In this document: positions 1 through 64,000 of the stretch, piece after piece
How positions within the stretch are numbered: the stretch's first letter is position 1
Layout: the number at the start of each line of letters is the position of its first letter
Assembly: GCA_964373695.1 (NCBI GenBank)
Contig: CAYJVT010000001.1
Span: 22,328 to 86,327, forward strand
Length of the DNA: 64,000 nt
DNA from: an uncultured archaeon
GTDB lineage: Archaea; Aenigmatarchaeota; Aenigmatarchaeia; GW2011-AR5
Direction of reading: 5' to 3'
Made by a program: the position numbers and the translations under genes
Notes under the pieces: model-generated
Seen by the model: only the letters and a program-made list of their open reading frames with translations
Database searches by the model: none
What the model was told of the DNA's origin: nothing

Positions 1-1076
1 CGGGCCTGAGGTTCTGTTTCTTCAGCAGGCTTCCGGCGTCCTTCGCATACTTGGGGTTCTTCGCTATGCTGCCGATTATCTTGGCATAATTTATGTCAGG
101 AGGCAGCTTTTCGCTGCTGGTCCTAGGATACGACATAAGCCCGGCTTGGTAAAGCGACTCGGCGATGTTCATCGCCTGGTGCGGTGAGTATCCGAAGAAC
201 CTGTATATGTCCGCCAGGAAGGAGGTCGTGTTGTAGGGTTTGGGTGGCTTCTGTATCATGAGCTTCTTCTTTATGTCAGCTATGGTCCCTTTCTTTCCCG
301 ACGCGCTCTTCAGGACGCTTTCGGCATCGGCCTTGTTCCACATCTTGTCCTTCTCGTAGAAGGCCTTCAGCTGCTGCTTTCCCATGATTACGTCGGCTTC
401 CAGCTCCCAGAAGGGCTTTGGGACGAAATCTTTTATTTTTTTCTCGTGCTTTGACACCATATGAAGCACAGGCCCCTGCACCCGGCCGGTGGAGAGTATC
501 TTGAACCTCTTCGCCGAGACTTTTATCGCAAGCGTCAGGGCCCTCGTGAAGTTTACACCCCAGTACATGTCAAGATAGTGCCTGGCGTACCCGGCCTCGA
601 CCTGGTTGTTGTTTATTTTTGACGGCTTCAGGAAGCTCTCAAGCAGCTCATCCTTCGTCATAGTGGAGAATTTCATCCGCGGCGCCGTCTTCCTTCCGCA
701 TATCAGCCTCAGTATGTTGTAGCCTATGACCTCTCCCTCGTCGTCGTAGTCGGTCGCTACGATAACGTCCTCAGCTTCCTTTCCGAGGGCTTCCATGTTG
801 ATGAAATAGGGCTGGGAGAATGCGGCCATCTTGTTCGCCTTGTAGGAAGGCATCCATTCGACGTCAAAAACGGGATAGGACCACCCCTTTCCCTGCTGCT
901 TCAGTGTGAACAGGTGGCCGACGGCTGGCGCCGTGACGTATTTTTTTCCGTCCCTCTCGAATTCGTACCACACGACCTTTCCCTCGCCTTTCTTCAACGG
1001 CTTCCCCTCGGCAAGGGCTTCCGCAATGCTTTTCGATGCGGAAGGCTTTTCGCAGATTATTAGCGTGTATCCCATT
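1..1076 (-). CDS. topA: DNA topoisomerase I (type IA), N-terminal Toprim part; gene runs off the window start
   Basis: Reverse-strand translation from the ATG at 1074-1076 reads MGYTLIICEKPSASKSIAEALAEG... with the Toprim signature (EKPS, ...ATDYDDEGE...) and ...STGRVQGP.... The frame is open to position 1. Confidence 0.85.
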
Positions 1077-1127
1077 CGACCACTCTTTATTATTCCGGAT
1101 TTAACTTTTATAATATTGTCAAAAAGC

Positions 1128-2408
1128 TTAAGAACTTCTTATGGAGTCAAATCCGGTGTAAGGCACAAGAACTTTCGGTATCTCAATCGTGCCGTCCTCC
1201 TTCTGGAAATTCTCCATGATGGCGACAATGATGCGCGGGGACGCCACTCCTGTGTTGTTGAGCGTGTGGACCAGACCTGTGGCCGGTGCGTCCTTCTTCC
1301 CGTACTTTATGTTCAGCCTCCTGGCCTGATAATCGGTGCAGTTGCTGCACGAGGCCATCTCCCTGTACCTGTTCTGTGCCGGAAGCCACGCCTCTATGTC
1401 GTATTTCTTGGCTGCCACGCTCCCTATGTCGCCGGTGCATATGTTGACGACCCTGTAAGGTATTCCGAGCTCCCTGAAGAGCTCCTCGGTGTTCAGGAGA
1501 AGCTCCTCGTGCATGCGCCACGAGTCGTCCGGGTGGCAGAAAACGAACTGCTCGACCTTGTCGAACTGGTGCACGCGGAAGATGCCCTTTGTGTCCTTCC
1601 CGTGGGCTCCGGCCTCTTTTCTGAAGCAGGGCGATATGCCTGCCAGCTTTATTGGAAGCTCCTCTTCGTTTATCTTCTCCCCCATGTACATCGCCGCCAT
1701 CGGGTGCTCCGAAGTCGCTATGAGATGCATGTCCTCGCCGTCAATCTTGTACATGACTGTCTCGAAATCCGTCATGTCAGTGACCCCCTCGTAGGCCTCC
1801 CTCCTCATCATGTACGGCGGCTGCACGGGGATGAAATCCTTCTTCACAAGCCTGTCCAGAGCAAAGCGCAGTATGGAATGGTTAAGTATGACGAGTTCCT
1901 TCTTCAGGAAGTAGAACCTTGCGCCGGATATCTTTGCAGCCCTCTCAAGGTCTACGAGTCCGAGCTGCATGCCAATGTCAACGTGGCTCCTCTGCTCAAA
2001 GCCGAAATCCCTTTTCCTGCCCCATGCCCTTATCTCCACGTTCTCCGAATCGTCCTTGCCGACCGGCACGCTGTCGTGGAGTATATTGGGCAGCACTTTC
2101 AGTATCGCATCGCATTGCTTGTTGATAAGCAGCAGTTTCTCCTCCGATTTCTTTATCTCTGCCGGCAGGCTCTTTGCTTCCTTCATGAGGCGCACGGCGC
2201 TTTTTCCGGACGCCTTCGCCTTGGATATGTCCTTTGTTATCTCGTTCCGCGTCTTCTTCGTCTCCTCGACTTTTTTTATCAGCGCGCGCCTTTTCTTGTC
2301 AATGTTTATTAAGTTTTCAAGAAGTTTCATCCTTTCAGTGTCCTGCCTTTTCTCCAGGTCCTTCCTTACGGCATCAGGGGACTCCCTTATCAGCTTTATG
2401 TCGAGCAT
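1128..2408 (-). CDS. serS: Seryl-tRNA synthetase
   Basis: 426-aa ORF MLDIKLIRESPDAVRKDLEKRQD... with an N-terminal coiled-coil arm and a class II aaRS core. The ATG at 2406-2408 fits. Confidence 0.93.
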   Translation of the reverse strand: MLDIKLIRESPDAVRKDLEKRQDTERMKLLENLINIDKKRRALIKKVEETKKTRNEITKDISKAKASGKSAVRLMKEAKSLPAEIKKSEEKLLLINKQCDAILKVLPNILHDSVPVGKDDSENVEIRAWGRKRDFGFEQRSHVDIGMQLGLVDLERAAKISGARFYFLKKELVILNHSILRFALDRLVKKDFIPVQPPYMMRREAYEGVTDMTDFETVMYKIDGEDMHLIATSEHPMAAMYMGEKINEEELPIKLAGISPCFRKEAGAHGKDTKGIFRVHQFDKVEQFVFCHPDDSWRMHEELLLNTEELFRELGIPYRVVNICTGDIGSVAAKKYDIEAWLPAQNRYREMASCSNCTDYQARRLNIKYGKKDAPATGLVHTLNNTGVASPRIIVAIMENFQKEDGTIEIPKVLVPYTGFDSIRSS

Positions 2409-2446
2409 ATGGTAAGAATGTCTGAAGGGAATTTAAATAAGATTGG

Positions 2447-2761
2447 TTGAATGTTATTTCAATGCTCCACAAAGTTTATCGCATGCTCGGGAAAATCCCA
2501 AGAAGAAAAGTCGCCACGTACGGCTCTCTGGCTAGGGCCTGCGGGACGTCGCCGCGCGCTGTCGGTGCGCTGATGCGCTCGAACAGGCATCCTGAAATGT
2601 GCCCGTGCTACAAGGTCGTTAAGTCCACAGGAGAAATCGGCGGATACGGCGGCTGCATCAAAGGCGCAAAGCTCAGGAAGAAGGTTTCGCTTCTCAGGAA
2701 AGACGGAGTGAAAGTCGCTGGCGGCAGGATAGACCTCGAGAAATTCGCCCATAAGTTCTAG
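2447..2761 (+). CDS. Methylated-DNA-protein-cysteine methyltransferase family protein, C-terminal domain only (active-site Cys retained: PCYKVV)
   Basis: 104 aa: ...KVATYGSLARACGTSPRAVGALMRSNRHPEMCPCYKVV... matches the Ogt/MGMT helix-turn-helix plus the PCHRV-like motif. The true start may be an internal Met (2462 or 2483). Confidence 0.6.
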   Translation: MNVISMLHKVYRMLGKIPRRKVATYGSLARACGTSPRAVGALMRSNRHPEMCPCYKVVKSTGEIGGYGGCIKGAKLRKKVSLLRKDGVKVAGGRIDLEKFAHKF

Positions 2762-2838
2762 CGCGTGACATTAACTATAATTTATTCATTTCATCATGAG
2801 TATTCTTAATACGACGCTAGATGTAAGGGTATGGAATC

Positions 2839-3912
2839 CTATCGTGTTACCCTGGAATTTTTTACTATTTCATAAAGCCTTTTTGCCTCGCTCTTCTCAA
2901 AGTGCTTCCTCACCGGGGACAATATTTCATCCAGCGCCTCTGCAGTCTCTTTTTTCAGGTCCAGTGGATGAAGCTCGCCTTTTATGAACTTGTTTTCCAG
3001 TTCTTCGTATGATTGCACTTCAAAATTCCCGCCAAACTTTTCCGGCCTGTATATTGTTCTCGAGACAAATTTCCTCAAGATTATGTATTTCCACATCTCA
3101 AGTATCGGGTTTCCTTCTGTAGTTTTTCCGGGACAATACGCCTTGTTTATTTTTTCTTCTATTTCTTTTTTGGTGTCATGTATGAATATCGCCGTCTGCG
3201 GCTTCGACTTGCTCATCTTGTCTTCAATCCCTGCTGTTTCCTGCCCCATTCTTCCTTTCGAGCCCTGCAATCCCATTAGAAGATGGTGATGGACGCAGAC
3301 TCTCTGGGATCTGCCAATTTTTTTTGACAGTTCCCTTGAGAGTATTGTTGAATGCCTCTGGTCCATTCCAAGCTGCAAGATGTCGGCCTTGAAATAAAAA
3401 GGGTCCCACACCTGCATCATAGGATACAGAAGCTGCGCCGTATATTGCATCTCAGTCTCGTTTCTGCCCATCGTAGGGCTTGCCCTTATAGTTCTTTGTA
3501 CTGTAACATTTTTTGCAATATCAATGACGCCTTTCCAGTAATTCTGGTCTTTTACGGCATCACTAGTCCATAATATTTTTATTTTTTTGGTATCAACGCC
3601 GCATGCTTCCCAGCCTTCGATAAAATACTCGCCTACATTTTTTATGAGTTCCAGGTTGCCGCCCATCTTGTTATTGATGTAAGCAAACCAGTCAGCAATC
3701 CATAGGGTGAAATCTATCTTTGCCTCGAGAAGGTCTTTTATTTTTATCGCGCGCAGAATTCCGCTCCCAAGATGCAAAAATCCGCTGGGTTCGAAGCCGT
3801 CATAAGCCATTGGACTCTGCTTGGTCTCTAAAAGATGTCTTAGGTCTTCCTCTGTAATGACTTCCTCCGTAGGCGGCCTCTTTATCAACTCTAACCGTTC
3901 TTCTATGTCCAT
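2839..3912 (-). CDS. tyrS: Tyrosyl-tRNA synthetase, archaeal type
   Basis: From the internal Met (ATG at 3910-3912) the ORF reads MDIEERLELIKRPPTEEVITEEDLRHLLETKQSPMAYDGFEPSGFLHLGSG... with a KMSKS-like motif (DKMSKSKP). The 83-aa Arg/Ser-rich N-terminal extension in the listed ORF is rejected. Confidence 0.9.
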   Translation of the reverse strand: MDIEERLELIKRPPTEEVITEEDLRHLLETKQSPMAYDGFEPSGFLHLGSGILRAIKIKDLLEAKIDFTLWIADWFAYINNKMGGNLELIKNVGEYFIEGWEACGVDTKKIKILWTSDAVKDQNYWKGVIDIAKNVTVQRTIRASPTMGRNETEMQYTAQLLYPMMQVWDPFYFKADILQLGMDQRHSTILSRELSKKIGRSQRVCVHHHLLMGLQGSKGRMGQETAGIEDKMSKSKPQTAIFIHDTKKEIEEKINKAYCPGKTTEGNPILEMWKYIILRKFVSRTIYRPEKFGGNFEVQSYEELENKFIKGELHPLDLKKETAEALDEILSPVRKHFEKSEAKRLYEIVKNSRVTR

Positions 3913-3962
3913 GTATACACCTTTTAACCTTATTCGATAGGAATAATTTAAAGGCAAACAGA
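3913..3962. promoter_or_regulatory. Divergent promoter region between tyrS and the beta-CASP RNase gene; AT-rich box aataatttaaagg resembles an archaeal TATA/BRE
   Basis: 50-bp gap between divergent start codons with a tttaaa element ~15 nt upstream of the ATG at 3963. Confidence 0.3.
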
Positions 3963-5192
3963 ATGAAGATAAAAGTTCTCGGCGCCGGGCGCGAGGTTGG
4001 CAGGAGCTGCATACTTGTCGAAAGCGAAAGAAAGGTTGTTCTTGACTGCGGCGTGAAGCTGCAGCCGGAGCCTCCGCAGTATCCGCTTGTAGAGCAGATT
4101 GGGGACATTGACGCCGCCATCCTGTCCCATGCGCATCTGGACCACTGCGGCGCGATGCCACTTCTGATGAAGAACAGGAAGATTCCGGTGTTCATGAACG
4201 CCATTACGATGGAGCTTGCGGCGCTGCTGGTGAAGGACTCGATGAAGGTCGCGAAGATGCAGGGATACGGCACGCCCTACGGAATCCAGGACTTCAAGAG
4301 GTTCATGAAGAACTCAAAGCCAGTCAATTACGGGGAGAAATTCATGTCGTGCCGCCTCTACGACGCGGGGCATATCCCCGGGAGCGCCGGCATCATGATG
4401 GAAAAGGAGAAGATTTTCTACACCGGGGACATCCAGACGATACAGAGCCGGCTTCTTTCGCCGGCGAAGCTGCCGGAAAAATGCGAGACTCTTGTCATGG
4501 AAAGCACTTACGGTTTGGGGAACCATCCACTGAGGGAGCAGGAGGAGAGGAACCTTATAGAGTCCGTCGAGGAGGCCATAAGCAAGGACGAGACGGCCCT
4601 CATGCCGGTCTTCGCGGTCGGGCGTGCACAGGAAGTTCTCATGATACTGAAGGATTACGCAAACAAGATAGCGCTTGACGGGATGACGCGCACCGCCAGT
4701 GAGATAATCGCGGAATATGGCTCCTACCTGAAGAACCCGAAGGAATTTAGGAAGGTCCTGAAGAAGGTCCATATCGTGAAGAAAGGGGCCGAGAGGGGCA
4801 GGATACTGAAGAAATTTCCCATAATAATAGCCAGTGCAGGAATGCTCGGCGGCGGGCCTGCCGTTGATTACCTCTCGAAAATATCGCACAGGGAGGAAAG
4901 CAAGGTGCTCTTCACCGGCTTCCTGGTGGAGGAGAGCCCGGGAAGCAACCTCATCAAGACGAAGATATTCGAGAACGGAAGGGACAAATTCGATGTCAAC
5001 TGCGAGCTCAGGCAGTTCAACCTCAGCGCCCACGCCGACAGGAAGGGCCTGTTTTCGATAATAGAGAGGCTGAAGCCGAAGAACGTGCTCTGCATTCACA
5101 GCGATTCGTGCGGCGCATTCGCCAGGGAGATACATGAGAAATACGGGATAAATGCCTTCGCCCCCGGAAACGGCGAAGAGGTAAGGATATGA
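3963..5192 (+). CDS. Metallo-beta-lactamase / beta-CASP family ribonuclease (aCPSF2 / aRNase J-like, no KH domains)
   Basis: 409 aa: MKIKVLGAGREVGRSCILVE... with an HxHxDH motif (SHAHLDHCGAMP) and a C-terminal beta-CASP region. It is translationally coupled to rtcA (ATGA overlap at 5189-5192). Confidence 0.8.
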   Translation: MKIKVLGAGREVGRSCILVESERKVVLDCGVKLQPEPPQYPLVEQIGDIDAAILSHAHLDHCGAMPLLMKNRKIPVFMNAITMELAALLVKDSMKVAKMQGYGTPYGIQDFKRFMKNSKPVNYGEKFMSCRLYDAGHIPGSAGIMMEKEKIFYTGDIQTIQSRLLSPAKLPEKCETLVMESTYGLGNHPLREQEERNLIESVEEAISKDETALMPVFAVGRAQEVLMILKDYANKIALDGMTRTASEIIAEYGSYLKNPKEFRKVLKKVHIVKKGAERGRILKKFPIIIASAGMLGGGPAVDYLSKISHREESKVLFTGFLVEESPGSNLIKTKIFENGRDKFDVNCELRQFNLSAHADRKGLFSIIERLKPKNVLCIHSDSCGAFAREIHEKYGINAFAPGNGEEVRI

Positions 5193-6202
5193 TTGTTGTC
5201 GACGGCTCTCATGGTGAGGGGGGCGGCCAGATACTGAGGACCTCGCTTGCATTGTCCGCAGTCACCGGCGAGCCGTGTAAAATCTTGAACATAAGGAAAG
5301 GCAGGCAGAACCCGGGCATGCAGGCGCAGCATGTGGAGGCTGCAAAAGCCTTGGCCCAACTGTGCGATGCTGAAACAAGTGGCCTTCATCTTCATTCATC
5401 TGAACTTGAATTTGTTCCGCATGACATAAAGGGCGGCAATATACGTATTTTCATCCCCACTGCAGGCTCAGTTGCACTCGTTCTTCAGGGAATCATGATA
5501 GCGTCCCTTCGCGCGAAGAAGGGAGTTTCCGTGAGGATAGAGGGAGGCGCCACCCATGGAAAGTGGGCGCCCTCGGTGGTATATGCAAAGAACATCCTGC
5601 TGCCGCTCCTTTCAAAGATGGATTATGAGGGCTACATAGATGTGGAGAAGTACGGCTACTATCCAAAGGGCGGCGCCAGCGTGTCCTGCAACTTTGCCCC
5701 GAAAAAGCTGAAACCACTTGAGCTCATTGAAAGGGGGAAGGTGCTGTCAGTTGAGGGGGTTTCCCACGCATCCAAGCTTCTGGAGAAATCCCATGTAGCC
5801 GAGAGGCAGAAGAAATCCTGCGTGGAACACATGGAGAAGAACGGGTTTGAATGCAGGATATTCGATTCTTATTTCAACACAGTATGCGAGGGCTCCGCCG
5901 TCGACCTCTGGGCGAGAACGGAGAACTCTTTTCTTGGCGCCGACGGGCTTGGAGAAAAAGGGATGCGCGCGGAGGATGTCGGGAAGTGTGCGGCCGAAAA
6001 GCTCGTCGCTCTGCTGAAGGCCGGTGCCGCCCTGGACGAGCATGCGGAAGACCAGCTCCTTCCCTACATCGCCCTTGCAGGCGGCAGCTTCAGTTATCAT
6101 CACCTGACGCCGCACACGCGCACCAACATGCATGTGATAGAGAAATTCCTTCCAGTGAAATTCTCAATAGGTGAAAATATCATTTCATGCCGGGGCTCAT
6201 GA
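5189..6202 (+). CDS. rtcA: RNA 3'-terminal phosphate cyclase
   Basis: 337 aa starting MIVVDGSHGEGGGQILRTSLALSAVTGEPCKI..., the canonical RtcA N-terminus. A His-containing active-site region is present. Confidence 0.9.
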   Translation: MIVVDGSHGEGGGQILRTSLALSAVTGEPCKILNIRKGRQNPGMQAQHVEAAKALAQLCDAETSGLHLHSSELEFVPHDIKGGNIRIFIPTAGSVALVLQGIMIASLRAKKGVSVRIEGGATHGKWAPSVVYAKNILLPLLSKMDYEGYIDVEKYGYYPKGGASVSCNFAPKKLKPLELIERGKVLSVEGVSHASKLLEKSHVAERQKKSCVEHMEKNGFECRIFDSYFNTVCEGSAVDLWARTENSFLGADGLGEKGMRAEDVGKCAAEKLVALLKAGAALDEHAEDQLLPYIALAGGSFSYHHLTPHTRTNMHVIEKFLPVKFSIGENIISCRGS

Positions 6203-6748
6203 GGAAAACTTCATTTTCAGGTATTCTGCTATCGCGTGGCATATGAAGGAATGGACCGGTTCTATTATTGTGTAGTCGTTGTCATCCACTACAATGCAGT
6301 GCCCGGCGATTTTCTTGAGCATCCCGCCGGTAGAGCCTGTCAATCCGACTGTGGTTGCGCCTTTTTCTTTCGCGTACTCCACAGACTTGACAATGTTACG
6401 AGAGTTTCCCTTTGAGCTTATCGCTACGAGAACGTCATGTCCGTTCACGTTATGGATTCTCAGCTGTTCTGAAAAAACGTCGTCATACGATATGTCGTTT
6501 GAGATTGTTGTCATGAGGGATATGTTGACGGTGAGTGGTATGACATTGAACTGCTTTTTCGGCTTTGTATACGTGACGAGGTCGTTCGAAAAATGGGACG
6601 CTATGGAGGCGCTGCCGCCGTTGCCGCATATGAAGACCCTTCCGGCGCTCCCGTAAGTATTAAGCATGATATCCGCGATTTCATTTATCTTCTGATGCTC
6701 CAGGGAATTCAGGGCCTTGATATACATCTGCGTCATTTCCTGGAACAT
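6197..6748 (-). CDS. gmhA: SIS-domain phosphoheptose isomerase (D-sedoheptulose-7-phosphate isomerase)
   Basis: 183 aa with ...AGRVFICGNGGSASIASHFSNDL... (GmhA-type SIS motif) and the right size for GmhA. It is the last gene of the minus-strand heptose operon. Confidence 0.7.
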   Translation of the reverse strand: MFQEMTQMYIKALNSLEHQKINEIADIMLNTYGSAGRVFICGNGGSASIASHFSNDLVTYTKPKKQFNVIPLTVNISLMTTISNDISYDDVFSEQLRIHNVNGHDVLVAISSKGNSRNIVKSVEYAKEKGATTVGLTGSTGGMLKKIAGHCIVVDDNDYTIIEPVHSFICHAIAEYLKMKFSS

Positions 6749-6817
6749 AAATATGTCTTCCGTGGTGATTACTAAAGGGTTTTGCGTATGAATGCTTCGC
6801 CCATGAAATATCTTTCT

Positions 6818-7456
6818 TCACACCATAGCGCTCTTCTGGCTGCTTGCCATCGCCTGCTTTATGACGAAATCGACGCCGCCCGATTTCGCGGCGCCGTGGC
6901 CTGGAAAAAGGTATGAGATGCCCAGTTCCGAGAGCTTCTGGAGGGATTTGACCATGTCATCCCTGCTGCCGCCCGGGAAATCCGTCCTGCCTGATACTGT
7001 ATCGCCCGATATGAGTATCCTTTTCGCTCTCTCGTAGAGGCACACAGAGCCTGGCGTGTGCCCCGGAGTATGCAGTACTTCGAACCTGAAATTCTTTGTC
7101 TTTATGGCGGACTTGTCCTTCAGGAGCCTGTCAACAGTTGTCACCCGCGGCCTTTCGCCAAAAACCTCCGCAAGTGTCTCGCCGCTTTCAAGGCAGTCCT
7201 TGTCTTTCTGGTGTATGTATATCTCGGAGCCCAGCCAGTCCCTGAATTTCTTGTTCCCGCCTGTGTGGTCAAAGTGATGGTGCGTGTTTATTATGCTCTT
7301 GAGGCTCATTATGTCGGATATCGACTCTATCTCTCTTTTCATCTCATAAAAGAATCTCCCTGTGCCGGTGTCGATTATAAGCTCGTCATCCACGACATAG
7401 ACGTTGCAGTCGCCCTCAACGCCGGGCAGGACATGTATGTTTCTGAAGACCTGCAT
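6818..7456 (-). CDS. Metallo-beta-lactamase fold hydrolase
   Basis: 212 aa with INTHHHFDHTGG (HxHxDH) and a downstream ...HTPGHTPGS... metal-ligand motif. Confidence 0.7.
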   Translation of the reverse strand: MQVFRNIHVLPGVEGDCNVYVVDDELIIDTGTGRFFYEMKREIESISDIMSLKSIINTHHHFDHTGGNKKFRDWLGSEIYIHQKDKDCLESGETLAEVFGERPRVTTVDRLLKDKSAIKTKNFRFEVLHTPGHTPGSVCLYERAKRILISGDTVSGRTDFPGGSRDDMVKSLQKLSELGISYLFPGHGAAKSGGVDFVIKQAMASSQKSAMV

Positions 7457-7480
7457 CTTTTAGATATGCAGTGAAATTTT

Positions 7481-8290
7481 TTATAGGGATTCGGGCTGGA
7501 CATGCCTCCCGATAAGCCTGTGGGCGTTTATTGCGGAGAAGCGCGTCCCGTCCTTTAAGGCTATTATGTTCCCTTTGGCCGATGTTACCGTGCCCTTTAT
7601 CCTGATGCCGTCTGCAACCTCGACAACTTCGGGCTCCGATATTATCCTGTCGAGCCTGTAGTGGCTTCGCAGGTCGTATATCTCCGGGTTTATCAGATGC
7701 GCGTCGAATCCGTTCCCTCCAAGGCGTGCTATGGCTGAGGATATGGAGCCGATGCAGACATTGGGGTCGCAGAACAGCCTGGAATGCTTTTCCTTGGAGA
7801 CCATCCTGTCGACTATGCCGAGATGCCTCCTTATATCCTGCTCTATTATGCGGACCTCCTTCCCGTCCTTCACGTGGCCTATTTTCGCGCCGAAGTCGGC
7901 CCCCTGCTCTATGAGGCGGTAGAGAAACCTCATATCGAACGATATCCCTACTTTCAGCATCCCGTCAAAAGCGGCAAGATAGATGAAATACTTGTTCTCC
8001 ATGCAGCTGTCTCTCTTGACTGGGTTTATGCACTCCTTTCCAGTGCACTGGACGCAGTTGAAAAAATCGTCCTGCATGCAGCAGTAGTTGCACATGTAGT
8101 TGTTGTCGGTCGGTGAGGAGTTGGGGCATTCAAAGTGCTTTCCTCTTTTTTTGTACCCGGTGCATGTCTTCTTTCCGAGAACCATGTCTATGTAGCGGCC
8201 GAAAAGCTTAATGGAAGAGCCGTCGGAGAACGATATGAAGGGCTCGTAGGAGCCTGATTCCTGCTTCCATGAATATTTCATTATTTGCAT
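7481..8290 (-). CDS. Cysteine-rich hypothetical protein (Zn-ribbon-like clusters CTGY...C-x11-CNYCC...CVQCTGKEC)
   Basis: 269-aa ORF. Its start overlaps the stop of the upstream hypothetical gene by 10 nt. I recognise no family. Confidence 0.5.
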   Translation of the reverse strand: MQIMKYSWKQESGSYEPFISFSDGSSIKLFGRYIDMVLGKKTCTGYKKRGKHFECPNSSPTDNNYMCNYCCMQDDFFNCVQCTGKECINPVKRDSCMENKYFIYLAAFDGMLKVGISFDMRFLYRLIEQGADFGAKIGHVKDGKEVRIIEQDIRRHLGIVDRMVSKEKHSRLFCDPNVCIGSISSAIARLGGNGFDAHLINPEIYDLRSHYRLDRIISEPEVVEVADGIRIKGTVTSAKGNIIALKDGTRFSAINAHRLIGRHVQPESL

Positions 8291-8754
8291 CGGACTCTCC
8301 TCTTTGCCGCCTCAACCGCGGCTCTTATGAAATCCGAGTCGTCAAGATTTCGGAATGCCTTCAGCGCCGGAGCGCATTCCTCTATGTCCTCGGGCCTGCC
8401 GGAGGAGGCTATTTGGCTGTAATATATGTAAAAGAGATCGTCTGAATGCCCGTTCTTTGACATTTCCGCATTCACTTGGTCGTCGTCGCTTGTTCCCAGG
8501 GCGGCCTTGAAGAGCTGCCTTGTCAATAAGGCCTTTATCCCGCGCTCGTCCTTCTCGCGGACGAATATGTTGTCATAATCAATGCATATGAGCGCTGTGT
8601 CGCCCGACGAAAAGAAGGATGTTGAGTCCCTCACATGGAACTCCATTGATGAATACCTCAGTGGCAGGCCGAACCCTGTCAGGACTTCGTCAAATATTTT
8701 CGAGGCGAGCTTTGTAGAATCGTCATCTTTCACGAGGCTCTTCGTTACTCTCAT
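8281..8754 (-). CDS. Hypothetical protein, acidic
   Basis: 157 aa, no recognisable motif. It lies in an operon, translationally coupled to the downstream Cys-rich gene. Confidence 0.4.
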   Translation of the reverse strand: MRVTKSLVKDDDSTKLASKIFDEVLTGFGLPLRYSSMEFHVRDSTSFFSSGDTALICIDYDNIFVREKDERGIKALLTRQLFKAALGTSDDDQVNAEMSKNGHSDDLFYIYYSQIASSGRPEDIEECAPALKAFRNLDDSDFIRAAVEAAKRRVRCK

Positions 8755-8788
8755 GATAGTTATTTGGTTTCAGCGGTAAATAAAATTT

Positions 8789-9484
8789 CTATATGCCGGA
8801 GAAGTCCTTCCTCGCCTTCTCAAGCGCCTCAAAGGTTCCTACATCCACAAGCCTTTCGACCTCGAAGGCATACATCTTTTCGCCGGCCTTCAGCATGGAG
8901 GGGAATACGTCCTTCCCGAAGTCGCAGAAGCCGCTTGTTATGTACTTGAAAACCGACGGCTCCAGTATATAGACAGCTCCGCTGGCAAGATTTGACCTGG
9001 GCTTCTTGGGCTTCTCCTCAAAGGACACGATCCTTCCGTTGCCGTCCGTCTCTATTATGCCCTTTGATTGCGGATTGTTCGTTTCCATGTAGACCCCTAT
9101 GGTGGCCGCCGCGCCTTTCTTCCTGTGGAGCTTTGCCATGGCGCTCAGGTCGGCGTTTGTCATGTTGTCGCCGTAAATGACGACAAATGTGCCTTCAAGG
9201 AAATTTTCGAGGGATTTCACCCCTCCGGCCGCTCCGACAAGCTCCTTCTCCACCGTGTATAGTATGTTCACGCCGGAATCCGTGCCGTCACGAAAGTATT
9301 CGTGTATGCAGCTGGCGAGGTGGTGGGTCGTTATTACTATGTCCTTTATGCCGTGCTTTTTCAGGAGCTCTATTATATGCCATAGTATTGGCTTGCCGCC
9401 TACGTCTATCATCGGTTTGGGCACCTTCTCGGTGAGCGGAAGAAGCCGCGTCCCTTTGCCGGCGGCCACTATGACGCCTATCAT
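8789..9484 (-). CDS. hddC: Sugar-phosphate nucleotidyltransferase (candidate D-glycero-alpha-D-manno-heptose-1-phosphate guanylyltransferase)
   Basis: 231 aa: MIGVIVAAGKGTRLLPLTEKVPKPMIDVGGKPILWHII... (G-x-G-T-R-L loop). It lies next to gmhA and the hddA-like kinase. The hddC assignment is contextual. Confidence 0.7.
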   Translation of the reverse strand: MIGVIVAAGKGTRLLPLTEKVPKPMIDVGGKPILWHIIELLKKHGIKDIVITTHHLASCIHEYFRDGTDSGVNILYTVEKELVGAAGGVKSLENFLEGTFVVIYGDNMTNADLSAMAKLHRKKGAAATIGVYMETNNPQSKGIIETDGNGRIVSFEEKPKKPRSNLASGAVYILEPSVFKYITSGFCDFGKDVFPSMLKAGEKMYAFEVERLVDVGTFEALEKARKDFSGI

Positions 9485-10311
9485 ACTCCGCCACCCTTCA
9501 TGGCCCTTATGGCCCTCTCATATCCGTCGTGGCTTCCGACGTCAAGCACCATGCCGTCATAGATGTATCCCGAAAGCTGGCCGTCCATGGCCAGCCTGTT
9601 GAAGAGGTCTTCTATCATGAACTTCTGGCGAGTGACGTAATCCGACACTCCGGGCTCGAATATGCAGAGCCCGGCGTTTATTATGTTTGAAGTGCTCCTC
9701 GCCGGTTTTTCCTTGAAATGCACGACGCGGTTTCCCCTCATCTTGGCCACGCCGTAATTCCTCGTTTCGCTGGATGTGGAAAGCAGGACGGTAGCTAGCG
9801 TCCCCTGGCTCTTGTGGAATTCGTGCATCTCGTATAGGTCCGGATTGAGAAGCGTATCGACATTTACCATCACGAACCTGTTCCTTATCAGCTCCTTGGC
9901 CGGCATGAGGCACCCGGCTGTGCCGAAAGGCTTGTCCTCGGCTATGTATTCTATACTTACCCCGAAGTTGGAGCCGTTGCCGAAATGCTCCATCACCTTC
10001 TCCTTCATGTGGCCGACAGAAACCACGAGGTTGCGTATGTCATATTTCTTTAGCATCCTTATCTGATGCTCCAGTATCGGCCGTCCGTTTATCGGTATCA
10101 GCGGCTTGGGTATCTCGTAGGTTATGGGACGGAGGCTAACGCCTTCGCCTCCGGCCAGTATCAGCGCGGTATCCATGTCGGTTTTCCCGAATGCCCTGGA
10201 CAGCATGACCTCTATGGCATGGGACCTGTTTCTTATGTTTCTCTTGTCAACCATGCTGTCCAGCCTTTTCAGGACATCCTGCTTCACAGTTATCGTCACG
10301 CGCTCTACCAT
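9481..10311 (-). CDS. Ribbon-helix-helix (CopG/NikR-like) domain fused to a sugar-phosphate nucleotidyltransferase
   Basis: The N-terminal ~45 aa ...ITVKQDVLKRLDSMVDKRNIRNRSHAIEVMLSRAF is an RHH fold signature. It is followed by ALILAGGEGVSLRPITYEIPKPLIPINGRPILEHQI... (NTP-transferase G-loop). Probable ATG at 10309-10311; a GTG at 10312-10314 is also in frame. Confidence 0.7.
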   Translation of the reverse strand: MVERVTITVKQDVLKRLDSMVDKRNIRNRSHAIEVMLSRAFGKTDMDTALILAGGEGVSLRPITYEIPKPLIPINGRPILEHQIRMLKKYDIRNLVVSVGHMKEKVMEHFGNGSNFGVSIEYIAEDKPFGTAGCLMPAKELIRNRFVMVNVDTLLNPDLYEMHEFHKSQGTLATVLLSTSSETRNYGVAKMRGNRVVHFKEKPARSTSNIINAGLCIFEPGVSDYVTRQKFMIEDLFNRLAMDGQLSGYIYDGMVLDVGSHDGYERAIRAMKGGGV

Positions 10312-10314
10312 CAC

Positions 10315-10385
10315 ACCACCGTATTGAAATAGTATGAAAAAGTATGAAACTCAAATTATTTAAGCGGTAGTCCCATATTCTGCAG
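10315..10385. promoter_or_regulatory. Bidirectional promoter region with tandem direct repeat agtatgaaa (10331-10339, 10341-10349) and AT-rich TATA-like box aaattatttaag (10353-10364)
   Basis: 71-bp gap between the divergent RHH-NTase and hddA-like genes. The repeats sit immediately upstream of the RHH-NTase start. Confidence 0.4.
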
Positions 10386-11402
10386 ATGGTAATCAGGAGC
10401 AGGTCCCCGGTGAGGATATCCTTTGCCGGAGGGGGGACAGATGTGCCCCCGTATAGGGATGAAAAGGGCGGGTGCGTCGTTTCAGCGACGATAAACAAAT
10501 ACGCCTACGCGACGCTGGAGCAGCGCAACGACAGCAACATACACATACATTCCGCCGATTTCCTGAAGAGCTTGGCTTTCAAGAACACGGCCGAAATCGA
10601 ATACAATAACGAACTCGACCTTCTCAAGGCCGTGATAAAGAAGATGGCGCCTTCTGCCGGCATGAACATATTCATGAGGTGCGATGTCCCGCCGAAATCC
10701 GGGCTGGGCAGCAGCGCGGCCGCGTTTGCCGCCATGATAGGGCTGTTCAATCACATGAGAAAGGAAAGAAGGATGACGGATTATGAAGTGGCGGAACTGG
10801 CATACAGGCTTGAGAGGGAGGAGCTTAAGGTGGGCCGCGGGAACCAGGACCAGTATGCAACGGTTTTCGGCGGGATGAATTTCATAGAATTCGGGGAAGG
10901 CTGGGTGAAGGTCAACCCGCTGAGGATGAAAAAGGACCACTTGCTTGAGCTTGAAAAGCATCTTATCCTCGCGTACATAAAGCCGCGGCAGGACGAAAGC
11001 AGCAACATCATAGACGACCAGACGAACCGTTACATATCCGGCGATACGAGGACTGTGGAGGGCCTCGACAAGGCGAAGGAAGTGGCTGTCGAGATGAGAT
11101 ATGCCCTCCTCGGCGGCGACCTGATGCGGTTCGGCGAACTCCTCAATGAGGGTTGGGAGGCAAAGAAGAAGTTTTCGCCGCTCATCAGCAACAGGTATAT
11201 AGACGATATTTACGACCTGGCGAGGAGGAACGGCGCCCTCGGAGGGAAGATTACTGGAGCCGGTGGATCCGGCTTTTTCCTTTTTTTCTGCGAACCCAAC
11301 AAGGAGCATGTCCTAACAGACGTGCTGGAGAAATCGGGGCTCAAGCCCATGACTTTCACGTTCGACCACGACGGGCTTCAGACATGGGAAGTAAACAAGT
11401 GA
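10386..11402 (+). CDS. hddA: GHMP-family sugar kinase, D-glycero-D-manno-heptose-7-phosphate kinase-like
   Basis: 338 aa: MVIRSRSPVRISFAGGGTDVPPY... (HddA/GmhB-kinase-type N-terminus), a GHMP motif PPKSGLGSSAAAFAAM, and a C-terminal GAGGSGFFLFF. Confidence 0.75.
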   Translation: MVIRSRSPVRISFAGGGTDVPPYRDEKGGCVVSATINKYAYATLEQRNDSNIHIHSADFLKSLAFKNTAEIEYNNELDLLKAVIKKMAPSAGMNIFMRCDVPPKSGLGSSAAAFAAMIGLFNHMRKERRMTDYEVAELAYRLEREELKVGRGNQDQYATVFGGMNFIEFGEGWVKVNPLRMKKDHLLELEKHLILAYIKPRQDESSNIIDDQTNRYISGDTRTVEGLDKAKEVAVEMRYALLGGDLMRFGELLNEGWEAKKKFSPLISNRYIDDIYDLARRNGALGGKITGAGGSGFFLFFCEPNKEHVLTDVLEKSGLKPMTFTFDHDGLQTWEVNK

Positions 11403-11411
11403 GGTGTTGAG

Positions 11412-11669
11412 ATGAATGATGGATATAGGGAACTTATGGAAGCCGTAGGAGATATTCCGGTAGGGGCGAGAAGGGTCGTGTCCATAGGAGCATATCCGGG
11501 AAGGACGGAAATCATGATGACGGATAACGGCCCGAAGGCAATTTATGCAAATGGGGGCGACTCGGGATTGGCAACTGTTTACCTGGACAAAGAAGCGCCC
11601 CCTGAGGAGTGGAGAATAGGACGCGGCCTCAGCGAAGATGACTTTAGGAGGGCAGCTGAAAGGCTTTGA
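11412..11669 (+). CDS. Small hypothetical protein (85 aa)
   Basis: An ATG 10 nt after the hddA stop is preceded by GAGGTG. No recognised motif. Confidence 0.3.
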   Translation: MNDGYRELMEAVGDIPVGARRVVSIGAYPGRTEIMMTDNGPKAIYANGGDSGLATVYLDKEAPPEEWRIGRGLSEDDFRRAAERL

Positions 11670-11758
11670 CCCAAGGCTTAAAAAGAATTTGGGGAAGGGA
11701 TAGCCATGAAAATCCTTGAAAAACAAAGTTTTTCAGGATCTCAAAGGAGGCACCTCCT

Positions 11759-12676
11759 TTGAAGATATTGGTGACGGGCGGCGCGGGTTTCATAGGCAGC
11801 AATCTTTCCAAGGCGCTAGTCAAAAAGGGCCATGAAGTGACCGTCCTTGACAACTTCTTCCTCGGCGCAGAGAATAACATCGCAGACATCAAAAGCCGCA
11901 TAAAGCTCGTTAAGGCCGACATAACGGACGCGGCGGCCGTTACAGAAGCGTCTAGAGGATGTGACGTGATATTCAACGAAGCTGCTGCATCATCCTCCCC
12001 GATGTTCAAAAAGGACCTTCGCCGCAGCGTCGCCGTCAATGTCGACGGGTTCATCAACGTGATGGACGCGGCTGTGAAAAACGGCGTGAAACGCGTTGTT
12101 TATGCATCGACGTCGTCTATTTACGGTAACATGAAGCCCCCTCTTACAGAAGACGTGAAGTGCGTTCCGGTCAATATGTACGCATCAACGAAGCTCATGA
12201 ATGAGCATATAGCTCTCCTTTTAGGCATGGAAAACGGAATCGAAACCATAGGCCTCCGCTATATGAGCGTTTACGGCCCGGGGGAAGAGCCAAAGGGAAT
12301 CTTTGCCAATCTGGTGTCGCAGTTCCTGTGGGCCATGAAGAGGGGGGAGAGTCCTGTTATATACGGCGATGGCACCCAGACGCGCGACTTCACCTACGTG
12401 AAGGATGTCGTCAAAGCCAACATACTCGCAATGGAATCCAAAAAACACCTTAATGACGTGTTCAACGTAGGCACCGGAACGGAAGTTTCGCTCAACGGGC
12501 TCGTGGAAATCCTTAACCGTGTTCTGGGAAAGAAGATAAAAGCCAAGTACGTGAGAAACGATGTCAAAAATTATATATCAGCACAAAGGGTGGACATCTC
12601 GAAGATAAGGAAGGAGCTTGGATATGAGCCAGAGTTCACACTGGAAGCCGGCATAAGGGATATGCTATCACAATAG
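11759..12676 (+). CDS. NAD-dependent nucleotide-sugar epimerase/dehydratase (extended SDR)
   Basis: 305 aa: MKILVTGGAGFIGSNL... (Rossmann GxxGxxG) with a YxxxK region (YASTK). Confidence 0.8.
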   Translation: MKILVTGGAGFIGSNLSKALVKKGHEVTVLDNFFLGAENNIADIKSRIKLVKADITDAAAVTEASRGCDVIFNEAAASSSPMFKKDLRRSVAVNVDGFINVMDAAVKNGVKRVVYASTSSIYGNMKPPLTEDVKCVPVNMYASTKLMNEHIALLLGMENGIETIGLRYMSVYGPGEEPKGIFANLVSQFLWAMKRGESPVIYGDGTQTRDFTYVKDVVKANILAMESKKHLNDVFNVGTGTEVSLNGLVEILNRVLGKKIKAKYVRNDVKNYISAQRVDISKIRKELGYEPEFTLEAGIRDMLSQ

Positions 12677-13729
12677 TTTCTTTGCCATGTTCTTCATCTT
12701 TCTTTCGAATTGCGACGTGTCGTATTTCCTCGATTCTTTCATTAGCAATGCGGCATTCCACTTCGTCTTCTCCGACCTCTCTACAGCGGCGTTGAGCGAA
12801 TCCTCGTCAGGCTGGAAGAATATTCCTGTCTTTCCGTCCTTTATTGTCTCGGTGAAACCTCCTTCATTGACAGCTATGCACGGCTTGCCTGACGCCATGC
12901 TTTCGACAGCAACAAGACCGAAGTCTTCATCAACGGCAGCTGCAACCGTGGCCCTGCATCTGGAATATATGTCTATCAGTTCCTTTTCATCCAGGCTCCC
13001 GGTAAATTCTATGCTGTCATGCCCGGCAGCCAGTGCCTTGAGTCTTTTCTCGTCCGGGCCTGTGCTGGCTATCACAAGTCGCCTGCCATTCTCTATGAAC
13101 GCGTTTATTACCATATCGATTCTTTTGAGTTTATCCAGCCTGGACGTGGATAGGTAAAAGTCCTCGCTTTTCCTATTGAGGAATTTATTCGTGTCTACAG
13201 GAGGGTTCACAATGGAACATTTTTTGTACACGTCAGGCCCGTAATATTTCATGACCCTGCTCAGGGTATTTCTAGAATTGACAGCGATGGAACTGAATTC
13301 CCTGACAGCAGACTGGTCCAGATACATATATTTTTTGCAGAATCTCCTGAAAAAGAGCCTTGTTACCGGATTAATGCCGGATTCGAAATGAGCCTTCAGG
13401 TCGTAAAGGAAGCGCGGCGGGGTGTGCATGTAAAGTATGTTGGGCTTCAGCCTCTCCGCAGCGCTCATGCACCATGTCCCGGAAAATATGTAGAGGTCAT
13501 ATTTTATGTCAAGTTTTTTGAAGAGCCTTGACAGCTTGGTTATCCTGGAACGTCCGGCAGGCGGCCTGCCCATAAAGGTTTTCACGTTTATCCCGTCCGT
13601 ACAGTAAGTCTTCCCGCTATCCACGAACCCCGTGTAGAGGTCTGCATCGAACATCCTTGCAAGGGCCAGTGCAACACGCTCTCCGCCTCCCTTTTTGCCG
13701 AAATAATCGTGGAGTATCGCAACTCTCAT
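12668..13729 (-). CDS. Glycosyltransferase family 4
   Basis: MRVAILHDYFGKKGGGERV... N-terminal GT-B domain and a C-terminal E-x7-E-like region (...AVESMASGKPCIAVNEGG...). The start ATG at 13727-13729 overlaps the upstream stop (ATGA). Confidence 0.8.
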   Translation of the reverse strand: MRVAILHDYFGKKGGGERVALALARMFDADLYTGFVDSGKTYCTDGINVKTFMGRPPAGRSRITKLSRLFKKLDIKYDLYIFSGTWCMSAAERLKPNILYMHTPPRFLYDLKAHFESGINPVTRLFFRRFCKKYMYLDQSAVREFSSIAVNSRNTLSRVMKYYGPDVYKKCSIVNPPVDTNKFLNRKSEDFYLSTSRLDKLKRIDMVINAFIENGRRLVIASTGPDEKRLKALAAGHDSIEFTGSLDEKELIDIYSRCRATVAAAVDEDFGLVAVESMASGKPCIAVNEGGFTETIKDGKTGIFFQPDEDSLNAAVERSEKTKWNAALLMKESRKYDTSQFERKMKNMAKKLL

Positions 13730-14724
13730 TGGAGCACTTCCTCGTAGACATTTCCGGTCTTTTTCGCGGCTGTTTTCCACGTGAAATTATTCGACCTCTT
13801 CAGGGACTTCCTTGACATCTTTCTGGAAAGTCCGCTGTCGGCAAGTATGGACGAAACCTTGCTGCATATGTCTGCGGGGCTTTCCGGATCGAAGTATGTG
13901 GGGGCGTCGCCAAGTATCTCTGGCATTGCCGCAGCATTGCTTGAAGCCACCGGGCAGCCGCATGCCATGGCCTCGAGCGGCGTGAAGCCAAACCCCTCGA
14001 AAAGCGACGGGTATACGAACGCCCTTGCATTGGAATAGTACTCGGCCATCCCGTCCTCAGTAAGGTTCCCCGTTATTTTGACATCCTTCTCCAGTCCGAG
14101 GGACCTTATCCTCTCACGTATTGCCGGATTGTCGTAATTCTTGACCAGCTTCAGTCCCGGAAAATCCGCCTTCAGCATCGCGAAGGCGTCTATGAGGACC
14201 GGGATGTTTTTTCTCCTCTCTTCGGAACCGAAATAAACTATGTAATCTGCCTCTTTCTTCTTTCTTCGCGGCCTGAAAGCCCCGGATATCCCTGAATGCA
14301 CCACCCGTATGTCATCCTCTCGGGCCTGTGTGTATCTCATCACTTCGTTCTTGGTGAATTCTGATACGCATATTATTTTGCCGCATTTTTCCATGCCCTT
14401 TATAGCAAGCCTTGAGAAGAATGCATGCCTCCTGCTTTCAAAAAGCTCTGGTCTTGAAAACGCCATCATGTCATGGCAAGTTATTACCGTGGGCTTTCCC
14501 GTGGCAGACTTTGAAAGGTGCCCGAACGTCTGGGAGCTGAAATGGATGATGTCGCCACCGTCAAGATGCGGGGGCCGCATGTGCCTGAGGAACCCGTTTT
14601 CCGTCTCCTTTACCGTTATGCGGAATCCTTTTCCGATGTTCTTCGAAAGGCTCAGTATGTAGTTCTTTATGCCCCAGTTGTATTCGCTTCCGATACCGCC
14701 CGAAATCATCTGGACGTTTATCAT
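13726..14724 (-). CDS. Glycosyltransferase family 4
   Basis: 332 aa with ...PSLFEGFGFTPLEAMACGCPVASSNAAAMPEILGDAP..., the GT4 signature. Confidence 0.8.
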   Translation of the reverse strand: MINVQMISGGIGSEYNWGIKNYILSLSKNIGKGFRITVKETENGFLRHMRPPHLDGGDIIHFSSQTFGHLSKSATGKPTVITCHDMMAFSRPELFESRRHAFFSRLAIKGMEKCGKIICVSEFTKNEVMRYTQAREDDIRVVHSGISGAFRPRRKKKEADYIVYFGSEERRKNIPVLIDAFAMLKADFPGLKLVKNYDNPAIRERIRSLGLEKDVKITGNLTEDGMAEYYSNARAFVYPSLFEGFGFTPLEAMACGCPVASSNAAAMPEILGDAPTYFDPESPADICSKVSSILADSGLSRKMSRKSLKRSNNFTWKTAAKKTGNVYEEVLQ

Positions 14725-16220
14725 GAAGAAAACCTCTCCGCCACGGCTGCAAGCTTTTCAGGGAACGAACTCCTGATTATCATCATGTCGCTTTTGGTGA
14801 ATATTTTCACTTTGAGGAATATGCCGGCGTAGAACAGGCCCGCCAGCGATGCGCATATCGCGGCTTCGGCCAGTATGTTCATCGACAGAGCCTGCTTCAC
14901 GAAATAGATTATGACAACCGATGCGAGGGAGTTGGACAGGATGATTGATATGTCCCTCACTGGCGCCGATATTTTTATCTCTTTCCTGAGATGCAAATAA
15001 AATATCAGGAAACCTATGACGTATGAAGAAATGGCCGATGCGGCGGCGCCGGCGATGCCAAAAGCCGGCACCAGGATTATGTTTGCTGCCACGTTGAACG
15101 CCGACACTATAATGACAGTAAGCGTGCTTTTTTTGGGCTGTCCTATCGCGTTCAGGATGACAGAGAACAGGATGTTCATGCTGAAAAATATCATGCCAAA
15201 GCTGAGAACCTGCAGTGGCAGGGCGGAATCTATGTACTTTCTGCTAAGAAACAGGTCCATTATAATCTCGGGGAATGCTATGAATATGGCGGCCGCGAAC
15301 GCTATGAAAAGGAAAACGGACTTTATCATGAATTCCACATGCGTCGTCAGTTCCTTCTTATTCCCTTTTGCCCACATTTCCGACACCACAGGAAACAGTA
15401 TAACCGACAGCGAGCCGGCGAACACGAGGAGCATCTGCGATGTTGAAACGGCCGCCTGATAGAGTCCAACTTCGTATAGCGACCTGAAATACGTGAGTAT
15501 CATTGTGTCGGCAGAGCCTATGAGAAAAGTCGATATGCTCCCCAGAAAAACGAAGGAGCCGAATATTATGACATTCTTTTCCGAACCCATGAGTGCCTTC
15601 CCCTTCCCAAGACCCCTCACATGCTTTGCAACATAAAGCGCCATCATAACCTGTATCATCATTGACGCCGCGAAATAGCTCACGGCAACGCCGATGAGCG
15701 TGGCGTCGCCTGATGCCAATATGAAGGAGAAAATGACGGCTATTCTTATCGCTTCTATGAGCGAGAATGCAAGTATTTTCTGGAATCCCTGGAGGAGCAT
15801 TTTAAGGAACGATACTGCAAGCACCAGCTCGACTGAAAAAAGCTTTATCAGGAAGGATGCCTTCTCCGAGTGGAAGAAAGATAATGCTATGTAGTCGGAC
15901 ATCATGAAAGTTGCGAGCCCTATCACAGCCCCTATTGACAGCTGAAGCAGGAATGATGACTTTATGGCTCTTCCGATGGAAGCATAGGCTCCCTTTACCA
16001 TGAACTCTGGTATGTATTTTACCAGAGCCGAGCCGAGCCCGAAATCCTTTATCACGAAAAACAGCGAGAAAAAGGTCAGTATGGAATAAAAGAGGCCGAA
16101 ATCATCGACAGGGAGGCTCCTTGCAACAAATATCCTGAGAAGATATCCCATCCCGGTTCCAAGTATGGACAGTACAAAAGCAATTGAAGCGCCTTTTATT
16201 ATCCTGTTGGCGTAGCCCAT
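14721..16220 (-). CDS. Polysaccharide biosynthesis protein / oligosaccharide flippase (Wzx-like, MOP superfamily)
   Basis: 499-aa polytopic protein with ~12-14 hydrophobic helices. It overlaps the upstream gene by 4 nt. Confidence 0.75.
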   Translation of the reverse strand: MGYANRIIKGASIAFVLSILGTGMGYLLRIFVARSLPVDDFGLFYSILTFFSLFFVIKDFGLGSALVKYIPEFMVKGAYASIGRAIKSSFLLQLSIGAVIGLATFMMSDYIALSFFHSEKASFLIKLFSVELVLAVSFLKMLLQGFQKILAFSLIEAIRIAVIFSFILASGDATLIGVAVSYFAASMMIQVMMALYVAKHVRGLGKGKALMGSEKNVIIFGSFVFLGSISTFLIGSADTMILTYFRSLYEVGLYQAAVSTSQMLLVFAGSLSVILFPVVSEMWAKGNKKELTTHVEFMIKSVFLFIAFAAAIFIAFPEIIMDLFLSRKYIDSALPLQVLSFGMIFFSMNILFSVILNAIGQPKKSTLTVIIVSAFNVAANIILVPAFGIAGAAASAISSYVIGFLIFYLHLRKEIKISAPVRDISIILSNSLASVVIIYFVKQALSMNILAEAAICASLAGLFYAGIFLKVKIFTKSDMMIIRSSFPEKLAAVAERFSS

Positions 16221-16280
16221 TGGTGATATTTCAATAAGACCCTTTTAAAAGTGAAATTATCTTTAGATTTTTGTTCTAAG

Positions 16281-18038
16281 TTATTTCTTTTCTATCACGT
16301 AATTCCCCATTGCAAGGTACCTGAGGCCGCTTCTCTCAAGGGTGCTGAAAGCGTCGTGCGGCGTGCATACGATGGGCTCGCCGTGCAGGTTGAATGAGGT
16401 GTTCAGTATGCCGCCGTGACCCGTCTCCTTCTTGAAGGTTTTTATCAGTGCATGGTAGCGGGGATTCCATTCCCTGTCAACCACCTGCGGTCTTGCGGTG
16501 AAGTCTGACTGGTGCAGGGCAGCGCGCAACGCGTCCCTGCCGAGAGGCGTCGTATTGAAGGACAGTATCATATACTGGTCATTGGCGGACTTTCTGGGCA
16601 TCTCAAGGAGCTTCCTCGCGTCCTCCCTCATTATGGAAGGCGCGAAAGGCATCCAGAAATCGCGCTGCTTTATCTGGGAGTTTATCTCAGTTATTGCGCG
16701 CATGTCCCGCGGGTCCGCTAGTATGCTTCTGTTGCCGAGGGAGCGGGCGCCGAACTCCATCCTGCCGCTAAGGCGGGCAACTATTCGCCCTTCTGACAGC
16801 ATCTCGCCGACAGCCTTGTCTATGTCCCTGTGGCTCTCTATCCTGTACTTCTTCCTGTCTATCCCCTTCACGAATTCATCTATTTTGTCGTCGTAGGAGG
16901 GTCCTAAATATATGTCCTTTATCTCTTCGAATATTGGTTTGGAGCCGTCTTCCTTGCACAAGTCCGCGTATCCAAGCATCGCGGCTCCGATGCAGCTGCT
17001 CTCGTCTCCGCCCGAAGGCATCGCGAAAATGCTGCCGACCTCAGGCATCTCCATAAGGCGCTGGTTGCATTTGACGTTCATGAAGAACCCGCCGCATACC
17101 ATTATATCGTCTATTCCGTAGCGGCTTATGCAGTTCCTGACCCATCCAGCCGTCACTTTTTCGGCCATGTTCTGCAACGCATATGCGACGGCGTCGAATC
17201 TGTGCTTGTGCAGGCTGTCCCTGAGGTAGAGGCCGTATGAATGCGCCCACCTCTTCGTCCTGTTCCTGAATTTGACCCCTCTGACATCAGCCATGCGCTC
17301 GAACACATCGACGGATTTCCTGGCGTAATGTTCTGATGAATATGGAGCAAGGCCCATAACCTTGTACTCATGCTCCCATGGCTTCATCCCAAGGTACCAT
17401 GTCACCTCGTTGTACATCTTCGCTATGGAATGTACGAAGGGTATCGAAACCGTGCGGTGGATGTCTCCGTTCTCCGCTATGCTGACCGTTGCGCACAGGC
17501 CGTCGCCCTCTCCGTCGGATGTGAATACAAGCCTCCTGCCCTTTGGCGTGCCCTTGAAATAATAAGCGGTCGCCGCATGGACCTTGTGATGCTCATACAT
17601 GACTATCGGCGCGGTTATCCCGATCTGCCTGAGGGCTTTCATGTACGCAGGGAGGAATTTTCTTGTCTTGTAGAAGCGCCTGAACCTCGTCGCGGCCGGG
17701 CACAATATGCTCTCCGTCACTTTCATGGGAAATATCCTCGCAGCATGGGAGAACGCGACTATGGATTTCCTTTTCTCCTTCCTCATCTTCGCTATCTCGT
17801 TCAGGTCGGCGGGGGTTATATCCTTCGAGCTGAAGGCGACGAGGTTTATCTGTTCGCCGTTTATTCCCTCATCGGACATCATTTTTTGTATGGAATTTAT
17901 GGGAAACCTGTGGTCGTTCTTTATCCTCGTCAGCCTCTCCTCTATTATGCAGGAAACTGTGCGCCCGTTTACCATGATACACGCTGAAGAGGGGTGGCTG
18001 TCATTGATTCCAAGAACTATCCTGTCTGTCATTTTCAT
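16281..18038 (-). CDS. Carbamoyltransferase, NodU/CmcH family
   Basis: 585 aa with an N-terminal Kae1/YgjD-like domain (MKMTDRIVLGINDSHPSSACIMVNG..., ...TSDGEGDG...) and a C-terminal carbamoyltransferase domain (...ILNTSFNLHGEPIVCTPHDA...). Confidence 0.75.
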   Translation of the reverse strand: MKMTDRIVLGINDSHPSSACIMVNGRTVSCIIEERLTRIKNDHRFPINSIQKMMSDEGINGEQINLVAFSSKDITPADLNEIAKMRKEKRKSIVAFSHAARIFPMKVTESILCPAATRFRRFYKTRKFLPAYMKALRQIGITAPIVMYEHHKVHAATAYYFKGTPKGRRLVFTSDGEGDGLCATVSIAENGDIHRTVSIPFVHSIAKMYNEVTWYLGMKPWEHEYKVMGLAPYSSEHYARKSVDVFERMADVRGVKFRNRTKRWAHSYGLYLRDSLHKHRFDAVAYALQNMAEKVTAGWVRNCISRYGIDDIMVCGGFFMNVKCNQRLMEMPEVGSIFAMPSGGDESSCIGAAMLGYADLCKEDGSKPIFEEIKDIYLGPSYDDKIDEFVKGIDRKKYRIESHRDIDKAVGEMLSEGRIVARLSGRMEFGARSLGNRSILADPRDMRAITEINSQIKQRDFWMPFAPSIMREDARKLLEMPRKSANDQYMILSFNTTPLGRDALRAALHQSDFTARPQVVDREWNPRYHALIKTFKKETGHGGILNTSFNLHGEPIVCTPHDAFSTLERSGLRYLAMGNYVIEKK

Positions 18039-18130
18039 AATCTTTGTGAAAGCCTTTTTAAAAACTGATTTTGATATTCAAAATAATGTCCTAATGTAGT
18101 ATTTTAAACGTGTAACCCATATGCAGTTCA

Positions 18131-19819
18131 ATGAAAAAATACGCGCTGGCGGCGGCGCTTTGCCTCCTGATTGCCTCGATGGTGCAGTATGCCCTCTTCT
18201 TCGGGCTCCATCCCGAAGGTCTGGTATTCAACTCGCTTGGCGAGGACGAGGCCCTGTTCGTCACTGCCATAAAGCTGTCTGAGTTCGGCTACGAAAGCCC
18301 GTGGACCTTGGAAAGCGACGGCGTTGTCAGGCTTGCGTTCCTGAACCCGGCTAACGGCCCGGTTTTCATGCTGTTCCCTATATCCGTTTTTTACGCCGCT
18401 TCCGGCATAAGTGCCTTGGGGCTATTTGCGCTCTTCAAGCTCTTTTCGGCGGCGTTGATGCTCGCAGCCATATACCTGCTTGTCAGGCATTTCGATTTCA
18501 AATCAAGGTATAGGATTTTTATCCTACTCGTGCTTTCTGCAGGGTTCGGCGGATTAATCCATCTCGTGTCATCCTTCTTTTACCCGGACCGCCTTCTGTA
18601 CCCACAGTCGCTTTTCGGATTCGGCGTCAGCATCTTCCGCTTTGTGGAATCCTATCAGGCGTTCTCGCTTGCCCTGGGGCTCATGTCCCTGTTATTTTTC
18701 GTGAAAAAAAGGATTCTTCTATCGTCAGCGTTCCTCGGATTTACGGTTCTCGTGTATCCTTTTCACGGCATATCGTTCTTCATAGTAATGGCCATTTATT
18801 GCCGCGTCTTTTCGCTTGGAGCGTCTCATATATCAAAGGTGTTCGCGGCCCTGCTGGCCTTTTCGTCTGTATGGGCATTTTCATACTTTTTCCAGCCGGT
18901 TCTGTTTGACAACTATGCAAATGCGGTAGGCACGGTGAGCGTCAACGTCCTGCCTTCCGTTCTCCTGGGACTGGGGCCTCTGTTCATATTTCTCCTGTAC
19001 GACATGAAGAAAAGGTTTCCGTTTGTTTCTGAAAGGAGGCATTTGGCGTTCTTTCTTGCATCCTTCGCGCTCATGTCGTACTACCAGATATCAAGCTCGG
19101 TGTGGGCGCCGCCTCTTCCCTCTAATCCACTGTTCGTCATTTTCAGCGTGCCATTCCTCGCCTTTCTTGGATATCTTGCAAAGAAGATGCTGGAAAGCGG
19201 GCATGAAAAGCGCATTGTTTTCATGTATGCGTGGTTCGTTGTATTCCTCTTCATTGTGGTGTTTCCAGTCAAGATATTCTCGGTTCTGCCGCCGAAGGTG
19301 ACGGTGTTCCTTTATTTTCCGCTTGCTTTCCTGGCTTACGAGGGGATGAAGAAATCCGGTAAAGTCTTTATTGCCGTTGTAGCGGTTTCTGCACTGTCAA
19401 TATTCTTCTTCTATTCGTTCGAGCAGATGGACGCCAGGGATATCTACGATAACGGCACCATTAAGGAGCAGAACTTCTTTTACACTGAACCAGACATAAA
19501 GGCTCTTGGTTTCCTGAAGGGCATGCCGGCCGGGAATGCGATATCATCTCAGGCCATAGGAACTTACCTGCCGTATTATTCAGGGAAGAAATCCCTTCTG
19601 TTCGGCACCAACAGGGGCGATATAGTCCTTAATGTGGGCGAAAAGCTTTCGGATTACAGGAAGTTTTATTCGTCTCCGGACAGAAGCGTTCTTGAAAAGT
19701 ACGGCATCAGGTACGTGTTTTACGGGACTTTTGAAAAACGCCTGGGAGATTTAGGAAGCCCCGATTATCTCAGAAAGGTGTACAGCGACGGCACCGAGAT
19801 ATACGAATTCATCCCATGA
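18131..19819 (+). CDS. Polytopic membrane protein with C-terminal soluble domain, GT-C-like; member of a 3-paralog family in this window
   Basis: 562 aa with >10 predicted TM helices. Its C-terminus ...EKYGIRYVFYGTFEKRLGDLGSPDYLRKVYSDGTEIYEF aligns with the C-termini of the proteins at 20515..22248 and 56706..58538. Confidence 0.5.
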   Translation: MKKYALAAALCLLIASMVQYALFFGLHPEGLVFNSLGEDEALFVTAIKLSEFGYESPWTLESDGVVRLAFLNPANGPVFMLFPISVFYAASGISALGLFALFKLFSAALMLAAIYLLVRHFDFKSRYRIFILLVLSAGFGGLIHLVSSFFYPDRLLYPQSLFGFGVSIFRFVESYQAFSLALGLMSLLFFVKKRILLSSAFLGFTVLVYPFHGISFFIVMAIYCRVFSLGASHISKVFAALLAFSSVWAFSYFFQPVLFDNYANAVGTVSVNVLPSVLLGLGPLFIFLLYDMKKRFPFVSERRHLAFFLASFALMSYYQISSSVWAPPLPSNPLFVIFSVPFLAFLGYLAKKMLESGHEKRIVFMYAWFVVFLFIVVFPVKIFSVLPPKVTVFLYFPLAFLAYEGMKKSGKVFIAVVAVSALSIFFFYSFEQMDARDIYDNGTIKEQNFFYTEPDIKALGFLKGMPAGNAISSQAIGTYLPYYSGKKSLLFGTNRGDIVLNVGEKLSDYRKFYSSPDRSVLEKYGIRYVFYGTFEKRLGDLGSPDYLRKVYSDGTEIYEFIP

Positions 19820-20510
19820 GCCTGATGGCCATGAGCCTTAGCGCCATGCGCGGGCCGGACTTTATCCTGAAAGTGGAGAATTCGCTGTGGGACCACTTTA
19901 CAGGGAATTCTATTATGTTTCCTCCGCTCTTTTTTATTCTCCACAGCATCTCGGCGTCGAACTCGAATCCGCCGGATTTCATGCTGGCCAGGCATGATAA
20001 CATTTTCCTCGTCATGACCTTGGCGCCGCATTGGGTGTCCGTAATCCCTAGGCCGAAGAGAATGTTGACGTAATGGCTGAAGACATTGCCGAGAAGCCGC
20101 CTGTAGGCCGGCTGTTTTTTCGTCACGAATGATTTTTCCATGTTGCGGGAGCCTATTACAATGCAGTCCGCGCTTTTCCGGCAAGTCTCCATCATGGAAC
20201 GGAAATTGCCGGGCCCGACGGAGCCGTCGGCATCCGTAAAGCCTATTATATCTCCGCTGGCATGCCTTAGCCCTTCCATCACCGCCCTTCCCTTTCCGAG
20301 CCGGTTTCCGGACTCGATGATTCTCACGTCCTTATGAGCCTTCATGAAGCTTTTCGTGATGGAAGCCGTCGTGTCGCTTCCGTCGCATACCACTATAATC
20401 TCAAACTTCATCCCTGACTTCTTGAAGTGCCTGAAATAAGACTCCAGCGTTCCTTCTATCCTCTTCTCCTCGTTGTAGGCCGGTATCACGATGGAATACG
20501 AATTCTTCAT
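19809..20510 (-). CDS. GT2 glycosyltransferase, dolichyl-phosphate hexose synthase-like (DPM1/AglD/AglJ-type)
   Basis: From MKNSYSIVIPAYNEE... with ...DGSDTT...TDADGS... (DxD). ~230-aa soluble GT-A. Confidence 0.8.
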   Translation of the reverse strand: MKNSYSIVIPAYNEEKRIEGTLESYFRHFKKSGMKFEIIVVCDGSDTTASITKSFMKAHKDVRIIESGNRLGKGRAVMEGLRHASGDIIGFTDADGSVGPGNFRSMMETCRKSADCIVIGSRNMEKSFVTKKQPAYRRLLGNVFSHYVNILFGLGITDTQCGAKVMTRKMLSCLASMKSGGFEFDAEMLWRIKKSGGNIIEFPVKWSHSEFSTFRIKSGPRMALRLMAIRLMG

Positions 20511-20514
20511 GGCA

Positions 20515-22248
20515 TCATCTTCTGTAAACGTCAAACTTTCCGTTCCCCCACACTTTGTCGCCCGAAGCCGCCGCTCCGGCGCTTCTTTCGTAGGGGCCTA
20601 TAAGTACGTAGTCTGCTCTGTATTTTTCCCGGTTGGCTGCGTCCTCCAAATACCTCCTGTAGTTTTCCAGTATGTCAGCTTTCTTGGATTCGGGTATTCC
20701 GCTTCCGTACTCGAGGGAAAAGAGGTAGAGGTCCCAGAATGCTATTTCGAAGGACGATTTATTGAACGTATTGGTTCTGTGGTCTATTATATAGGAATTT
20801 CTTGTCTCTTCGTTGTTTATCATTCCACTGACATGGGATTCGTTGATGCCCAGCATCGAGTATGATATGTAGAATCTCTCCCATATCTCATCCGTCGTTG
20901 CAAGGGAATACGGGCCGTAAGGAAGGTATACGTTGTTATGGGTGTAGAGCGGTATGAGATAGCTCTGCTCCGTGCTCAACGTCAGCACGACATCGTCCTT
21001 TTCCGTATTTTCATCGAGCCACTCGTAGAGCTCTTTGTCGCTGTCGTCTATGGCGTAGAGGCTGTGCTTTTTGTCGGCAAATGAATACTGCGAGTAGAAT
21101 CCTATCGAGAAGAGAAATATGAACAGAATAGCGCCTATCTTCCTCATATCAAAGCGCTTTTCCGCGGCCTGCCACAGCGCGTAAATCATCATGATGGAGG
21201 CGAATGGCGCCATTGCAAACTCGTAGTGGCTTTTCTGTATCGAGAATCCCGTGATTATCTGGGAGTTCATGAGGAAAATTCCGGAAATTATTATGGAGCC
21301 CATGAGGAGGGAAAAATAGTCTTTTTTTGAAAACGCGTAGAAAATGGCGATGATAACCGCATATTTTGCCGTCTCTGCTATAGGAAGAGGGGACGAATAA
21401 GTTTTTCCGTTCCTTGTCGATATGTCCTCCAGAAAGCTCTTGTCGAAGGACGTATAGGACAACCAGAAAGGCAGCGAAACCGCGGCGAATACCGCGAGTA
21501 TGATAACAACGTGCTTCAGAATCCCGGGATTTTTCTTTGCCGCAAAATAGATGGTATGGAGCGCGAGAACGCCTGCGAATATCGTCCAGTAGAAAAAATA
21601 CGTATAGAACAGGAGTCCTGAAACGAGCCCGCATAGGATAGAATAAAATGCCTTTCTTTTTTTCATGGAAATGTAGAGGAGGAATACGGAAATGGCGAGA
21701 AAGATGAAAGTCATCTGTATGTGCGGTATCCTGCCGAAATAATTAAGAGGCCCGGATGCGTCCAGTATGTTTGTCGCGTGATAGGATATGTTGCGCAATG
21801 TGACAGGCGGCGTCACAATATAATCAAAGGCTATCAGCATGAAAACCGGCGCCAGGATGCTCAGATGAAGGTTTCCGGTCTGCCTGTAGATGAGCATGTA
21901 GATTATGAGAAATATTATGACTGGGAAGATGAAATTGCCGGCCGCGAAGGCGCCGGAAACCGAGCCTGAAAGAAGCGACATCGCTGCCAGTAGAGCCGTC
22001 GGAACGAGCGGCACGAAGGGGTTTATTTTGCCCTTGTATTCGTAAACGGTCGGGTCTCCTGGTATGTTGCCCTCGTAAAAATCCCTCGCAAGGGATGCGT
22101 ACGTAGTCTGGTCCCTGGAATACGCAAAAACGCCGTTGACGGCAAGCTGTGTGTAGCTGTCATCCCCTCTGAAGAGGGGCATCAGGATATTGGCTGTGGA
22201 AAAATAGATGCCGCAAAGAAGCGCCGCGGCCAGCACTATCTTTTTCAT
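20515..22248 (-). CDS. Large polytopic membrane protein, GT-C-like, paralog A
   Basis: 577 aa. The N-terminus MKKIVLAAALLCGIYFSTANILMPLFRGDDSYTQLAVNGVFAY... and C-terminus ...EWLDENTEKDDVVLTLSTEQSYLIPLYTHNNVYLP... are clearly homologous to 56706..58538. Confidence 0.6.
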   Translation of the reverse strand: MKKIVLAAALLCGIYFSTANILMPLFRGDDSYTQLAVNGVFAYSRDQTTYASLARDFYEGNIPGDPTVYEYKGKINPFVPLVPTALLAAMSLLSGSVSGAFAAGNFIFPVIIFLIIYMLIYRQTGNLHLSILAPVFMLIAFDYIVTPPVTLRNISYHATNILDASGPLNYFGRIPHIQMTFIFLAISVFLLYISMKKRKAFYSILCGLVSGLLFYTYFFYWTIFAGVLALHTIYFAAKKNPGILKHVVIILAVFAAVSLPFWLSYTSFDKSFLEDISTRNGKTYSSPLPIAETAKYAVIIAIFYAFSKKDYFSLLMGSIIISGIFLMNSQIITGFSIQKSHYEFAMAPFASIMMIYALWQAAEKRFDMRKIGAILFIFLFSIGFYSQYSFADKKHSLYAIDDSDKELYEWLDENTEKDDVVLTLSTEQSYLIPLYTHNNVYLPYGPYSLATTDEIWERFYISYSMLGINESHVSGMINNEETRNSYIIDHRTNTFNKSSFEIAFWDLYLFSLEYGSGIPESKKADILENYRRYLEDAANREKYRADYVLIGPYERSAGAAASGDKVWGNGKFDVYRR

Positions 22249-22340
22249 GAGTTTAATGTTGCAATGAGCTTTTTATACTGTGAAGCCGTCTTTGCAATAT
22301 ACTTTTAAATACTATTAAAATTAATAAAAATTCAGGTACC

Positions 22341-23804
22341 ATGTCGGAAATTCTTCTCATCCAGCCAAATATAGGCATACACGATTTCCTAGCCACCAGA
22401 TTCCCCGACCCTCTGCTCGCAATAGCCTCGGTGCCGCATATGAGGGGTTACAAGGTCAAGATACTTGACCAGAGGATAGAAAAAAACTTCAAGCATCTTC
22501 TGGAGCAGGAAATCGGAAAAAAGCCGCTGTGCATCGCCCTGCCTGTTATGACTGGCGGCCAGATACTCCGCGCCCTTGAGATATCGAAATTCATCAGAAG
22601 CATCGACAAAGACATAAAAATAGTCTGGGGCGGGCCGCATCCGACATTATTCCCTGTCCAGGTCTTGGAAAATGAAAATGTGGACATAATCGTGTCGGGC
22701 GAGGGCGAAATAACGTTTTTCGAGCTTGTCGAGGCTCTTTCAAAAGGCGCTCCTCTTTCAGGCATAAAAGGGATATCGTATAAGGAGGACAGCAGCATAA
22801 AAACGAATCCGGAAAGGGAGCTTATCAAAAATCTTGATGAGCTGCCGCCTATTCCATACGACCTGATAGACGCAAGCAAATATAATCCGACATACATATC
22901 AGGAAGGAAAGCCTTCACGCTCCTGACATCGAGGGGATGTCCATATCGATGCACGTTCTGCTTCGCTACTGCATACTACAACTTCACATGGCGCGGCTAT
23001 TCCGTGGACAGGACGATGGAAATGATACATGAAGCTGTCAACAAATTCGGCGCGCAGACAATACTGTTCCAGGAAGACAACTTCGCGACCAGCATACCGA
23101 GATGCAACGAGATATTTGACAGGATTATAGCGGACGGCCTCGACATTACGTTCAGCCTGGTGGGTATACGCGCCACCGATGTCGCAAGGATGGACCTGGA
23201 CAAGATGTACAAGGCCGGGTGCAGGAACTGCGACATGGGCGTCGAATCAGGGGACCCTGAAGTGATGAAAACCATGATAAAGGCCCTGACGCCGGAACTC
23301 GTCCTGGACGTGAACAGGAAGATAAGGGATTACGGCATAAAGGTGAAATATTCCTTCATAGCCGGCCTCCCGATGGAGAAGGACCCGAAGATATCGATAA
23401 ACTTCGCATTCAAGCTCATAAAGGAGAACAAGAACGCGTATACGCCGTTCTTCCCCTACACGCCTTTTCCGGGCACTGAAATGTACCATGCCGCGATAGA
23501 AAAAGGCTTTGTGCCGCCAACAACGCTCGAAGGCTGGGGCAATTTTGACCTGGAGCACTGGAGGGACCACTATCCCAGCTGGTACACAGAAGAGGAGAAG
23601 CGATGGATAGAGGGCATAGAAAGGATGTCGGTCCTAGGGAACCGCAACTCGAAATACAAGATATCAAACAAGACTTTCAGGTTTTTCTTCGACCTGTACC
23701 ACCCGATTGCCAAGTTCAGGTTCATGAGGAACTACTACGGGATGCCGCTTGACATAAAGATGCAGAACAAGGTCATGAATATGGTAGTCAAGACGCTTGA
23801 TTAA
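22341..23804 (+). CDS. B12-binding domain radical SAM enzyme (class B rSAM, probable C-methyltransferase or related)
   Basis: 487 aa with an N-terminal cobalamin-binding Rossmann domain and a radical SAM motif SRGCPYRCTFC (CxxxCxxC), then ...GVESGDPEV.... Confidence 0.85.
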   Translation: MSEILLIQPNIGIHDFLATRFPDPLLAIASVPHMRGYKVKILDQRIEKNFKHLLEQEIGKKPLCIALPVMTGGQILRALEISKFIRSIDKDIKIVWGGPHPTLFPVQVLENENVDIIVSGEGEITFFELVEALSKGAPLSGIKGISYKEDSSIKTNPERELIKNLDELPPIPYDLIDASKYNPTYISGRKAFTLLTSRGCPYRCTFCFATAYYNFTWRGYSVDRTMEMIHEAVNKFGAQTILFQEDNFATSIPRCNEIFDRIIADGLDITFSLVGIRATDVARMDLDKMYKAGCRNCDMGVESGDPEVMKTMIKALTPELVLDVNRKIRDYGIKVKYSFIAGLPMEKDPKISINFAFKLIKENKNAYTPFFPYTPFPGTEMYHAAIEKGFVPPTTLEGWGNFDLEHWRDHYPSWYTEEEKRWIEGIERMSVLGNRNSKYKISNKTFRFFFDLYHPIAKFRFMRNYYGMPLDIKMQNKVMNMVVKTLD

Positions 23805-25636
23805 TCAATAACAACGAGCTGCTCGTTCACGGATTTTTTTGTCTCTTCAAGATTCGGATAAAGGCTGAACGCCTCGAACTTGTCTCTCCAGTATTCCGAC
23901 TCGCTTAGATATTTCTCTACAAGCCGTATTCTTTCAGCCGCCCCGCCGACGTTGCCGGAATTAAACTCGCATGCGGCAAGCGTCATGTTTGCAAGCGCGT
24001 GGCCTGAAGTGACCACATCGCATATGTATCTCATCTGCCTGACGATCTTAGACAGCCTATCACGATCTTTTATGTTCATGACCCTCTCGTAATTTATTTT
24101 ATAATTCATGTAGAACCATATATCCATCAGCTGCTCCGAAGTCGGCTCCGCATCCAGGTTGCCGCTTTCGAATGGGTTGGCGAATTTTTTCACTTCCTTT
24201 TTGTGCTCGACGGTGTTCTGCTTCCCGTGGGGGCCTATCATGAACCGCGTTTCATTCGTCTGGAGCTTGTCCTCTATCAGGCCCTCTTTCACCATCGCCT
24301 TGTATATCGGGGTAGAGGGCAGAGGCTGCAGTATGTTCAGTGCATACCAGTCCAAGTCCAGCTCAAGTGCAAGGTTCATGGTATCGAGCATCATTCTCAG
24401 CGTTTCATGGGGAAAGCCCAGCATGAGGAAGCCGCGGGAGAATATCTTGGGATATTTCCTTAGAAGGGCCGCCGCATTCCTGAAATTGTCCACTGTCCCG
24501 GGCTTTTTTATGTCCAGAAGTATTTTCGGGTTTCCGGATTCGATGCCGAAGAAAAGCCCTATGCATCCCGATTCGGCCGTAGCCTCTATTATAGCAGGCT
24601 TGCACGCAGCAGCTATGACGCCGTTGGAGGCGTCCCATGTTATGCCGAGGTTGCGCCTTTTTATCTCCTGGAAAAGCTCTATTGTCCTCTTCTCGTTGAA
24701 GAAAAGGTCGTCGTCAAGCCACATTATATGCTTCACGCCGTATTTCCTGGCAAGGAGTTCTATCTCGTCCGCAACGCTTTCAATGCTTCTCTGCCTGACA
24801 CCCATGCCATTGAAGCTGCGGACGCTGCAGAACGTGCACATCGCCCGGCATCCCTTGTTGGAAAGCACGGTCGCGACCCTGGTTCCTGGCTCAAGCAGCG
24901 CAGTGAAGGAGCCGATGGTGCCCACGGAAGAATAATTCGATATATCGACAAGATCGTACGCCGGTATCCTGTTCAAATCATCCGTCTCCGGTGCCTTCCT
25001 TTCCTCCAGCGAATAATATTTGCCGCCTGCAATCACTGACACCTGATAAATCTCATCCCCATGACCGTTCGCGGCCTCAAGAAGCTTCTGGAAAGCCACC
25101 TCGCTCTCGTAGGAGCATGCTATGAGCCTTTCGTAGTCTATTGAGCGCAGAACCCTTTCTGTGTCGTTAGACACGTGAACGCCTCCGACAATTATCGGCA
25201 GTTCCTTTCCGGCGACCTCGCTGCATACTCGCACAAAGCTGTCGTGCGTCATCGTGAACATGCATGTTATGCCGACCGCGTCAGGCCTGAATTCGTCAAT
25301 CTTTCTGGCCAGAAGGCCTTTCCATTCGGCATCGTAATCCATCTTGCCCCCTGATTCCACGGCCCTCTTTATCACATGATAATTTAGGTCGACAATCTCG
25401 GGCTCGTGGCCATTCTCTCGCAAAACGTCGGCGAGAAGCAGCGGGCCATAAGGCGGATATGTATAACACCTTTTCTGCAATGCGGCCTCAAAGTTGAATT
25501 CCTCTGATGCGATGTCCGGCGGGTTGACGAGAAGCACCTTCCTAGCTTTTTTTCCGCCGAATATCTCGCGTATTCTCGCCAATATTGCCGCCTTCGCCTC
25601 CTGTCCCGGCTCGTGCTCTTTCAGAAGCTGCTCCAT
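23801..25636 (-). CDS. B12-binding domain radical SAM enzyme
   Basis: 611 aa with ...LLVNPPD... B12-like N-domain, NKGCRAMCTFC (CxxxCxxC) and ...FGIESGNPKIL.... Its stop codon overlaps the convergent rSAM gene's stop within the palindrome GATTAATC. Confidence 0.85.
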   Translation of the reverse strand: MEQLLKEHEPGQEAKAAILARIREIFGGKKARKVLLVNPPDIASEEFNFEAALQKRCYTYPPYGPLLLADVLRENGHEPEIVDLNYHVIKRAVESGGKMDYDAEWKGLLARKIDEFRPDAVGITCMFTMTHDSFVRVCSEVAGKELPIIVGGVHVSNDTERVLRSIDYERLIACSYESEVAFQKLLEAANGHGDEIYQVSVIAGGKYYSLEERKAPETDDLNRIPAYDLVDISNYSSVGTIGSFTALLEPGTRVATVLSNKGCRAMCTFCSVRSFNGMGVRQRSIESVADEIELLARKYGVKHIMWLDDDLFFNEKRTIELFQEIKRRNLGITWDASNGVIAAACKPAIIEATAESGCIGLFFGIESGNPKILLDIKKPGTVDNFRNAAALLRKYPKIFSRGFLMLGFPHETLRMMLDTMNLALELDLDWYALNILQPLPSTPIYKAMVKEGLIEDKLQTNETRFMIGPHGKQNTVEHKKEVKKFANPFESGNLDAEPTSEQLMDIWFYMNYKINYERVMNIKDRDRLSKIVRQMRYICDVVTSGHALANMTLAACEFNSGNVGGAAERIRLVEKYLSESEYWRDKFEAFSLYPNLEETKKSVNEQLVVID

Positions 25637-25735
25637 ACAAGAACTAGCATTTCACAGTTTTTAAAACTTGTAAAAGCAGTTCACGCCCTGCAGGTGGCTA
25701 TGTTGCCTGCAAGACCGAAAGCGATGGAATTATCA

Positions 25736-26143
25736 TTACGCGCTCGGGATCAACGTTCTTTTCCTCAGGTCCCTTTGTAATCTGGGGCGCAGCAAGATGT
25801 CCCTGAATGCGTCACCGACAAGGTATGTTCTTGTCATGAACTCGTCCTCGCTTATGCCGAAATTTTCTCTCGCCGCCTCCCTGTGCATGACTTTGTCTGG
25901 AAATTTCTCGTCAGCGCCGAGCCAGAAATGAAGGTATTTGGCAATTTTATGATATGTTACAACTCTGTCAAGATGCTCCTGCGGTATTCCTGTCGAGATG
26001 CATGCATGATTTCCGCCTTCTGCCATTCTCCTTAGGCATGCCTCGGCGTCGTCGTACAGGGGATATATTCTCGAAGTAACTCTTGATACGTATTTTCTTG
26101 CCAGTTCTTCCGCCCTTTCAGCCGGAAGACCAAACATTCCCAT
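25736..26143 (-). pseudogene. N-terminally truncated HAD-like hydrolase (motifs II-IV present, DxD motif I absent); likely a gene remnant
   Basis: 135 aa with ...CISTG... and ...TRTYLVGDAFRDIL... (HAD motifs). The upstream in-frame sequence is open to a stop at 26237-26239 but has no DxDxT motif. Compare the intact paralog at 32935..33594. Confidence 0.4.
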
Positions 26144-26213
26144 GATTTCCGCATACTGGTGCCCGGCAGGCTTTCCGCCTCCTTCTTTTAAGCTTATCTG
26201 CGATATGTGAAAA

Positions 26214-27149
26214 ATGCAAGCTGCAAGGATGGAAGACTATCTGTCTTCTTTGGGATTCAGAGACCTGACAATATATTTGGGCACTGCTGTCAGTATCGGA
26301 AGCCAATCGCTTTTGGACGCGAATAGGCATCTTTTTTCAGAGGATTTTGAAATGAAACCTGACGGTTCGATGGTTGGCGTTCTTGACAAAACAAGCGATG
26401 TGGCCATTGCAGCATATCTTAATTCTACTCCTGCAACTGAAGCCTGCAGATTCAGGTCAGAGGAAGGGATGGAATTCAGGCAGCCGTCTGAATATGAATA
26501 TGGGGCAATAATAGACCCTTTGGACGGAAGCATAAATCCACGAATAGGCGGGACAAACTTGCACTACATCGGAGTGGGCGGGGCTATTCACCAAAAGCCC
26601 GATGATGAACAGGTTGCTGCGGCAGCCTGTCTGCCTTTTGATGACGATGCCTTGTACGTGACGGAATGGGGAAAAGGAGTCTATAGAGTAACAAATACTG
26701 ATGGAGATTTTCAGTCAAGAAAATTGACGGTACCTGAGAAGCCTGCCCAGACAAATACTTTTATACAGTCAGGATGGCGGACTCCTTACACAAGAAAGGC
26801 GGAGGAAGCGCTTCACAGAAGCGGATTTTACGAGGAACTTGACTTCAACGCAGGCGACACGGTGACTGCCGGTATCTTCCAGACAATTTCCGGTATAAGG
26901 GATTACAGACAGGTCGTGATTAATATCGCGGCTACGCATCAGGCGGATTTTTGCTATCTGTTCCTTAAGGAAACAGGTATGAATCCCATAGCAAACGACG
27001 GCAGACCGATACATTCACAGGCATGCGCTATGCTTTCCGTATCGCCATCATACAGCAAAGATGCAAGTAGGCTTAAAGGAAAATTTGTCGAAGCTTTGCA
27101 TGATTACAGCGGCCATAACAACACCGGCATGCAGCGCGTCTGCGACTAA
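26214..27149 (+). CDS. Inositol-monophosphatase family phosphatase (IMPase/FBPase/CysQ-like)
   Basis: ...AIIDPLDGSINP... metal-binding motif with an upstream Glu and C-terminal Asp motifs. The start is uncertain (26214 or an internal Met at 26352). Confidence 0.65.
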   Translation: MQAARMEDYLSSLGFRDLTIYLGTAVSIGSQSLLDANRHLFSEDFEMKPDGSMVGVLDKTSDVAIAAYLNSTPATEACRFRSEEGMEFRQPSEYEYGAIIDPLDGSINPRIGGTNLHYIGVGGAIHQKPDDEQVAAAACLPFDDDALYVTEWGKGVYRVTNTDGDFQSRKLTVPEKPAQTNTFIQSGWRTPYTRKAEEALHRSGFYEELDFNAGDTVTAGIFQTISGIRDYRQVVINIAATHQADFCYLFLKETGMNPIANDGRPIHSQACAMLSVSPSYSKDASRLKGKFVEALHDYSGHNNTGMQRVCD

Positions 27150-27179
27150 TCATTTAAGCCTTTTTCTCATACGTAAAGC

Positions 27180-27824
27180 ATGCCAGGTCTCATAATACAG
27201 CACCGCGTCAACAATATAGGCGCGCTCCGCAAGATACAACCAAAATACGGCGTGGAGATAGACATCCGTCACGACAACAGGACAGGCAGCCTGTATCTGA
27301 ACCATGACCCGGGAGAGGGCGACGACTTCTTTGAATATTTGGATGTTTTCGCGGAGCAGGGCAACCGCTTCGCTATATTCAACCCGAAAGAAATCGGCAT
27401 TGAGCAGCGAATAATAGAAGCTGCCAAGGAACGCGGCATTGAGGACTACTTCCTTCTCGACCTTGAATTCCCTTTCATATATCGTGCCGCTCAAGGCGGC
27501 GTGCCAAACATCGGCAAACGCATCGCCATCCGCTATTCAGAGGCCGAGCCTTTGGAGCAGGCAATGCTGCTCAAAGGCAGGTTTGACTGGGTATTCGTCG
27601 ACGTCAACACTCGCCTGCCGCTCGACAAAAAAATATGCAATATGCTTGATGAAGCAGGCTTCAGGACCTGCATCGTATGCCCGTCGCGCTGGAAGCGTCC
27701 TGATGACATACCAAAGTTCATAGAGCAGATGAAGAAAGAAGGCATAAAGATAGACGCTGTCATGACCAAGGACCCGTATGCAGAACAGTGGGAGAACAGC
27801 GGCGTTGTGAGGCCGTTCAAATGA
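27180..27824 (+). CDS. Glycerophosphodiester phosphodiesterase-like (GDPD/PI-PLC-X TIM barrel), short form
   Basis: MPGLIIQHRVNN...GVEIDIRHDNRTGSLYLNHD... follows the GDPD pattern HR...E-I-D-I...DG..V..HD. The C-terminus reads ...GIKIDAVMTKDP. Confidence 0.5.
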   Translation: MPGLIIQHRVNNIGALRKIQPKYGVEIDIRHDNRTGSLYLNHDPGEGDDFFEYLDVFAEQGNRFAIFNPKEIGIEQRIIEAAKERGIEDYFLLDLEFPFIYRAAQGGVPNIGKRIAIRYSEAEPLEQAMLLKGRFDWVFVDVNTRLPLDKKICNMLDEAGFRTCIVCPSRWKRPDDIPKFIEQMKKEGIKIDAVMTKDPYAEQWENSGVVRPFK

Positions 27825-28648
27825 CAAACCTCGTCCCGATGGCAGGGCTCGGGAAGCGCTTCTCTGACGAAGGCTACAGCTTGCCGAAGCCGCTGATACC
27901 AGTGTCAGGCAGGCCGATGATAGTGCAGGCAATAAGGAGCATGCCTTCTGACAAGGATTGGGTTTTCGTGTGCAGGAAGGAGCACATAGAAAAATATCAT
28001 GTTGACAAAATCCTCATGAAGGAAGCGCCTTCCTGTAAAATCATTGCCGTTGACAAAACGACAGAAGGACAGGCATCCACATGCCTCCTCGCAAAGGGCT
28101 TCATAGACATGGAAAAGCCGCTTTTCATAGGCGCGTGCGACAACGGCATGGTATTCGACAGGGAGAAATGGAAAAAGCTTACTTCTGACAAGAGTATAGA
28201 CGCAATAATTCTGACATTCACGAGGCAGCCCAACATGACAAGAAATCCCAAGGCGTGGGGCTGGGTTGTTAATGACAATGGCGTTGTGCGGGATATATCT
28301 GTAAAAGTGCCTGTGAGCGACGACCCTTTCAACGACCACGCCGTCGTGGGCTCGTTCTGGTTCCGCACCGGCCAGGTATTCGTTGACGCGGCGGAGCAGA
28401 TGATAGCCTCCAACAAGCGCACGAACAACGAGTTCTATGTCGATTCTGTGCCCATGGAAATCATCGCGAACGGCGGCAAGGTCATGATATTCGACCTGAA
28501 GCAGTACATAGGATGGGGAACCCCCATAGACCTCCGCGAGTACGAGCATTGGGAATCTGCCATATTGAAGGGCGCCTCAGAGCAAGACAGGAAATCCGAT
28601 TTTTACGGCTTCTGGAAGGATTATTTCACGAAAAACATGATAAGATGA
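27821..28648 (+). CDS. Sugar/polyol-phosphate nucleotidyltransferase, WGTP-motif family (paralog 1 of 4 domains)
   Basis: MTNLVPMAGLGKRFSDEGYSLPKPLIPVSGRPMI... with a C-terminal ...YIGWGTPIDLREYEHW. The ATGA overlap with the upstream gene supports the start at 27821. Confidence 0.75.
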   Translation: MTNLVPMAGLGKRFSDEGYSLPKPLIPVSGRPMIVQAIRSMPSDKDWVFVCRKEHIEKYHVDKILMKEAPSCKIIAVDKTTEGQASTCLLAKGFIDMEKPLFIGACDNGMVFDREKWKKLTSDKSIDAIILTFTRQPNMTRNPKAWGWVVNDNGVVRDISVKVPVSDDPFNDHAVVGSFWFRTGQVFVDAAEQMIASNKRTNNEFYVDSVPMEIIANGGKVMIFDLKQYIGWGTPIDLREYEHWESAILKGASEQDRKSDFYGFWKDYFTKNMIR

Positions 28649-28691
28649 GCGCCCTGCCAAAAGTTAAATAAACTTGATTTAATGTGGTCAA

Positions 28692-31172
28692 ATGGGGCTC
28701 GTGGAAAGGCTTGAAGCGGGCGACAGGATAGGAAGCCAGTTTTCAAGGTTCGTCGTCATAGGCGGCATAAGCACGCTGATAAACTACGCCGTTTTCCTCG
28801 TCCTGTATGCCATGCTTTCCGTAAACTACCTTGTCGCGTCAGCCGCCGGCTACGTGGTCGGCGCCGTCTTTGGATATTACTTCAACGCCCGCCTGACCTT
28901 CAGGAGCAGGCCCGGCCTCAGCGTGATGCCCTATTTTGCCGTATACCTGTTCTCGCTGGTGGCGGGTCTTGGGGTGCTGAGGTTCTTCTCTGTGTCGGCC
29001 GGCATAGAGCCGCTGTTTTCAAACGTGATTTCAATAGCGTTCACGGCGGCGGCCAACTTCCTGGGGTGCAGGTATCTGGTTTTCGGCGGCCTGAAAATAC
29101 CTTCGGTATTCAAAAGTAAGGCATTCCTGTCTGTGCTTGCCTTAAAGATAATTTTCGCCTTTCTTTTAGCCTCGGACTTCATGACGCAGCTCTTCATACC
29201 GTTTGTGCAATATTTCGTCGGGAACCCGCTTTCAAATCCCTACCAGCATTTCATCGACATAGGCAACGTGAAGGCGTTCCCGTACCCCCCATTCATGCTC
29301 CTGGTAGTCTCCGTCCCGTACATGCTGTTTGGCGTCTTCAGCGGGCCGTTTTTTGAGCTTTTCGCGATGCGTATACCGCTTCTGGCGGCCGACATAGCGA
29401 TATTCTACGTTCTGTACAGGATTCTGGACGGGAAGAAGGTGATGCTCCTCTACTGGGCGTCCCCTGTGGTGTTCTACATAACGTATATCCACGGCCAGCT
29501 CGACATAATACCCGTGGCGCTCCTGTTCCTGTCAGCCTATTTCCTCAAAGGCCGTCAGTACGTGAAATCCGCGGCCCTCCTGGGCGCCGGCATCGCGGCG
29601 AAGTCGTTTGTCTTCGTGGCGCTTCCTCTTTACCTCGCTTACCTGATAAAGAAAAAAATCCGCTGGATAGGGACGGCTGCATTTTTCGCCATTTCCCTGG
29701 GGATGTATGCCGCCTTCCTCGTGCCCTTTGTCTTCAGCGAAGGCTTCGTCCGCATGGTATTCGGCGCCGAGGAGCAGTTCAGGCTGTTCAATCTTTCGGT
29801 GGATTTAACCCTTGGCCTGGTCTATTACATAGTTCCTGCAGCCTATGCATACATACTTTTCAAGGCATTCTCCTTCAAGAGGATGACGAGTGACATGCTG
29901 TTCGTCCTTCTGGGCATGACCCTTACATTTCTTGTCACGTTCATACATCCTGAGCGCGGCTGGTATATGTGGGCTATCCCGTTCGTAATCTATTTTCTGG
30001 TGAAGGAGAGGATAAGCGTATGGATTTACTCGGCTTTCAATGCCGCGTACCTCCTTTACTTCCTTTTCGTTCCGGACTCGGACGTGTTCCGCGTATTCCA
30101 GGTGGTGTGGCCATCTATATCATCACTGATGACGCCGTACTACATGCTGGTTTCCGCAGGAATCCCATCGGACATACTGGTCAACGTCCTGTTCACCGCC
30201 ATGACGTCGGCGCTGCTTTACCTTACGTACATAATCTACAGGAGGGGCGTCAGAAGCGGTCTGCTGTTCCAGGAGAAGAACGGAATACCGATAATAGGGA
30301 TAGGAGGCGACTCAGGCTCCGGCAAGACCACCCTTGCGAAGACTCTTTCGGAACTGTTTGGCAGGGAGCGCGTGACGACTGTATACGGGGATGACATACA
30401 CAGATGGGAGAGAAAAGACAGTAACTGGGAAAAGTATACGCATCTCAACCCTGCCGGAAACAGAATTTACCTGAATTACAGGCAGATAAGGAAGCTGAAG
30501 GGCGGCGCCACGATAAGCAGGCCGCATTACGACCACGGCACCGGGAAATTCACTTCCCCGTCCAGTATAAAGCCGAGAGACATAATAATCTCCGAAGGCC
30601 TCCATACGTTTTTCATCAGCGAATCCAATAGCATCTACGAAATAAAGGCTTTCCTTGACCCCGATCCATCATTAAGAGTTCTGTGGAAGCTCAGGCGTGA
30701 TATGAAGCTCAGGGGATACTCAAAGAAGGAGGTAATGAAGAAACTTGGGCAAAGAAGGCGCGACTCAGACAGGTTCATCGCGCCGCAGAAGATGTATGCC
30801 GACATGGTGATTTCTTACATGCCTGAAGGGAAGGTGAGCTTTTCCGACATTGAAAATGACGTTCCTGTAAGGCTGCAGATCGACGTGAAGAACGACATAC
30901 CGCTCGAAGGTTTTCTGGAGGCTGCGTCCGGAATAAAATCTCTCGGCATAGAGATGGAATACCATGACCACAGATTCCAGCGCATGGTGTTCAGGGGCGG
31001 CGCTTCGGTGGAAGATATTGGAAATCTGCTGAACTCCCTTGACATAGATTACGAAACGTACGAAATAGACAGGAACGGAATCAGGGGCGGGTTCGACGGC
31101 ATTTTACAGGTTATTTTCCTTTATTGCCTCAACGAAAGGCTCAAGGTGCTGGGTGGTGGCGGCGATGAATGA
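28692..31172 (+). CDS. Three-domain fusion: GtrA-like module + GT-C-like polytopic membrane domain + phosphoribulokinase/uridine-kinase-family P-loop kinase
   Basis: aa 1-125 FSRFVVIGGISTLINYAVFLVLY...FLGCRYLVFG (GtrA); aa ~130-520 carry >10 hydrophobic helices; aa ~525-826 carry GIPIIGIGGDSGSGKTTLAKTL (Walker A) and ISEGLHTFF...FLDPDPSLRVLWKLRRDMKLRGYSKKEVMKKLGQRRRDSDRFIAPQKMYADMVI (PRK signature region). Confidence 0.8.
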   Translation: MGLVERLEAGDRIGSQFSRFVVIGGISTLINYAVFLVLYAMLSVNYLVASAAGYVVGAVFGYYFNARLTFRSRPGLSVMPYFAVYLFSLVAGLGVLRFFSVSAGIEPLFSNVISIAFTAAANFLGCRYLVFGGLKIPSVFKSKAFLSVLALKIIFAFLLASDFMTQLFIPFVQYFVGNPLSNPYQHFIDIGNVKAFPYPPFMLLVVSVPYMLFGVFSGPFFELFAMRIPLLAADIAIFYVLYRILDGKKVMLLYWASPVVFYITYIHGQLDIIPVALLFLSAYFLKGRQYVKSAALLGAGIAAKSFVFVALPLYLAYLIKKKIRWIGTAAFFAISLGMYAAFLVPFVFSEGFVRMVFGAEEQFRLFNLSVDLTLGLVYYIVPAAYAYILFKAFSFKRMTSDMLFVLLGMTLTFLVTFIHPERGWYMWAIPFVIYFLVKERISVWIYSAFNAAYLLYFLFVPDSDVFRVFQVVWPSISSLMTPYYMLVSAGIPSDILVNVLFTAMTSALLYLTYIIYRRGVRSGLLFQEKNGIPIIGIGGDSGSGKTTLAKTLSELFGRERVTTVYGDDIHRWERKDSNWEKYTHLNPAGNRIYLNYRQIRKLKGGATISRPHYDHGTGKFTSPSSIKPRDIIISEGLHTFFISESNSIYEIKAFLDPDPSLRVLWKLRRDMKLRGYSKKEVMKKLGQRRRDSDRFIAPQKMYADMVISYMPEGKVSFSDIENDVPVRLQIDVKNDIPLEGFLEAASGIKSLGIEMEYHDHRFQRMVFRGGASVEDIGNLLNSLDIDYETYEIDRNGIRGGFDGILQVIFLYCLNERLKVLGGGGDE

Positions 31173-32097
31173 ACTTGAATGGCTCGTAAAGACCTCAGGG
31201 AATATCGGAAGCGACCCAAGGCTTGTCCAGGGCACCGGGGGCAACCTGTCAGTGAAGCTCGGCGGAAAGATGATGATAAAATCCTCCGGGGTCAGAATGG
31301 ATGCTGTCAGTAACGGCAGCGGATGGAGCGTCGTCGACCACGGGAAGATAGCCGGCATATATTCAAGAAGATTAACAGAGGAAGACGCCGGGAGGGTTTT
31401 GGAAGAAGCCATTATCGAAGGCTCAAAGCCCTCGATAGAGACGGGGTTTCACTCGTTTCTTGAAAAATACGTCATTCACGTCCACCCTGTCCATCTTAAT
31501 GTCATTCTGTGCTGTGAAAAAAGCGCTGAAATTATGTCCGAAATTTTCTCGCCGGACGAATTCACCTGGGTTCCTTATACCAAGGTAGGCCACAGACTGG
31601 CAGCAGAGATAAAAGACCGCGGCCATGACAGAGGGATTATATTCCTGGAAAATCACGGTGTGATAATATCATCAGACAGCCCCAAGGACTGCACAGAAAT
31701 TCTTTCGTCTGTCGAGGAGCGTGTAAGAAAATACCTAGAGTCAAAAATCCGGCCGTTCGAGCCGTTTTCATATACGATACCAAGGGAAGCGGAAGGCTGC
31801 TATGTCAGCACTTCCGAAGCGGTTCTGCGCGGCAGGTCGGGAATTTTCTCCGGCTTTCTTTTCCCTGACGCCGTCGTCTTCTCCTTGCCGGAAAAGATAA
31901 AAGCTGACGCCAAGGGCGTAACGTATTTAATGGATTATGCGAATGCTGTAAACGTTGATGGCGTGCTGGCGGCTCATGCATACATAAAGGAAAATGCCGC
32001 AAAGCTCGGCATGCTGAAATACCTCACGGAAATGGAAATCAGCGACATAATAGGCATGGAATCTGAAAAATACAGGAGAAAGATGGTTGGATTATGA
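31165..32097 (+). CDS. Class II aldolase/adducin-family protein (FucA/AraD/MtnB-like aldolase, epimerase or dehydratase)
   Basis: ...GNIGSDPRLVQGTGGNLSVKLGG... matches the class II aldolase N-terminal motif, with metal-ligand His residues (HSFLEKYVIHVHPVH). ATG at 31165 overlaps the upstream stop (ATGA). Confidence 0.7.
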   Translation: MNELEWLVKTSGNIGSDPRLVQGTGGNLSVKLGGKMMIKSSGVRMDAVSNGSGWSVVDHGKIAGIYSRRLTEEDAGRVLEEAIIEGSKPSIETGFHSFLEKYVIHVHPVHLNVILCCEKSAEIMSEIFSPDEFTWVPYTKVGHRLAAEIKDRGHDRGIIFLENHGVIISSDSPKDCTEILSSVEERVRKYLESKIRPFEPFSYTIPREAEGCYVSTSEAVLRGRSGIFSGFLFPDAVVFSLPEKIKADAKGVTYLMDYANAVNVDGVLAAHAYIKENAAKLGMLKYLTEMEISDIIGMESEKYRRKMVGL

Positions 32098-32963
32098 AAG
32101 TGATAATACCGGCGGCCGGGATTGGCCAGAGATTTCTGGATGCCGGATATAAAAAACCGAAGCCGCTGATACTCGCCGACGGCATCCCGTTTGCCAGGCA
32201 TGTGGCAAATATGTTTTCCCCTAGCGATGAGTTTGTTTTCGTGTGCAATGAAGAGCACCTGAAAACGACGGAGATGCGCAGCGTCGTCGAAAGCGTCGGC
32301 CGCATAGTTTCCATAAAGCCCCACTCCCTCGGCCCTGTGCACAGCGTTCTTGCCGCCTCTGACCTCATAGAGGAAGATGAGCCTGTGATGGTCTGCTACT
32401 GCGATTTCTACGAATGGTGGGATTATCAGCATTTCAAAGATACAGTGAAAGAAAGCGGATGCGACGCGGCCGTCACCGCGTACACCGGATTCCACCCCCA
32501 CCTTCTGGGCACCGGCCTATACGCCTCGATGAAAGTGGAAAACGGCTGGATGCTGGAATGCAGGGAGAAGCACAGCTTTACGGAGGACAAGATGGACAGC
32601 TTCCACCAGACTGGAAAGTTTTACTTCTCCACCGGAAGCATTTTGAAAAGGTTCTTCAGTGATATAAAGGAAAGGAACCTCGTAGTGAACGGTGAATTCT
32701 ACATCAGCGTCGTGACGCAGGCGATGGTGGAGGCGGGCCTGAAGGTGATGGTATATCCGGTGGAGCATTTCCTCCAGTGGGGCACGCCGCAGGAGCTGGA
32801 GGAATACACGCAGTGGTCAGGGTACTTCTCGGGCAAGAACGGGTTGCCGGAGGCTTTCGACGAAAGGAGCTTAGGATACTGGGAATCGTTCTTCAGGAAA
32901 TGCCCGTGGCATCCGTACGGAAAAGGTGGGGCTCATGATAAAGGGGATTATGCTAGACCTTGA
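32094..32963 (+). CDS. Sugar/polyol-phosphate nucleotidyltransferase, WGTP-motif family (paralog 2)
   Basis: MKVIIPAAGIGQRFLDAGYKKPKPLILADGIPF... with a C-terminal ...FLQWGTPQELEEYTQW. ATGA overlap with the aldolase gene. Confidence 0.75.
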   Translation: MKVIIPAAGIGQRFLDAGYKKPKPLILADGIPFARHVANMFSPSDEFVFVCNEEHLKTTEMRSVVESVGRIVSIKPHSLGPVHSVLAASDLIEEDEPVMVCYCDFYEWWDYQHFKDTVKESGCDAAVTAYTGFHPHLLGTGLYASMKVENGWMLECREKHSFTEDKMDSFHQTGKFYFSTGSILKRFFSDIKERNLVVNGEFYISVVTQAMVEAGLKVMVYPVEHFLQWGTPQELEEYTQWSGYFSGKNGLPEAFDERSLGYWESFFRKCPWHPYGKGGAHDKGDYARP

Positions 32964-33594
32964 CAACACCCTCTATGACTATGAAACCTGCAATGAATAC
33001 GCAAAATACGAGCTTTTCCGCAAAATCGAGGGCGATATGGGCGTTGCCGGCGCCGAAAAGGCGTTCGACGAAGCAAGAAAATCCGTGAAGAAGTCTCTTG
33101 AGAAGACGGCGGCCGGCCATTCGCGCCTTCTTTACATAGGGAAGGCGCTAGAGGCCCTTGGCATAAGCGCACTCCATTCGGTGCGCTATCATGATTTTTT
33201 CTGGGAAAAATATTTCGAGAAAATGGAGCTTTTCGAGAGCGTCGCGGATTTTCTCGAGCATGCAAAAAATTCCGGGATGAAAATCTGCATAGTCACGGAC
33301 CTCACCGCCGAAATCCAGATGAAGAAAATAATCCACCTCGGGATAGAAGGCTATGTAGATTTTATCGTGTCGTCTGAGGAGGTGGGTGAAGATAAGCCGT
33401 CATCGAAGGTGTTCTGCATGGCCCTAGAGAAGATGGGTATGAAAAAGGAGGATGTTGTTATGGTGGGGGACGACGAGGAAAAGGACATAAAAGGCGCGGA
33501 AAATGCAGGCATCCGTGCGGTGAAGGCGGACCCTTCCATCTTTGCATCCGGGAGGCTCGTGGAAATCCTGCAGGCGGCGGATAGGTTTAAGTAA
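32935..33594 (+). CDS. HAD-superfamily hydrolase (subfamily IA-like phosphatase)
   Basis: MIKGIMLDLDNTLYDYE... (motif I DxDxT), ...CIVTD... (motif II), ...KP... and ...VVMVGDDEEKDIKGAENAG... (motifs III/IV). Confidence 0.8.
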   Translation: MIKGIMLDLDNTLYDYETCNEYAKYELFRKIEGDMGVAGAEKAFDEARKSVKKSLEKTAAGHSRLLYIGKALEALGISALHSVRYHDFFWEKYFEKMELFESVADFLEHAKNSGMKICIVTDLTAEIQMKKIIHLGIEGYVDFIVSSEEVGEDKPSSKVFCMALEKMGMKKEDVVMVGDDEEKDIKGAENAGIRAVKADPSIFASGRLVEILQAADRFK

Positions 33595-33616
33595 ATTTTT
33601 TGCGTATCTTTGGAAT

Positions 33617-34246
33617 ATGATACTGCTCCCGAAGCTCAGGCTCGGCGTAACCGCATTTTCGGGCCCAGAATCCGTGGAAGCGATAAGTAAAATGGGGGTC
33701 AGGCATGTGAACATCCCTTCATCTCTCCTGAATGCTGACAACGCCGGTGCCTACATGGAGAACGCCAAAAAATTCAATATCACAATCGAGGCCGTGTGCA
33801 CCGGCGGCTCGGATAATTTCGCGGAGCTGGCGGCAGCCGTGGGAGCGAAGGCACTGTGCATAGCCTTGGATGACATAAGCCTTATCGGAGCCGTTTCGGA
33901 CAGCGCCAAGAGCACAGGACTTAATTATCTGATATGGGAACCTGCAGGCATCGGTATGGAAGACTGTAAAAGGACTCTGACAGACATCAGCAAGACGTCT
34001 GCCATTCCTGTGAAGCTCGCACTCTCTCTCGAGTCGGATAACATCTACGAGATGTCGAGAATTATAGGAAAGGACGCCATGATAATCATAAGGAGGAAGG
34101 AAGACATTGCAATACTCGGGAAGGTTATCGACAGCCTGAGAACGGGTGGCTCTAGGGAAAACATGATAATGCTGGATATGCCTTCGGCAGCCATTGACAG
34201 CCTCGAGACCTCGGTGGACTACTGTAGGAGTTTCGTCAGAGAGTGA
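33617..34246 (+). CDS. Hypothetical protein, possibly TIM-barrel-like
   Basis: ~210 aa from MILLPKLRLGVTAFSG.... No confident family. Its position in the operon supports a real gene. Confidence 0.35.
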   Translation: MILLPKLRLGVTAFSGPESVEAISKMGVRHVNIPSSLLNADNAGAYMENAKKFNITIEAVCTGGSDNFAELAAAVGAKALCIALDDISLIGAVSDSAKSTGLNYLIWEPAGIGMEDCKRTLTDISKTSAIPVKLALSLESDNIYEMSRIIGKDAMIIIRRKEDIAILGKVIDSLRTGGSRENMIMLDMPSAAIDSLETSVDYCRSFVRE

Positions 34247-34251
34247 AATTA

Positions 34252-35151
34252 ATGACAAAAATCAAATTCGGCACTGACCTTGACTTTGCGGTTAACAGGT
34301 ATCCGGAGCCTGAGGAATGGGCACGCGTCCTGTCGGAAGAGCTTGGCGTCAGGCATGCCCAGTTCCGCTCCGACCTCATCCAGCCGCATTTTTCCGATGA
34401 AATAATAAATGAGCAGGCTGAAAGGGTAAGAGCCGCATGCAAGGAATACGGAATCAGGCTGGAGCATGCGTTCACCAGCCAGAGATGGGCCTACTGCGGC
34501 CATCCTGACGCAAAAATAAGGGAATACTGGCACTGGTGGCTGAAGCGCTATTCTGATATTGCTGCAAAAGTCGGTGCGCGGAGCGCAGGAAGCCGCCTCG
34601 GCATATACAGCATGAAAGACCTTTCAACAAGGAAGGAGTTCATTCTAAAGGAGATAATGAGTTTCTGGAAGAAATGGGCATCTTATTCGAAGAAGGCCGG
34701 CCTTGACTGCCTGACATTCGAGCATCTCTCAATCCCGAGGGAGCTTGCCGACACGATAGAAGGCGCAAGACAGGTGCTTGACATGGCAAAGGGCTCCGAA
34801 ATTCCAATCCTGTTGTGCCTTGACACCGACCAAGGAAATGTGATGTCCGGAAACCCGAAGGATGGCGACCCGTACGAATGGCTCAGGGAATTCGGCAAAG
34901 ACGCGCCTATCCTGCACCTCAAACAGAGAATAAGAGGCAACGCCTCGTCTGGCAAGCCGTTCACGCCCGAAAACAACAAGGAAGGAATGATAATACCGGA
35001 GAAAGTCGTGGAAGCACTTGAAGAAAGCGGAGCGAAGGAAGTCAACCTTTACCTTGAGCCTTCATTCCGCGAACGCCTGCCGCAGGACAACAACGTAATC
35101 AGTGACCTCAGGCAGTCGGTCAACTTCTGGAAGCCTTACGCCGACGAATAG
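34252..35151 (+). CDS. Xylose-isomerase-like TIM-barrel protein (sugar-phosphate isomerase/epimerase family)
   Basis: 300 aa. MTKIKFGTDLDFAV... and the spacing of conserved E/H/D residues (...TFEHLS..., ...LCLDTDQGN..., ...LHLKQ...) are typical of the AP-endonuclease-2/xylose-isomerase-like fold. Confidence 0.6.
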   Translation: MTKIKFGTDLDFAVNRYPEPEEWARVLSEELGVRHAQFRSDLIQPHFSDEIINEQAERVRAACKEYGIRLEHAFTSQRWAYCGHPDAKIREYWHWWLKRYSDIAAKVGARSAGSRLGIYSMKDLSTRKEFILKEIMSFWKKWASYSKKAGLDCLTFEHLSIPRELADTIEGARQVLDMAKGSEIPILLCLDTDQGNVMSGNPKDGDPYEWLREFGKDAPILHLKQRIRGNASSGKPFTPENNKEGMIIPEKVVEALEESGAKEVNLYLEPSFRERLPQDNNVISDLRQSVNFWKPYADE

Positions 35152-35179
35152 CTCAAAGCCTATGAAACGTCTGTCATGC

Positions 35180-35752
35180 TCACTCCAGATTCGCGTGGTA
35201 TTTCCACAGCTCTTCGCCGGGAATGCTTTTCCTGCCTTGTATCATCAAAGATACTATGTCCCCGAATACGTGGAGTGACTGGTCAAAGAGCGTGCTCATG
35301 GGCTGTATAGACTTCACGCCTTCCTGCATATTGGTCTTCGTCGGGCATTTCAGGTGGACGCACATGTCTGCAAGAGATTTTATTGTGGATTGCTCCGAAG
35401 ATGTAATGAGAGCCAGCTTGGCGTTGTGCTTCTTCGCTATCTGCGATATTGTGACAGGAACCTTGCTCTCGCCTGAGCCGCTGGCGACTATGAGGAGATC
35501 GCGCGGCGTTATGGCCTTTTCTGCGACGGAGCCGACGACGTGGCAGTCTATGCCCAAATGGCTTAAGCGCTTTGCCATGCACTGCAAGGAAAGGAATACG
35601 CGGCCGACTGCTATGAAGAATACTTTCTCGGCTCTCAGTATTTCTTCCACTAGCGCATCCACTTCGTTTGTATCGACCATTTTCGTTACGCTGTATATCT
35701 CGTCCAGGACAGACACTGTGAACTTGCTGTATTCGTGCTCCATAAACATCAC
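35180..35752 (-). CDS. SIS-domain sugar isomerase, 6-phospho-3-hexuloisomerase (PHI)-like
   Basis: 190 aa with ...KVFFIAVGRVFLSLQCMAKRLSHLG... and ...LLIVASGSGES..., an SIS pattern with PHI-like length. Confidence 0.65.
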   Translation of the reverse strand: MMFMEHEYSKFTVSVLDEIYSVTKMVDTNEVDALVEEILRAEKVFFIAVGRVFLSLQCMAKRLSHLGIDCHVVGSVAEKAITPRDLLIVASGSGESKVPVTISQIAKKHNAKLALITSSEQSTIKSLADMCVHLKCPTKTNMQEGVKSIQPMSTLFDQSLHVFGDIVSLMIQGRKSIPGEELWKYHANLE

Positions 35753-36789
35753 GGTTCCACGACGACCTTCAGGCCGTCACGGTTTTTTACTGTTTCAAAC
35801 GCCTTTAAAATATCGTCAAGTGGGAATTTGTGAGTTATGATATTTTTCGTCTTTATGTCTCCGTTTGCAAGCAGCTCCAGGGCCTTCCTGTGGTGATCTT
35901 TTGTGGAGGAAAATGAGCCGCCGACGGCGAACTGCCTGTAATGCATGTAGTTGTTCTGGAATGTCACGGTGTCGTCGGTGCCTTTCGGCACGCCGCCAAA
36001 AAGGTTCACGAAACCGCCCTTTGCCACAGCCTGGATGCAGGCGCGATGCGCATTTATGTCACTGCACGCCGAAACAACGATATCATATCCCCTTCCGCCT
36101 GTCAGCTCTATGGACTCCTCAAGGAAGTCGTTGTTCTCCGAATGGATATAATGGTCGGCGCCTGTAGGCCTTGACATCTCAAGCCTTTTCTCATTCCTGT
36201 CAACAAGAACAGCCATCGAGGCGCCCATTATCTGTGCCGTATTTATCATGAGATTTCCTATCGGCCCAGCCCCTATCACGAGCACACTTTTCCCTTCTTT
36301 CATGCCGGCGAATTCCAGCCCGTTGTATACGCATGCGAGCGGCTCTGCAAAGGACGCCTCGACAAAGTCGAGGTTCTTCGGCATGAAATTAATCGGCCCG
36401 CGTTCCGCCGCTTCCTTCGGCAAAAGCAGATATTCAGCGAAGCCTCCCGGGACGGTCGAGCCTATGGAGATAACATTCTGGCAAAGCATGTCCAGGCCCC
36501 TCCGGCATTCCTCACAGTTTCTGCATGATATCTCATTACCCATGGCAAGCCTGTCTCCAATGCTGAAATTCTCCACGCCTTTTCCAATTTCAGTAACAGT
36601 GCCGGCGATTTCGTGCCCCATTACAAAGGGGAATTTCTTTATCCTGTCGCCGTACTCGTAGAACCTGAGGTCTGAGCCGCAGACGCCGCATGCGCCAACC
36701 TTAAGGAGTATCTCACCTTCTTTCGGGACAGGCGTTTCGACATCCCCGACCCTCATATTTTTGGGGCTTTCAAGAAGGGCGGCTTTCAT
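35749..36789 (-). CDS. Zinc-dependent alcohol/polyol(-phosphate) dehydrogenase (MDR family)
   Basis: 346 aa with ...GACGVCGSDL...GHEIAG... (catalytic Zn), CRNCEECRRG (structural Zn) and GAGPIGN (Rossmann). Confidence 0.85.
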   Translation of the reverse strand: MKAALLESPKNMRVGDVETPVPKEGEILLKVGACGVCGSDLRFYEYGDRIKKFPFVMGHEIAGTVTEIGKGVENFSIGDRLAMGNEISCRNCEECRRGLDMLCQNVISIGSTVPGGFAEYLLLPKEAAERGPINFMPKNLDFVEASFAEPLACVYNGLEFAGMKEGKSVLVIGAGPIGNLMINTAQIMGASMAVLVDRNEKRLEMSRPTGADHYIHSENNDFLEESIELTGGRGYDIVVSACSDINAHRACIQAVAKGGFVNLFGGVPKGTDDTVTFQNNYMHYRQFAVGGSFSSTKDHHRKALELLANGDIKTKNIITHKFPLDDILKAFETVKNRDGLKVVVEP

Positions 36790-36910
36790 GCTAGTCCTAA
36801 ATCAAAAGTCTTTATAACAGTATCGTATGAAAAAAACGTCGTTTTGTTGCATTGTTTATGAAGAATAGAACGGTTTCGGTTTTAAAAGCGTTTTTCCTTA
36901 ATACAAATAA
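36790..36910. promoter_or_regulatory. AT-rich bidirectional promoter region between the divergent ADH/SIS operon and the tandem nucleotidyltransferase gene
   Basis: 121-bp gap containing ctttataa and ttttaaaa TATA-like boxes. Confidence 0.3.
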
Positions 36911-38518
36911 ATGAAGGTTATCATACCGATGGCCGGGAATAACGAGGACTTCCGCCGGGAAGGGATGGATGAAGTAAAGCACATGATGAATATAGACGGC
37001 AAGAGCATGATAGAGCACGTATGCGGCATGTTCCCCCAGAACAGCAGCTTCATATTTCTCTGCAGGAAGGCGCATCTGGATAATTCAGGCCTTATGGAAC
37101 ATCTCCAGAAAATAGTCAAGAATTCCACGATAATAGTAGTTGAAAACGACACGAGAGGGCCGGTGGAAACTGTGTTGCTCGCTGACGGGGCTGTGAGAGA
37201 TGATGAGGAAGTAATAATAGCCCATTCCGACGCCATATCGGACTGGGATTTCAGCGTGTTCCTGAAGAAAATAAAGGACAGAAAAGCCGATGGCGCCCTT
37301 TCAACGTTCATAGGCTTTCATCCGACACACCTCAACGGGGTGCGTTATGCCTCCATATCAACAGACGACAACGACTATGTAGTCAGTATAAAGGAAAAGG
37401 AGCTCATAACAAAGGGCTACATTGAAAACTACACTTCCGCCGGTGTGTATTATTTTTCAAGGTGGGATGTGTTCAAGAAATACGCTGAAAGGATGATAGA
37501 AAACGTCGAACACGAGATGTTTTACATAAGCCTGGTATACAACGAGATGTTGAAAGACGGCCTGAAGGTCGTGCCTTTCGAGGCTGAGGGCCTAATTTAC
37601 TGGGGTGAACCGCAGAATCTGAAGGAGTATGTGTTCTGGTCGGAATATTTTGCGTCCCTGACCAAGCAGGGCAAGGAAAGGGGAATGTACGATATGGTAA
37701 ATCTCATACCTTCCGCAGGCCGCGGAAAGAGATTTGCAGACGCTGGGTACAAGATTCCCAAGCCGTTCATAGATGTTCTTGGCGAGCATATGATAGTGAA
37801 ATGTGCAAAATCGCTTCCAAAAACGGCCAGATACGTCTTCGTCTGCCTAAGGCAGCATGTAGAAAATTTCGGGCTCGACGAAATTCTGAAAAAAAACTTC
37901 CCGGAATGCGATATTGTCATAGTAAATGACTATACAGACGGCATGGCACGCTCGTGTCTCATGGCCAAGCATCTTCTGGACAAGGACAAGCCTGTTTTCG
38001 TCTCGTCATGCGACTACAGCTTCGTCTACAACGACGAAAATCTCAGGAGGCTGATTGAGGACGAGGACCCTGATGCAGTAGTGTGGACATTCAGGGGGTA
38101 TCCGGATGCCAGAATAGCACCAATGGCATACGCCTACATGGTAGTGGAGAACGGCCGTGTCAAAAGAATCTCGGAAAAGGTTCCGATAAGCGACGAGCCG
38201 CACAAGGATCCAATAGTGCAGGGCATTTTCTACTTCAAGACAGCCAAGCTTCTGATAGATTGCATAAACGAGATGATAGAAAAAAACATAACCGTCAACG
38301 GCGAGTTCTACGTCGGAACCGCCATAAACCATCTCATAGAGAAGGGTATGAAAGTCATGCCATTTGAGCTGGATAAATACATATGCTGGGGAACGCCGCA
38401 CGACCTGCTTGTGTTCCAGTTCTGGGAAAACTACTTCATAAATAATCCGAATCACCCATATAAAAGGATTGTACCTAAATCGGAATTAAGCCAACTGAAA
38501 TTGGCTAAGATGTGGTAA
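36911..38518 (+). CDS. Internally duplicated (tandem) WGTP-family nucleotidyltransferase; N-terminal copy has a degenerate G-loop, C-terminal copy canonical
   Basis: Domain 1: MKVIIPMAGNNEDFRREGMDEVKHMMNIDGKSMI...LIYWGEPQNLKEYVFW. Domain 2: LIPSAGRGKRFADAGYKIPKPFIDVLGEHMI...YICWGTPHDLLVFQFW. Confidence 0.75.
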   Translation: MKVIIPMAGNNEDFRREGMDEVKHMMNIDGKSMIEHVCGMFPQNSSFIFLCRKAHLDNSGLMEHLQKIVKNSTIIVVENDTRGPVETVLLADGAVRDDEEVIIAHSDAISDWDFSVFLKKIKDRKADGALSTFIGFHPTHLNGVRYASISTDDNDYVVSIKEKELITKGYIENYTSAGVYYFSRWDVFKKYAERMIENVEHEMFYISLVYNEMLKDGLKVVPFEAEGLIYWGEPQNLKEYVFWSEYFASLTKQGKERGMYDMVNLIPSAGRGKRFADAGYKIPKPFIDVLGEHMIVKCAKSLPKTARYVFVCLRQHVENFGLDEILKKNFPECDIVIVNDYTDGMARSCLMAKHLLDKDKPVFVSSCDYSFVYNDENLRRLIEDEDPDAVVWTFRGYPDARIAPMAYAYMVVENGRVKRISEKVPISDEPHKDPIVQGIFYFKTAKLLIDCINEMIEKNITVNGEFYVGTAINHLIEKGMKVMPFELDKYICWGTPHDLLVFQFWENYFINNPNHPYKRIVPKSELSQLKLAKMW

Positions 38519-38520
38519 AA

Positions 38521-39555
38521 ATGAGCTCGATGGATGCTGTCGTTGTTGAGGGGATAGGGAATATAGAATGCAAGAAAATACCTTTTCCTGAATGCGGCGA
38601 CAACGACGTCATCATACTTACCGAAAGGTCCGGGATATGCAGCACCGACGTCATAAGGTCGATGAAAACCGGATTCTACCGCTACCCAATCGTGCCAGGC
38701 CATGAATTCTGCGGGGTTGTGGTCAAGAAAGGGAAGAACGTCGCCGGCGTTGATATAGAGGATAACGTGGTCGTGTACCCCCTCATACCGTGCAAGAAAT
38801 GCGTTCCGTGCATGGCAGGACACCACAACCTGTGCGACACGTACGATTTTCTGGGCTCGAGATCCAACGGAGGGCACGCCGAATACGTCAAGTGTCCCTC
38901 AGAAAACCTGCTGAAAATACCGAAAAACATAAGCTTCGATGAAGCCTGTATGGCGGAGCCGTCGTCTGTCGGTCTTCATGCCAGCCGAGTTTCCGGAAAG
39001 GCTGTGAATGTGGTCGTAATGGGCCTTGGCCCAATAGGCTTCTTTACGGCCCAATGGGCAAAGATTCTGGGAGCGAACCATATTTTTGGTGTGGACAGAC
39101 ACGACCAGAGATTCAAAATCTCCAGAAAGGTCGGCATCCACGAATTCATAGACTCCAGGGACCAGGAAATTACAAAGGCAATAAAGGAGCTTACGGACGG
39201 TCAGGGAGCCGACGTGATATTTGAGTGCTCGGGCTCCATAGACCTTCAGAGGGAAGCTATCTCATCGGCCGCGAAGCGTGGCAGGATTATTCTCCTTGGA
39301 AACCCGACTAACGACCTTGTTTTGAACAAGGAAACTTATTCGATGGTGCTCAGAAGGGAACTGAGTATAATAGGCTCATGGAGCTCGCTTATCTCGACCG
39401 ACGAATGGAGCCAGTCCCTGGAGCACATGTCGAGCAAAAAGATAAACGCAATGCCGGTGATAACCCATAATTTTCACGTGAGCGAGGCCAAGAACGTCAT
39501 AGAGGACATGCATCACAAGAGATTCGAGTTCTCCAAAGTGGTCTTCCGGATGTAG
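38521..39555 (+). CDS. Zinc-dependent alcohol/polyol(-phosphate) dehydrogenase (MDR family), second copy
   Basis: ...GICSTDV...GHEFCG..., CKKCVPCMAGHHNLC (structural Zn) and GLGPIG. The ATG at 38521 directly follows the upstream stop. Confidence 0.85.
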   Translation: MSSMDAVVVEGIGNIECKKIPFPECGDNDVIILTERSGICSTDVIRSMKTGFYRYPIVPGHEFCGVVVKKGKNVAGVDIEDNVVVYPLIPCKKCVPCMAGHHNLCDTYDFLGSRSNGGHAEYVKCPSENLLKIPKNISFDEACMAEPSSVGLHASRVSGKAVNVVVMGLGPIGFFTAQWAKILGANHIFGVDRHDQRFKISRKVGIHEFIDSRDQEITKAIKELTDGQGADVIFECSGSIDLQREAISSAAKRGRIILLGNPTNDLVLNKETYSMVLRRELSIIGSWSSLISTDEWSQSLEHMSSKKINAMPVITHNFHVSEAKNVIEDMHHKRFEFSKVVFRM

Positions 39556-39593
39556 TATGAATTTAAAAGTCATAGCATCAATATTTCTCTTGG

Positions 39594-40286
39594 ATGACAA
39601 AGCTTTCCGTTATACTCCCGTGCTACAACGAGGGGGAGAACATACCGCTCATTCTTGAGAGATATTCGCAGGTTGCGAAGAGGGTGCCTATGGAGCTCGT
39701 CTTGGTCGATAACGGCTCTACGGACGGGACTGAAGGCATCCTCAGAAAGGAGCTCCCGAAATACAAGTTCGCAAGGTCTGTGAAAGTCGGAAAGAACATA
39801 GGGTACGGCTTCGGCATCCTTTCTGGCCTCAGAACCGCCAAGAGCGGGTATCTGGCGTTCTCCCATGCCGACATGCAGTGCGACCCCAGAGACATAGAGA
39901 AGGGGTGGAAAATTCTCATATCATCCGTCTCCCCGGAAAGGACGCTGGTAAAGGGCAACCGCGAGGGGAGGGCGAACTTCTTCACGTCATGCTTCCATGC
40001 GGCATCCTCTGCCGTCCTTATGAAGCATTTCGACGACGTCAACGGCCAGCCGAAGATATTCCATAAAGACCTTCTGGGAATGATGAAGAAGCCGCCGAAC
40101 GGGTTTTCTCTGGACCTTTACGTTCAGTACACCGCCCTCAGGAACGGATTTGCCGTCAGAAGCTTCCCGGTGAAATTCAAGAGAAGGCTTCATGGGAAGT
40201 CCAGCTGGGCGACCGGCATACGCTCAAGAGCGAAGACGATAGCCGGAATGTCCGCATATATTCTGAAGCTCAGGATGGGGCTTTAG
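39594..40286 (+). CDS. GT2 glycosyltransferase (dolichyl-phosphate sugar synthase-like)
   Basis: MTKLSVILPCYNEGENI...VDNGSTDGT...SHADMQCDP (DxD-equivalent). Confidence 0.8.
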   Translation: MTKLSVILPCYNEGENIPLILERYSQVAKRVPMELVLVDNGSTDGTEGILRKELPKYKFARSVKVGKNIGYGFGILSGLRTAKSGYLAFSHADMQCDPRDIEKGWKILISSVSPERTLVKGNREGRANFFTSCFHAASSAVLMKHFDDVNGQPKIFHKDLLGMMKKPPNGFSLDLYVQYTALRNGFAVRSFPVKFKRRLHGKSSWATGIRSRAKTIAGMSAYILKLRMGL

Positions 40287-40317
40287 CATTTAAGAATCGT
40301 GCTAAAATAGTGTCTTT

Positions 40318-41028
40318 ATGTCCAGACCAGAGCTTTCCGTGGTTGTCCCGTTTTACAACGAGCAGGACAACGCAAAAACAGTTCTATCCGGCCTCGGCAA
40401 CGCCCTGGATGATATAAATTACGAAATCATAGCCGTCAACAACGGCTCTACAGACAATACGGCGTCCGTGCTCCGTGAGGTGAAAAACAGCAGAATAATA
40501 ATCGTGACAGTGGAAAAAAACATCGGATTCGGCTACGGCATCAGAAAGGGCCTGGAATCGGCGAAAGGCAAATATCTCGGCTACATGTGGGGGGACAACC
40601 AGATTTCCGCCGGCGTCGTCGCGGAGATTTACAGGAAGCTCGCCAAAGAGGGGCTGGATTTGTGCAAGATAAGGCGCGCCGCAAGGGATTACGGATTTTT
40701 CAGGAAGCTTGAATCCGCCGCATACAACAGGATATTTCTGGCGCTGTTTTTTGGGAAGATAAGCAACGACATAAACGGAAGCCCCAAGATAATGAAGAGG
40801 GCGCTTTACGAAAGGCTGGGCCTGGAGTCAAACGACTGGTTCATCGACACGGAACTCATGGTGAAAGTGAAGGTCCTGGGCGGCAGGGTTGGCGAAGTGA
40901 AGGCTGCCTACAACAAGAGAAGCAAGGGAAAGTCCAAAGTAAAGTTCTACGTCATGATGGAATTCCTCTCAAATATCCTCAGATTCAGGTTCAGCGGGCT
41001 CAAGAAATTTAAAGACTCCGTAGACTAG
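40318..41028 (+). CDS. GT2 glycosyltransferase, paralog of 39594..40286
   Basis: MSRPELSVVVPFYNEQDN...VNNGSTDNT...WGDNQ. Confidence 0.75.
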   Translation: MSRPELSVVVPFYNEQDNAKTVLSGLGNALDDINYEIIAVNNGSTDNTASVLREVKNSRIIIVTVEKNIGFGYGIRKGLESAKGKYLGYMWGDNQISAGVVAEIYRKLAKEGLDLCKIRRAARDYGFFRKLESAAYNRIFLALFFGKISNDINGSPKIMKRALYERLGLESNDWFIDTELMVKVKVLGGRVGEVKAAYNKRSKGKSKVKFYVMMEFLSNILRFRFSGLKKFKDSVD

Positions 41029-41034
41029 TCAAGA

Positions 41035-41970
41035 ATGTCATCGCTCGGCGGCGCCAGTGTTCTTGTGACAGGTGGCAACGGCTTCATAGGCTCGCACCTC
41101 GTGGAAAGACTTGCCGATGAAGGCGCTGCAGTTCACGTTCTTTCCAGAAGCGACGTTAATATCAGGGGTATGGGAAATGTCATATTCCATAAAGCCGACA
41201 TCAGGGACTACGGGGCCGTCAAAAACGTCGTAAACGAAGCGGAGCCAAAAAAAATCTTCCATCTTGCCGCAATGGTCAACCTCAGCAGGGAAATGAAGGA
41301 CCTGAAGCCTGTGATGGAAACGAAAATAAACGGGACGCTGAACCTGCTGAATGCTCTTGACGGCATCGATTATGACTGCTTTATCAACACGGGAACGTGT
41401 GAGGAATACGGCTCAAACCACCCGCCTTTCAGGGAGGACATGACTCCAAGGCCCATATCCCACTATTCGGCCGCCAATGCGTCCGTGACTTCCATATGCA
41501 GGATGCTGTACGAAACAAACGCTCTGCCGATTCTTACTCTGCGGCAGTTCACATGCTACGGCCCGGGCCAGAAGCCCAGCATGCTGATACCCTACGTCAT
41601 AAGCTCCGCGATGACGGGGAATGACATCAGGCTGACGAAGGGGGAGCAGAAAAGGGATTTCAACTACGTGGATGACGCCGTCGAATCATTCATGAAAGCT
41701 TCGGCAGAGAAGCGAGCCATAGGCGAGGTGATAAACATAGGGACCGGCGAGAGCCGTAGAATAACGGATGTCGTGGCGTCAATACTTTCCATTACAAATA
41801 GTTCCGCGAAGCCGCTGTTCGGGGCCATTCCATACAGGAAACCTGAGATATGGGAAATAAGGGCCGACATCTCAAAGGCGGAGCGCATCCTGGGATGGAG
41901 ACCTGTAACCGGCATGGAAGACGGGTTGAAAAGGACTGTGGAATGGTACAGAAAATCTATTTCCTCGTGA
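41035..41970 (+). CDS. NAD-dependent nucleotide-sugar epimerase/dehydratase (SDR)
   Basis: VLVTGGNGFIGSHLVERL... with a YSAANAS region (YxxxN/K). Confidence 0.8.
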   Translation: MSSLGGASVLVTGGNGFIGSHLVERLADEGAAVHVLSRSDVNIRGMGNVIFHKADIRDYGAVKNVVNEAEPKKIFHLAAMVNLSREMKDLKPVMETKINGTLNLLNALDGIDYDCFINTGTCEEYGSNHPPFREDMTPRPISHYSAANASVTSICRMLYETNALPILTLRQFTCYGPGQKPSMLIPYVISSAMTGNDIRLTKGEQKRDFNYVDDAVESFMKASAEKRAIGEVINIGTGESRRITDVVASILSITNSSAKPLFGAIPYRKPEIWEIRADISKAERILGWRPVTGMEDGLKRTVEWYRKSISS

Positions 41971-43429
41971 GTATATCAAAAGGCCCGACCGAAGCGCTTT
42001 TTCGGTATTCGTTCTCCAGATATTCGTATGTTATGGGATTGAAATATCTCGACTGCTGTGTGTTGTCCACCACGACTGTCTTTACGCCGCTTGAGCGTAA
42101 TATCTCCACAGTCCTTGCCTGCTCAGTGTCGTTCACGTGCTCTTTGTAAGGATAAAGGTAATACATGCCGGGCGGCGGGTCCCTTTCCGACAGATGGTAT
42201 ATGGTGGGGTTGTATCCGAACACGTAGAGCATCTCCTCCTCTTCCATGGTATTTTTCAGGTAAGACGACACGTCCTCCATATGTGTGTAGTAATCCGACG
42301 ATGCGCTATGCAGCCTGTAGACGCTGTAGGAATTGAGACCAAGTGAAAGTGCCAGGAGCACGGCTATCGGGAAGACGATGAGTATTTTGGCGTATAAGCT
42401 ATCAATTTTAGCCGACATCGTCCTCTGAATCATTATCGCAGACAAGACGGAAAGTGGTATTACCATAAGGCTCATGTACTTGAGAACCGCCACGAACGGA
42501 TACGACGTTACAGCAAGCAGGATGGCGAAAAACATGTCGCTGCCCATGTCCCTTTTCCTGTCCAAAAGGAAAGCTATGAAAAAGGCCGTGGCAAGGAAAA
42601 GTACCGGCGACATGACGGAGAGATTATATATGGTCTCCAGTGATGTGAATTTCGACGGGTCGCTCAGCCAGGTATCATCTTTTCTTATGTTCAGTGCCTC
42701 CGCGGTGGTCCAGTTGAGTATCTCGGCGAAGGCTCCTATGAGAATGAAATGAGCTGCAACAATGATGAGCGGTATAAGCAGGGAAGCGACTATAAGCACT
42801 GCCGGCTTTATTTTGGCGGCTATGTTTTTTCTCTCGGCAGCGAAGCATATGAAATAAAATAGAATAAGCATCGCTGCCGTCTGTTTTGAAAGCAGGGCCA
42901 GCCCGGCAAGCATTCCAGAGGCGGCTATGTATTTTGCTCTTTTCTCTTTGGTAAAAAAGAACAAGGATGCGGCGGAAAACAGTATCATAAGTCTGTCTCC
43001 ATTGAGAGCATAACCAAAAAACGAGGGCATCGTGAATATGAAGAGGAATATTGATGCGGCCGCCAGAGCCGTTCTCTTGCTGTACATCCTTGTAACGATC
43101 GTGTATATCATCAAGGAGGCGGCGGCATTCATGGAGATTGCCAGCATCCTTATGAGCTGCAGAATCTGGCCTGAATACGCCAGAACGGAAAAGATGTAGT
43201 AATTGAGGGGGGGCTTTACGTCCGTCGAATAGTCCTTGTAGGGGGCGTAACCTTCTAGCATTTTTTCTGAAGTGAAAATATAATTGCTTTCGTCCGGAGT
43301 AAACCCTGTATTCAGGTATATCGAGCTGTTTACAAGGATGTATGCAACAACGACAATCCAAATCTCCTTGCCTCTCAGGTCCATTCTAAAAACTTCATTT
43401 TTAATGCTTAAAAATCGCCATCGTTTCAT
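41957..43429 (-). CDS. GT-C membrane glycosyltransferase, ArnT/PMT (GT39/GT83)-like
   Basis: 490 aa. The N-terminal TM helix is followed by ...FTPDESNYIFTSEKMLEGYAPYKDYSTDVKPPLNYYI... (GT-C first-loop D/E motif), then ~11 TM helices and a C-terminal soluble tail. Confidence 0.6.
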   Translation of the reverse strand: MKRWRFLSIKNEVFRMDLRGKEIWIVVVAYILVNSSIYLNTGFTPDESNYIFTSEKMLEGYAPYKDYSTDVKPPLNYYIFSVLAYSGQILQLIRMLAISMNAAASLMIYTIVTRMYSKRTALAAASIFLFIFTMPSFFGYALNGDRLMILFSAASLFFFTKEKRAKYIAASGMLAGLALLSKQTAAMLILFYFICFAAERKNIAAKIKPAVLIVASLLIPLIIVAAHFILIGAFAEILNWTTAEALNIRKDDTWLSDPSKFTSLETIYNLSVMSPVLFLATAFFIAFLLDRKRDMGSDMFFAILLAVTSYPFVAVLKYMSLMVIPLSVLSAIMIQRTMSAKIDSLYAKILIVFPIAVLLALSLGLNSYSVYRLHSASSDYYTHMEDVSSYLKNTMEEEEMLYVFGYNPTIYHLSERDPPPGMYYLYPYKEHVNDTEQARTVEILRSSGVKTVVVDNTQQSRYFNPITYEYLENEYRKSASVGPFDILTRK

Positions 43430-43487
43430 TAGGACATATTTTGAACCAATTTTTGTATATTAAAAGGGTTTTTGCGTATCTGATAAA

Positions 43488-44258
43488 ATGGACGTTGTGA
43501 TACTCTGCGGCGGCCGCGGAACACGGCTTGCTGAAAAGACTTCTGTGATGCCGAAGCCGCTCGTTCCGATAGGGGAGAAGCCGATAATCTGGCATATAAT
43601 GAAGCTGTATTTCCACTACGGCTACAAGAGGTTTGTTCTTCCTCTAGGATATTTGGGACATGAGATAAAGAGGTTCTTCGTCGAATATCCGTGGATAAGC
43701 GGGGACTTCGAGCTTAATATGCATTCCGTGTCGGTGCCGAAGCCGAGGGAAGACTGGTCTGTGGCGCTTGTCGACACCGGTATCGACTCTAAGACGCAGA
43801 AAAGGCTGCATCTGGTGAAGGAGCACATAAAAACCGACAGGTTCATGCTCACGTACGGGGACGGCGTCGCCGACATAGACATCGGAGACCTTGTAAGAAG
43901 GCATGAATACCTGAGGAAAACATATGGCGTCCTGGGCACGGTAACTCTCCATACTCCGAAATCAAAGTTCGGCGTGGTCGACATAGAAAAAGACCTTGCC
44001 ACGGCATTCAGGGAAAAGCCTGATGCCGACAAGTTCGTGAATATAGGATTCATGGTCCTTGAAAAAGGCGTCTTCGACTACATGGACGGCTCGGATGTGA
44101 TGCTTGAGACTTCTCTTCTGCCGAAGCTTGCAGCCGAAGGCAAGATAGGATTCTATCACCATCGAAACTTCTGGGGGTGCATGGACACCTATGGCGACTA
44201 TATGCACCTTAATGATATATGGAAAAATGAAAGGCCGTGGAAGGTATGGCAGGACTAG
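43488..44258 (+). CDS. rfbF: Glucose-1-phosphate cytidylyltransferase
   Basis: MDVVILCGGRGTRLAEKTSVMPKPLVPIGEKPIIWHIMKLY... matches the RfbF/DdhA N-terminus. ~256 aa. Confidence 0.85.
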   Translation: MDVVILCGGRGTRLAEKTSVMPKPLVPIGEKPIIWHIMKLYFHYGYKRFVLPLGYLGHEIKRFFVEYPWISGDFELNMHSVSVPKPREDWSVALVDTGIDSKTQKRLHLVKEHIKTDRFMLTYGDGVADIDIGDLVRRHEYLRKTYGVLGTVTLHTPKSKFGVVDIEKDLATAFREKPDADKFVNIGFMVLEKGVFDYMDGSDVMLETSLLPKLAAEGKIGFYHHRNFWGCMDTYGDYMHLNDIWKNERPWKVWQD

Positions 44259-45229
44259 ATTTCTGGAAGGGTAAAAAAGTGCTTATAACGGGAGCCACCG
44301 GGTTCATAGGCTCTCACGTAGCTTCGGCTCTGTGCAGAACAGCTGATGTCACGGTGCTGGAAAGGGATAGTACAAAGGATTCTTTTCTCACTCTGTCGGG
44401 AAACATGAAACACGTTAACATAGCGAGGGGAGAGCTTGAAAGCATGGATGCTGTGATGCGCGTCCTTGCTGAGTATGAGATAGACACAGTCTTCCATATA
44501 GGCGCCCAGCCGATAGTGGAAATATCCAAAGTAGAGCCCAGGAAGACATTCGAATCAAACATAGAAGGGACATGGAACGTACTGGAAGCCTGCCGCCTCG
44601 TTTCGTATGAAAGCAGGAAGCTACAGAGAATAATCGTTGCGTCAAGCGACAAGTCCTACGGCAGCCAGGCGCCGCCTTACACTGAGGACATGCCCCTCGG
44701 AGGCGAGTCTCCATACGACGTGTCGAAGGCGTGCGCAGACCTGATATCACAGTCGTACCGAAAAAACTATGCTCTGCCGATATGCATCTCCCGCCTGGGA
44801 AACGTTTTCGGCCCGGGCGACACGAACTTCAACCGTATCGTGCCTGGAACTATAAAGTCCATAATCGAAGGCGGCGACGTGAAAATAAGAAGCGACGGCT
44901 CTCTGGTCAGGGAATATTTCTATGTGAAGGACGCCGTCTCGGCCTATCTCACATTGGCGGAAAACATGCACAGGAAGGAAGTTCTTGGCGAAGCCTTCAA
45001 TTTCGGCAGCGGCGAAAAAATGTCTGTCCTGGACGTGGTGAAAAGGATTTCGGACTTCATGGGATACAAAGGGCAGCCCAAAATACTCGATTCGGCAAGG
45101 AACGAGATACAGACGCAGTTCCTGTCGACGGGAAAGGCAAGGCGTATCCTTGGATGGTCGCCTTCGTTCTCATTTTCCGGCGCTTTGCCGGAAACCGTGG
45201 GATGGTACAAAGCATTCCTGGGTGGATGA
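44246..45229 (+). CDS. rfbG: CDP-glucose 4,6-dehydratase
   Basis: ...LDFWKGKKVLITGATGFIGSHV... (RfbG/DdhB N-terminal signature) with a YDVSK catalytic pair. Confidence 0.85.
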   Translation: MAGLDFWKGKKVLITGATGFIGSHVASALCRTADVTVLERDSTKDSFLTLSGNMKHVNIARGELESMDAVMRVLAEYEIDTVFHIGAQPIVEISKVEPRKTFESNIEGTWNVLEACRLVSYESRKLQRIIVASSDKSYGSQAPPYTEDMPLGGESPYDVSKACADLISQSYRKNYALPICISRLGNVFGPGDTNFNRIVPGTIKSIIEGGDVKIRSDGSLVREYFYVKDAVSAYLTLAENMHRKEVLGEAFNFGSGEKMSVLDVVKRISDFMGYKGQPKILDSARNEIQTQFLSTGKARRILGWSPSFSFSGALPETVGWYKAFLGG

Positions 45230-45230
45230 A

Positions 45231-46529
45231 ATGGAGAAAGAACTTAGGGAGGAAATAAGGAAGAAGGTTGCAGAATACTACAGGGAAGTCCTGTCGGAAA
45301 GGCAGAGGCACAAGATACCGGCATCGGGAAAGGTCTTTGACGAGAACGAAATGATGAATGCCGTTGACGCTGTACTGGACGGTGTTTGGACCCACGGAAG
45401 GTTCGCTCTTGCATTTGAAAATGCTCTCTCCTCATTTCTAAGCGTAAGGCACTGCGTCATAACCAATTCGGGGTCGTCAGCTAATCTTCTCGCGGCCTCT
45501 GTACTGTTCTCCGCTGAGGTGGAAAACAGCATCAGGAAGGGGGATGAGATAATCACGGCCGCAGCCGGTTTCCCGACGACGACAAACCCTATAATACAGA
45601 ATGGCGGTGTCCCAGTGTTTGTCGACATAAAAGAGGGCACATACAACATAGACGAAAGTCTTGTGGAAGATGCCATAACAGACAAAACAAAAGCCATAAT
45701 GACGGCCCATACTCTGGGAAATCCTTTCAACTTGGATAAAATTGTGTCAATATGCAAAAAGCACGGCCTGTTCCTTATAGAGGACTGCTGCGACGCCCTC
45801 GGCTCAAAATACAGGGATAAATACGTATCAACATTCGGCGATTTGGCGACTTTCAGCTTTTATCCGGCCCATCATATAACAATGGGGGAGGGAGGGGCGG
45901 TTGTCACGAACTCCGACATACTTGAAAAGTGCGCCGAATCCATAAGGGACTGGGGAAGGGACTGCTGGTGCATGCCTGGCGTGGACAACACATGCGGAAA
46001 GCGCTTCTCCTGGAAGCTCGGCGGGCTCCCGGAAGGATACGACCACAAATATACGTATTCCAGGCTCGGATACAACCTTAAGGCAACGGACATGCAGGCT
46101 GCCATAGGCCTTGCCCAGCTCGGCAAGCTCCCTTCGTTCATCGAGGCCAGGAAAAGGAACTTTGATGCTCTCAAGTCGGCGCTTTCCGGGTTCGACTGCC
46201 TTGCATTCGCTGAAAGCGAGCCTGGCGCGGAGCCGTCATGGTTCGGGTTCATCATAAGACTGAAAGGGGGGTGCGGCTTCAGCAGGGAGCATCTGACAGG
46301 CTTCCTGGAAAAAAACGGGATAGTGACGCGGCTTGTATTCGCCGGAAACCTGACAAAACAGCCCTATTTATTCAACGGAAATGTTGATTACAGAATCTCA
46401 GGAAATCTGGAAAAGTCGGACAACGCCATGAAGAACGCATTCTGGATAGGCGTCTGGCCCGGTATTACCGAACAGGACATAAGCCATATATACGAGACGT
46501 TTGGAAAATTTATTGGTGGTTCAAGATGA
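45231..46529 (+). CDS. ddhC: CDP-6-deoxy-D-xylo-4-hexulose-3-dehydrase-like (E1), DegT/DnrJ/EryC1 PMP-dependent family
   Basis: MEKELREEIRKKVAEYY... with ...VITNSGSSANLLA... and ...SFYPAHHITMGEGGAV... (His replacing the Lys, as in E1 dehydrases). ~433 aa. It directly follows rfbG. Confidence 0.75.
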   Translation: MEKELREEIRKKVAEYYREVLSERQRHKIPASGKVFDENEMMNAVDAVLDGVWTHGRFALAFENALSSFLSVRHCVITNSGSSANLLAASVLFSAEVENSIRKGDEIITAAAGFPTTTNPIIQNGGVPVFVDIKEGTYNIDESLVEDAITDKTKAIMTAHTLGNPFNLDKIVSICKKHGLFLIEDCCDALGSKYRDKYVSTFGDLATFSFYPAHHITMGEGGAVVTNSDILEKCAESIRDWGRDCWCMPGVDNTCGKRFSWKLGGLPEGYDHKYTYSRLGYNLKATDMQAAIGLAQLGKLPSFIEARKRNFDALKSALSGFDCLAFAESEPGAEPSWFGFIIRLKGGCGFSREHLTGFLEKNGIVTRLVFAGNLTKQPYLFNGNVDYRISGNLEKSDNAMKNAFWIGVWPGITEQDISHIYETFGKFIGGSR

Positions 46530-47473
46530 AGCCTCTCGTGAGCATATGCATACCCAATTACAACGGAGAAAGGTATATAAGGCACGCCATAGAGAGCGCC
46601 CTGGCGCAGACATACCGCAGGACTGAAATCATCGTGACGGACAACGCATCCACGGACGGCTCGTGGGATATAATAAAATCCTTCAGGAGGATAAAAAAAT
46701 TCAGGCATAAGTCCAACATGGGATATAACAGGAACCTCAATACATGCGTAGAGCTTGCAAAAGGAAAGTATGTGAAGATTCTACATTCCGATGACATGCT
46801 TGAAAAGGATGCCGTGAAAACGCAGGTGGAAGCGATGGAAAGCGCGCCGGCAGCCGGCTTCATATACAGCCCGGTGAAGCTTATTGACGAGAAGGGGGAT
46901 TTCATTGAAAATTTCTCCGCCGGAGACGCCGCCCTCATAATACCGGGGAAGCAGAAACTGGCCGAGCTACTCAATGGCAACCATATAATGTTTCCTTCTG
47001 TCATGATAAGGGCCGAATGCTTCAGGAAGGTCGGTTTGTTCGACGGTGAAATACCGTACTGCAATGACTGGGACATGTGGATGAGGATATCCATGAAATA
47101 TGACGTCGCGTACAGCAATTGTGTTTCCGCATCATACAGGGTATACCGCCATAGCGGAGGCACCGTCAGGTATGAGGTTCATGACATATCGGGCTTCCAG
47201 ATGTACATGTGCCTGACAAAAATCCTCTCCATGATAAGCGACGAATCTATCCTGAAAAACGGGAGAAGATACTATAAGAATCTTGCGATGGAGCAGATAT
47301 CCAGGGGCCTTTCCCTGATAAAGAAGGGAAGAAAATCCCACGGCAGGAGATACGTCCTGGCGGCTTCTTCCATGTATGACGGCTTCCTGTTCAGGCTGTC
47401 CGTCTATGCCGTATATCTTCTGACATATGCCGGCATGAGCGGAATTATTCTCAGGCTGGGAAAAATCAAGTAG
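46526..47473 (+). CDS. GT2 glycosyltransferase
   Basis: MKPLVSICIPNYNGERYI...TDNASTDGS...HSDD (DxD). ATGA overlap with ddhC. Confidence 0.8.
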   Translation: MKPLVSICIPNYNGERYIRHAIESALAQTYRRTEIIVTDNASTDGSWDIIKSFRRIKKFRHKSNMGYNRNLNTCVELAKGKYVKILHSDDMLEKDAVKTQVEAMESAPAAGFIYSPVKLIDEKGDFIENFSAGDAALIIPGKQKLAELLNGNHIMFPSVMIRAECFRKVGLFDGEIPYCNDWDMWMRISMKYDVAYSNCVSASYRVYRHSGGTVRYEVHDISGFQMYMCLTKILSMISDESILKNGRRYYKNLAMEQISRGLSLIKKGRKSHGRRYVLAASSMYDGFLFRLSVYAVYLLTYAGMSGIILRLGKIK

Positions 47474-47549
47474 GACATTATTCGAAACTCCTGTATATAT
47501 TCATAAATTTATTTGGGCATGTTATGTTACCAAAAACTTTGGTGTAAAT

Positions 47550-48437
47550 ATGCGTATACTTGTGACTGGCGGAAGCGGATTCGTAGGCAGGAATGCGGCG
47601 GAACATTTCGGGAAAAAACACGAAGTCCTGGCGCCAACGCACAGGGAACTGGACCTGCTTGAGGAAAACAAGGTAAGGGATTTCTTCAGGCAGAATGAAG
47701 TGGACGTTGTAGTCCACGCTGCAATAAAGCCAGGAAACAGGAATACAAAAGAGACTTCCAACCGATTTTACAGCAACGTCAGGATGTTCTTCAACATAAT
47801 GCGCAATTCCGACAGGTTTGGTAAGATGATATTCACGAGTTCTGGCGCCATTTATGACATGAGGTATCCGATACAGAAAGTGACGGAGGATTTCGCCGGC
47901 GAACGCGTCCCGGCAGACGACCTGGGCTTTTCCAAGTATATAATATCAAAACACATCGACCACTCGCCAAACGTGACGGAGCTCAGGGTATTCGGGGTTT
48001 TCGGGAAATACGAGGATTATGAAATAAGGTTTATTTCAAATGCAATTTGCAGGGCGCTTCTAGGTCTGCCGATAGCAATAAAACAGAACAGGGTTTTCAG
48101 CTATGTTTACATTGATGACCTGATGAAAGTAATGGAGCACTTCATCAAAAAGGATGGTGAATACAGGTCGTACAACGTCACGGACGGGCTCCCTATGGAG
48201 CTTTTGACCATCGCAAAGAAGGTATCTGAAATAGCCGGAAAGGACGCGGGTATCAAAGTGAGGTATGAAGGCATGGAAGACGAGTACAGCGGAGACAATT
48301 CACGCTTGAAGAAAGAGACAGGCATCGGATTCACGCCAATAGGCGATGCAATAAAGAACCTTGTTGCATGGTATGAAGAAAATATAAGCCAAATCAACAA
48401 AGACCTGTTGGTTCTGGATGAAAAGAGTAGGTGGTAA
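47550..48437 (+). CDS. NAD(P)-dependent SDR reductase/epimerase (candidate CDP-4-keto-3,6-dideoxyhexose reductase, RfbJ/RfbS/YerF-like)
   Basis: MRILVTGGSGFVGRNAAEHF.... 295 aa, the size of abequose/paratose synthases. Confidence 0.65.
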   Translation: MRILVTGGSGFVGRNAAEHFGKKHEVLAPTHRELDLLEENKVRDFFRQNEVDVVVHAAIKPGNRNTKETSNRFYSNVRMFFNIMRNSDRFGKMIFTSSGAIYDMRYPIQKVTEDFAGERVPADDLGFSKYIISKHIDHSPNVTELRVFGVFGKYEDYEIRFISNAICRALLGLPIAIKQNRVFSYVYIDDLMKVMEHFIKKDGEYRSYNVTDGLPMELLTIAKKVSEIAGKDAGIKVRYEGMEDEYSGDNSRLKKETGIGFTPIGDAIKNLVAWYEENISQINKDLLVLDEKSRW

Positions 48438-48442
48438 TAAAT

Positions 48443-50257
48443 ATGATGATACTATCCGACTACATTATGAAGAGGCTTGTTGAATACGGGGTCAGGCATA
48501 TTTTCACTATCACTGGCGGCGGCGCCATGTACCTTAACGATGCCATGCAGAAATGCAAGGAAATAGAATACATATGTAACCACCACGAGCAAGCGTGCGC
48601 CATGGCCGCGGAAGGCTACTCGAGGGCGTGCGAAAAGATGGCCGTCGTCCAGGTGACGACAGGCCCGGGGGGCACCAATACGGTTACCGGGGTCTTGGGC
48701 CAGTGGACGGACTCCGTGCCAGTATTGTATATCTCCGGCCAGGTGAAGCTGGAGACTTCTGTTGAATCGTGCCTAGATATAGGACTGAGGCAGCTGGGCG
48801 ACCAGGAAGCCAGGATTGTGAAAATAGTGAAGCCAATAACCAAATTCGCTGCTGTCGTAAAGAACCCGGAAGATATCAGGAAACTCCTTGAGAAAGCGAT
48901 ATACATCTGCACACATGGCAGGCCTGGACCTGTCTGGCTTGACATACCGACAAATGTGCAGAGCACGCTGATAGACGAAACAAATCTGGAAGGGTATGAC
49001 GAAAAGGAAGATGAGATGAAGTTCAATGGGGACAGTTTGAAGGAAAACGTAAAGAAGGTAGTTGCGCTTATAAAGGCGTCCAAGAGGCCTGTAATCATAG
49101 CGGGCCGCGGAATAAGGATTTCAGGCTCGCGCGACATTTTCCTGGGCATAGCAGAGAGCATGGGGATTCCAGTCCTGTCCACCCACAACGGCTACGACGT
49201 AATCTATACGGACCATCCTCTGTCAGTAGGGAGGATAGGGATATACGGCGACAGGTCTGGCAACTTTGCGCTGCAGAATTCCGATTTATTGATATCAATA
49301 GGCTCGAGAAACAACGTGAAGCAGGTGAGCTACAACTGGAAATGCTTCGCAAGGGAGGCAAAAAAGGTTTTTGTTGACATAGACGAGTCCGAGCTGAAGA
49401 AGCCTACGATAAGCCCCGATATCGCAATACATTCCGACGCCAAGGATTTTCTTCTGGAGCTCAAATCTCAGATGGCGAAGGAAAAAATGCCTTCTTTCTC
49501 TGAATGGCTTAAATGGTGCATCGAAAGGAAAAAGCGGTATCCTGTGGTACTTCCCGAATATAAAAAGCCGGGAAAGTTTGTCAACCCATATTATTTCAAC
49601 CAGAAGGTCACGGAATGCCTGAAAGAAGACGACATCATTGTGACCGGCGTCGGCACGTCATTCTTTGCTGTCTATCAGTCGGCAATAGTGAAGAAAAACC
49701 AGCGGTTTATATGGAACACCGGATGCTCGGCAATGGGGTACGACCTCCCGGCTGCGATAGGCGCGTGCGTCGCAAGCGGAAGAAAGGACATAATATGCCT
49801 CGCGGGCGACGGGAGCATACAACTGAACATCCAGGAGCTTCAAACTATTTCTTATCACAAAATGCCGATAAAGATTTTCGTCTACAACAACAACGGATAC
49901 GTCTCCATGAGGCAGACGCAGGAGAACTTTTTTGACAAAAGGTACATAGGATGCGACAAGAACTCTGGAGTAGGATTCCCGGACATCAGAAAAGTGGCAG
50001 CCGCCTACAACATACAGTCCGAAATAATAGAAAGTCATGAAGACATGGAGAGAAAAATAATGAAAGTTCTGGGGCACAAGGGACCAATTGTATGCGAAGT
50101 CGTGATGGACCCTGACTGCAGGTTCCTGCCGAAGATAACGTCGAGAAAGGTTAACGGCACTTTCGTTTCGAGCCCGCTGGAAGACATGTCCCCATTCCTT
50201 GAGCGCGAGGAACTCAAGGACAACATGATAATACCCATGTGGGAAGAAAGCAAGTAG
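48443..50257 (+). CDS. Thiamine-diphosphate-dependent acetolactate-synthase-like enzyme (YerE-like carboligase candidate)
   Basis: ~604 aa with TPP_N (...GVRHIFTITGGGAMYLNDAM...VQVTTGPGGTNTVTGV...) and a TPP-binding C-domain (...GDGSIQLNIQEL...). Confidence 0.7.
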   Translation: MMILSDYIMKRLVEYGVRHIFTITGGGAMYLNDAMQKCKEIEYICNHHEQACAMAAEGYSRACEKMAVVQVTTGPGGTNTVTGVLGQWTDSVPVLYISGQVKLETSVESCLDIGLRQLGDQEARIVKIVKPITKFAAVVKNPEDIRKLLEKAIYICTHGRPGPVWLDIPTNVQSTLIDETNLEGYDEKEDEMKFNGDSLKENVKKVVALIKASKRPVIIAGRGIRISGSRDIFLGIAESMGIPVLSTHNGYDVIYTDHPLSVGRIGIYGDRSGNFALQNSDLLISIGSRNNVKQVSYNWKCFAREAKKVFVDIDESELKKPTISPDIAIHSDAKDFLLELKSQMAKEKMPSFSEWLKWCIERKKRYPVVLPEYKKPGKFVNPYYFNQKVTECLKEDDIIVTGVGTSFFAVYQSAIVKKNQRFIWNTGCSAMGYDLPAAIGACVASGRKDIICLAGDGSIQLNIQELQTISYHKMPIKIFVYNNNGYVSMRQTQENFFDKRYIGCDKNSGVGFPDIRKVAAAYNIQSEIIESHEDMERKIMKVLGHKGPIVCEVVMDPDCRFLPKITSRKVNGTFVSSPLEDMSPFLEREELKDNMIIPMWEESK

Positions 50258-50306
50258 GACATTCTTCAAAAAATAAAGTCAAGCTTAAATAACTTGCCAA
50301 TTTATT

Positions 50307-50924
50307 ATGAAAATGTTTGATGTATCCGACAGGCTCGTTACGGAAAGAAGGGCGCTTTTCAGCTACAGTCCTGTGCTTTTCAGAACTGGCGAATCTTATG
50401 GCCGTTCGATGGAGCAAGTGCCTGAAGGATTCGCTGCATCCTCATTGCGACATGAAGGGTACATAATACAGCAGATGAGAGAAGATGTCGGGCCCCTTTC
50501 TTACGAGCCGTATTCAGAAGTCTTCGGCATCGGAAGCAGCGAGCGAGCGAGGCTCATGCTATCCACAAGGCTTCGCGTTCCGCACGGCCATGACCCGGAG
50601 AAATACGAAACACGGGGCGGGAGAAGACACTGGAGAAGGATGCTTGTGGAAGGAGACAGCGAGACAGGTGTGATGGTTCCTGAAAGCGGCGTTGTCTATC
50701 GGTTCGACAAAGAGTCGGGACTTCCGGAAGTCACCGGACCGCTTGCAGAAAGTTTGTATCCGTTTTCGGTAAGATTCAATTTCAGGCCGTTGTGGAGTGA
50801 CTCGGTTATTGTAATAAAAGATGCCGGCCCTGACACAGACAAAGGCCTAGTAATAGAAGCGTCCAGAAGCACGCGCTACAGGCATCCGGACCACTCTGTA
50901 AGGCTTGTAAGAGAACTGGCCTAA
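50307..50924 (+). CDS. Hypothetical protein
   Basis: 205-aa ORF and the only long ORF in this interval. No recognisable motif. Confidence 0.35.
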   Translation: MKMFDVSDRLVTERRALFSYSPVLFRTGESYGRSMEQVPEGFAASSLRHEGYIIQQMREDVGPLSYEPYSEVFGIGSSERARLMLSTRLRVPHGHDPEKYETRGGRRHWRRMLVEGDSETGVMVPESGVVYRFDKESGLPEVTGPLAESLYPFSVRFNFRPLWSDSVIVIKDAGPDTDKGLVIEASRSTRYRHPDHSVRLVRELA

Positions 50925-51090
50925 ATCTTTCTGCATTTGGCTTTGTAGAAATGCTCTAAAGTTCAGCTAGAATCGACAAGGATATATAAATTAACGCAAA
51001 ATCCACTCCTACCAAAACCTGTAATAAACAGAGTGATTTATTAACTCCTTAATTTGACAGGAAAGAAATTCAAGGATAATCATAGGGTTT

Positions 51091-51711
51091 CTACAGAGCC
51101 CTGCATTTCACTATGTAGCCTTCACAGAAGAACTCGTTCTTGAATGGCATCTCAAACCTGAAGAACGGTATCATTGGCCTGTGGTAGTGCACCTCTTCTA
51201 TTTCAAACATGCCATGAAGCATCTTCTTCAGGTACCACAGGAAAACAGGCGTAACGTGCACTTTCTTTTCCGGTTCGTCGGCAAAGAAGCCGTGGAAGCC
51301 GCCAGTGAAAAGGAAGTACAGTTTCTGGTACCAGTTGTTCGGGTTCGGGGTTGAGATTATGGCTTGGCCGCCTTTTCTTAGCACCCTATGAAACTCTTTT
51401 ATCGCGGTATATGGGCTGTCAAGGTGCTCCAGATTCTCTATTGAAAATATGAAGTCGAATGAATTGTCATTGAAAGGTATTTTCTCGTTGAGGTCGGCTT
51501 TCTTGAATTCCACTCCATCGGCAAAGAATTTTTCCTTCTCTATATCGACTCCATGGAGGTTCTTGTACCCCATCTTCTGCAGTTCATTGAGAAGCGCCCC
51601 CTCGCCGCAGCCGGCATCGAGTACCGCGGCTTTCTTGGCTATATTATTTCTCAGAAATATCTCCATGACCTTTTCATGAAGTTTCGGCGTGGCAATAGGC
51701 TTCGGTTCCAT
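51091..51711 (-). CDS. Class I SAM-dependent methyltransferase
   Basis: ...AAVLDAGCGEGALLNEL... (motif I) and ...DFIFSIENLEHL... (motif II/post I). Confidence 0.75.
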   Translation of the reverse strand: MEPKPIATPKLHEKVMEIFLRNNIAKKAAVLDAGCGEGALLNELQKMGYKNLHGVDIEKEKFFADGVEFKKADLNEKIPFNDNSFDFIFSIENLEHLDSPYTAIKEFHRVLRKGGQAIISTPNPNNWYQKLYFLFTGGFHGFFADEPEKKVHVTPVFLWYLKKMLHGMFEIEEVHYHRPMIPFFRFEMPFKNEFFCEGYIVKCRAL

Positions 51712-51789
51712 TAATTATCCTCTGATTATAGAAGATTAATCAAACGTTTAAAAAGAATGAATAATAGGGGTTTTACTGGTCGTATTGTC

Positions 51790-52452
51790 TTACTGCAATC
51801 CGTTCACTTCTATCAGGTCTCCAACGCCATCGTATCTGGGACGGGAGCCTACATTGTCAAGCCCTTCAAAATCATGTCGCCAGTCAAAGCTGATGTTGAA
51901 TTTTCCGTGTCCTTTAAGCGGGTATGTGCGCCCTACAAATCTATCATCACTAGAGGCGCTGCTGGGCTGAAAAAAGAATGAAACCTGGCCAGGCGGCACG
52001 CCTTTTTTCTCCAGCCTTCTCATCGCCTCTTCTTTGCTGTCAACTGTCTCGAGCGGTATGAGTGTTTCAAAGGTCTCGCATCCGCGTGTTTCTTTACGGA
52101 ACCATCCGTCTTCTGTGAGCACATACCAGCCGCTCCTCGGCGCCCACGTATCAATGACTGCTTCTCTTTCTGTACCGGTATTGAGAACATACTTCAAATG
52201 AATCCTGCCTCTTCTGTCGGACCCGTTTTTGCGTATTCTTGCCGCATCCATTGTTATCTCAGACCAATATCTCATTTCTCTGCCTCTTTCATCGTCCGTA
52301 CGGCATATGGGATTGTCAAAATTGTTGTGGCTATAGCCTTTCCATAAATTGGCTCCTGAATCCGCCCGCTCAGAAAGTGTTCTGTACGGCAAAGAAAATC
52401 CGTCCACAAAATTTGCAACAGCCAGTCCATTTCCGAGAGAAATATATTGCAT
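51790..52452 (-). CDS. Hypothetical protein
   Basis: 220-aa ORF. The structured repeat element lies just upstream. No family recognised. Confidence 0.4.
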   Translation of the reverse strand: MQYISLGNGLAVANFVDGFSLPYRTLSERADSGANLWKGYSHNNFDNPICRTDDERGREMRYWSEITMDAARIRKNGSDRRGRIHLKYVLNTGTEREAVIDTWAPRSGWYVLTEDGWFRKETRGCETFETLIPLETVDSKEEAMRRLEKKGVPPGQVSFFFQPSSASSDDRFVGRTYPLKGHGKFNISFDWRHDFEGLDNVGSRPRYDGVGDLIEVNGLQ

Positions 52453-52518
52453 AGATTTTTTAGGTGGTAAATTTATTTAAAAAACATGAAAAACTTTTAT
52501 CTTTGTTCTAGGCGTTCA

Positions 52519-52611
52519 TATAGTGCTCCAAGAAAACAATCATAATTATTAGTTTTCTTGGCACTATATGTGAACCAAATAAGTTATATCCTGTTTATTT
52601 ATTTGGTTCAC
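52519..52611. repeat. Structured ~95-bp repeat element, copy 1 (palindrome TATAGTGCTCCAA...TTGGCACTATA plus hairpin GTGAACCAAATAA...TTATTTGGTTCAC)
   Basis: An imperfect inverted repeat at 52519-52537 / 52552-52568, and a perfect 13-bp inverted repeat at 52570-52582 / 52599-52611 abutting the GT4 stop codon. It is homologous to 56601-56695 in inverted orientation. Confidence 0.7.
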
Positions 52612-53675
52612 TATAGAAGCGATTTATATATTTTGTAAACTTTTTCCGACACTTCGCCGTCCCTGAACTGCGTTGTGTGCTTTATTGCTTTCTTTCCAAG
52701 AGACTTTCTTTTTCTGCTGTCGTCGATGAGATTCTCTATCTTCTCTTTCATGTCTTTCCAGTCCCCGTAATCAACTAGGACTCCGCCTTCGCCAACTGTC
52801 TCAGGCACGGCACCGACGCGTGTGCTCACTACGGGCGTGCCGCACATCCCTGCCTCGGCAAGCACATATCCGAACGACTCGTATTTCGTTGGTGCCACCA
52901 ATATGTCCATGGAATTCAGGTGCGAGGCTATGTTCTTTGGGGCAAGTTCTCTGTGGAATTTGAACCTGCCGTTCTTTCTTATCTCGCTCTCAAGTTCGCC
53001 GAACCCTATGAAAACAAACTCGACGTCTTTCCTCTCCTCCTGTATCTTGCCGAAAATCTCGGCCGCTACCAGAGCCCCTTTCCACGGAAGCATGGGGCCT
53101 ATGAAACCTATGCGTGTTTTTCCGCTTTCCTTCCTGTCAGGATAGAATGTTCTGCTGTCGACCGGCGGCGGCACGACATCGAAGTTCCCTTTCACGTACC
53201 TGGAAAGCCTTGTCCTCTCGTCTTTGTTGAAGGCCAGCGTCTTTTTTGAGAATTTCAGGAGCGGCCATCCCTGAAAAATCCCGTACTGCCAAGAAAGCAT
53301 CCTCTTTCCTGTGGTGTAAATGGGGGGGTGGAAGGCCGGGGTGAAAATATGCGGGCTCTTCATCCTTATCGACGATACGAAGCCGGCCGTTGCCGGAAAG
53401 TATCCGTAATGGAACGAATGAAATATGTCAGGCCTGGATCTGGGCTCCGTCAGCATCTTTCTGGCGAAAAGAAAGCTTTTCATTCCGGCTTCGAATCTTT
53501 TCACGCTTATGTTGCCCTCTTTTTCGTATGTTTTCTGGGGGCCGGAAACTATGGAACAGACGCTTATTTCGTCGCCTTTTTCAGCCATATTTCTCGCTAG
53601 GAAATACGCAGCATTGGATATGCCGAATTTCGAATGGCCGAGGCTGAACATTGTGGTGAACATAGATACTTTCAT
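52611..53675 (-). CDS. Glycosyltransferase family 4
   Basis: ...ESFGYVLAEAGMCGTPVVSTRVGAVPETV... GT4 signature. Confidence 0.8.
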   Translation of the reverse strand: MKVSMFTTMFSLGHSKFGISNAAYFLARNMAEKGDEISVCSIVSGPQKTYEKEGNISVKRFEAGMKSFLFARKMLTEPRSRPDIFHSFHYGYFPATAGFVSSIRMKSPHIFTPAFHPPIYTTGKRMLSWQYGIFQGWPLLKFSKKTLAFNKDERTRLSRYVKGNFDVVPPPVDSRTFYPDRKESGKTRIGFIGPMLPWKGALVAAEIFGKIQEERKDVEFVFIGFGELESEIRKNGRFKFHRELAPKNIASHLNSMDILVAPTKYESFGYVLAEAGMCGTPVVSTRVGAVPETVGEGGVLVDYGDWKDMKEKIENLIDDSRKRKSLGKKAIKHTTQFRDGEVSEKVYKIYKSLL

Positions 53676-54586
53676 TCCATCATCACCTTGGAAAAAACAT
53701 CCGAATAAAGTTTTGCCTGGTTCTTCCAGTCATGTTTTTTCGCCACCTCGACGGCATCTTTACCCTTCACATTATAGACGCCTTTCCTGATGGGGAATAT
53801 CTCTAAATTAGACTCCATGCTGGCGATTATGTTCAGACCGCATGCAGCCGCCTCCATAGGCACCAGCGGATGTCCCTCGAATTTCGAAAAAAACAGCAGA
53901 GTGCTGGCAGCCCTGTATAAATCTGGCATATCCTCATGCCTCATCATGCCAAGATACCTGATGCCGTCAGAATCCTGGCCTTCGACGCCGACTATTGTTA
54001 TCACGCCTTTGTGCCTCTTGGCGTATTCTATGGCACCATCAAGTCCTTTCAGCGCCGGGTTGTCGCCGACCCAGATAAAACCCCTGCCCCTTTTCGTGGG
54101 GCTGAAAAATCCCGTATCAACGCCGTTATGCACCACTGTTATCTTCTCTGAATCTATCCTATATTCCTGGATTATCTGGCTTTTGACGCTGTTGGAAACC
54201 GCTATTATATGGTCCGACTTCCTCAATAGCCTTCCCTGGAAGAACACCGCCATCCTGGACTTTATTTTCTCTGTTGCTGTACGCGGGGGCGATATCTTGT
54301 AGTAGTTTTTCCACAGTCCGTGGCATGTGTACACCGTCTTTTTCATGAAAGGTCGGAAGGTGCAGAAATATCCGTGAGTGTCATGAATATTGACGATGTC
54401 GCATCCGCTTGCCGCGACCCTCAGAGGTGCCGCCAGCATCAATAAAATATTTTTCACGGCGCTCCTTGAGCCGGAAACCGTGTGCCCCCCGACATATCTC
54501 CTTATGTTTCTCACGACGTTCGGCGTGCCGCCATTATACCTGTCCGGATTGGAATCGAGCACATAGCAGACCTGCATTTTATACAC
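53672..54586 (-). CDS. Glycosyltransferase family 4
   Basis: ...FEGHPLVPMEAAACGLNIIAS... with an N-terminal GT-B domain. Confidence 0.8.
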   Translation of the reverse strand: MYKMQVCYVLDSNPDRYNGGTPNVVRNIRRYVGGHTVSGSRSAVKNILLMLAAPLRVAASGCDIVNIHDTHGYFCTFRPFMKKTVYTCHGLWKNYYKISPPRTATEKIKSRMAVFFQGRLLRKSDHIIAVSNSVKSQIIQEYRIDSEKITVVHNGVDTGFFSPTKRGRGFIWVGDNPALKGLDGAIEYAKRHKGVITIVGVEGQDSDGIRYLGMMRHEDMPDLYRAASTLLFFSKFEGHPLVPMEAAACGLNIIASMESNLEIFPIRKGVYNVKGKDAVEVAKKHDWKNQAKLYSDVFSKVMME

Positions 54587-54675
54587 TATTAAGCATACCC
54601 ATTTAAACCGTAATTGATTAGAACAGTCTTGGAAAGAATTACGGCTTTAAAGCCGTAGTATAATACTCTTCTGAA

Positions 54676-55623
54676 ATGAAAAGGAAGAAAATCAGCGTCG
54701 TCATAACAACGTACAACAGGGCGCCGCAGCTTCTCAAATGTGTGAATTCTGTCATTAACCAGAATTATCCCAGAAACATGTATGAAATAATAGTCGTGAA
54801 CGACTGCTCGACAGACAGCACGAAAAGTGTGATGGATGGTATTTCGAGGAGCCATAAAAATATTCGTGTATTGTCGCACAGCGAAAATAGGGGCGAGGCC
54901 GGAGCCCGCAACACCGGAATAAAGGCCGCCGGAGGCGATGTAATAGCGTTTATTGACGACGACTGCATTGCCGGGAAGGGATGGCTCTCTTCCATTAACC
55001 ATTCGTTTGGTAAGAACGTGGACGGAGTCGAGGGTAAAACATTCGCTGTGGGTGTTAAGGGGCCTTTTGACAATTATGTGGAGAATCTTCACGGCGGGAA
55101 ATACATGACATGCAACATGTCGTACAGGGCACGGCTCATAAAGGGAATAAGATGCGATGAGCGCCTTCTATATGCAAACAGGGTGGACAGCGACCTCGCA
55201 TTCTCCGTCATTGAAAATGGTGGGAAGATGGTTTTCAGCAAAGAAGCTTCCGTGGAGCATTCAATAACGCGCGGCTCCTTTTGCTCAAAGCTGCGCAGAA
55301 AGAAGTTCTTCATGAACGACGCCCTGCTCTATAAGAAGCATCCGGCTCTGTATAAGAGGGATATAAGATTCCCCTTCGAGAAATTCACGCCGTTTTACAT
55401 GCTCTTTGCAGTAGCCTCGCTCATAAGCCCGCTTTTCCTCGCAGGGCTTTTCTTGGTGGCGGCGGCCGAGCTCGTTGACAGGGGATGGCGCGCCGGTCCC
55501 GCGGACTTCGTTAAATTTGCCGTTCTCCAGTCCGTCGGTTCCTTTGTAATAATAGCCTCCGTTTTATATGGGTGCTGGAAATACGGCTCTTCTCCGAGAA
55601 TCCTCCTCCCTTTTAAATCTTGA
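54676..55623 (+). CDS. GT2 glycosyltransferase with C-terminal transmembrane segments
   Basis: KISVVITTYNRAPQLLKCVNSV...VNDCSTDST...FIDDDC (DxD), and a hydrophobic C-terminus. Confidence 0.8.
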   Translation: MKRKKISVVITTYNRAPQLLKCVNSVINQNYPRNMYEIIVVNDCSTDSTKSVMDGISRSHKNIRVLSHSENRGEAGARNTGIKAAGGDVIAFIDDDCIAGKGWLSSINHSFGKNVDGVEGKTFAVGVKGPFDNYVENLHGGKYMTCNMSYRARLIKGIRCDERLLYANRVDSDLAFSVIENGGKMVFSKEASVEHSITRGSFCSKLRRKKFFMNDALLYKKHPALYKRDIRFPFEKFTPFYMLFAVASLISPLFLAGLFLVAAAELVDRGWRAGPADFVKFAVLQSVGSFVIIASVLYGCWKYGSSPRILLPFKS

Positions 55624-55638
55624 CTTTATAGGAAATAC

Positions 55639-56586
55639 ATGCGCGCCCTAATAACAGGCATCAGCGGCTTTGTAGGCTCACACCTGGCCGAGCATCTCAT
55701 AGAAAATGGAGTTGAAGTATTCGGCAGCATAAGGTGGAGGAGCAGGCTGGACAACATAGTGCACATAAAAGACAGGATAAAGCTCATAGAAACAGACATG
55801 AGAGATTCGCACAGCGTTGTCGGTCTCATAAAGGACACAGAACCTGATTTGATATTTCATCTGGCTGCCCAGTCTTTCGTTCCGACAAGCTGGAACGCGC
55901 CCCAGGACACCATATACACCAACGTGATAGGGACGGTGAATCTTCTGGAGGCGGTGCGCTCGTCAAAGATCGACCCGAAGATACACATAGCAGGCAGCAG
56001 CGAGGAGTACGGGCTCGTAACCCAGGATGAGGTGCCGATAAAGGAGACCAACCAGCTGAGGCCGCTGAGCCCTTACGGCGTCAGCAAAGTGGCGGAGGAA
56101 ATGCTTGGATTCCAGTACTTCCGCTCTTATTCTCTGAGGAGCGTTATAACCCGCGCGTTCAACCATTCTGGCCCTAGAAGGGGGGACGTCTTCGTCGAGT
56201 CCAATTTCGCGAAGCAGATAGCTGACATAGAGAACGGGAAAGAGCCTGTCATATATGTGGGAAACCTGGAAGCCCAGCGGGACTTCACCGATGTCAGGGA
56301 TGTTATAAAGGCTTATGTGATGGCGCTGGAAAAGTGCAGGCCAGGGGAGACGTACAACATATGCTCCGAGAAGGCCGTAAGAATAAAGGACATGCTGGAT
56401 ATGCTTCTTTCCATGTCCGGGAAGGAGATATCAGTCGAAAAGGACGCAAAAAGGATGAGGCCTTCGGACGTCGACCTGCTCGTAGGCGACTGCTCAAAGT
56501 TCAGGAAAGCGACAGGATGGAAGCCCGAAATTCCCCTGAAAAAAACGCTCGAAGACCTTCTGGACTACTGGCGGCAAAAGGCTTAA
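55639..56586 (+). CDS. NAD-dependent nucleotide-sugar 4,6-dehydratase/reductase (GDP-mannose 4,6-dehydratase-like extended SDR)
   Basis: MRALITGISGFVGSHLAEHLIENGVEVFGSIRW... with YGVSK. Confidence 0.7.
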   Translation: MRALITGISGFVGSHLAEHLIENGVEVFGSIRWRSRLDNIVHIKDRIKLIETDMRDSHSVVGLIKDTEPDLIFHLAAQSFVPTSWNAPQDTIYTNVIGTVNLLEAVRSSKIDPKIHIAGSSEEYGLVTQDEVPIKETNQLRPLSPYGVSKVAEEMLGFQYFRSYSLRSVITRAFNHSGPRRGDVFVESNFAKQIADIENGKEPVIYVGNLEAQRDFTDVRDVIKAYVMALEKCRPGETYNICSEKAVRIKDMLDMLLSMSGKEISVEKDAKRMRPSDVDLLVGDCSKFRKATGWKPEIPLKKTLEDLLDYWRQKA

Positions 56587-56600
56587 ATCGCTCCCATTTT

Positions 56601-56695
56601 TATAGTGAAACAAGAAAATAATACCGACATTATAGCTTGTTTCACATATAGTGCCCAATGATATAATATCCTTTTTATTTCATTGGAGCACTATA
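56601..56695. repeat. Structured ~95-bp repeat element, copy 2 (hairpin GTGAAACAAG...CTTGTTTCAC plus palindrome TATAGTGCCCAATGA...TCATTGGAGCACTATA), inverted relative to copy 1
   Basis: The stems are conserved with copy 1 (TATAGTGCTCCAA, GGCACTATATGTGAAMCAA, TTGKTTCACTATA) while the loops differ. It ends 10 nt before the ATG at 56706 and contains ctatataa. Confidence 0.7.
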
Positions 56696-56705
56696 TAACT
56701 ATCAT

Positions 56706-58518
56706 ATGCTTAAATCTCGCGAAGTGATTCTGTCGGCATTGCTGTGCGCCGTGATATTTTCATTGCCTAATTTTCTTATGCCTGTCTTGAGGGGTGACGG
56801 CGCATATACCCCGCTTCTCGTGAAGGACGTCAATACATATGCAGTAGACCAGACCATGCTCTATGCTCCGGGCATAAGGGACGTGATGGACGGGCACCTC
56901 ATCGCCAATGATCCGGCCATCTTTGAAAACAAGGACAGGCTGTCGTTTCTGGCGCCGCTCTTCCCGACTCTGTTTCTTGGGATTATGTCGGTGCTTGCTG
57001 GTTCCGTTCAGGCGACATTTATGCTGGGGAGCTTCGTATTTCCGTTCATAGCATTTATTCTGGTGTATTTCCTCTTCTACGAGGCCACGAAAAGCAGGAA
57101 CGCCTCTTTGCTGTCGTCTTTCTGCGTTTCTCTGGGATTCAATTTCATAGCCAATATGCCGGTGACGGCGGAAACCATACGGTTTTACTTGGGGAGGCTT
57201 TTTCTGAATCCTATAGAGCCCATAAACTATCTTGGGAGGCTGCCGCACATACAGTTTACCTTCATCTTGCTGCTCCTTTCGCTGATATTCATCTACCTTA
57301 CGCTTGAAAGGAAGAAGGTATCGTATGCAGCAGCAGGAGGCATAATGCTTGGGGTGCTTTTCTATTCGTATTTCTATTACTGGACTGCGATATTGGCCGC
57401 GGTAGGGATTCTGTTCCTTGTTTCCATGGCGAAAAGGGACTTCAGAACAGCCGGAAACATGGTGGTGATATCCGTTGTGGGCGCTGTTCTGGCAGCGCCG
57501 TACATAGCGAATCTTTTTGTCATGGCATCATCAGAGAGTTATGCAGACATAGGGAGCAGGCTGGGGCTTGAGTCCGGATTTGAAGTGCTCCTGCCCGTGA
57601 AATACCTGGCCGTTTACCTGATATTCGCCGGGCTGACCAGAAAAAGGAATAATTTTTTCTGGCTTGTGTCGTCGGCTTTCATGGCCGGGATCGCCCTTAT
57701 CATCATGCCTGTGCTGACGGGCTTCGGCATACAGAGCAGGCACTACGACACGACTCTTCTGGCGCCGCTTTCTGCCATGGCTCTGGTTTACGCATTCAGG
57801 GAGCTCTCCATAGGCGACCATAAAAGGCCTGTTCTGTCGCAGATGTCCGATTTTATAAGGACCAATTCCAGGAATATAACGCTTGTGGTTGCGCTGTTTC
57901 TTGTCGTTGTCAGCTTCTACTCGCAAGCCGCTTACGCATTCAATGCTTACAGGGCTTTCGGGCTCAAAGGCGAATATAAAGAGGTTTACGACTGGCTTAA
58001 CGAAAACACCGAAAAAGACAGCGTCGTTTTTACTATGAGCGTCGAGCAGAACTCCCTTATACCTGTCTATACGCACAACAATGTTTTTATTCCAAATGGA
58101 TTCTTCTCTCCATATTCAGACGAGGAGATACTCGAGAGGCTTTTCATTGTCTACAGGCTCTTCGGCGTGACACCGGAATACCTGGAGGGCCTTATGGAAA
58201 ACGGGGATTCGGCAAGAAGGTACAACGGGATGCGGGAGAGGCTTGAGGAGTCCGACCAGGCCCTGTTTGAAAGCGCATACTGGAACCTTTACCCGTTCCA
58301 CGAAAAGTTCATCAATGAAAGGATAATTCAGTCGGAACTCCTGGGGGAGATGGACAAAGCCGGGATATACAAGGCCATGCTCGACTACTACAGAAACTTC
58401 ACGCCGGACATGGAGAAATACAGGATTGATTATATGATGGCCGGCGAATATGAAAGAAGCGTCTCCGATTTTGAGCCGCCGTCGGGGTTCAGGCTTCTGT
58501 GGTCGAATGAAAAGATTT

Positions 58519-58538
<20 letters not shown>
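56706..58538 (+). CDS. Large polytopic membrane protein, GT-C-like, paralog B
   Basis: 610 aa: ...LPNFLMPVLRGDGAYTPLLVKDVNTYAVDQT... and ...DWLNENTEKDSVVFTMSVEQNSLIPVYTHNNVFIP... parallel 20515..22248 throughout. Confidence 0.6.
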
Positions 58539-61493
<2,955 letters not shown>

Positions 61494-61497
<4 letters not shown>

Positions 61498-62426
61498 CCA
61501 GACGCCTCTTTCATCCATTCAGCCGCGCTCTCCACTATAGACCTTATATCATGCCGCGGCTTCCATCCGAGAACTTTTCTGGCCCTCGTTTCATCTGCAA
61601 ATACTTCGGGAGGGTCGCCCGGCATCCTCGGCAATATCCTGAGACGTATGTCCTTTCCTGTGACCTCCTCGACAACCCTGACTATCTCCATGTTGGAAAC
61701 GCCGGAGCCGTATCCTATGTTGTATGTCCCTGTCTTGTCCAGCGAAAGTATGTGCGCCTGCGCTATGTCCTCGACATGCACGTAGTCCCGTATGCACGTG
61801 CCGTCCCTTGTCGGGTAGTCGTTGCCGTATATGTCAAGCGCATGCCCGCCGAGAGCGGCGCCGAGCGCGTTGGATACGAGCCTTCCGGACATTTCGCCTG
61901 TGCCGCGGCTGGCTCCCGCGACGTTGAAATACCTGAGTATTGTGCATTCGAATCCGCGCTGTTTTTCGTACCAGAGAAGTGTCTTTTCCGCCATGGCTTT
62001 CGTTTCGGCGTATACGCTTTCCGGACTTATTGGCGTTTCCTCCGTCACTGGCAGTCTTTTCGGGATGCCATAAACGGCGCACGACGACGAGAATATGATT
62101 TTTTTTATTCCGAAGTCATCCATCGAGCCGAGCAGGTTTACGGTCCCTGAAACATTGTTCACGAAGTAAGCTCCTGGCCGTTTCATTGAATCCCCGACAT
62201 GCGCCAGCGCCGCCAGATGCATCACAGCATCTATGTCGCCTTTTCCCATAACATCGTCTATCTGGGATTTGTTCGTGATATCGCCTTTTACTATATTGAC
62301 GCCTTTCGGAGGGGCGCGGCCTGATGAAAAATTGTCGAAGACTATGGTGTCAAAGCCCTTCTCCTGAAGAACCGCATTGGTCACAGAGCCTATGTACCCT
62401 GCGCCTCCTGTTATAAGCACAGCCAT
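61494..62426 (-). CDS. galE: UDP-glucose 4-epimerase
   Basis: From the internal Met (ATG at 62424-62426): MAVLITGGAGYIGSVTNAVL...YAETKAM... . The 103-aa Arg/Glu-rich N-terminal extension of the listed ORF is rejected. Confidence 0.8.
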
Positions 62427-62479
62427 TTGTTCCTTATCGAATCGACGTTTTAAAAGGAATCTTAGAACAATGCTTGAAA

Positions 62480-64000
62480 TTACTTTCCGGCGAGAAGGCT
62501 CTTTATGACCATCTTCGCGGCGCGCGGATAGTCCCTCTTCTTGGTGAACTTCAGGTTTGCCAGATAGAAAGCTTTTACCCTCTCGTCCGCCGGGTATTCG
62601 GGTGTGTCGAATACGGGCTTCGGCCTGGCGCCTATGTGGAACCCTTCCTTCCAGTCCCTCAGCATCCTCACGTTCGGGTCGGCCCTCACCTGGTTCCATA
62701 CCTCTGTCCCTGGGTAGGGCACAAGTATTCCCCACGAAGCCGATTCAAGCCCGACCTTTTTCACGAATTCCATCGAGCGTTTGTCAGTCTCGTAGGTGCT
62801 TCCGACCAGACCAAGTATGAAGAATCCGTGGACCTTGAGGCCGGCTTTCTTTGCAATTGCTATGCCATGCTCCACGTCCTCGAGCTTCTCGCCCTTGTTT
62901 ATCTTCCTGAATACCTCGGGGTCGCCGCTTTCCACCCCTATCGACACCGAGTAGCATCCGGCCTTCACCATGAGCTCGCACAGCTCGTCATCAAGCCTGT
63001 CCGCCCGTATGCCGTTGGGGCATGTCCATTTCATGTCCAGCCCTTCGTCGATGAAGAACCTGCATATGTCCTTTGCCCTGTCCATCAGGAGCGTGAAGTT
63101 GTCGTCAAGCACCTTGAATTCCGTGCATCCGTATTTCTCCTGGGCATATCTCAGCTCATTCATTATGTTCTCGCCAGAGCGCGTCCTGAACTTCCTGCCT
63201 ATTACTGTCGGGACATTACAGTTGTTCACAAGGAAGCCGTTTGCCGTGTAGGTGTGGTCTTCTTCTACTTCTATGTTATATACAATGCCGGTGAAATCCT
63301 CGGTATCAGCGCTTTCTACCGGGAAGTATACGGCATTTTCATCTCTTATCTCAATTTCTGTTCTTCCTGCATCCTCTGCAATTTCTATTCCAAAAATGCT
63401 CTCAGATAGTCTTTTCACATCCCTTTTTGACTTGAAACTAAGATGATAATTGTAGCCGCAGGAGTCTATTTTCCTGCCGTTTATTTCGCTGCTACCAGCG
63501 TTGTTTTTCTGGAGGCTGGGCGAAAACCCTATTTTTTGGGCGATTATGAAAAACTGGTAGGCGAGGGAATGCGATACAGTTGAAGCCTTTATCATCTTTT
63601 TGCCTTCATATCTGACTATTCCGCCATCTCCGAGTATCCAGCCCTTTAGAAGCCCTTCTAAAGTCACCGCGTCAGATTTCATTATGATTTCAGGTATTGA
63701 TTTTTTGCCTGAACCTGAGCCAAAGAGCTTTTCGAAAAGCATTGAAATCGGGGCATTTGAAACATAAACTCTTGTTACACTATTTTGATTCACAATTAGT
63801 GGATCTAAATCAAAAATATTCTTTATCAGGTATTTTACATCTTCTATGTATGCAATTTCATCATTTCTGAATGTCCATGATATTGTATAGCTATTTGGCC
63901 TTCTTTTGCTCTTTGTTACCGAACCCTCTGCCAGATAATATCCAAAAAGCCTGGACAAATCTTTTGTTATAGGTATTTTTGAAGGGATTCCTTTAGAGAG
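62480..64000 (-). CDS. B12-binding/radical SAM enzyme (paralog of 22341..23804) interrupted by an intein; partial, continues beyond window end
   Basis: C-terminal extein (62480-63220): CNVPTVIGRKFRTRS...GVESGDPEVFRKI... is a radical SAM barrel. Upstream, in frame and open to position 64000, lies the intein sequence. Confidence 0.75.
   Translation of the reverse strand, partial: LSKGIPSKIPITKDLSRLFGYYLAEGSVTKSKRRPNSYTISWTFRNDEIAYIEDVKYLIKNIFDLDPLIVNQNSVTRVYVSNAPISMLFEKLFGSGSGKKSIPEIIMKSDAVTLEGLLKGWILGDGGIVRYEGKKMIKASTVSHSLAYQFFIIAQKIGFSPSLQKNNAGSSEINGRKIDSCGYNYHLSFKSKRDVKRLSESIFGIEIAEDAGRTEIEIRDENAVYFPVESADTEDFTGIVYNIEVEEDHTYTANGFLVNNCNVPTVIGRKFRTRSGENIMNELRYAQEKYGCTEFKVLDDNFTLLMDRAKDICRFFIDEGLDMKWTCPNGIRADRLDDELCELMVKAGCYSVSIGVESGDPEVFRKINKGEKLEDVEHGIAIAKKAGLKVHGFFILGLVGSTYETDKRSMEFVKKVGLESASWGILVPYPGTEVWNQVRADPNVRMLRDWKEGFHIGARPKPVFDTPEYPADERVKAFYLANLKFTKKRDYPRAAKMVIKSLLAGK
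63221..64000 (-). mobile_element. Intein with LAGLIDADG homing-endonuclease domain (C-terminal splice junction ...ANGFLVNN|C), partial
   Basis: DOD motifs LFGYYLAEGSV and LLKGWILGDGGI. The C-terminal Blocks F/G read IVYNIEVEEDHTYTANGFLVNN followed by the +1 Cys. That Cys aligns with the third Cys of the rSAM CxxxCxxC motif of the paralogs. Confidence 0.75.

Follow-up and report, generated by a model that had tools for sequence, protein, structure and literature searches.

Gene content and organization of the locus

The window analyzed here, a 64-kb (64,000 nucleotides) stretch of DNA from an uncultured member of the Aenigmatarchaeota, contains a gene whose product joins an N-terminal ribbon-helix-helix (RHH) domain to a sugar-1-phosphate nucleotidyltransferase (NTase) fold. 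The gene and its parts are located as follows.

9481..10311, minus strand: RHH-NTase fusion gene, 276 aa from ATG 10311; the ORF reaches GTG 10314
10314..10320, minus strand: putative Shine-Dalgarno-like GGTGGTG 5' of ATG 10311, read from the sequence
10189..10302, minus strand: RHH domain, residues 5-42 of the 277-aa ORF, Pfam RHH_1 above threshold
9496..10170, minus strand: sugar-1-phosphate NTase fold, residues 49-273, probable ligand-sensing domain
10126..10155, minus strand: degenerate signature loop AGGEGVSLRP, with Val59-Ser60 in place of Thr-Arg in alignments to 7whr and 8x7s

Both domains, which an earlier note on this DNA had placed in a single ORF, were recovered there by Pfam, RHH_1 at residues 5-40 (E=4.5e-6, 26.9 bits against a threshold of 20.5) and NTP_transferase at residues 50-271 (E=2.7e-41). 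The ORF at 9481..10314 on the minus strand encodes 277 aa if begun at GTG and 276 aa from ATG 10311, and the latter, which is the start in most homologs and in the public gene call for an identical protein, is the probable start of the fusion gene. The earlier note had also raised the prospect of a true start farther downstream, leaving a plain NTase. The methionine that precedes ALILAGG is a methionine in just two of 81 family members, and a start at this position is therefore excluded; it is also ruled out by the public gene call and by the codon changes that separate the first 47 codons from those of L002, a 77%-identical relative (16 synonymous and 12 nonsynonymous).

The fusion gene lies between a set of downstream genes on its own strand and a divergent group of genes on the plus strand.

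8789..9484, minus strand: canonical short NTase paralog with an intact GKGTRLLPLT loop
6197..8754, minus strand: ORF157, DUF2797, MBL-fold hydrolase and SIS_2 isomerase (GmhA-like), downstream of the fusion gene
10386..11402, plus strand: divergent GHMP sugar kinase, HddA-like, Pfam GHMP_kinases_N and _C
11412-11669, plus strand: conserved 85-aa ORF in the kinase-side operon
11759-12676, plus strand: NAD-dependent epimerase in the kinase-side operon, best NCBIfam match heptose 6-epimerase, below cutoff

The start of the NTase paralog overlaps the stop of the fusion gene (ATGA). The genes at 6197..8754 are closely spaced and so probably belong to one operon with the fusion gene; this gene block is conserved in Aenigmatarchaeota loci, in which the kinase is also found divergent to the fusion gene. 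Beyond the kinase, the rest of its operon spans 11412..12676 on the plus strand. The best NCBIfam match of the kinase is HddA, aligned over the full length at 249.6 bits, under the cutoff of 600. The NCBIfam equivalog scores of the fusion protein (103.4 bits) and of the paralog (96 bits) likewise fall below their cutoff of 300, and the pathway is therefore assigned from gene context only. This context suggests that the two divergent operons encode an NDP-heptose pathway, and the neighboring genes fit the heptose or glycan-precursor setting proposed previously. In 37 clade B loci of the fusion family, the gene after the fusion gene encodes a phosphohexomutase.

The N-terminal RHH domain

The RHH domain at the N terminus is genuine and conserved, which bears out the earlier reading of the first ~45 residues on several grounds: the Pfam RHH_1 match, invariant residues, the helices of the AF2 model and a profile match to NikR. 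The RHH strand reads RVTITV and the conserved start of helix 2 reads RNRSHAIE, and residues R5, T7, T9, R30, S31, H32, and E35 are invariant in A1. The AF2 monomer shows an extended N terminus to residue 11 and helices at residues 12-21 and 30-42 (pLDDT 71-84), reproducing the strand-helix-helix topology of the RHH fold, with the RHH helices ending six residues before the NTase fold begins. DSSP does not assign the RHH strand in this monomer because the RHH sheet forms only between two chains. Across the family the RHH is conserved to the same degree as the enzyme fold, and the domain is also detected in homologs of the fusion protein. A family RHH profile matched the RHH of E. coli NikR (QRVTITL...NNRSEAI) over residues 2-44 with E=7.6e-7; no other RHH of NikR type is encoded in the 64-kb window. 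The domain is predicted to form a homodimer whose two-stranded antiparallel sheet would read the DNA major groove, with the conserved operator described below as indirect support.

Distribution of the fusion in DPANN archaea

The earlier note had asked whether the fusion is widespread among orthologs, and it is. All of the protein homologs listed (at least 120) are 264-295 aa long and near full length, with query coverage of 91-100%. Genome loci were retrieved for 80 of the fusion genes, from the Aenigmatarchaeota, Woesearchaeota, Nanoarchaeota, Altiarchaeota, Parvarchaeota, and Diapherotrites; their sequences are mutually related, and counts over the 80 loci are counts of non-independent events. 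All 80 align from within the first eight residues. A search of 1.8 billion representative proteins with the RHH alone returned 102 matches. Ten of these were scanned against Pfam, with an NTase domain found in seven and no RHH joined to another enzyme class seen among the ten; matches lacking the NTase comprised a 61-aa RHH protein, two proteins of 210-220 aa in which no enzyme domain was detected, and a probably spurious Big_2 protein.

The NTase fold and its signature loop

A fold search with the fusion protein returned only NTases. Foldseek gave query-normalized TM scores of 0.69-0.76 to VTC1, tlr0611, GMPPB, RmlA, and HddC, and GMPPA (7d72_A/B) was also among the structural matches; no entry among the solved structures spanned both the RHH and the NTase domains. 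The remainder of the protein had been described as a complete NTP-transferase, and this holds for the fold but not for the signature loop, in which Thr-Arg is replaced by Val-Ser. Where the signature motif is GGxGxR(L)xPLx5PK, the window protein reads GGEGVS-L-RPITYEIPK, and Ser60 pairs with R21 of LdGDP-MP in the alignment. The arginine of this motif has been called absolutely conserved (PMC9424295), and its loss lowers activity 100- to 6000-fold, as in GalU T20M/R21H (~500-fold) and GlmU R18A (~6000-fold) (PMC4643126).

In clade A, which comprises the Aenigmatarchaeota members, the arginine is missing from 14 of 17 proteins, two of which lack the whole loop, whereas 60 of 64 clade B members have kept it. 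Three clade A members retain the arginine, and R62, two positions after the lost residue, is nearly invariant, so some residual catalysis may persist. The pocket residues K70, D153, and D258 (the PK lysine and metal-binding aspartates) are invariant in A1, and an EKP motif is present in the window protein and variable across clade A. Of 17 clade A loci, 13 have a separate NTase gene no more than 4 kb from the fusion gene, compared to 8 of 63 in clade B (p=1e-6). Loss of the Thr-Arg pair together with a canonical paralog next door suggests that the enzyme fold of the window protein probably senses a ligand and is no longer catalytic. The proposal that an enzyme doubles as a regulator thus gives way, in the Aenigmatarchaeota clade, to a likelier sensor, with the Thr-Arg pair lost and the canonical paralog overlapping the stop codon. 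In the Woesearchaeota, Nanoarchaeota, Altiarchaeota, and Parvarchaeota relatives the signature motif is intact, so judging from these sequences the protein is likely both enzyme and regulator there.

The divergent promoter region and its tandem repeat

The intergenic region between the fusion gene and the divergent GHMP kinase (10315-10385) measures 71 bp, or 74 bp counted from ATG 10311, and contains two elements.

10331..10349, minus strand: predicted operator, TTTCATACT-T-TTTCATACT on the gene strand, conserved in L001 and L002 and across phyla
10356..10363, no strand assigned: putative archaeal TATA box, TTATTTAA / TTAAATAA, conserved in L002

The 71-bp region shared with the hddA-like kinase, the tandem direct repeat and the AT-rich box had all been pointed out in the earlier note, and each is present. 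On the plus strand, AGTATGAAA-A-AGTATGAAA occupies 10331-10349 and its two GTATGA cores lie at 10332-10337 and 10342-10347, 10 bp apart; the AT-rich box is TTATTTAA at 10356-10363. This TATA box is apparently common to both divergent genes. Its center is 26.5 nt upstream of the kinase ATG, and the kinase transcript is probably leaderless. Across the family, the regions 5' of the fusion gene are enriched in TATA-like k-mers. In L002 the TATA box and the repeats are kept and the flanks have diverged. A third, degenerate copy, GTATTGA (10321-10327), is absent from L002 and was rejected as an operator component on that ground, and an inverted repeat TACCATC/GATGGTA was dismissed as a by-product of both genes starting with ATGGTA. 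A lone exact copy of AGTATGAAA also occurs at 18879-18887, within an ORF.

On the gene strand the repeat reads as TCATAC-N4-TCATAC, which occurs once in the 64-kb window; no further sites were found there at one mismatch or fewer, and matches with two mismatches look random. Upstream of the fusion gene, the exact pair is present in 24 of the 80 loci and a pair with at most one mismatch in 35, compared to three exact occurrences in the other 579 kb of the same loci; the pair is ~470-fold more common upstream of the homologous genes than in the rest of the loci. Its spacing is strictly 10 bp and its orientation nearly uniform (40 sense versus 1 antisense). TCATAC was the most enriched hexamer in a de novo search, ranking above the TATA k-mers (z=40; 43 of 79 loci). 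The pair lies upstream of 35 of 80 fusion genes versus 4 of 427 other genes (Fisher p=2e-27), and for three of the four, a promoter region in common with a fusion gene or its operon was demonstrated. In locus L037, a site at a transketolase gene is one candidate for a wider regulon. The motif is found in 41 of 67 loci whose RHH is canonical versus 1 of 13 in which the RHH strand or the SH residues have diverged.

The tandem repeat, as these comparisons establish, is a conserved cis-element associated with the fusion gene family. Around half of the 80 loci lack the strict tandem pair, and some of these have variant or inverted half-sites, as judged by eye. The pair keeps a stereotyped offset to the TATA box that differs among phyla. 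In Aenigmatarchaeota loci it begins downstream of the TATA start by 16-18 nt; in the other phyla, whose TATA box is at -30, it precedes that start by 26-29 nt. This geometry is read by consensus archaeal spacing rules that may not be those of DPANN. When global metagenome contigs were scanned for the exact 18-mer, only 4-5 of 120 sampled matches (at least 120 exist) lay beside a fusion gene or its operon, so that outside DPANN the 18-mer by itself has no diagnostic value. The operator of NikR has the form GTATGA-N16-TCATAC (PMC7055735; PMC545781); its half-site is the hexamer found here, which lends independent support to an RHH strand that reads GTATGA.

Proposed mechanism and alternatives

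Given the conserved RHH, the widespread fusion, the conserved repeat, and the pathway-like neighbors, the observed domain architecture, its conservation and the association of motif and gene are therefore best read as those of a one-component regulator at a divergent promoter, the role that the earlier note had put forward and for which RHH, spread, repeat, and gene context continue to speak. In the form that we consider probable, the protein is an autoregulator of the two divergent operons in which a NikR-type RHH reads GTATGA and the NTase fold senses a ligand. From the features above we infer the DNA binding, the direction of regulation, the ligand response and the loss of catalysis that this model assigns to the fusion protein.

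Two RHH domains would pair to form a dimer that reads the hexamer GTATGA, and two such dimers would sit side by side on the copies at 10332-10347, one helical turn apart, presumably joined through their C-terminal NTase-fold domains. With the shared TATA box (10356-10363) on one side of the predicted operator and the fusion gene's predicted transcription start on the other, a protein bound there should block recruitment of polymerase to the fusion gene operon. The operon repressed in this way would comprise the fusion gene, the canonical NTase, three conserved proteins, and the GmhA-like isomerase. The same operator is just upstream of the TATA box as seen from the divergent, probably leaderless kinase-epimerase operon. 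As one operator adjoins both promoters, a single binding event could set the output of the whole NDP-heptose-like precursor pathway. The NTase-fold domain would act as the sensor for an NDP-sugar, a sugar-1-phosphate, or an NTP, and in the Aenigmatarchaeota clade, which has lost the catalytic Thr-Arg pair, catalysis is probably gone.

A broader scheme, which we regard as speculative and rather unlikely as a whole, would make the family a DPANN-wide master switch for nucleotide sugars, in which a NikR head kept its specificity for GTATGA when it was joined to an NTase. Across most of the phyla the active enzyme would itself serve as transcription factor and, from a site that precedes the TATA start by 26-29 nt, would activate or repress its own leaderless operon with a phosphohexomutase. 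In the Aenigmatarchaeota, duplication would have produced a dead-enzyme sensor and a plain enzyme, with a toggle at the shared TATA box: the bound sensor would shut its own operon and favor assembly of the pre-initiation complex toward the kinase operon.

The autoregulator with a sensor domain has to be weighed against other accounts of the same locus. The window protein may instead be a true moonlighting enzyme, an active sugar-1-phosphate NTase with a second role as repressor of its own promoter, comparable to PutA or BirA, which we hold to be possible but doubtful. The complete fold, the retention of K70, D153, K203, and D258, the near-invariant R62 two residues past the lost arginine, and the clade B relatives with a fully canonical motif are all consistent with catalysis, and some eukaryotic UDP-Glc pyrophosphorylases function without the arginine (PMC4643126). 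What weighs against an active enzyme is the substitution of Val-Ser for Thr-Arg, with the arginine lost in most of clade A and the loop deleted in two members, the severity of the corresponding substitutions in GalU and GlmU (PMC4643126), and the translational coupling of a canonical paralog to the fusion gene.

The remaining accounts dispense with an RHH that binds the repeats. That the domain is a mere dimerization or scaffolding module for a short NTase, with the TCATAC repeats bound by another factor or serving as a promoter element, would make sense of the fact that short NTases lack the left-handed beta-helix domain by which their longer relatives oligomerize, and that the structure matches are only to N-terminal domains of longer enzymes; the RHH-DNA contact is, moreover, a prediction. 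This account is improbable, as the DNA-contacting residues of the strand are invariant, the hexamer is the half-site of NikR, the closest solved RHH (PMC7055735), and the motif is mostly missing where the RHH has diverged. The motif also accompanies the fusion gene in different phyla and gene neighborhoods, at differing positions around the TATA box, and is therefore not an element of the core promoter. The identity of the hexamer with the enterobacterial NikR half-site (PMC7055735, PMC545781) could also mean that the repeats are sites for a separate nickel-responsive NikR encoded elsewhere, their link with the fusion gene being incidental, and archaea do possess NikR homologs (e.g., P. horikoshii NikR, PDB 2bj1). 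We find this very improbable: NikR operators are inverted with a 16-bp gap and the repeats here are direct with a 10-bp period, the 64-kb window has no NikR-like gene, a nickel-related gene context is absent, and it is the fusion gene itself that the motif accompanies from phylum to phylum. Chance occurrence of a functionless repeat in an AT-rich promoter is hardly credible. The 18-mer is indeed found in many unrelated AT-rich metagenome contigs, but the ~470-fold enrichment, the fixed spacing and orientation, and retention of the element while its flanks diverge already contradict this reading.

Significance

DPANN archaea account for a large share of archaeal diversity and have few cultivated members, and we know of no experimentally defined transcription regulator from them. 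The present analysis supplies a candidate regulator together with a predicted operator and the operons that it would control. Each of the three is conserved in several phyla, and a single purified protein and 70 bp of DNA would suffice to test them. The full-text literature as searched, with incomplete coverage and hence as absence of evidence only, held no description of an RHH-NTase fusion, and the locus very probably represents a self-regulating switch, not described before, that governs the synthesis of cell-surface sugars. Attachment of the small DPANN symbionts to their hosts likely centers on surface glycans, and this gives control of the glycan precursors biological relevance. If the model is true, a sugar-nucleotide enzyme is added to the few enzymes known to carry a fused DNA-binding domain, a DNA-reading module has kept its specificity in moving from a metal sensor to a metabolic sensor, and a transition from enzyme to sensor is documented inside one gene family.

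Comparison with known systems

The closest likeness is to E. coli NikR (PDB 1q5v, 2hzv), which shares with the fusion protein an N-terminal RHH of ~45 residues with the strand RVTITL and an NRS-x-AI opening to helix 2, a C-terminal ligand-binding domain that follows a short linker, and the same half-site hexamer, GTATGA/TCATAC (PMC7055735, PMC545781). NikR represses a promoter, as is proposed for the fusion protein. In NikR, residues R3, T5, and T7 reportedly make base contacts, in the account of Schreiter et al. 2006. The C terminus of NikR is an ACT-like nickel-binding tetramerization domain, whereas that of the fusion protein is an NTase fold, with Pfam detecting only NTP_transferase-type domains after the RHH; correspondingly, the NikR ligand is a metal and the predicted ligand here is a sugar nucleotide or phosphate. 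In NikR the half-sites form an inverted repeat with ~16 bp between them, and the tetramer carries one RHH dimer at each end. In contrast, the predicted operator of the fusion protein is a direct repeat with 10 bp from start to start, so the RHH dimers would have to be adjacent.

The PutA proteins of E. coli and Salmonella offer a parallel in overall design. PutA has an N-terminal RHH on a metabolic enzyme and exerts autogenous control at the divergent putA-putP region, where its substrate state sets the output. Like PutA, the fusion protein combines an RHH and a metabolic-enzyme fold in one chain, and with a conserved motif in its own promoter region it is a candidate member of the enzyme-fused autoregulators (trigger enzymes). 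PutA is bacterial and clearly active as a proline dehydrogenase and P5C dehydrogenase, its switch being flavin reduction and membrane binding, and its enzymes are unrelated to the NTase.

GMPPA, which senses GDP-mannose, GalF, and the large subunit of ADP-glucose pyrophosphorylase have the same NTase fold as the fusion protein. GalF (M15/H16) and the large subunit (K44) carry substitutions of the Thr and Arg of the signature loop, with strongly reduced activity, and have been retained as paralogs (PMC4643126), and the alpha-subunits of the human enzyme are inactive (PMC9424295). Unlike the fusion protein, these proteins have no DNA-binding domain and regulate by contact with an active paralog.

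For the operator, the nearest precedents are Arc, CopG, MetJ, and omega, small stand-alone proteins. Their RHH dimers occupy neighboring short repeats cooperatively, at a spacing of ~7-11 bp along a single face of the DNA, and omega and MetJ use direct repeats. The direct repeat of the fusion protein, with its 10-bp period, would likewise present adjacent short sites to RHH dimers. To our knowledge, among these four a ligand is found only in MetJ, for which it is S-adenosylmethionine, and an enzyme-fold domain in none. Finally, BirA and NadR, also one-component regulators, each attach a DNA-binding domain to a nucleotidyl-transferring enzyme and repress according to the state of its reaction. 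Both are bacterial, use helix-turn-helix or winged-helix domains in place of an RHH, and have enzyme folds unrelated to that of the RHH-NTase fusion.

The fusion protein and its distribution

Comparative evidence strongly supports the assignment of the fusion protein as a one-component regulator of the ribbon-helix-helix (RHH) class, in which an enzyme-derived domain probably serves as the sensor. This regulator type is found widely among DPANN archaea and lends itself to direct testing. The features concerned are:

9481..10314, minus strand: fusion gene, 277 aa from a GTG start
10331-10349: tandem repeat, read from the intergenic sequence
10356-10363: AT-rich box TTATTTAA, read from the intergenic sequence
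10386-11402, plus strand: divergent neighbor, a GHMP kinase; best NCBIfam match HddA, full length, below the equivalog cutoff

Most homologs start at the ATG at 10311, one codon after the GTG (276 aa), as does the public gene call for an identical protein. Pfam identifies RHH_1 (residues 5-40, E=4.5e-6, 26.9 bits against a gathering threshold of 20.5) and NTP_transferase (NTase; residues 50-271, E=2.7e-41). In the AlphaFold2 model (mean pLDDT 87), an extended N-terminus leads into helices at 12-21 and 30-42, followed by a six-residue linker and the NTase fold; this fits the expectation for an RHH monomer, in which strand pairing would arise only in the dimer. Many of the positions that stay invariant across 40 aligned sequences, with identities as low as 48%, fall in the RHH: R5, T7, T9, L15, D19, R30, S31, H32, and E35. 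The RHH and the enzyme fold are conserved to a similar degree, with mean pairwise identities of 60% versus 54%, respectively, in the window's clade and 52% versus 59% in the other. The N-terminal domain is a genuine part of the coding sequence and is conserved, and the Pfam match, invariant positions, and modeled helices uphold the RHH-like N-terminus described in the earlier note. Domain conservation, codon changes, and the model together argue against both a disordered or non-RHH N-terminus and a true start further downstream. Production of a plain NTase from such a start is ruled out, as the internal Met that could yield it is present in only 2/81 family members and the 47 N-terminal codons show 16 synonymous and 12 nonsynonymous changes relative to the homologous locus L002.

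The fusion is widespread: all 120 listed homologs are near full length (264-295 aa, query coverage 91-100%), and a scan that took a single genome for each species gave at least 578 candidate loci, of which the best 80 were analyzed and yielded alignments that all begin within the first 8 residues. Phyla labeled among these best 80 are Aenigmatarchaeota, Woesearchaeota, Nanoarchaeota, Altiarchaeota, Parvarchaeota, and Diapherotrites; the closest locus among them (L001, 96% identical, same gene order) is from a groundwater Aenigmatarchaeota genome. Public protein names mention the transferase alone, and the fusion was not described in the literature covered by our incomplete search. A full-length fusion gene also lies on a 62-kb contig labeled Candidatus Gottesmanbacteria, a CPR bacterium (L024, JACOXO010000004.1); either the contig is misbinned or the gene has moved between ultra-small archaea and bacteria.

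A conserved tandem repeat upstream of fusion genes

The plus-strand sequence of the intergenic region is GTATTGAAAT AGTATGAAAA AGTATGAAAC TCAAATTATTTAAG, and it contains both the repeat and the AT-rich box that the earlier note had reported. The repeat is a TCATAC-N4-TCATAC pair. In the 140 nt taken before each of the 80 fusion genes, the exact pair occurs at 24 loci, at 35 with at most one mismatch and at 48 with at most two, counts that overstate independent events because the sequences are related. The remaining 579 kb of these loci hold only 3 exact copies, an enrichment upstream of ~470-fold. The two half-sites start 10 bp apart in 40 cases, other spacings being almost absent, and orientation relative to the gene is sense in 40 and antisense in 1. 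Without any prior, TCATAC is the top enriched upstream hexamer (80 observed against 3.6 expected, at 43/79 loci), ranking above the TATA-box hexamers.

As a control, the pair precedes 4/427 other genes of the same loci (Fisher p=2e-27). The check covered three of these four, all but the one at L055, and each of the three demonstrably shares a promoter region with a fusion gene or its operon, one beside a second fusion paralog and two flanking the promoter of a ROK-kinase-fusion operon. In the nearest relatives, the TATA box and two repeats are conserved together while the sequence to either side diverges; a third, degenerate copy is not conserved. The motif is present at 41/67 loci with a canonical RHH versus 1/13 with a diverged RHH (strand Arg replaced by Lys, Gln, or His, or helix 2 Ser-His altered). 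Its position varies from -17 to -139 relative to the start codon, so it is neither part of the core promoter nor an element of an RNA leader. These comparisons identify the repeat as a conserved cis-element tied to the fusion gene. The strict pair is missing in about half of the 80 loci, several of which carry, by eye, variant (TAATAC, TCATAT) or inverted half-sites.

Four Altiarchaeota upstream regions (L025, L035, L039, L044), also inspected by eye, have inverted half-sites (TCATAT...TATGA) and no direct repeat, a sign that the dimers of that phylum may be arranged differently. Tandem fusion paralogs at L007:4001-5681 (sharing 58% and 46% identity with the window protein) carry a one-mismatch motif at their junction. 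At L056:3114-4813 and L118:11090-12832 the fusion gene has a gene ahead of it on its own strand, in L056 a ROK-family sugar kinase, and apparently shares an operon with it; the motif lies at that operon's promoter, and the GHMP kinase is still divergent. Unrelated AT-rich metagenome DNA commonly contains the exact 18-mer, which also occurs there as a triple repeat with a 29-bp period (L157:1667-1742) and as inverted pairs ~170 bp apart (L083, L098, L135); these copies are probably satellite or small mobile elements unrelated to the regulator.

Clade differences in the enzyme fold

The family-wide table comprises 64 clade B sequences (Woese-, Nano-, Alti-, Parvarchaeota, and others) and 17 of clade A, the Aenigmatarchaeota group including the window. 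Clade B retains the canonical GGKGTRLRPxT signature (Thr in 59/64, Arg in 60/64) along with NGDxL, EKP, and DTG, whereas clade A has the Thr in 0/17 and the Arg in 3/17. The "complete NTP-transferase" of the earlier note therefore holds for the fold and not for the signature, which has lost Thr-Arg in the window (GGEGVSLRP). Ser60 aligns to R21 of Leishmania GDP-mannose pyrophosphorylase, an absolutely conserved residue and main phosphate anchor (PMC9424295). Substitutions here cost GalU (T20M/R21H) ~500-fold and GlmU (R18A) 6000-fold in activity, and occur naturally in GalF and in the regulatory large subunit of ADP-glucose pyrophosphorylase (PMC4643126). The other pocket residues K70, D153, and D258 are invariant.

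The signature loop is deleted in the clade A loci L021 and L078, and the same region is absent from a representative homolog, P0130. All three lack most of the loop and keep the RHH, the two loci also keeping the promoter motif, and they appear to be natural "dead enzyme" versions.

At 13/17 clade A loci there is a separate NTase gene no more than 4 kb away, versus 8/63 in clade B (p=1e-6); that of the window overlaps the stop codon of the fusion gene and has an intact GKGTRLLPLT. This pattern suggests duplication followed by division of labor, in which the fused copy would retain ligand and DNA binding, possibly with residual activity, and the free copy catalysis. The comparative evidence strongly backs the regulatory role proposed earlier, with the amendment that in clade A the enzyme fold looks like a sensor rather than an enzyme.

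Genomic context

Close behind the fusion gene on the minus strand lie, in order, the canonical NTase, a 157-aa protein, DUF2797, an MBL-fold hydrolase, and a SIS_2 isomerase (best NCBIfam match GmhA); on the plus strand an 85-aa ORF and an epimerase (best match heptose 6-epimerase) come after the kinase. Both matches, like all the equivalog scores here, are below the cutoff, so "NDP-heptose-like" is a label based on context. In 11-15 Aenigmatarchaeota loci the fusion gene is found together with the kinase, DUF2797, MBL, and SIS genes, and in clade B a phosphohexomutase lies immediately downstream of it as the conserved partner (37 loci).

The scan of operon genes turned up no GmhB-type phosphatase. 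Three functionally unassigned proteins, ORF157 and DUF2797 (7481-8754, minus strand) and the 85-aa ORF (11412-11669, plus strand), conserved beside the kinase, NTase, and isomerase in Aenigmatarchaeota loci, may supply missing pathway steps, and the MBL-fold hydrolase (6818-7456) is another candidate. Past the kinase-side operon, at ~12.7-20.5 kb, are glycosyltransferases, a flippase, and a carbamoyltransferase. They belong to a glycan-assembly cluster (12668-22248) with two GT4 genes, a Wzx/MurJ-like flippase, a carbamoyltransferase, one GT2 glycosyltransferase gene, and two large ORFs (18131-19819 and 20515-22248) without a Pfam match. In an Altiarchaeota locus (L037:1151-1166, JAZDMS010000023.1), an exact pair lies 73 nt before a transketolase N-terminal subunit gene, ~2.8 kb from the fusion gene; this transketolase may be a further regulon member, tying the regulator to sedoheptulose or pentose phosphate supply.

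Predicted regulation and relation to NikR

The TATA box is centered 26.5 nt before the kinase ATG, a distance that fits a leaderless kinase transcript. Read in the opposite direction, this box would place the start of the fusion operon near 10333, giving a leader of ~22 nt with a GGTGGTG Shine-Dalgarno-like element. The predicted operator (10332-10347) would cover the stretch between the TATA box and this start, the classic position for an archaeal repressor; viewed from the kinase promoter, it lies 8 nt upstream of the TATA box. Pair-to-TATA offsets are stereotyped across the family, the pair starting 16-18 nt after the TATA start at most clade A loci and 26-29 nt before it in clade B (TATA box at -30). 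The predicted upstream binding could bring about either activation or repression.

When a profile built from 35 RHH domains of the family was compared with all solved structures, the best match was the E. coli NikR RHH (E=7.6e-7), with NikR QRVTITLDDDLLETLDSL...NNRSEAI aligned to the family's eRvTiTl..dlLkkvDsm...NRSHAiE; no other RHH of NikR-like kind is encoded in the 64-kb window. The NikR operator is GTATGA-N16-TCATAC (PMC7055735), with an enterobacterial consensus of GTATGAT-N13/14-ATCATAC (PMC545781). NikR, whose RHH is the closest characterized and has the same strand sequence, thus reads the same hexamer that is conserved before fusion genes and that the fusion family is predicted to read, which links this RHH to the hexamer on independent grounds. 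Unlike NikR, which places two dimers at the ends of a tetramer, the fusion genes present direct repeats offset by one helical turn, an arrangement that implies two dimers side by side. Arc, CopG, MetJ, and omega bind their sites in this manner.

Follow-up and report, generated by a model that had tools for sequence, protein, structure and literature searches.

What are the large polytopic membrane proteins that recur in one glycan island of an uncultured DPANN archaeon (Aenigmatarchaeota), and what do they do there? We consider this question for a 64,000-nucleotide stretch of DNA, hereafter the window, for which the original prediction proposed a set of GT-C-like proteins comprising three homologs and an ArnT-like fourth. 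The four open reading frames, here A to D, are present, as are the peptide strings quoted in its support (Table 1). Our reading, which we consider probable, is that A, B and C are GT-Cs of an unnamed family acting as the terminal enzymes of multi-component extracytoplasmic glycosylation systems of the GtrABC or AglDRS kind.

Table 1. Features of the window discussed in the text
Feature	Coordinates	Strand	Basis
Wzx-like protein	14721..16220		
A, 562 aa	18131..19819	+	ORF; hhalign to B/C family
DPMS/GtrB-like GT2, 233-241 aa	19809..20534	-	Pfam Glycos_transf_2, E 2e-30
B, 577 aa	20515..22248	-	ORF; AF2/Foldseek GT-C fold
GtrA/membrane domain/PRK fusion, 826 aa	28692..31172	+	Detected domains GtrA and PRK only
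GtrA-like domain (aa 19-131), N-terminus of the fusion	28692..29100	+	Pfam GtrA_DPMS_TM, E 1.7e-18
Small soluble DPMS-like GT2 gene	39594..40286	+	Pfam GT2; 92 bits vs DPMS-like GT2 HMM
Small soluble DPMS-like GT2 gene	40318..41028	+	Pfam GT2; 140 bits vs DPMS-like GT2 HMM
D, 490 aa, PMT_2 (ArnT/PMT-like) GT-C, D46-E47 in first loop	41957..43429	-	Pfam PF13231, E 1e-11
GT2, 315 aa, two C-terminal hydrophobic helices	54676..55623	+	Pfam Glycos_transf_2, E 2.5e-34
4,6-dehydratase gene	55639..56586		
C, 610 aa, B paralogue	56706..58538	+	BLASTP; family HMM

B and C align over their full length at 35% identity (BLASTP, E 8e-105), a paralogy that on sequence comparison is far above chance level. 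C scores 589 bits against the family HMM and has orthologues distinct from those of B (P0007 at 54% and P0010 at 49%). For A, a shared C-terminal motif had been proposed, and pairwise BLASTP recovers only a 52-residue C-terminal stretch against B (E 5e-4) and a match at E 0.025 against C. The homology nonetheless extends well beyond that motif: compared with a B/C-family profile of 62 sequences, a profile built from A and four homologues aligned over 458 columns at an hhalign probability of 98.4% (E 1.1e-14), while two other polytopic window proteins, used as negative controls, reached a probability of only 0.2-0.6% against the same profile. A is therefore a true distant homologue of B and C over nearly its whole length. 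It joins, as a remote third member, the large unnamed family in which B and C represent an old duplication.

That this family is undescribed, as anticipated, is borne out by its annotation: no Pfam or NCBIfam model matches A, B or C above threshold, and the single member bearing a source name is a 'hypothetical protein'. Clustering at 50% identity gives 2830 clusters, and in a genome scan the family turned up most often in CPR bacteria, with further occurrences among archaea, both DPANN and others. B and C show a faint likeness to DUF6798 (PF20604) where the C-terminal domain begins, over about 25 residues forming a W410-x-x-x-N-T segment, but their scores (15.3 bits for B and 14.2 bits for C) fall below the required gathering score of 26.9, the match spans less than half of the 61-position model, and at E up to 0.01 just 4 of 62 family members show it. 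This sole faint Pfam link is mentioned in no paper of the literature searched. Among the same 62 members, two match PMT_2 (E 6e-5). P0104, one of the best 150 family representatives, weakly matches Dpy19.

The fold prediction places the family within a well-known enzyme type, the GT-C membrane glycosyltransferases. Given 62 sequences, AF2 produced five models of B that each reached pLDDT 93-94 (94.2 with pTM 0.93 for the model used here), and the first 28 Foldseek matches in the PDB were all GT-C glycosyltransferases, including PglB, STT3, DPY19, AftA, ArnT, ALG3/12, Emb, AftD and PimE. The best of these show TM-scores of 0.44-0.54 at 10-12% identity (PglB 5ogl, E 6.6e-8 and TM 0.52; AftA 8if8, TM 0.54), and the match is therefore one at superfamily level; we read A, B and C as integral membrane enzymes of GT-C_A-like fold. 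One might object that the proteins are not glycosyltransferases at all, but rather a Wzy/WaaL-type polymerase or ligase, a transporter or a structural protein, the GT-C likeness being an artefact of modelling; no family member has been characterised, the searches gave no significant sequence match to a solved structure, the TM-scores are moderate, and an earlier AF2 run on seven sequences gave a poor model (pLDDT 62.7). Against this stand the uniformly high pLDDT of the 62-sequence models and the Foldseek ranking, in which transporters enter only at rank 29 with probability of at most 0.2 and TM near 0.1, and in which no Wzy, WaaL or SEDS structure occurs among the 50 matches listed. The conserved polar residues also group in outside loops beside an acidic first loop, and such a role would leave the recurrent GT2 and GtrA fusions described below hard to account for; we regard it as extremely unlikely.

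The closest structural relatives, PglB/STT3 (GT66), DPY19 (GT98), AftA (GT85), ArnT (GT83) and PMT (GT39), resemble the family in two respects: the first outside loop, behind TM1, holds an acidic residue, and the TM bundle is followed by a C-terminal domain lying outside. Since PglB and STT3 are the best Foldseek matches, and the island has a Wzx-type flippase together with many GT4 and GT2 genes able to assemble a lipid-linked oligosaccharide, A, B and C might be taken for oligosaccharyltransferases of the AglB/PglB/STT3 kind, moving a pre-assembled, lipid-pyrophosphate-linked oligosaccharide en bloc to protein Asn or Ser/Thr. We find this very unlikely. The original prediction saw no WWDYG motif in its candidates, and a search of all window ORFs of at least 90 aa, A, B and C included, finds nothing like it; TM9 and TM10 are joined by a loop of just about 13 residues, whereas oligosaccharyltransferases have a long EL5; and the scores of AftA and ArnT, whose donors are lipid-monophosphate sugars, come close to that of PglB. 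Family members are moreover fused or adjacent to GtrA and to GT2s resembling polyprenyl-monophosphate sugar synthases, a signature of GT-Cs that add monosaccharides.

B is predicted to have its N-terminus inside, 11 TM helices, a first outside loop (residues 28-80) containing D46-Q47, and an outside alpha/beta C-terminal domain of about 180 residues (398-577). The first outside loop is predicted to be long and acidic and to contain two helices, one short and one juxtamembrane. Across 139 sequences, K/R-rich loops alternate with neutral or acidic ones, a positive-inside pattern that sets the first loop, the C-terminal domain and the conserved polar residues (D46, D65, E70, R173, Y215/Y217, R279, N328, Q330 and H341) on the outside. 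The first three of these are the conserved acids of the first loop. Position 46 is D in 86% and E in 11%, followed mostly by E in the family and by Q in B and C (D48-Q49 in the first loop of C); position 105, D in the family, is N/S in B and C. A has the same loop-charge pattern, and its alignment with homologues contains an invariant first-loop G-x-D39-E40-A-L motif. By comparison, the (L/F)LMP..RGD sequence put forward as a candidate catalytic or acceptor-binding motif of the family does not survive the wider alignment: R27 is present in 10, G28 in 30 and D29 in 21 of 139 representatives, fewer than 16% of members carry RGD, and the conserved first-loop acid is D46. The RGD does map to the extracytoplasmic end of TM1 and not to the cytoplasmic face, so its topology poses no obstacle to GT-C catalysis.

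The gene neighbourhood points to the nature of the donor. Immediately beside B lies a GT2 gene whose probable ATG, at 20510, is 4 nt past the TGA stop of B, an arrangement also kept in a Ca. Aenigmatarchaeota MAG (L002). Its best solved relatives are the P. furiosus Dol-P-Man synthase (5mlz, E 5.6e-11), ArnC and GtrB; its top NCBIfam matches (PgfS, AglJ, PpgS, ArnC and Dol-P-hexose transferase) are all below cut-off; and it scores 317 bits against an HMM for DPMS-like GT2s, a partly circular value, as that HMM was built from this protein and the GT2 domains fused to family members. It is likely the polyprenyl-phosphate sugar synthase partner of B. A is convergent with this gene, their stop regions overlapping by 11 nt, and lacks a GT2 partner on the strand that encodes it. 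Upstream of C on the same strand, beyond a 4,6-dehydratase gene, lies a GT2 of GtrB-like architecture (hydropathy peak 2.4 at residues 243-261) that is a candidate donor synthase for C, although at 77 bits against the DPMS-like HMM the assignment is weaker than that of the GT2 beside B.

The association recurs outside the window. At 80 genome loci holding 82 family genes, a DPMS-like GT2 lies no more than 3 kb away in 49 cases, nearly always on the same strand, and in 15 of these it is adjacent or fused; extending the distance to 3-5 kb adds only four GT2 genes, and the other 33 family genes have none within 3 kb. Among the best 150 representatives, seven carry an N-terminal GT2 (P0032, P0051, P0058, P0104, P0111, P0126 and P0146), one a GtrA domain (P0142) and one a GT4 (P0024). 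The fused GT2 domains match the NCBIfam models AglJ, ArnC, PgfS, Dol-P-hexose transferase and PpgS, and GtrA genes adjoin the GT-C at three loci (L021, L023 and L034).

The prediction had counted five GT-C candidates, a number that holds for A, B, C and D but not for the PRK fusion, whose membrane domain of about 400 aa, between GtrA and PRK, has no Pfam, PDB or hhalign link. D is indeed an ArnT/PMT-like GT-C, its PMT_2 match exceeding the gathering score. It has no BLASTP match to B, yet residues 43-180 align with the B/C-family profile (hhalign 87%, E 3.8e-6), pairing D46-E47 of D with D46-Q47 of B; D belongs to a separate family only weakly linked to B/C, and together with the PMT_2 and Dpy19 matches above the alignment faintly points to the GT-C superfamily. 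About 1 kb upstream of D, two small GT2 genes with ArnC among their top NCBIfam matches are candidate polyprenyl-phosphate sugar synthases. The window has no free-standing GtrA gene; the GtrA domain of the fusion, about 6 kb from B, is a candidate flippase for lipid-linked monosaccharides.

These elements recall three-component systems such as GtrA/GtrB/Gtr* of Shigella and Salmonella, CsbB/GtcA/YfhO and GacI/GacK/GacL, in which a GT-A-fold GT2 makes a polyprenyl-P-sugar, a GtrA- or Wzx-type protein flips it and a polytopic GT-C transfers it (PMC8035078; PMC11127046). The likeness lies in the GT2s adjacent or fused to family members, in GtrA fused or adjacent in some, and in the GtrA domain and Wzx of the window; the differences are that A, B and C belong to none of the Pfam-defined GT-C families of those systems (no match to any such model in a Pfam scan at E up to 1) and that the GtrA domain of the window sits in a fusion with a kinase. 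An archaeal precedent exists in Haloferax volcanii, where AglD is a Dol-P-mannose synthase, AglR a flippase factor and AglS a Dol-P-Man mannosyltransferase, which appends the final sugar once the N-glycan has been attached to the S-layer protein (PMC3871713). There too a single sugar on a separate Dol-P is flipped and added outside to an existing glycan. The comparison is one of pathway logic; A, B and C lack an above-threshold PMT_2 match. GT136 (Citrobacter youngae ORF12), likewise part of a three-component system, shares the layout at the level of AlphaFold models (PMC11127046): its TM helices number 11, TM1 is followed by a small helical domain, the Asp proposed as catalytic lies directly behind that TM helix, and a further domain comes after TM11. 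GT136 carries a beta-rich CBM and works with a MATE flippase and a polyprenyl-phosphoribose synthase, whereas the family described here has a C-terminal domain of mixed alpha/beta type and a DPMS-like GT2 as partner.

We hypothesize that a DPMS/GtrB-like GT2 at the cytoplasmic face, for B the adjacent one, would place a single nucleotide-sugar-derived sugar on dolichyl or polyprenyl phosphate, the host being a DPANN archaeon and the carrier therefore probably dolichyl phosphate. The lipid-sugar would be flipped outward, perhaps by the GtrA domain of the fusion or the Wzx-like protein, and at the outer face the GT-C would pass it on to an acceptor, with the conserved first-loop Asp (D46 in B, D48 in C, D39 in A) as putative catalytic base and the C-terminal domain aiding acceptor binding. 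With the same chemistry and a different acceptor, A, B and C could instead be protein O- or C-glycosyltransferases akin to PMT, TMEM260, DPY19 or PgfM, attaching one sugar from a lipid carrier straight to S-layer proteins or pilins. PMT_2 and Dpy19 are the faint sequence links, the top NCBIfam match of the GT2 beside B, far below cut-off, is the GT2 PgfS from a streptococcal system of protein glycosylation, and several of the CPR, DPANN and other archaeal lineages in which the family is mainly found carry protein surface layers. However, neither a MIR nor a TPR domain is present, nothing points to an acceptor, and the genes for A, B and C lie in a large polysaccharide/LLO island (Wzx, GT4s, sugar-modifying enzymes), so that glycan decoration fits at least equally well; protein and glycan acceptors are not separable by these computational methods, and we consider direct protein modification unlikely. 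Most likely, then, A, B and C add single lipid-carried sugars to surface glycans outside the cell, the acceptor probably being a cell-surface glycan or the glycan of an S-layer glycoprotein made by the rest of the island. The earlier suggestion that the paralogues differ in the sugar or acceptor they use agrees with the separate GT2 partner and separate set of orthologues that each of them has.

The four membrane-protein ORFs named in the original prediction (A to D) are present in the window at the coordinates collected in the table below, and what had been observed about them was confirmed. B and C are paralogs matching over their full length (35% identity, E 8e-105), with all of the peptide pairs quoted for them found within that alignment. 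The kinship of A to this pair extends beyond the C-terminal motif on which it had been claimed. BLASTP of A against B returned only a 52-residue C-terminal match (E 5e-4), and a weaker one against C; comparison by hhalign of A plus four homologs with a 62-sequence alignment of the B/C family covers 458 columns (98.4% probability, E 1.1e-14), with the short K/R-rich loops of both in register. Negative controls taken from two unrelated polytopic proteins encoded in the window scored 0.6% (Wzx flippase) and 0.2% (middle domain of a GtrA/membrane domain/PRK fusion protein) in probability against the same family profile, and so the link to A is not an artefact of hydrophobicity. D is ArnT/PMT-like, as had been proposed (PMT_2, E 1e-11; 45.7 bits, cut-off 26.1), and has a weak link to the B/C profile over residues 43-180 (hhalign, 87%, E 3.8e-6). 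B and C each have closer relatives of their own among the family cluster representatives (P0003, 64%, and P0004, 59%, for B; P0007, 54%, and P0010, 49%, for C), and the duplication is therefore old. Two or more family copies, sometimes adjacent, also occur in other genomes (loci L040, L041 and L073; contig pairs L014/L028, L025/L030 and L037/L055), so that paralog expansion is a general trait of the family.

Coordinates of features in the window (nucleotides) and predicted topology of B (residues)
Feature	Position	Strand	Remarks
Wzx-like gene	14721..16220		flippase candidate
NodU/CmcH-type carbamoyltransferase	16281..18038	-	divergent from A
A	18131..19819	+	562 aa
GT2 adjoining A and B	19809..20534		241 aa
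B	20515..22248	-	577 aa
B12-binding radical SAM enzyme	22341..23804	+	adjoins B
B12-binding radical SAM enzyme	23801..25636	-	second of the pair
ORF lacking a Pfam match	26214..27149		311 aa
PRK fusion	28692..31172	+	826 aa
D	41957..43429	-	490 aa
One-strand gene run	43488..50257	+	sugar-biosynthesis-like genes
Thiamine-diphosphate enzyme, acetolactate-synthase type	48431..50257	+	end of the one-strand run
C	56706..58538	+	610 aa
Radical SAM protein	62480..63958	-	LAGLIDADG_3-like segment
B, inside loops	N-terminus; 122-127; 196-200; 237-242; 306-311; 362-369		net positive, +0.7 to +3.3
B, outside loops	28-80; 146-177; 215-219; 266-290; 327-339; 398-577		neutral or acidic; 28-80, -3.65; 398-577, -4.4

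No Pfam or NCBIfam model matches A, B or C above threshold, which bears out the claim of an undescribed family. DUF6798 (PF20604; gathering score 26.9) gives a sub-threshold match of ~25 residues to B (15.3 bits) and C (14.2 bits), and is matched by 4 of 62 family members at E <= 0.01. Neither PMT nor PMT_2 matches A, B or C at E values up to 1; among the same 62 members PMT_2 weakly matches two (best E 6e-5) and DUF6541 one. 'Hypothetical protein' is the only source name found for any family member, and within the literature library searched there were no papers on DUF6798 and none on GT-C enzymes in Patescibacteria. Word-indexed homolog searches, which badly understate the family, returned 6 proteins each even with the 62-sequence profile; HMMER, run exhaustively from a 7-sequence profile, gave 2830 cluster representatives (50% identity) at E <= 1e-3, 1978 of them at E <= 1e-10 and 943 at E <= 1e-30, with nearly every listed match ~560-650 aa long and aligned end to end. 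Scanning the contigs of one genome per species with an alignment designated A1 gave 80 family loci, a sample biased by the two specific peptide patterns on which the scan rested. CPR/Patescibacteria are the most frequent source (~44), followed by ~10 archaeal loci (Aenigmatarchaeota, Nanoarchaeota, Micrarchaeota and MAGs labelled Methanosarcinales) and ~10 in MAGs labelled Gammaproteobacteria/Proteobacteria, the remainder falling in Chloroflexota, cyanobacteria, Planctomycetota and others.

Searching PDB chains by sequence gave nothing significant for B, D, the profiles of the family and of A, or the middle domain of the PRK fusion. An AlphaFold2 model of B built from the 62-sequence alignment is confident (pLDDT 94.2, pTM 0.93; at least 93.3 in all five models), and a run with 7 sequences (pLDDT 62.7) was not used. 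When this model was compared with the PDB by Foldseek, ranks 1-28 were exclusively GT-C glycosyltransferases, 19 of them at E <= 1e-3, including PglB (5ogl, E 6.6e-8, TM 0.52), human and yeast STT3, DPY19 and AftA (8if8, TM 0.54/0.52), as well as ArnT, ALG3, ALG12, EmbA/B, AftD and PimE. The predicted structure of B therefore places it in the GT-C fold superfamily, as originally proposed, and A and C are assigned there through their homology with B.

Among the best 150 representatives, Pfam searches show the family domain preceded by a fused GT2 domain in seven, and fused to GtrA in one (P0142) and to GT4 in another (P0024). The notion that A, B and C are non-enzymatic proteins or transporters is poorly compatible with these GT2 and GtrA fusions, with the confident model and with the restriction of its top Foldseek matches to GT-C enzymes. 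Of the fused GT2 domains, P0032 and P0111 were scanned, and these two share with the GT2 adjoining A and B one set of NCBIfam models (AglJ, ArnC, PgfS, Dol-P-hexose transferase and PpgS), in every case below the equivalog cut-off. The best solved relatives of the GT2 adjoining A and B are the Pyrococcus Dol-P-Man synthase (DPMS; 5mlz, E 5.6e-11), ArnC and GtrB. An HMM built from the fused and window GT2 domains was run on the ORFs of the 80 genome loci, and detected, for 49 of 82 family genes, a DPMS-like GT2 no further than 3 kb away and nearly always encoded on the strand of the family gene; in 15 of those 49 it is fused or within 200 bp, and only 4 more were found at 3-5 kb. In the window, 4 nt separate the TGA stop of B from the ATG of the adjoining GT2, on which A converges, their stop regions overlapping by 11 nt. 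Upstream of C, and on its strand, are a 4,6-dehydratase gene and that of a GT2 of 315 aa whose C-terminal part has two hydrophobic helices, and D adjoins two more small DPMS-like GT2 genes. A predicted polyprenyl-phosphate sugar synthase-like GT2 (GT-A fold) is thus genetically linked to the GT-C protein.

Candidate flippases occur as well. A GtrA-like gene abuts the GT-C gene at three loci (L021, L023, L034), and the window contains both the Wzx-like gene and, ~6 kb from B, the GtrA domain of the PRK fusion. The latter protein comprises GtrA (aa 19-131), an uncharacterized polytopic domain of ~400 aa and, at aa 534-715, a P-loop kinase of phosphoribulokinase/uridine-kinase-like type, and the joining of a kinase to a flippase-like domain is unusual. 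Its middle domain had been put forward as a fifth GT-C, a proposal that is unproven given its 0.2% hhalign probability against the family and the lack of a Pfam or PDB match. Many CPR genomes encode a conserved protein of ~290 aa between the DPMS-like GT2 and the GT-C (L042, L046, L047, at 4002..4868, L056, L059, L067, L070, L077 and L081). On inspection of the sequences by eye, a zinc ribbon (CxxC...CxxC) stands at its N-terminus and its core looks like that of a class I SAM methyltransferase; the protein could represent a fourth component of the system, such as a methylase acting on the sugar or lipid-sugar.

Model helices, together with loop charges averaged over 139 family sequences, give B a predicted N-in, 11-TM topology, with its C-terminal alpha/beta domain outside and with helix 81-94 as a juxtamembrane part of the first outside loop. 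Residues kept in at least 70% of sequences lie mostly at the outer helix ends or in outside loops (B numbering): Y32, D46 (86% D plus 11% E), E47 (73%), Y50, G60, D65 (80%) and E70 (96%) in the first loop; D105, P109, R173, Y215, Y217, R279, N328, Q330, G334 and H341 (95%) further on; and W410 (98%), T436, H437, E454, R458, D546 and Y547 in the C-terminal domain. A D-E/Q pair follows TM1 by 15-20 residues in all four window proteins (D39-E40 in A, D46-Q47 in B, D48-Q49 in C and D46-E47 in D); D39 is invariant among A and its four homologs, and hhalign sets the D-E of D against the D-Q of B. The original interpretation held with respect to fold and novelty, and failed in its choice of an RGD segment as a catalytic family motif. 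That segment (B residues 27-29) does lie at the outer end of TM1 and hence is not cytoplasmic, but is confined to the B/C subclade (R in 10, G in 30 and D in 21 of 139 sequences), and the first-loop acid is the better catalytic candidate. B also has D29-D30 inside the RGD segment itself, the pair at D46 being the one conserved in the family. In B, C and their nearest relatives Q replaces E47 and N or S replaces D105 (positions 47 and 105 in B, 49 and 109 in C), such that two acidic positions, 47 and 105 (the latter where TM2 ends on the outer side), are altered jointly in the subclade (6 of 139 sequences). Position 105 varies elsewhere too (Y, K, N), and the acid occupies column 46 in some divergent members and 47 in others; to read these replacements as loss of a metal site is speculation.

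Oligosaccharyltransferases of family GT66 (AglB/PglB/STT3) are GT-C enzymes whose hallmark is a long flexible external loop 5 bearing a catalytic Glu (TIXE/SVSE). That A, B and C belong among them is unlikely. The absence of the AglB-type WWDYG motif, which GT66 enzymes carry in the C-terminal domain, was correctly noted in the original prediction: no WWD[YWF]G-like motif occurs in window ORFs of at least 90 aa, and A to D lack even a WW dipeptide. The TM9-TM10 loop, assumed here to be equivalent to external loop 5, is short (~13 residues family-wide) and has no conserved acid among its conserved residues (N328, Q330, G334, H341). The partner enzymes, moreover, resemble synthases of monophosphate-linked sugars.

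Multi-component transmembrane glycosylation systems (PMC8035078; PMC11127046) follow a gene logic that combines a GT2, a flippase and a GT-C, with AglD/AglR/AglS as an archaeal counterpart (PMC3871713). Since the partners described here match this logic, we propose a three-step scheme in which the GT2 would load one sugar intracellularly onto dolichyl or polyprenyl phosphate, the product would be flipped by a protein of GtrA or Wzx type, and A, B and C would each transfer a sugar carried in this way to an acceptor outside the cell, either a surface glycan or the glycan of a glycoprotein, with the first-loop Asp as putative base and the C-terminal domain perhaps helping to bind the acceptor. 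The GT2 and GtrA fusions, gene adjacency and the charge-based topology are indirect evidence for a putative lipid-phosphate-sugar donor used on the extracytoplasmic face. As to the acceptor alone, protein O- or C-glycosyltransferase activity is a live alternative to this glycan-directed scheme. GT136 (C. youngae ORF12), compared by architecture and partner alone, is similar in architecture and differs in that its partner is a polyprenyl-phosphoribose synthase, whereas that in the window is a GT2.

The window (G+C 49.6%) is nearly all glycan-biosynthesis island. Its 64 kb encode, according to Pfam, a Wzx-type flippase, several GT4 and GT2 enzymes, nucleotidyltransferases, 4,6-dehydratases/epimerases, a UDP-sugar dehydrogenase, a carbamoyltransferase, two B12-radical-SAM enzymes and a DegT aminotransferase. 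The surroundings of the genes discussed here show synteny (81-95% amino-acid identity) to a contig (L002) of a Candidatus Aenigmatarchaeota (DPANN) groundwater MAG, so that the window is very probably derived from a close relative; a Logan contig carries A in the same gene order; an exact look-up of B in assemblies found none. The B12-radical-SAM/carbamoyltransferase arrangement around A and B is kept in the L002 MAG, and the position of these genes flanking B and A, respectively, suggests methyl and carbamoyl decorations on the glycan of the island. The one-strand run downstream of D encodes a nucleotidyltransferase, a 4,6-dehydratase, a DegT/E1-like PLP enzyme, a GT2, an epimerase/reductase and the thiamine-diphosphate enzyme, which we take to resemble 3,6-dideoxy or branched-chain (yersiniose/YerE-type) sugar pathways. 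Near the end of the window, a radical SAM protein contains a LAGLIDADG_3 homing-endonuclease-like segment (aa 102-187) before its radical SAM core (aa 247-398), which may be an intein or endonuclease insertion. The 311-aa ORF between the radical SAM pair and the PRK fusion had no BLASTP match in the syntenic L002 contig (window 25636..27180 against L002 715..3295), where its neighboring genes stand about 30 nt apart; this ORF is a possible strain-specific insertion.

Additions to the GT-C families continue, GT136 being an example from 2024 (PMC11127046), and so a specialist would not be greatly surprised by another. The group formed by B, C and A is a real, large and uncharacterized family inside a well-known fold superfamily and pathway logic, and reveals nothing mechanistically new. 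Known three-component glycosylation systems share its fold, its gene logic and its likely chemistry. The steps of glycan assembly outside the cell are the work of GT-C enzymes. To our knowledge the surface chemistry of CPR/DPANN organisms is almost unknown, and it probably matters for host attachment. It is tempting, if rather doubtful, to speculate that A, B and C represent a new CAZy-level GT-C family that is the main extracytoplasmic single-sugar decorator of the surfaces of ultra-small CPR/DPANN episymbionts, that it diversifies through expansion into paralogs, each with its own lipid-sugar synthase, which vary surface glycans or S-layer proteins, and that the Aenigmatarchaeota subclade with D-Q and N/S105 might have a modified active site, for instance metal-independent or using another donor. 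In any case, the family profile, the confident model, the candidate catalytic Asp and the predicted partner enzyme make function directly testable, and the gain would be one of annotation, for thousands of 'hypothetical' membrane proteins, and for the surface biology of CPR and DPANN organisms.

Follow-up and report, generated by a model that had tools for sequence, protein, structure and literature searches.

Diverged cobalamin-dependent radical SAM enzymes of uncharacterised families in a cell-surface glycan island of an Aenigmarchaeota archaeon

Two convergent genes of an Aenigmarchaeota (DPANN) archaeon add new, as yet uncharacterised enzymes to a known class, that of the cobalamin-dependent (class B) radical SAM proteins. 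The island in which they lie encodes no fewer than four such enzymes, all deeply diverged, which with a probability of roughly 0.55 tailor sugar building blocks for a surface glycan. The whole stretch of DNA analysed, hereafter the window, is 64,000 nucleotides long and forms one large glycan island, which comes to ~70 kb in all. The host was recognised from the two genes, named A and B, whose products are 95% and 89% identical, respectively, to those of an Aenigmatarchaeota metagenome-assembled genome (locus L002). The genome is ~97% coding. A literature search on cobalamin radical SAM enzymes in glycan or DPANN settings returned only lipid-modifying enzymes and a general review, and the families of A and B are undescribed there.

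Both open reading frames were recovered as predicted: ORF A (22341..23804, + strand) encodes 487 aa and ORF B (23801..25636, - strand) encodes 611 aa. The B12-binding domain (PF02310) scored 53.0 bits in A, where it spans residues ~26-129, and 49.8 bits in B, above the gathering score of 32.1. The Radical_SAM domain (PF04055) scored 67.2 and 70.3 bits, respectively, against a cut-off of 29.5. The motifs GCPYRCTFC and GVESGDPEV in A and GCRAMCTFC and GIESGNPKI in B were all found, and the CxxxCxxC cysteines (C200/C204/C207 in A, C263/C267/C270 in B) are invariant in the 30-sequence alignment of each family. AlphaFold2 models reached a pLDDT of 89.3 for A and 85.6 for B. In Foldseek searches with these models, the top matches were TsrM, OxsB, QCMT, CysS, TokK and AprD4 (E 1e-23 to 1e-11), with TM scores of 0.62-0.73 for A and 0.47-0.54 for B. 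Like A and B, TsrM, OxsB, QCMT/MgmA, CysS and TokK have an N-terminal Rossmann B12-binding domain, a partial TIM barrel with CxxxCxxC and the same overall fold, but identity is only 14-20% and none of them covers the extra six-helix domain at the C-terminus of B (residues ~500-610), which lies outside the reach of the structural matches. By domains, motif and predicted fold, A and B are thus bona fide class B radical SAM enzymes.

A scan of A, B and two further enzymes of the island, C (after splicing) and D, against the curated NCBIfam models (HpnJ, BchE, PhpK, QCMT, AprD4 and others) reached none of the cut-offs. HpnJ converts a hopanoid-linked amino sugar into a cyclitol ether, its substrate being a lipid-attached sugar. 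It was the best NCBIfam match of both A and spliced C (TIGR03471; 138.1 and 188.5 bits), yet these scores, like those of B (94.8) and D (158.4), fall far under the cut-off of 577.6 bits; hopanoid genes are absent, and the host here is an archaeon. The best matches of B and D were the P-methyltransferases PhpK (TIGR04479; 105.5 bits for B and 98.6 for A, cut-off 600) and Sden_1168 (196 bits for D, cut-off 575), again far under the cut-offs, and no phosphonate genes (PEP mutase etc.) were seen in the window. A and B also stayed below the cut-offs of the anaerobic Mg-protoporphyrin cyclase BchE (TIGR02026; 117.7 and 92.2 bits, cut-off 481.35), the MCR glutamine C-methyltransferase QCMT (TIGR04014; 79.8 and 92.8 bits, cut-off 360) and the diol dehydratase AprD4 (NF033070; 69.5 and 73.6 bits, cut-off 500). 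Given the BchE scores, the BchE name carried by some JGI homolog records is an over-annotation. In agreement with the original prediction, no characterised clade with a non-carbohydrate substrate claims A or B, whose scores fall well short of the cut-off for each NCBIfam equivalog. Among PDB sequences, A matched AprD4 (top, E ~1e-17) and OxsB best, and the best match of B was AprD4 (E ~1e-17). Over all searches, the best matches of B were AprD4, ApyD, QCMT and the P-methylase PhpK. GenK, GenD1 and Fom3 were not among the PDB matches of either. Sequence and fold searches of the PDB showed relationships at superfamily level, with no subfamily signal, and the predicted folds resemble all solved members of the class to about the same degree.

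The third enzyme, C, is encoded at the end of the window on the - strand. The window holds only part of a 443-aa LAGLIDADG intein (63221..64000), which extends past the window end, and the C-extein (62480..63220), which begins at the third Cys of CxxxCxxC. The full gene was found on contig L087, which overlaps the window: two stretches of the window tail were compared with it and proved identical, at collinear positions. Its 882-aa product combines B12-binding and Radical_SAM domains with intein and LAGLIDADG domains. A search for the combination of intein, radical SAM and CxxxCxxC found nothing. The expectation of three paralogs in the locus therefore held for the intein-bearing gene and fell short in number, as a fourth B12 radical SAM gene, D (496 aa), lies ~5 kb beyond the window end. 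The term paralogous applies at the superfamily level and not more closely, since all pairs among A, B, C and D are 24-32% identical (A and B 24%, E 1e-19). Such identities mark the four enzymes as old, distinct subfamilies, and the value for A and B rules out a recent duplication of this pair.

The island carries genes for GT2 and GT4 glycosyltransferases, a PMT_2 protein, a flippase, nucleotidyltransferases, SDR epimerases/dehydratases, RfbH, a carbamoyltransferase and a UDP-glucose dehydrogenase, with STT3 just past the window end. Pfam and NCBIfam delimited a CDP-3,6-dideoxy/branched-sugar module (43488..50257, + strand) comprising a G1P cytidylyltransferase-like protein, a CDP-glucose 4,6-dehydratase-like protein, RfbH (638 bits, NCBIfam cut-off 423), a GT2, an SDR and an acetolactate-synthase-like ThDP enzyme. 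Gene types of this module recur beside B-family genes elsewhere; as B and the module lie 18 kb apart in the window, their local tie is one at island level only.

The association with glycan genes, originally predicted from this locus, proved to be conserved far outside this genome. The B family is coherent, with 40-57% identity across archaea and bacteria and a mean column identity of 53% in the family alignment. All six annotated B-homolog loci have a nucleotide-sugar setting. Unbiased clustering of the neighbours at 87 B-family loci identified SDR proteins (35 loci), the two parts of a split transketolase (17 and 16), RfbH-like DegT proteins (16), GT2 (16), class I methyltransferases (16), sugar C-methyltransferases (10) and an acetolactate-synthase-like ThDP enzyme (9). 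The tightest neighbour is an RmlD-like reductase, present at 18 of the 87 loci, where 15 of its 22 copies are immediately adjacent to the B-family gene and 21 of 22 are on the same strand. ThDP enzymes were found at 8/80 B loci versus 0/78 A loci, and DegT proteins at 20/80 versus 4/78. These nucleotide-sugar neighbourhoods support a sugar substrate, and the suggestion that the enzymes act on NDP-sugars is well supported for B by gene context. In a tblastn search with ORF B of 72,556 plasmids, the single match was a distant one in Eleftheria terrae (31.7% identity), so that this search revealed no well-studied carrier.

The context of A is more mixed. Among its nearest relatives inspected (41-48% identity), the majority have GT2, GT4, SDR or methyltransferase genes nearby. 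The A family at large is heterogeneous: a glycan-type neighbour is present at just 38 of 78 loci, and a bacterial branch (31-36% identity) lies beside amino-acid-type genes (ELFV dehydrogenase, PALP, HMGL-like). Divergent from ORF A is a gene for a polytopic membrane protein of 577 aa (20515..22248, - strand), which gave no match in Pfam and NCBIfam scans. The two are separated by a 92-nt AT-rich intergenic region (22249..22340), a putative promoter region with the TATA-like boxes TTTTAAATA and ATTAAAATTAATAAAA. A GT2 glycosyltransferase gene (19809..20534, - strand) lies downstream of the membrane protein gene with a 20-nt same-strand overlap, an order kept in L002. A homolog of the membrane protein adjoins A in L002 as well, and in another locus (L001) it is directly 3' of an A-like gene, in the co-directional order B-like gene, 475-aa B12 radical SAM gene, A-like gene, membrane protein gene and TIM-barrel gene. 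The protein is a conserved radical SAM partner. Only 6 homologs were found among the 5.8 billion proteins searched, too small a set for a useful profile; the distant ones have as neighbours a B12 radical SAM gene (L173) or three methyltransferase genes (L174, L175). A tblastn search with this protein of 158 A- and B-family loci gave zero matches, which confines its link with A to three or four lineages.

By analogy with the chemistry of the class, each enzyme would reductively cleave SAM at its [4Fe-4S] cluster, would then abstract a hydrogen atom from a sugar building block at an unactivated carbon and would most probably methylate that carbon with the methyl group of methylcobalamin. The conserved neighbours of B point to a nucleotide-activated deoxy, branched or heptose sugar as its substrate. 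Less firmly, A may work together with the 577-aa membrane protein, its conserved partner, in modifying or handling the glycan at the membrane. The closest functional analogy is with GenK, GenD1, Fms7 and Fom3, class B methylases named in a 2026 review (PMC12931638); NCBIfam and Pfam have no curated models for them, and they are likened here by described function. These enzymes belong to secondary metabolism (antibiotics), whereas A and B belong to a cell-surface glycan locus. GenK, GenD1 and Fms7 act on sugars, and Fom3 acts on a CMP-linked substrate.

Sugar-acting enzymes of the class need not methylate: HpnJ, AprD4 and OxsB are non-methylating. A and B might likewise catalyse ring contraction (as HpnJ and OxsB do), 1,2-diol dehydration/deoxygenation (as AprD4 does), epimerisation or C-C bond formation, which we regard as rather unlikely. 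It would fit the best scores of A and spliced C, obtained on HpnJ (138 and 188 bits), the best PDB matches (AprD4 and OxsB for A, AprD4 for B) and the fact that B loci often already encode classical sugar C-methyltransferases (at 10 loci) and class I methyltransferases (at 16). All these scores are far under the cut-offs, however, and the methylases PhpK, ApyD, QCMT, TokK, CysS and TsrM score similarly. AprD4, a 1,2-diol dehydratase whose sugar substrate is the aminoglycoside paromamine, binds no cobalamin; in both A and B, a B12-binding domain is clear. The lack of bound cobalamin in AprD4 illustrates that a related Rossmann domain can be without it (PMC12931638). No sequence or structural features distinguish methylating from non-methylating members, but C-methyltransferases occur in every group that has a characterised member (PMC12931638). 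Methylation by A and B is thus not readable from sequence.

A substrate other than a sugar would be harder to reconcile with the gene context. Modification of archaeal membrane lipids (as by the ring synthases GrsA/B or the GMGT methylase Gmm) or of a polyprenyl carrier is improbable in our view. Archaeal tetraether lipids are among the substrates of B12-binding radical SAM proteins, and Gmm homologs have been reported in a few DPANN archaea (PMC11214058). The pairing of A with a polytopic membrane protein and weak matches to ladderane-lipid and hopanoid families would also suit a lipid substrate. Against it, the neighbours are overwhelmingly nucleotide-sugar and glycosyltransferase genes, with zero lipid-synthesis genes seen in the window and at the homolog loci, and the tetraether synthase structure is absent from the PDB matches of A and B. 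The B family is moreover common in bacteria that are not known to make archaeal lipids. We give very little credence to a peptide or protein substrate (RiPP-like or a surface protein) with a coincidental glycan setting: the RiPP enzymes ApyD and rSAM_ocin_1 and the protein methylase QCMT do turn up as sub-threshold matches, but their scores fall far under the cut-offs, neither a precursor peptide nor other RiPP machinery caught notice and the conserved neighbours are sugar enzymes.

The stop codons of A and B share a 4-nt overlap, TTAA (23801-23804), which is forced by two overlapping TAA stops, and the original prediction had placed these stops within the palindrome GATTAATC. The overlap and the palindromic site were as described, but the full perfect palindrome, which holds both stops, is TTGATTAATCAA (23797..23808), 12 nt long and not 8, because both proteins end in (L/I)-D-stop. 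Such sites occur at chance level: the window has 16 perfect 12-nt palindromes (15.6 expected) and 237 8-nt palindromes (~250 expected), and GATTAATC is found three times, the two sites besides the junction being unrelated. Overlapping ends are common as well, in 6 of the 8 convergent gene pairs of the window. In L002, whose A and B are 89-95% identical, the same convergent pair is separated by a 24-nt spacer, has different stops and lacks the palindrome, and the two junctions differ by a ~35-nt indel. The overlap and the palindrome are therefore the incidental product of a recent indel of ~35 nt in a compact genome and have no conserved regulatory role; the differences from L002 and the chance-level counts rule out a conserved terminator or regulatory site, and the junction has no wider significance. 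That the palindrome nevertheless functions in this genome, as a bidirectional terminator, a protein-binding site or a means of mutual antisense control, is most doubtful. The perfect 12 nt lie exactly at the junction, next to a hairpin and a T run, and B has no oligo-T run within 300 nt, so that its transcripts would extend antisense into A; the evidence from L002, the chance-level frequency and the common overlaps speak against such a function, as do the co-directional genes of L001.

Nor do the overlapping stops leave no room for terminators, as had been supposed. A short hairpin, AACGAGCTGCTCGTT (23813-23827), and a T7 run (23834-23840) form a + strand element (23813..23840) inside the 3' end of B; the run starts 30 nt past the stop of A and is kept as T5 in L002. 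In archaea, an oligo-T run suffices for termination, and A probably terminates at this candidate site within B. A scan for sigma-70 promoters and terminators gave counts no higher than in shuffled sequence, the model being unsuited to an archaeon. Judged from the DNA, A and B each have their own AT-rich upstream region and are not co-transcribed.

To our knowledge, the characterised sugar-acting members of the class come from antibiotic and hopanoid pathways. About 84,000 B12-dependent radical SAM sequences are known, most without an assigned function and with the largest groups unexplored (PMC12931638). Tentatively, and at somewhat less than even odds, the B family would form a large orthologous group that has so far escaped recognition, made up of cobalamin-dependent radical SAM enzymes of ~600-640 aa with a C-terminal helical domain of their own. 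Its members occur in lineages as distant as DPANN archaea, Patescibacteria and Alphaproteobacteria and would be devoted to primary cell-surface glycan synthesis on nucleotide-activated deoxy or branched sugars. If so, the typical partner of the family would be an RmlD-like 4-ketoreductase, RfbH and ThDP-dependent two-carbon branching enzymes would often accompany it, and the product would be a sugar type so far assigned to no gene. A coherent family in nucleotide-sugar operons, shared by bacteria and ultra-small archaea alike, would indicate a missing enzymatic step towards the unusual sugars of O-antigen-like or S-layer glycans, and its conserved neighbours (RmlD-like reductase, RfbH and ThDP enzymes) suggest concrete candidate substrates. 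An Aenigmarchaeota cell with four B12 enzymes, one of them intein-gated in its Fe-S motif, would bear a heavily radical-tailored surface glycan. As far as we know, DPANN cells are generally thought not to make cobalamin, so the host would probably need to scavenge it. Four B12 enzymes in one surface glycan island would imply that this DPANN archaeon relies strongly on scavenged cobalamin for its host-contacting cell surface.

As the original prediction had claimed, open reading frames are present at 22341..23804 on the forward strand (A, 487 aa) and at 23801..25636 on the reverse strand (B, 611 aa), and the motifs quoted for these two convergent genes were all found. Each protein matched the B12-binding domain (PF02310; 53.0 bits for A and 49.8 for B, Pfam gathering threshold 32.1) and the Radical_SAM domain (PF04055; 67.2 and 70.3 bits, threshold 29.5). 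The cluster cysteines C200/C204/C207 of A and C263/C267/C270 of B are invariant in alignments of 30 sequences from the respective families. AlphaFold models of A and B were confident (pLDDT 89.3 and 85.6, respectively). Their best structural matches were the solved cobalamin-type radical SAM enzymes TsrM, OxsB, QCMT/MgmA, CysS and TokK, together with AprD4, although B differs from the solved enzymes by an extra C-terminal six-helix bundle (around residues 500-610) that falls outside the matched region. An AT-rich, TATA-like stretch lies 20-40 nt ahead of the ATG of each gene.

None of A, B, or the two further paralogs C (in its spliced form) and D reached a family cut-off when compared with the NCBIfam equivalogs. 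HpnJ ranked best for A (138 against a cut-off of 577.6), followed by BchE, ApyD and PhpK. For B, the best was PhpK (105 against 600), followed by ApyD, Sden_1168, HpnJ and QCMT. The best scores of spliced C (188, on HpnJ) and D (196, on Sden_1168) were likewise below cut-off. PDB sequence matches of A and B were weak, with AprD4 at the top (E ~1e-17); next came OxsB, QCMT, TokK, CysS and TsrM for A, and for B QCMT, then far weaker RimO-type enzymes, TsrM, HydE and TokK. With all equivalog cut-offs missed, A and B were not placed within a characterised clade acting on non-carbohydrate substrates, the outcome that would have refuted the original prediction; nor do these matches point to a particular chemistry. 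Both proteins belong to a known enzyme class, of which they are new and as yet uncharacterised representatives. Methylation by these enzymes seems plausible; non-methylating members of the class have no features that set them apart from methylases (2026 review, PMC12931638).

The A and B genes share 95% and 89% identity, respectively, with genes of the Aenigmatarchaeota groundwater MAG JACPAH010000006.1, which places the window in a DPANN archaeon. About 97% of the window is taken up by genes, and a single glycan island extends from about 8.8 kb to its end. This island encodes nucleotidyltransferases, a GHMP kinase, SIS isomerases, many SDR epimerases/dehydratases, GT2 and GT4 transferases, a PMT_2 protein, a Wzx-type flippase, a carbamoyltransferase, a GtrA-uridine-kinase fusion, UDP-glucose dehydrogenase and TarI/TarJ-like proteins. 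At 43488-50257 (+), a CDP-3,6-dideoxyhexose module that looks complete (cytidylyltransferase-like, 4,6-dehydratase-like and RfbH genes) is accompanied by ALS-like ThDP enzyme and SDR genes; its RfbH is a true one, scoring 638 bits where the cut-off is 423. The whole resembles a yersiniose-type two-carbon branched-sugar pathway, which to our knowledge is unusual in an archaeon.

Other features of the island were also recorded. In the 826-aa product of the gene at 28692-31172 (+), a GtrA-like transmembrane domain is fused to a phosphoribulokinase/uridine-kinase domain. The fusion is kept in L002, the closest relative's locus (827 aa), and its gene is followed by genes for a class II aldolase, a MobA-like nucleotidyltransferase, a HAD phosphatase and a TIM-barrel protein. 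A sugar-phosphate nucleotidyltransferase with an N-terminal ribbon-helix-helix (CopG) DNA-binding domain, encoded at 9481-10314 (-), may be an enzyme-regulator fusion. Between the upstream region of B and the next gene, 1.47 kb (25683-27151) are absent from L002 (81-88% identical); this recent indel beside B contains a HAD-like ORF in truncated form (135 aa) together with a 311-aa protein with weak resemblance to inositol monophosphatase/FBPase. Three island proteins of 562-610 aa, encoded at 20515-22248 (-), 18131-19819 (+) and 56706-58538 (+), had no Pfam or NCBIfam match.

Inside the window, C is represented only by a LAGLIDADG intein (63221-64000, reverse strand) and the radical SAM C-extein. 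Both tested stretches of the window tail are present and collinear on a Logan contig, L087, which carries the full C gene (6391-9039). The 882-aa product of the whole gene combines B12-binding, intein, LAGLIDADG and Radical_SAM domains, which confirms the predicted third, intein-containing paralog. The 443-aa intein interrupts the CxxxCxxC motif between its second and third Cys (GCPYVCSY/C...VNN/CNVPT, slashes marking its boundaries), so that the +1 splice nucleophile doubles as a [4Fe-4S] ligand, and unspliced C is predicted to be unable to bind the cluster. The penultimate residue of this intein is Asn, where His is usual. About 5 kb past the window end, L087 carries D (496 aa), the gene of a fourth B12 radical SAM enzyme, which is separated from C by an STT3-domain gene (402 aa) and a GT4 gene. 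The same region (L087 1-5168), which includes the STT3-domain gene, also holds an MtrA-like/pterin-binding gene divergent from D. Proteins of the MtrA family are corrinoid binders, and this one could be a candidate cofactor carrier for the B12 enzymes. Pairwise identity among A, B, C and D is 24-32% (24% for A and B, E 1e-19), which rules out recent duplication as their origin; the four are long-diverged members of a single superfamily.

DPANN archaea account for most close relatives of A (41-53% identity), and the majority of these relatives lie beside GT2, GT4, SDR or methyltransferase genes. The wider family (31-36% identity) is heterogeneous, with one bacterial branch beside amino-acid-type genes. 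Clusters of several copies are common: 25 of 73 loci carry between two and five B12 radical SAM genes within 6 kb, and an Omnitrophota locus gave eight tblastn matches within 10 kb. Arrays of four to eight paralogs per 10-20 kb were seen in six loci (L025, L011, L013, L041, L043 and L065), their hosts being Omnitrophota, Woesearchaeota, Pacearchaeota, Elusimicrobiota and a Thiosymbion symbiont. Batteries of this kind are a recurring feature of small-genome or uncultured lineages. The partner most specific to A is a 577-aa polytopic membrane protein (20515-22248, reverse strand) with only six detectable homologs among 5.8 billion sequences. Its gene is divergent from A in the window and in L002. 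In another locus, L001, it directly follows the A-like gene, within a co-directional series of a B-like gene, a 475-aa paralog, the A-like gene, the membrane protein gene and a xylose-isomerase-like TIM-barrel gene. Distant relatives of the membrane protein are encoded near another B12 radical SAM gene (L173) or have three class I methyltransferase genes after them (L174, L175).

The original prediction had also stressed a palindrome at the A/B stop codons that would leave no room for separate terminators. A perfect palindrome is indeed present (TTGATTAATCAA, 23797-23808), but the weight placed on it was not supported. It is 12 nt long because both A and B end in (L/I)-Asp-stop, and the TTAA at the junction is forced by any two overlapping TAA stops. 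Several observations argue against a functional palindrome: perfect 12-nt palindromes occur in the window at chance level (16 observed against 15.6 expected); L002 keeps the convergent pair but with TGA stops 24 nt apart; the A-like and B-like genes of L001 are co-directional; and of the window's eight convergent gene pairs, six share 4-20 nt (for example at 6197-6202, 12668-12676, 19809-19819, 41957-41970 and 58519-58538). GATTAATC is also present at two unrelated window sites, and in the alignment to L002 the window lacks about 35 nt spanning the L002 spacer and the last codons of B. Among co-directional pairs, too, a 4-nt overlap is seen in many cases. Judging from this gene layout, transcripts would have to end routinely within the opposing gene in this genome. 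An oligo-T run is sufficient for archaeal termination. A T7 run at 23834-23840 (T5 in L002), preceded by a small hairpin, lies inside B, 30 nt past the stop of A, and is a candidate terminator for A that the claimed lack of room overlooks. For B, the nearest T5 run is found 300 nt inside A, so that transcripts of B probably extend, in antisense, into the 3' end of A.

The B family is coherent (about 575-660 aa, 40-57% identity; mean column identity of 53% in the 30-sequence alignment) and is found in archaea, Patescibacteria, Alphaproteobacteria, Verrucomicrobia and Elusimicrobia. All six Pfam-annotated homolog loci have a nucleotide-sugar context; in L003, for example, a nucleotidyltransferase, a dehydratase, DegT and B follow one another on a single strand. 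Label-free clustering of every ORF lying up to 6 kb from B was run on 87 loci. SDR epimerases/dehydratases were the most frequent neighbours (35 loci), ahead of RmlD-substrate-binding reductases (18) and the two halves of a split transketolase (17 and 16). RfbH-like DegT, GT2 and class I methyltransferase genes were each found in 16 loci, a cupin-like protein of about 190 aa without Pfam match and a radical SAM-SPASM protein in 15 each, a nucleotidyltransferase-HAD fusion and a TylC3-type sugar C-methyltransferase in 10 each, and an ALS-like ThDP enzyme in nine. Of all these, the RmlD-like reductase is linked most tightly, its copies being directly adjacent in 15 of 22 cases, upstream in 17 and on the same strand in 21. 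The cupin-like gene mostly lies directly 3' of the B-family gene on the same strand (e.g., L106 12707-13303) and is absent beside B in this window; a DUF6016 gene occupies the equivalent position in L007 (11842-12390). ThDP-enzyme matches were found in 8/80 B loci versus 0/78 A loci, and DegT matches in 20/80 versus 4/78.

The proposed role on glycans or NDP-sugars is thus supported, above all for B, although methylation itself is not readable from sequence. The conserved sugar-gene neighbours make a strong guilt-by-association case for a nucleotide-activated sugar, of deoxy, branched or heptose type, as the substrate of B. The B family is the part of this system that merits experiment.
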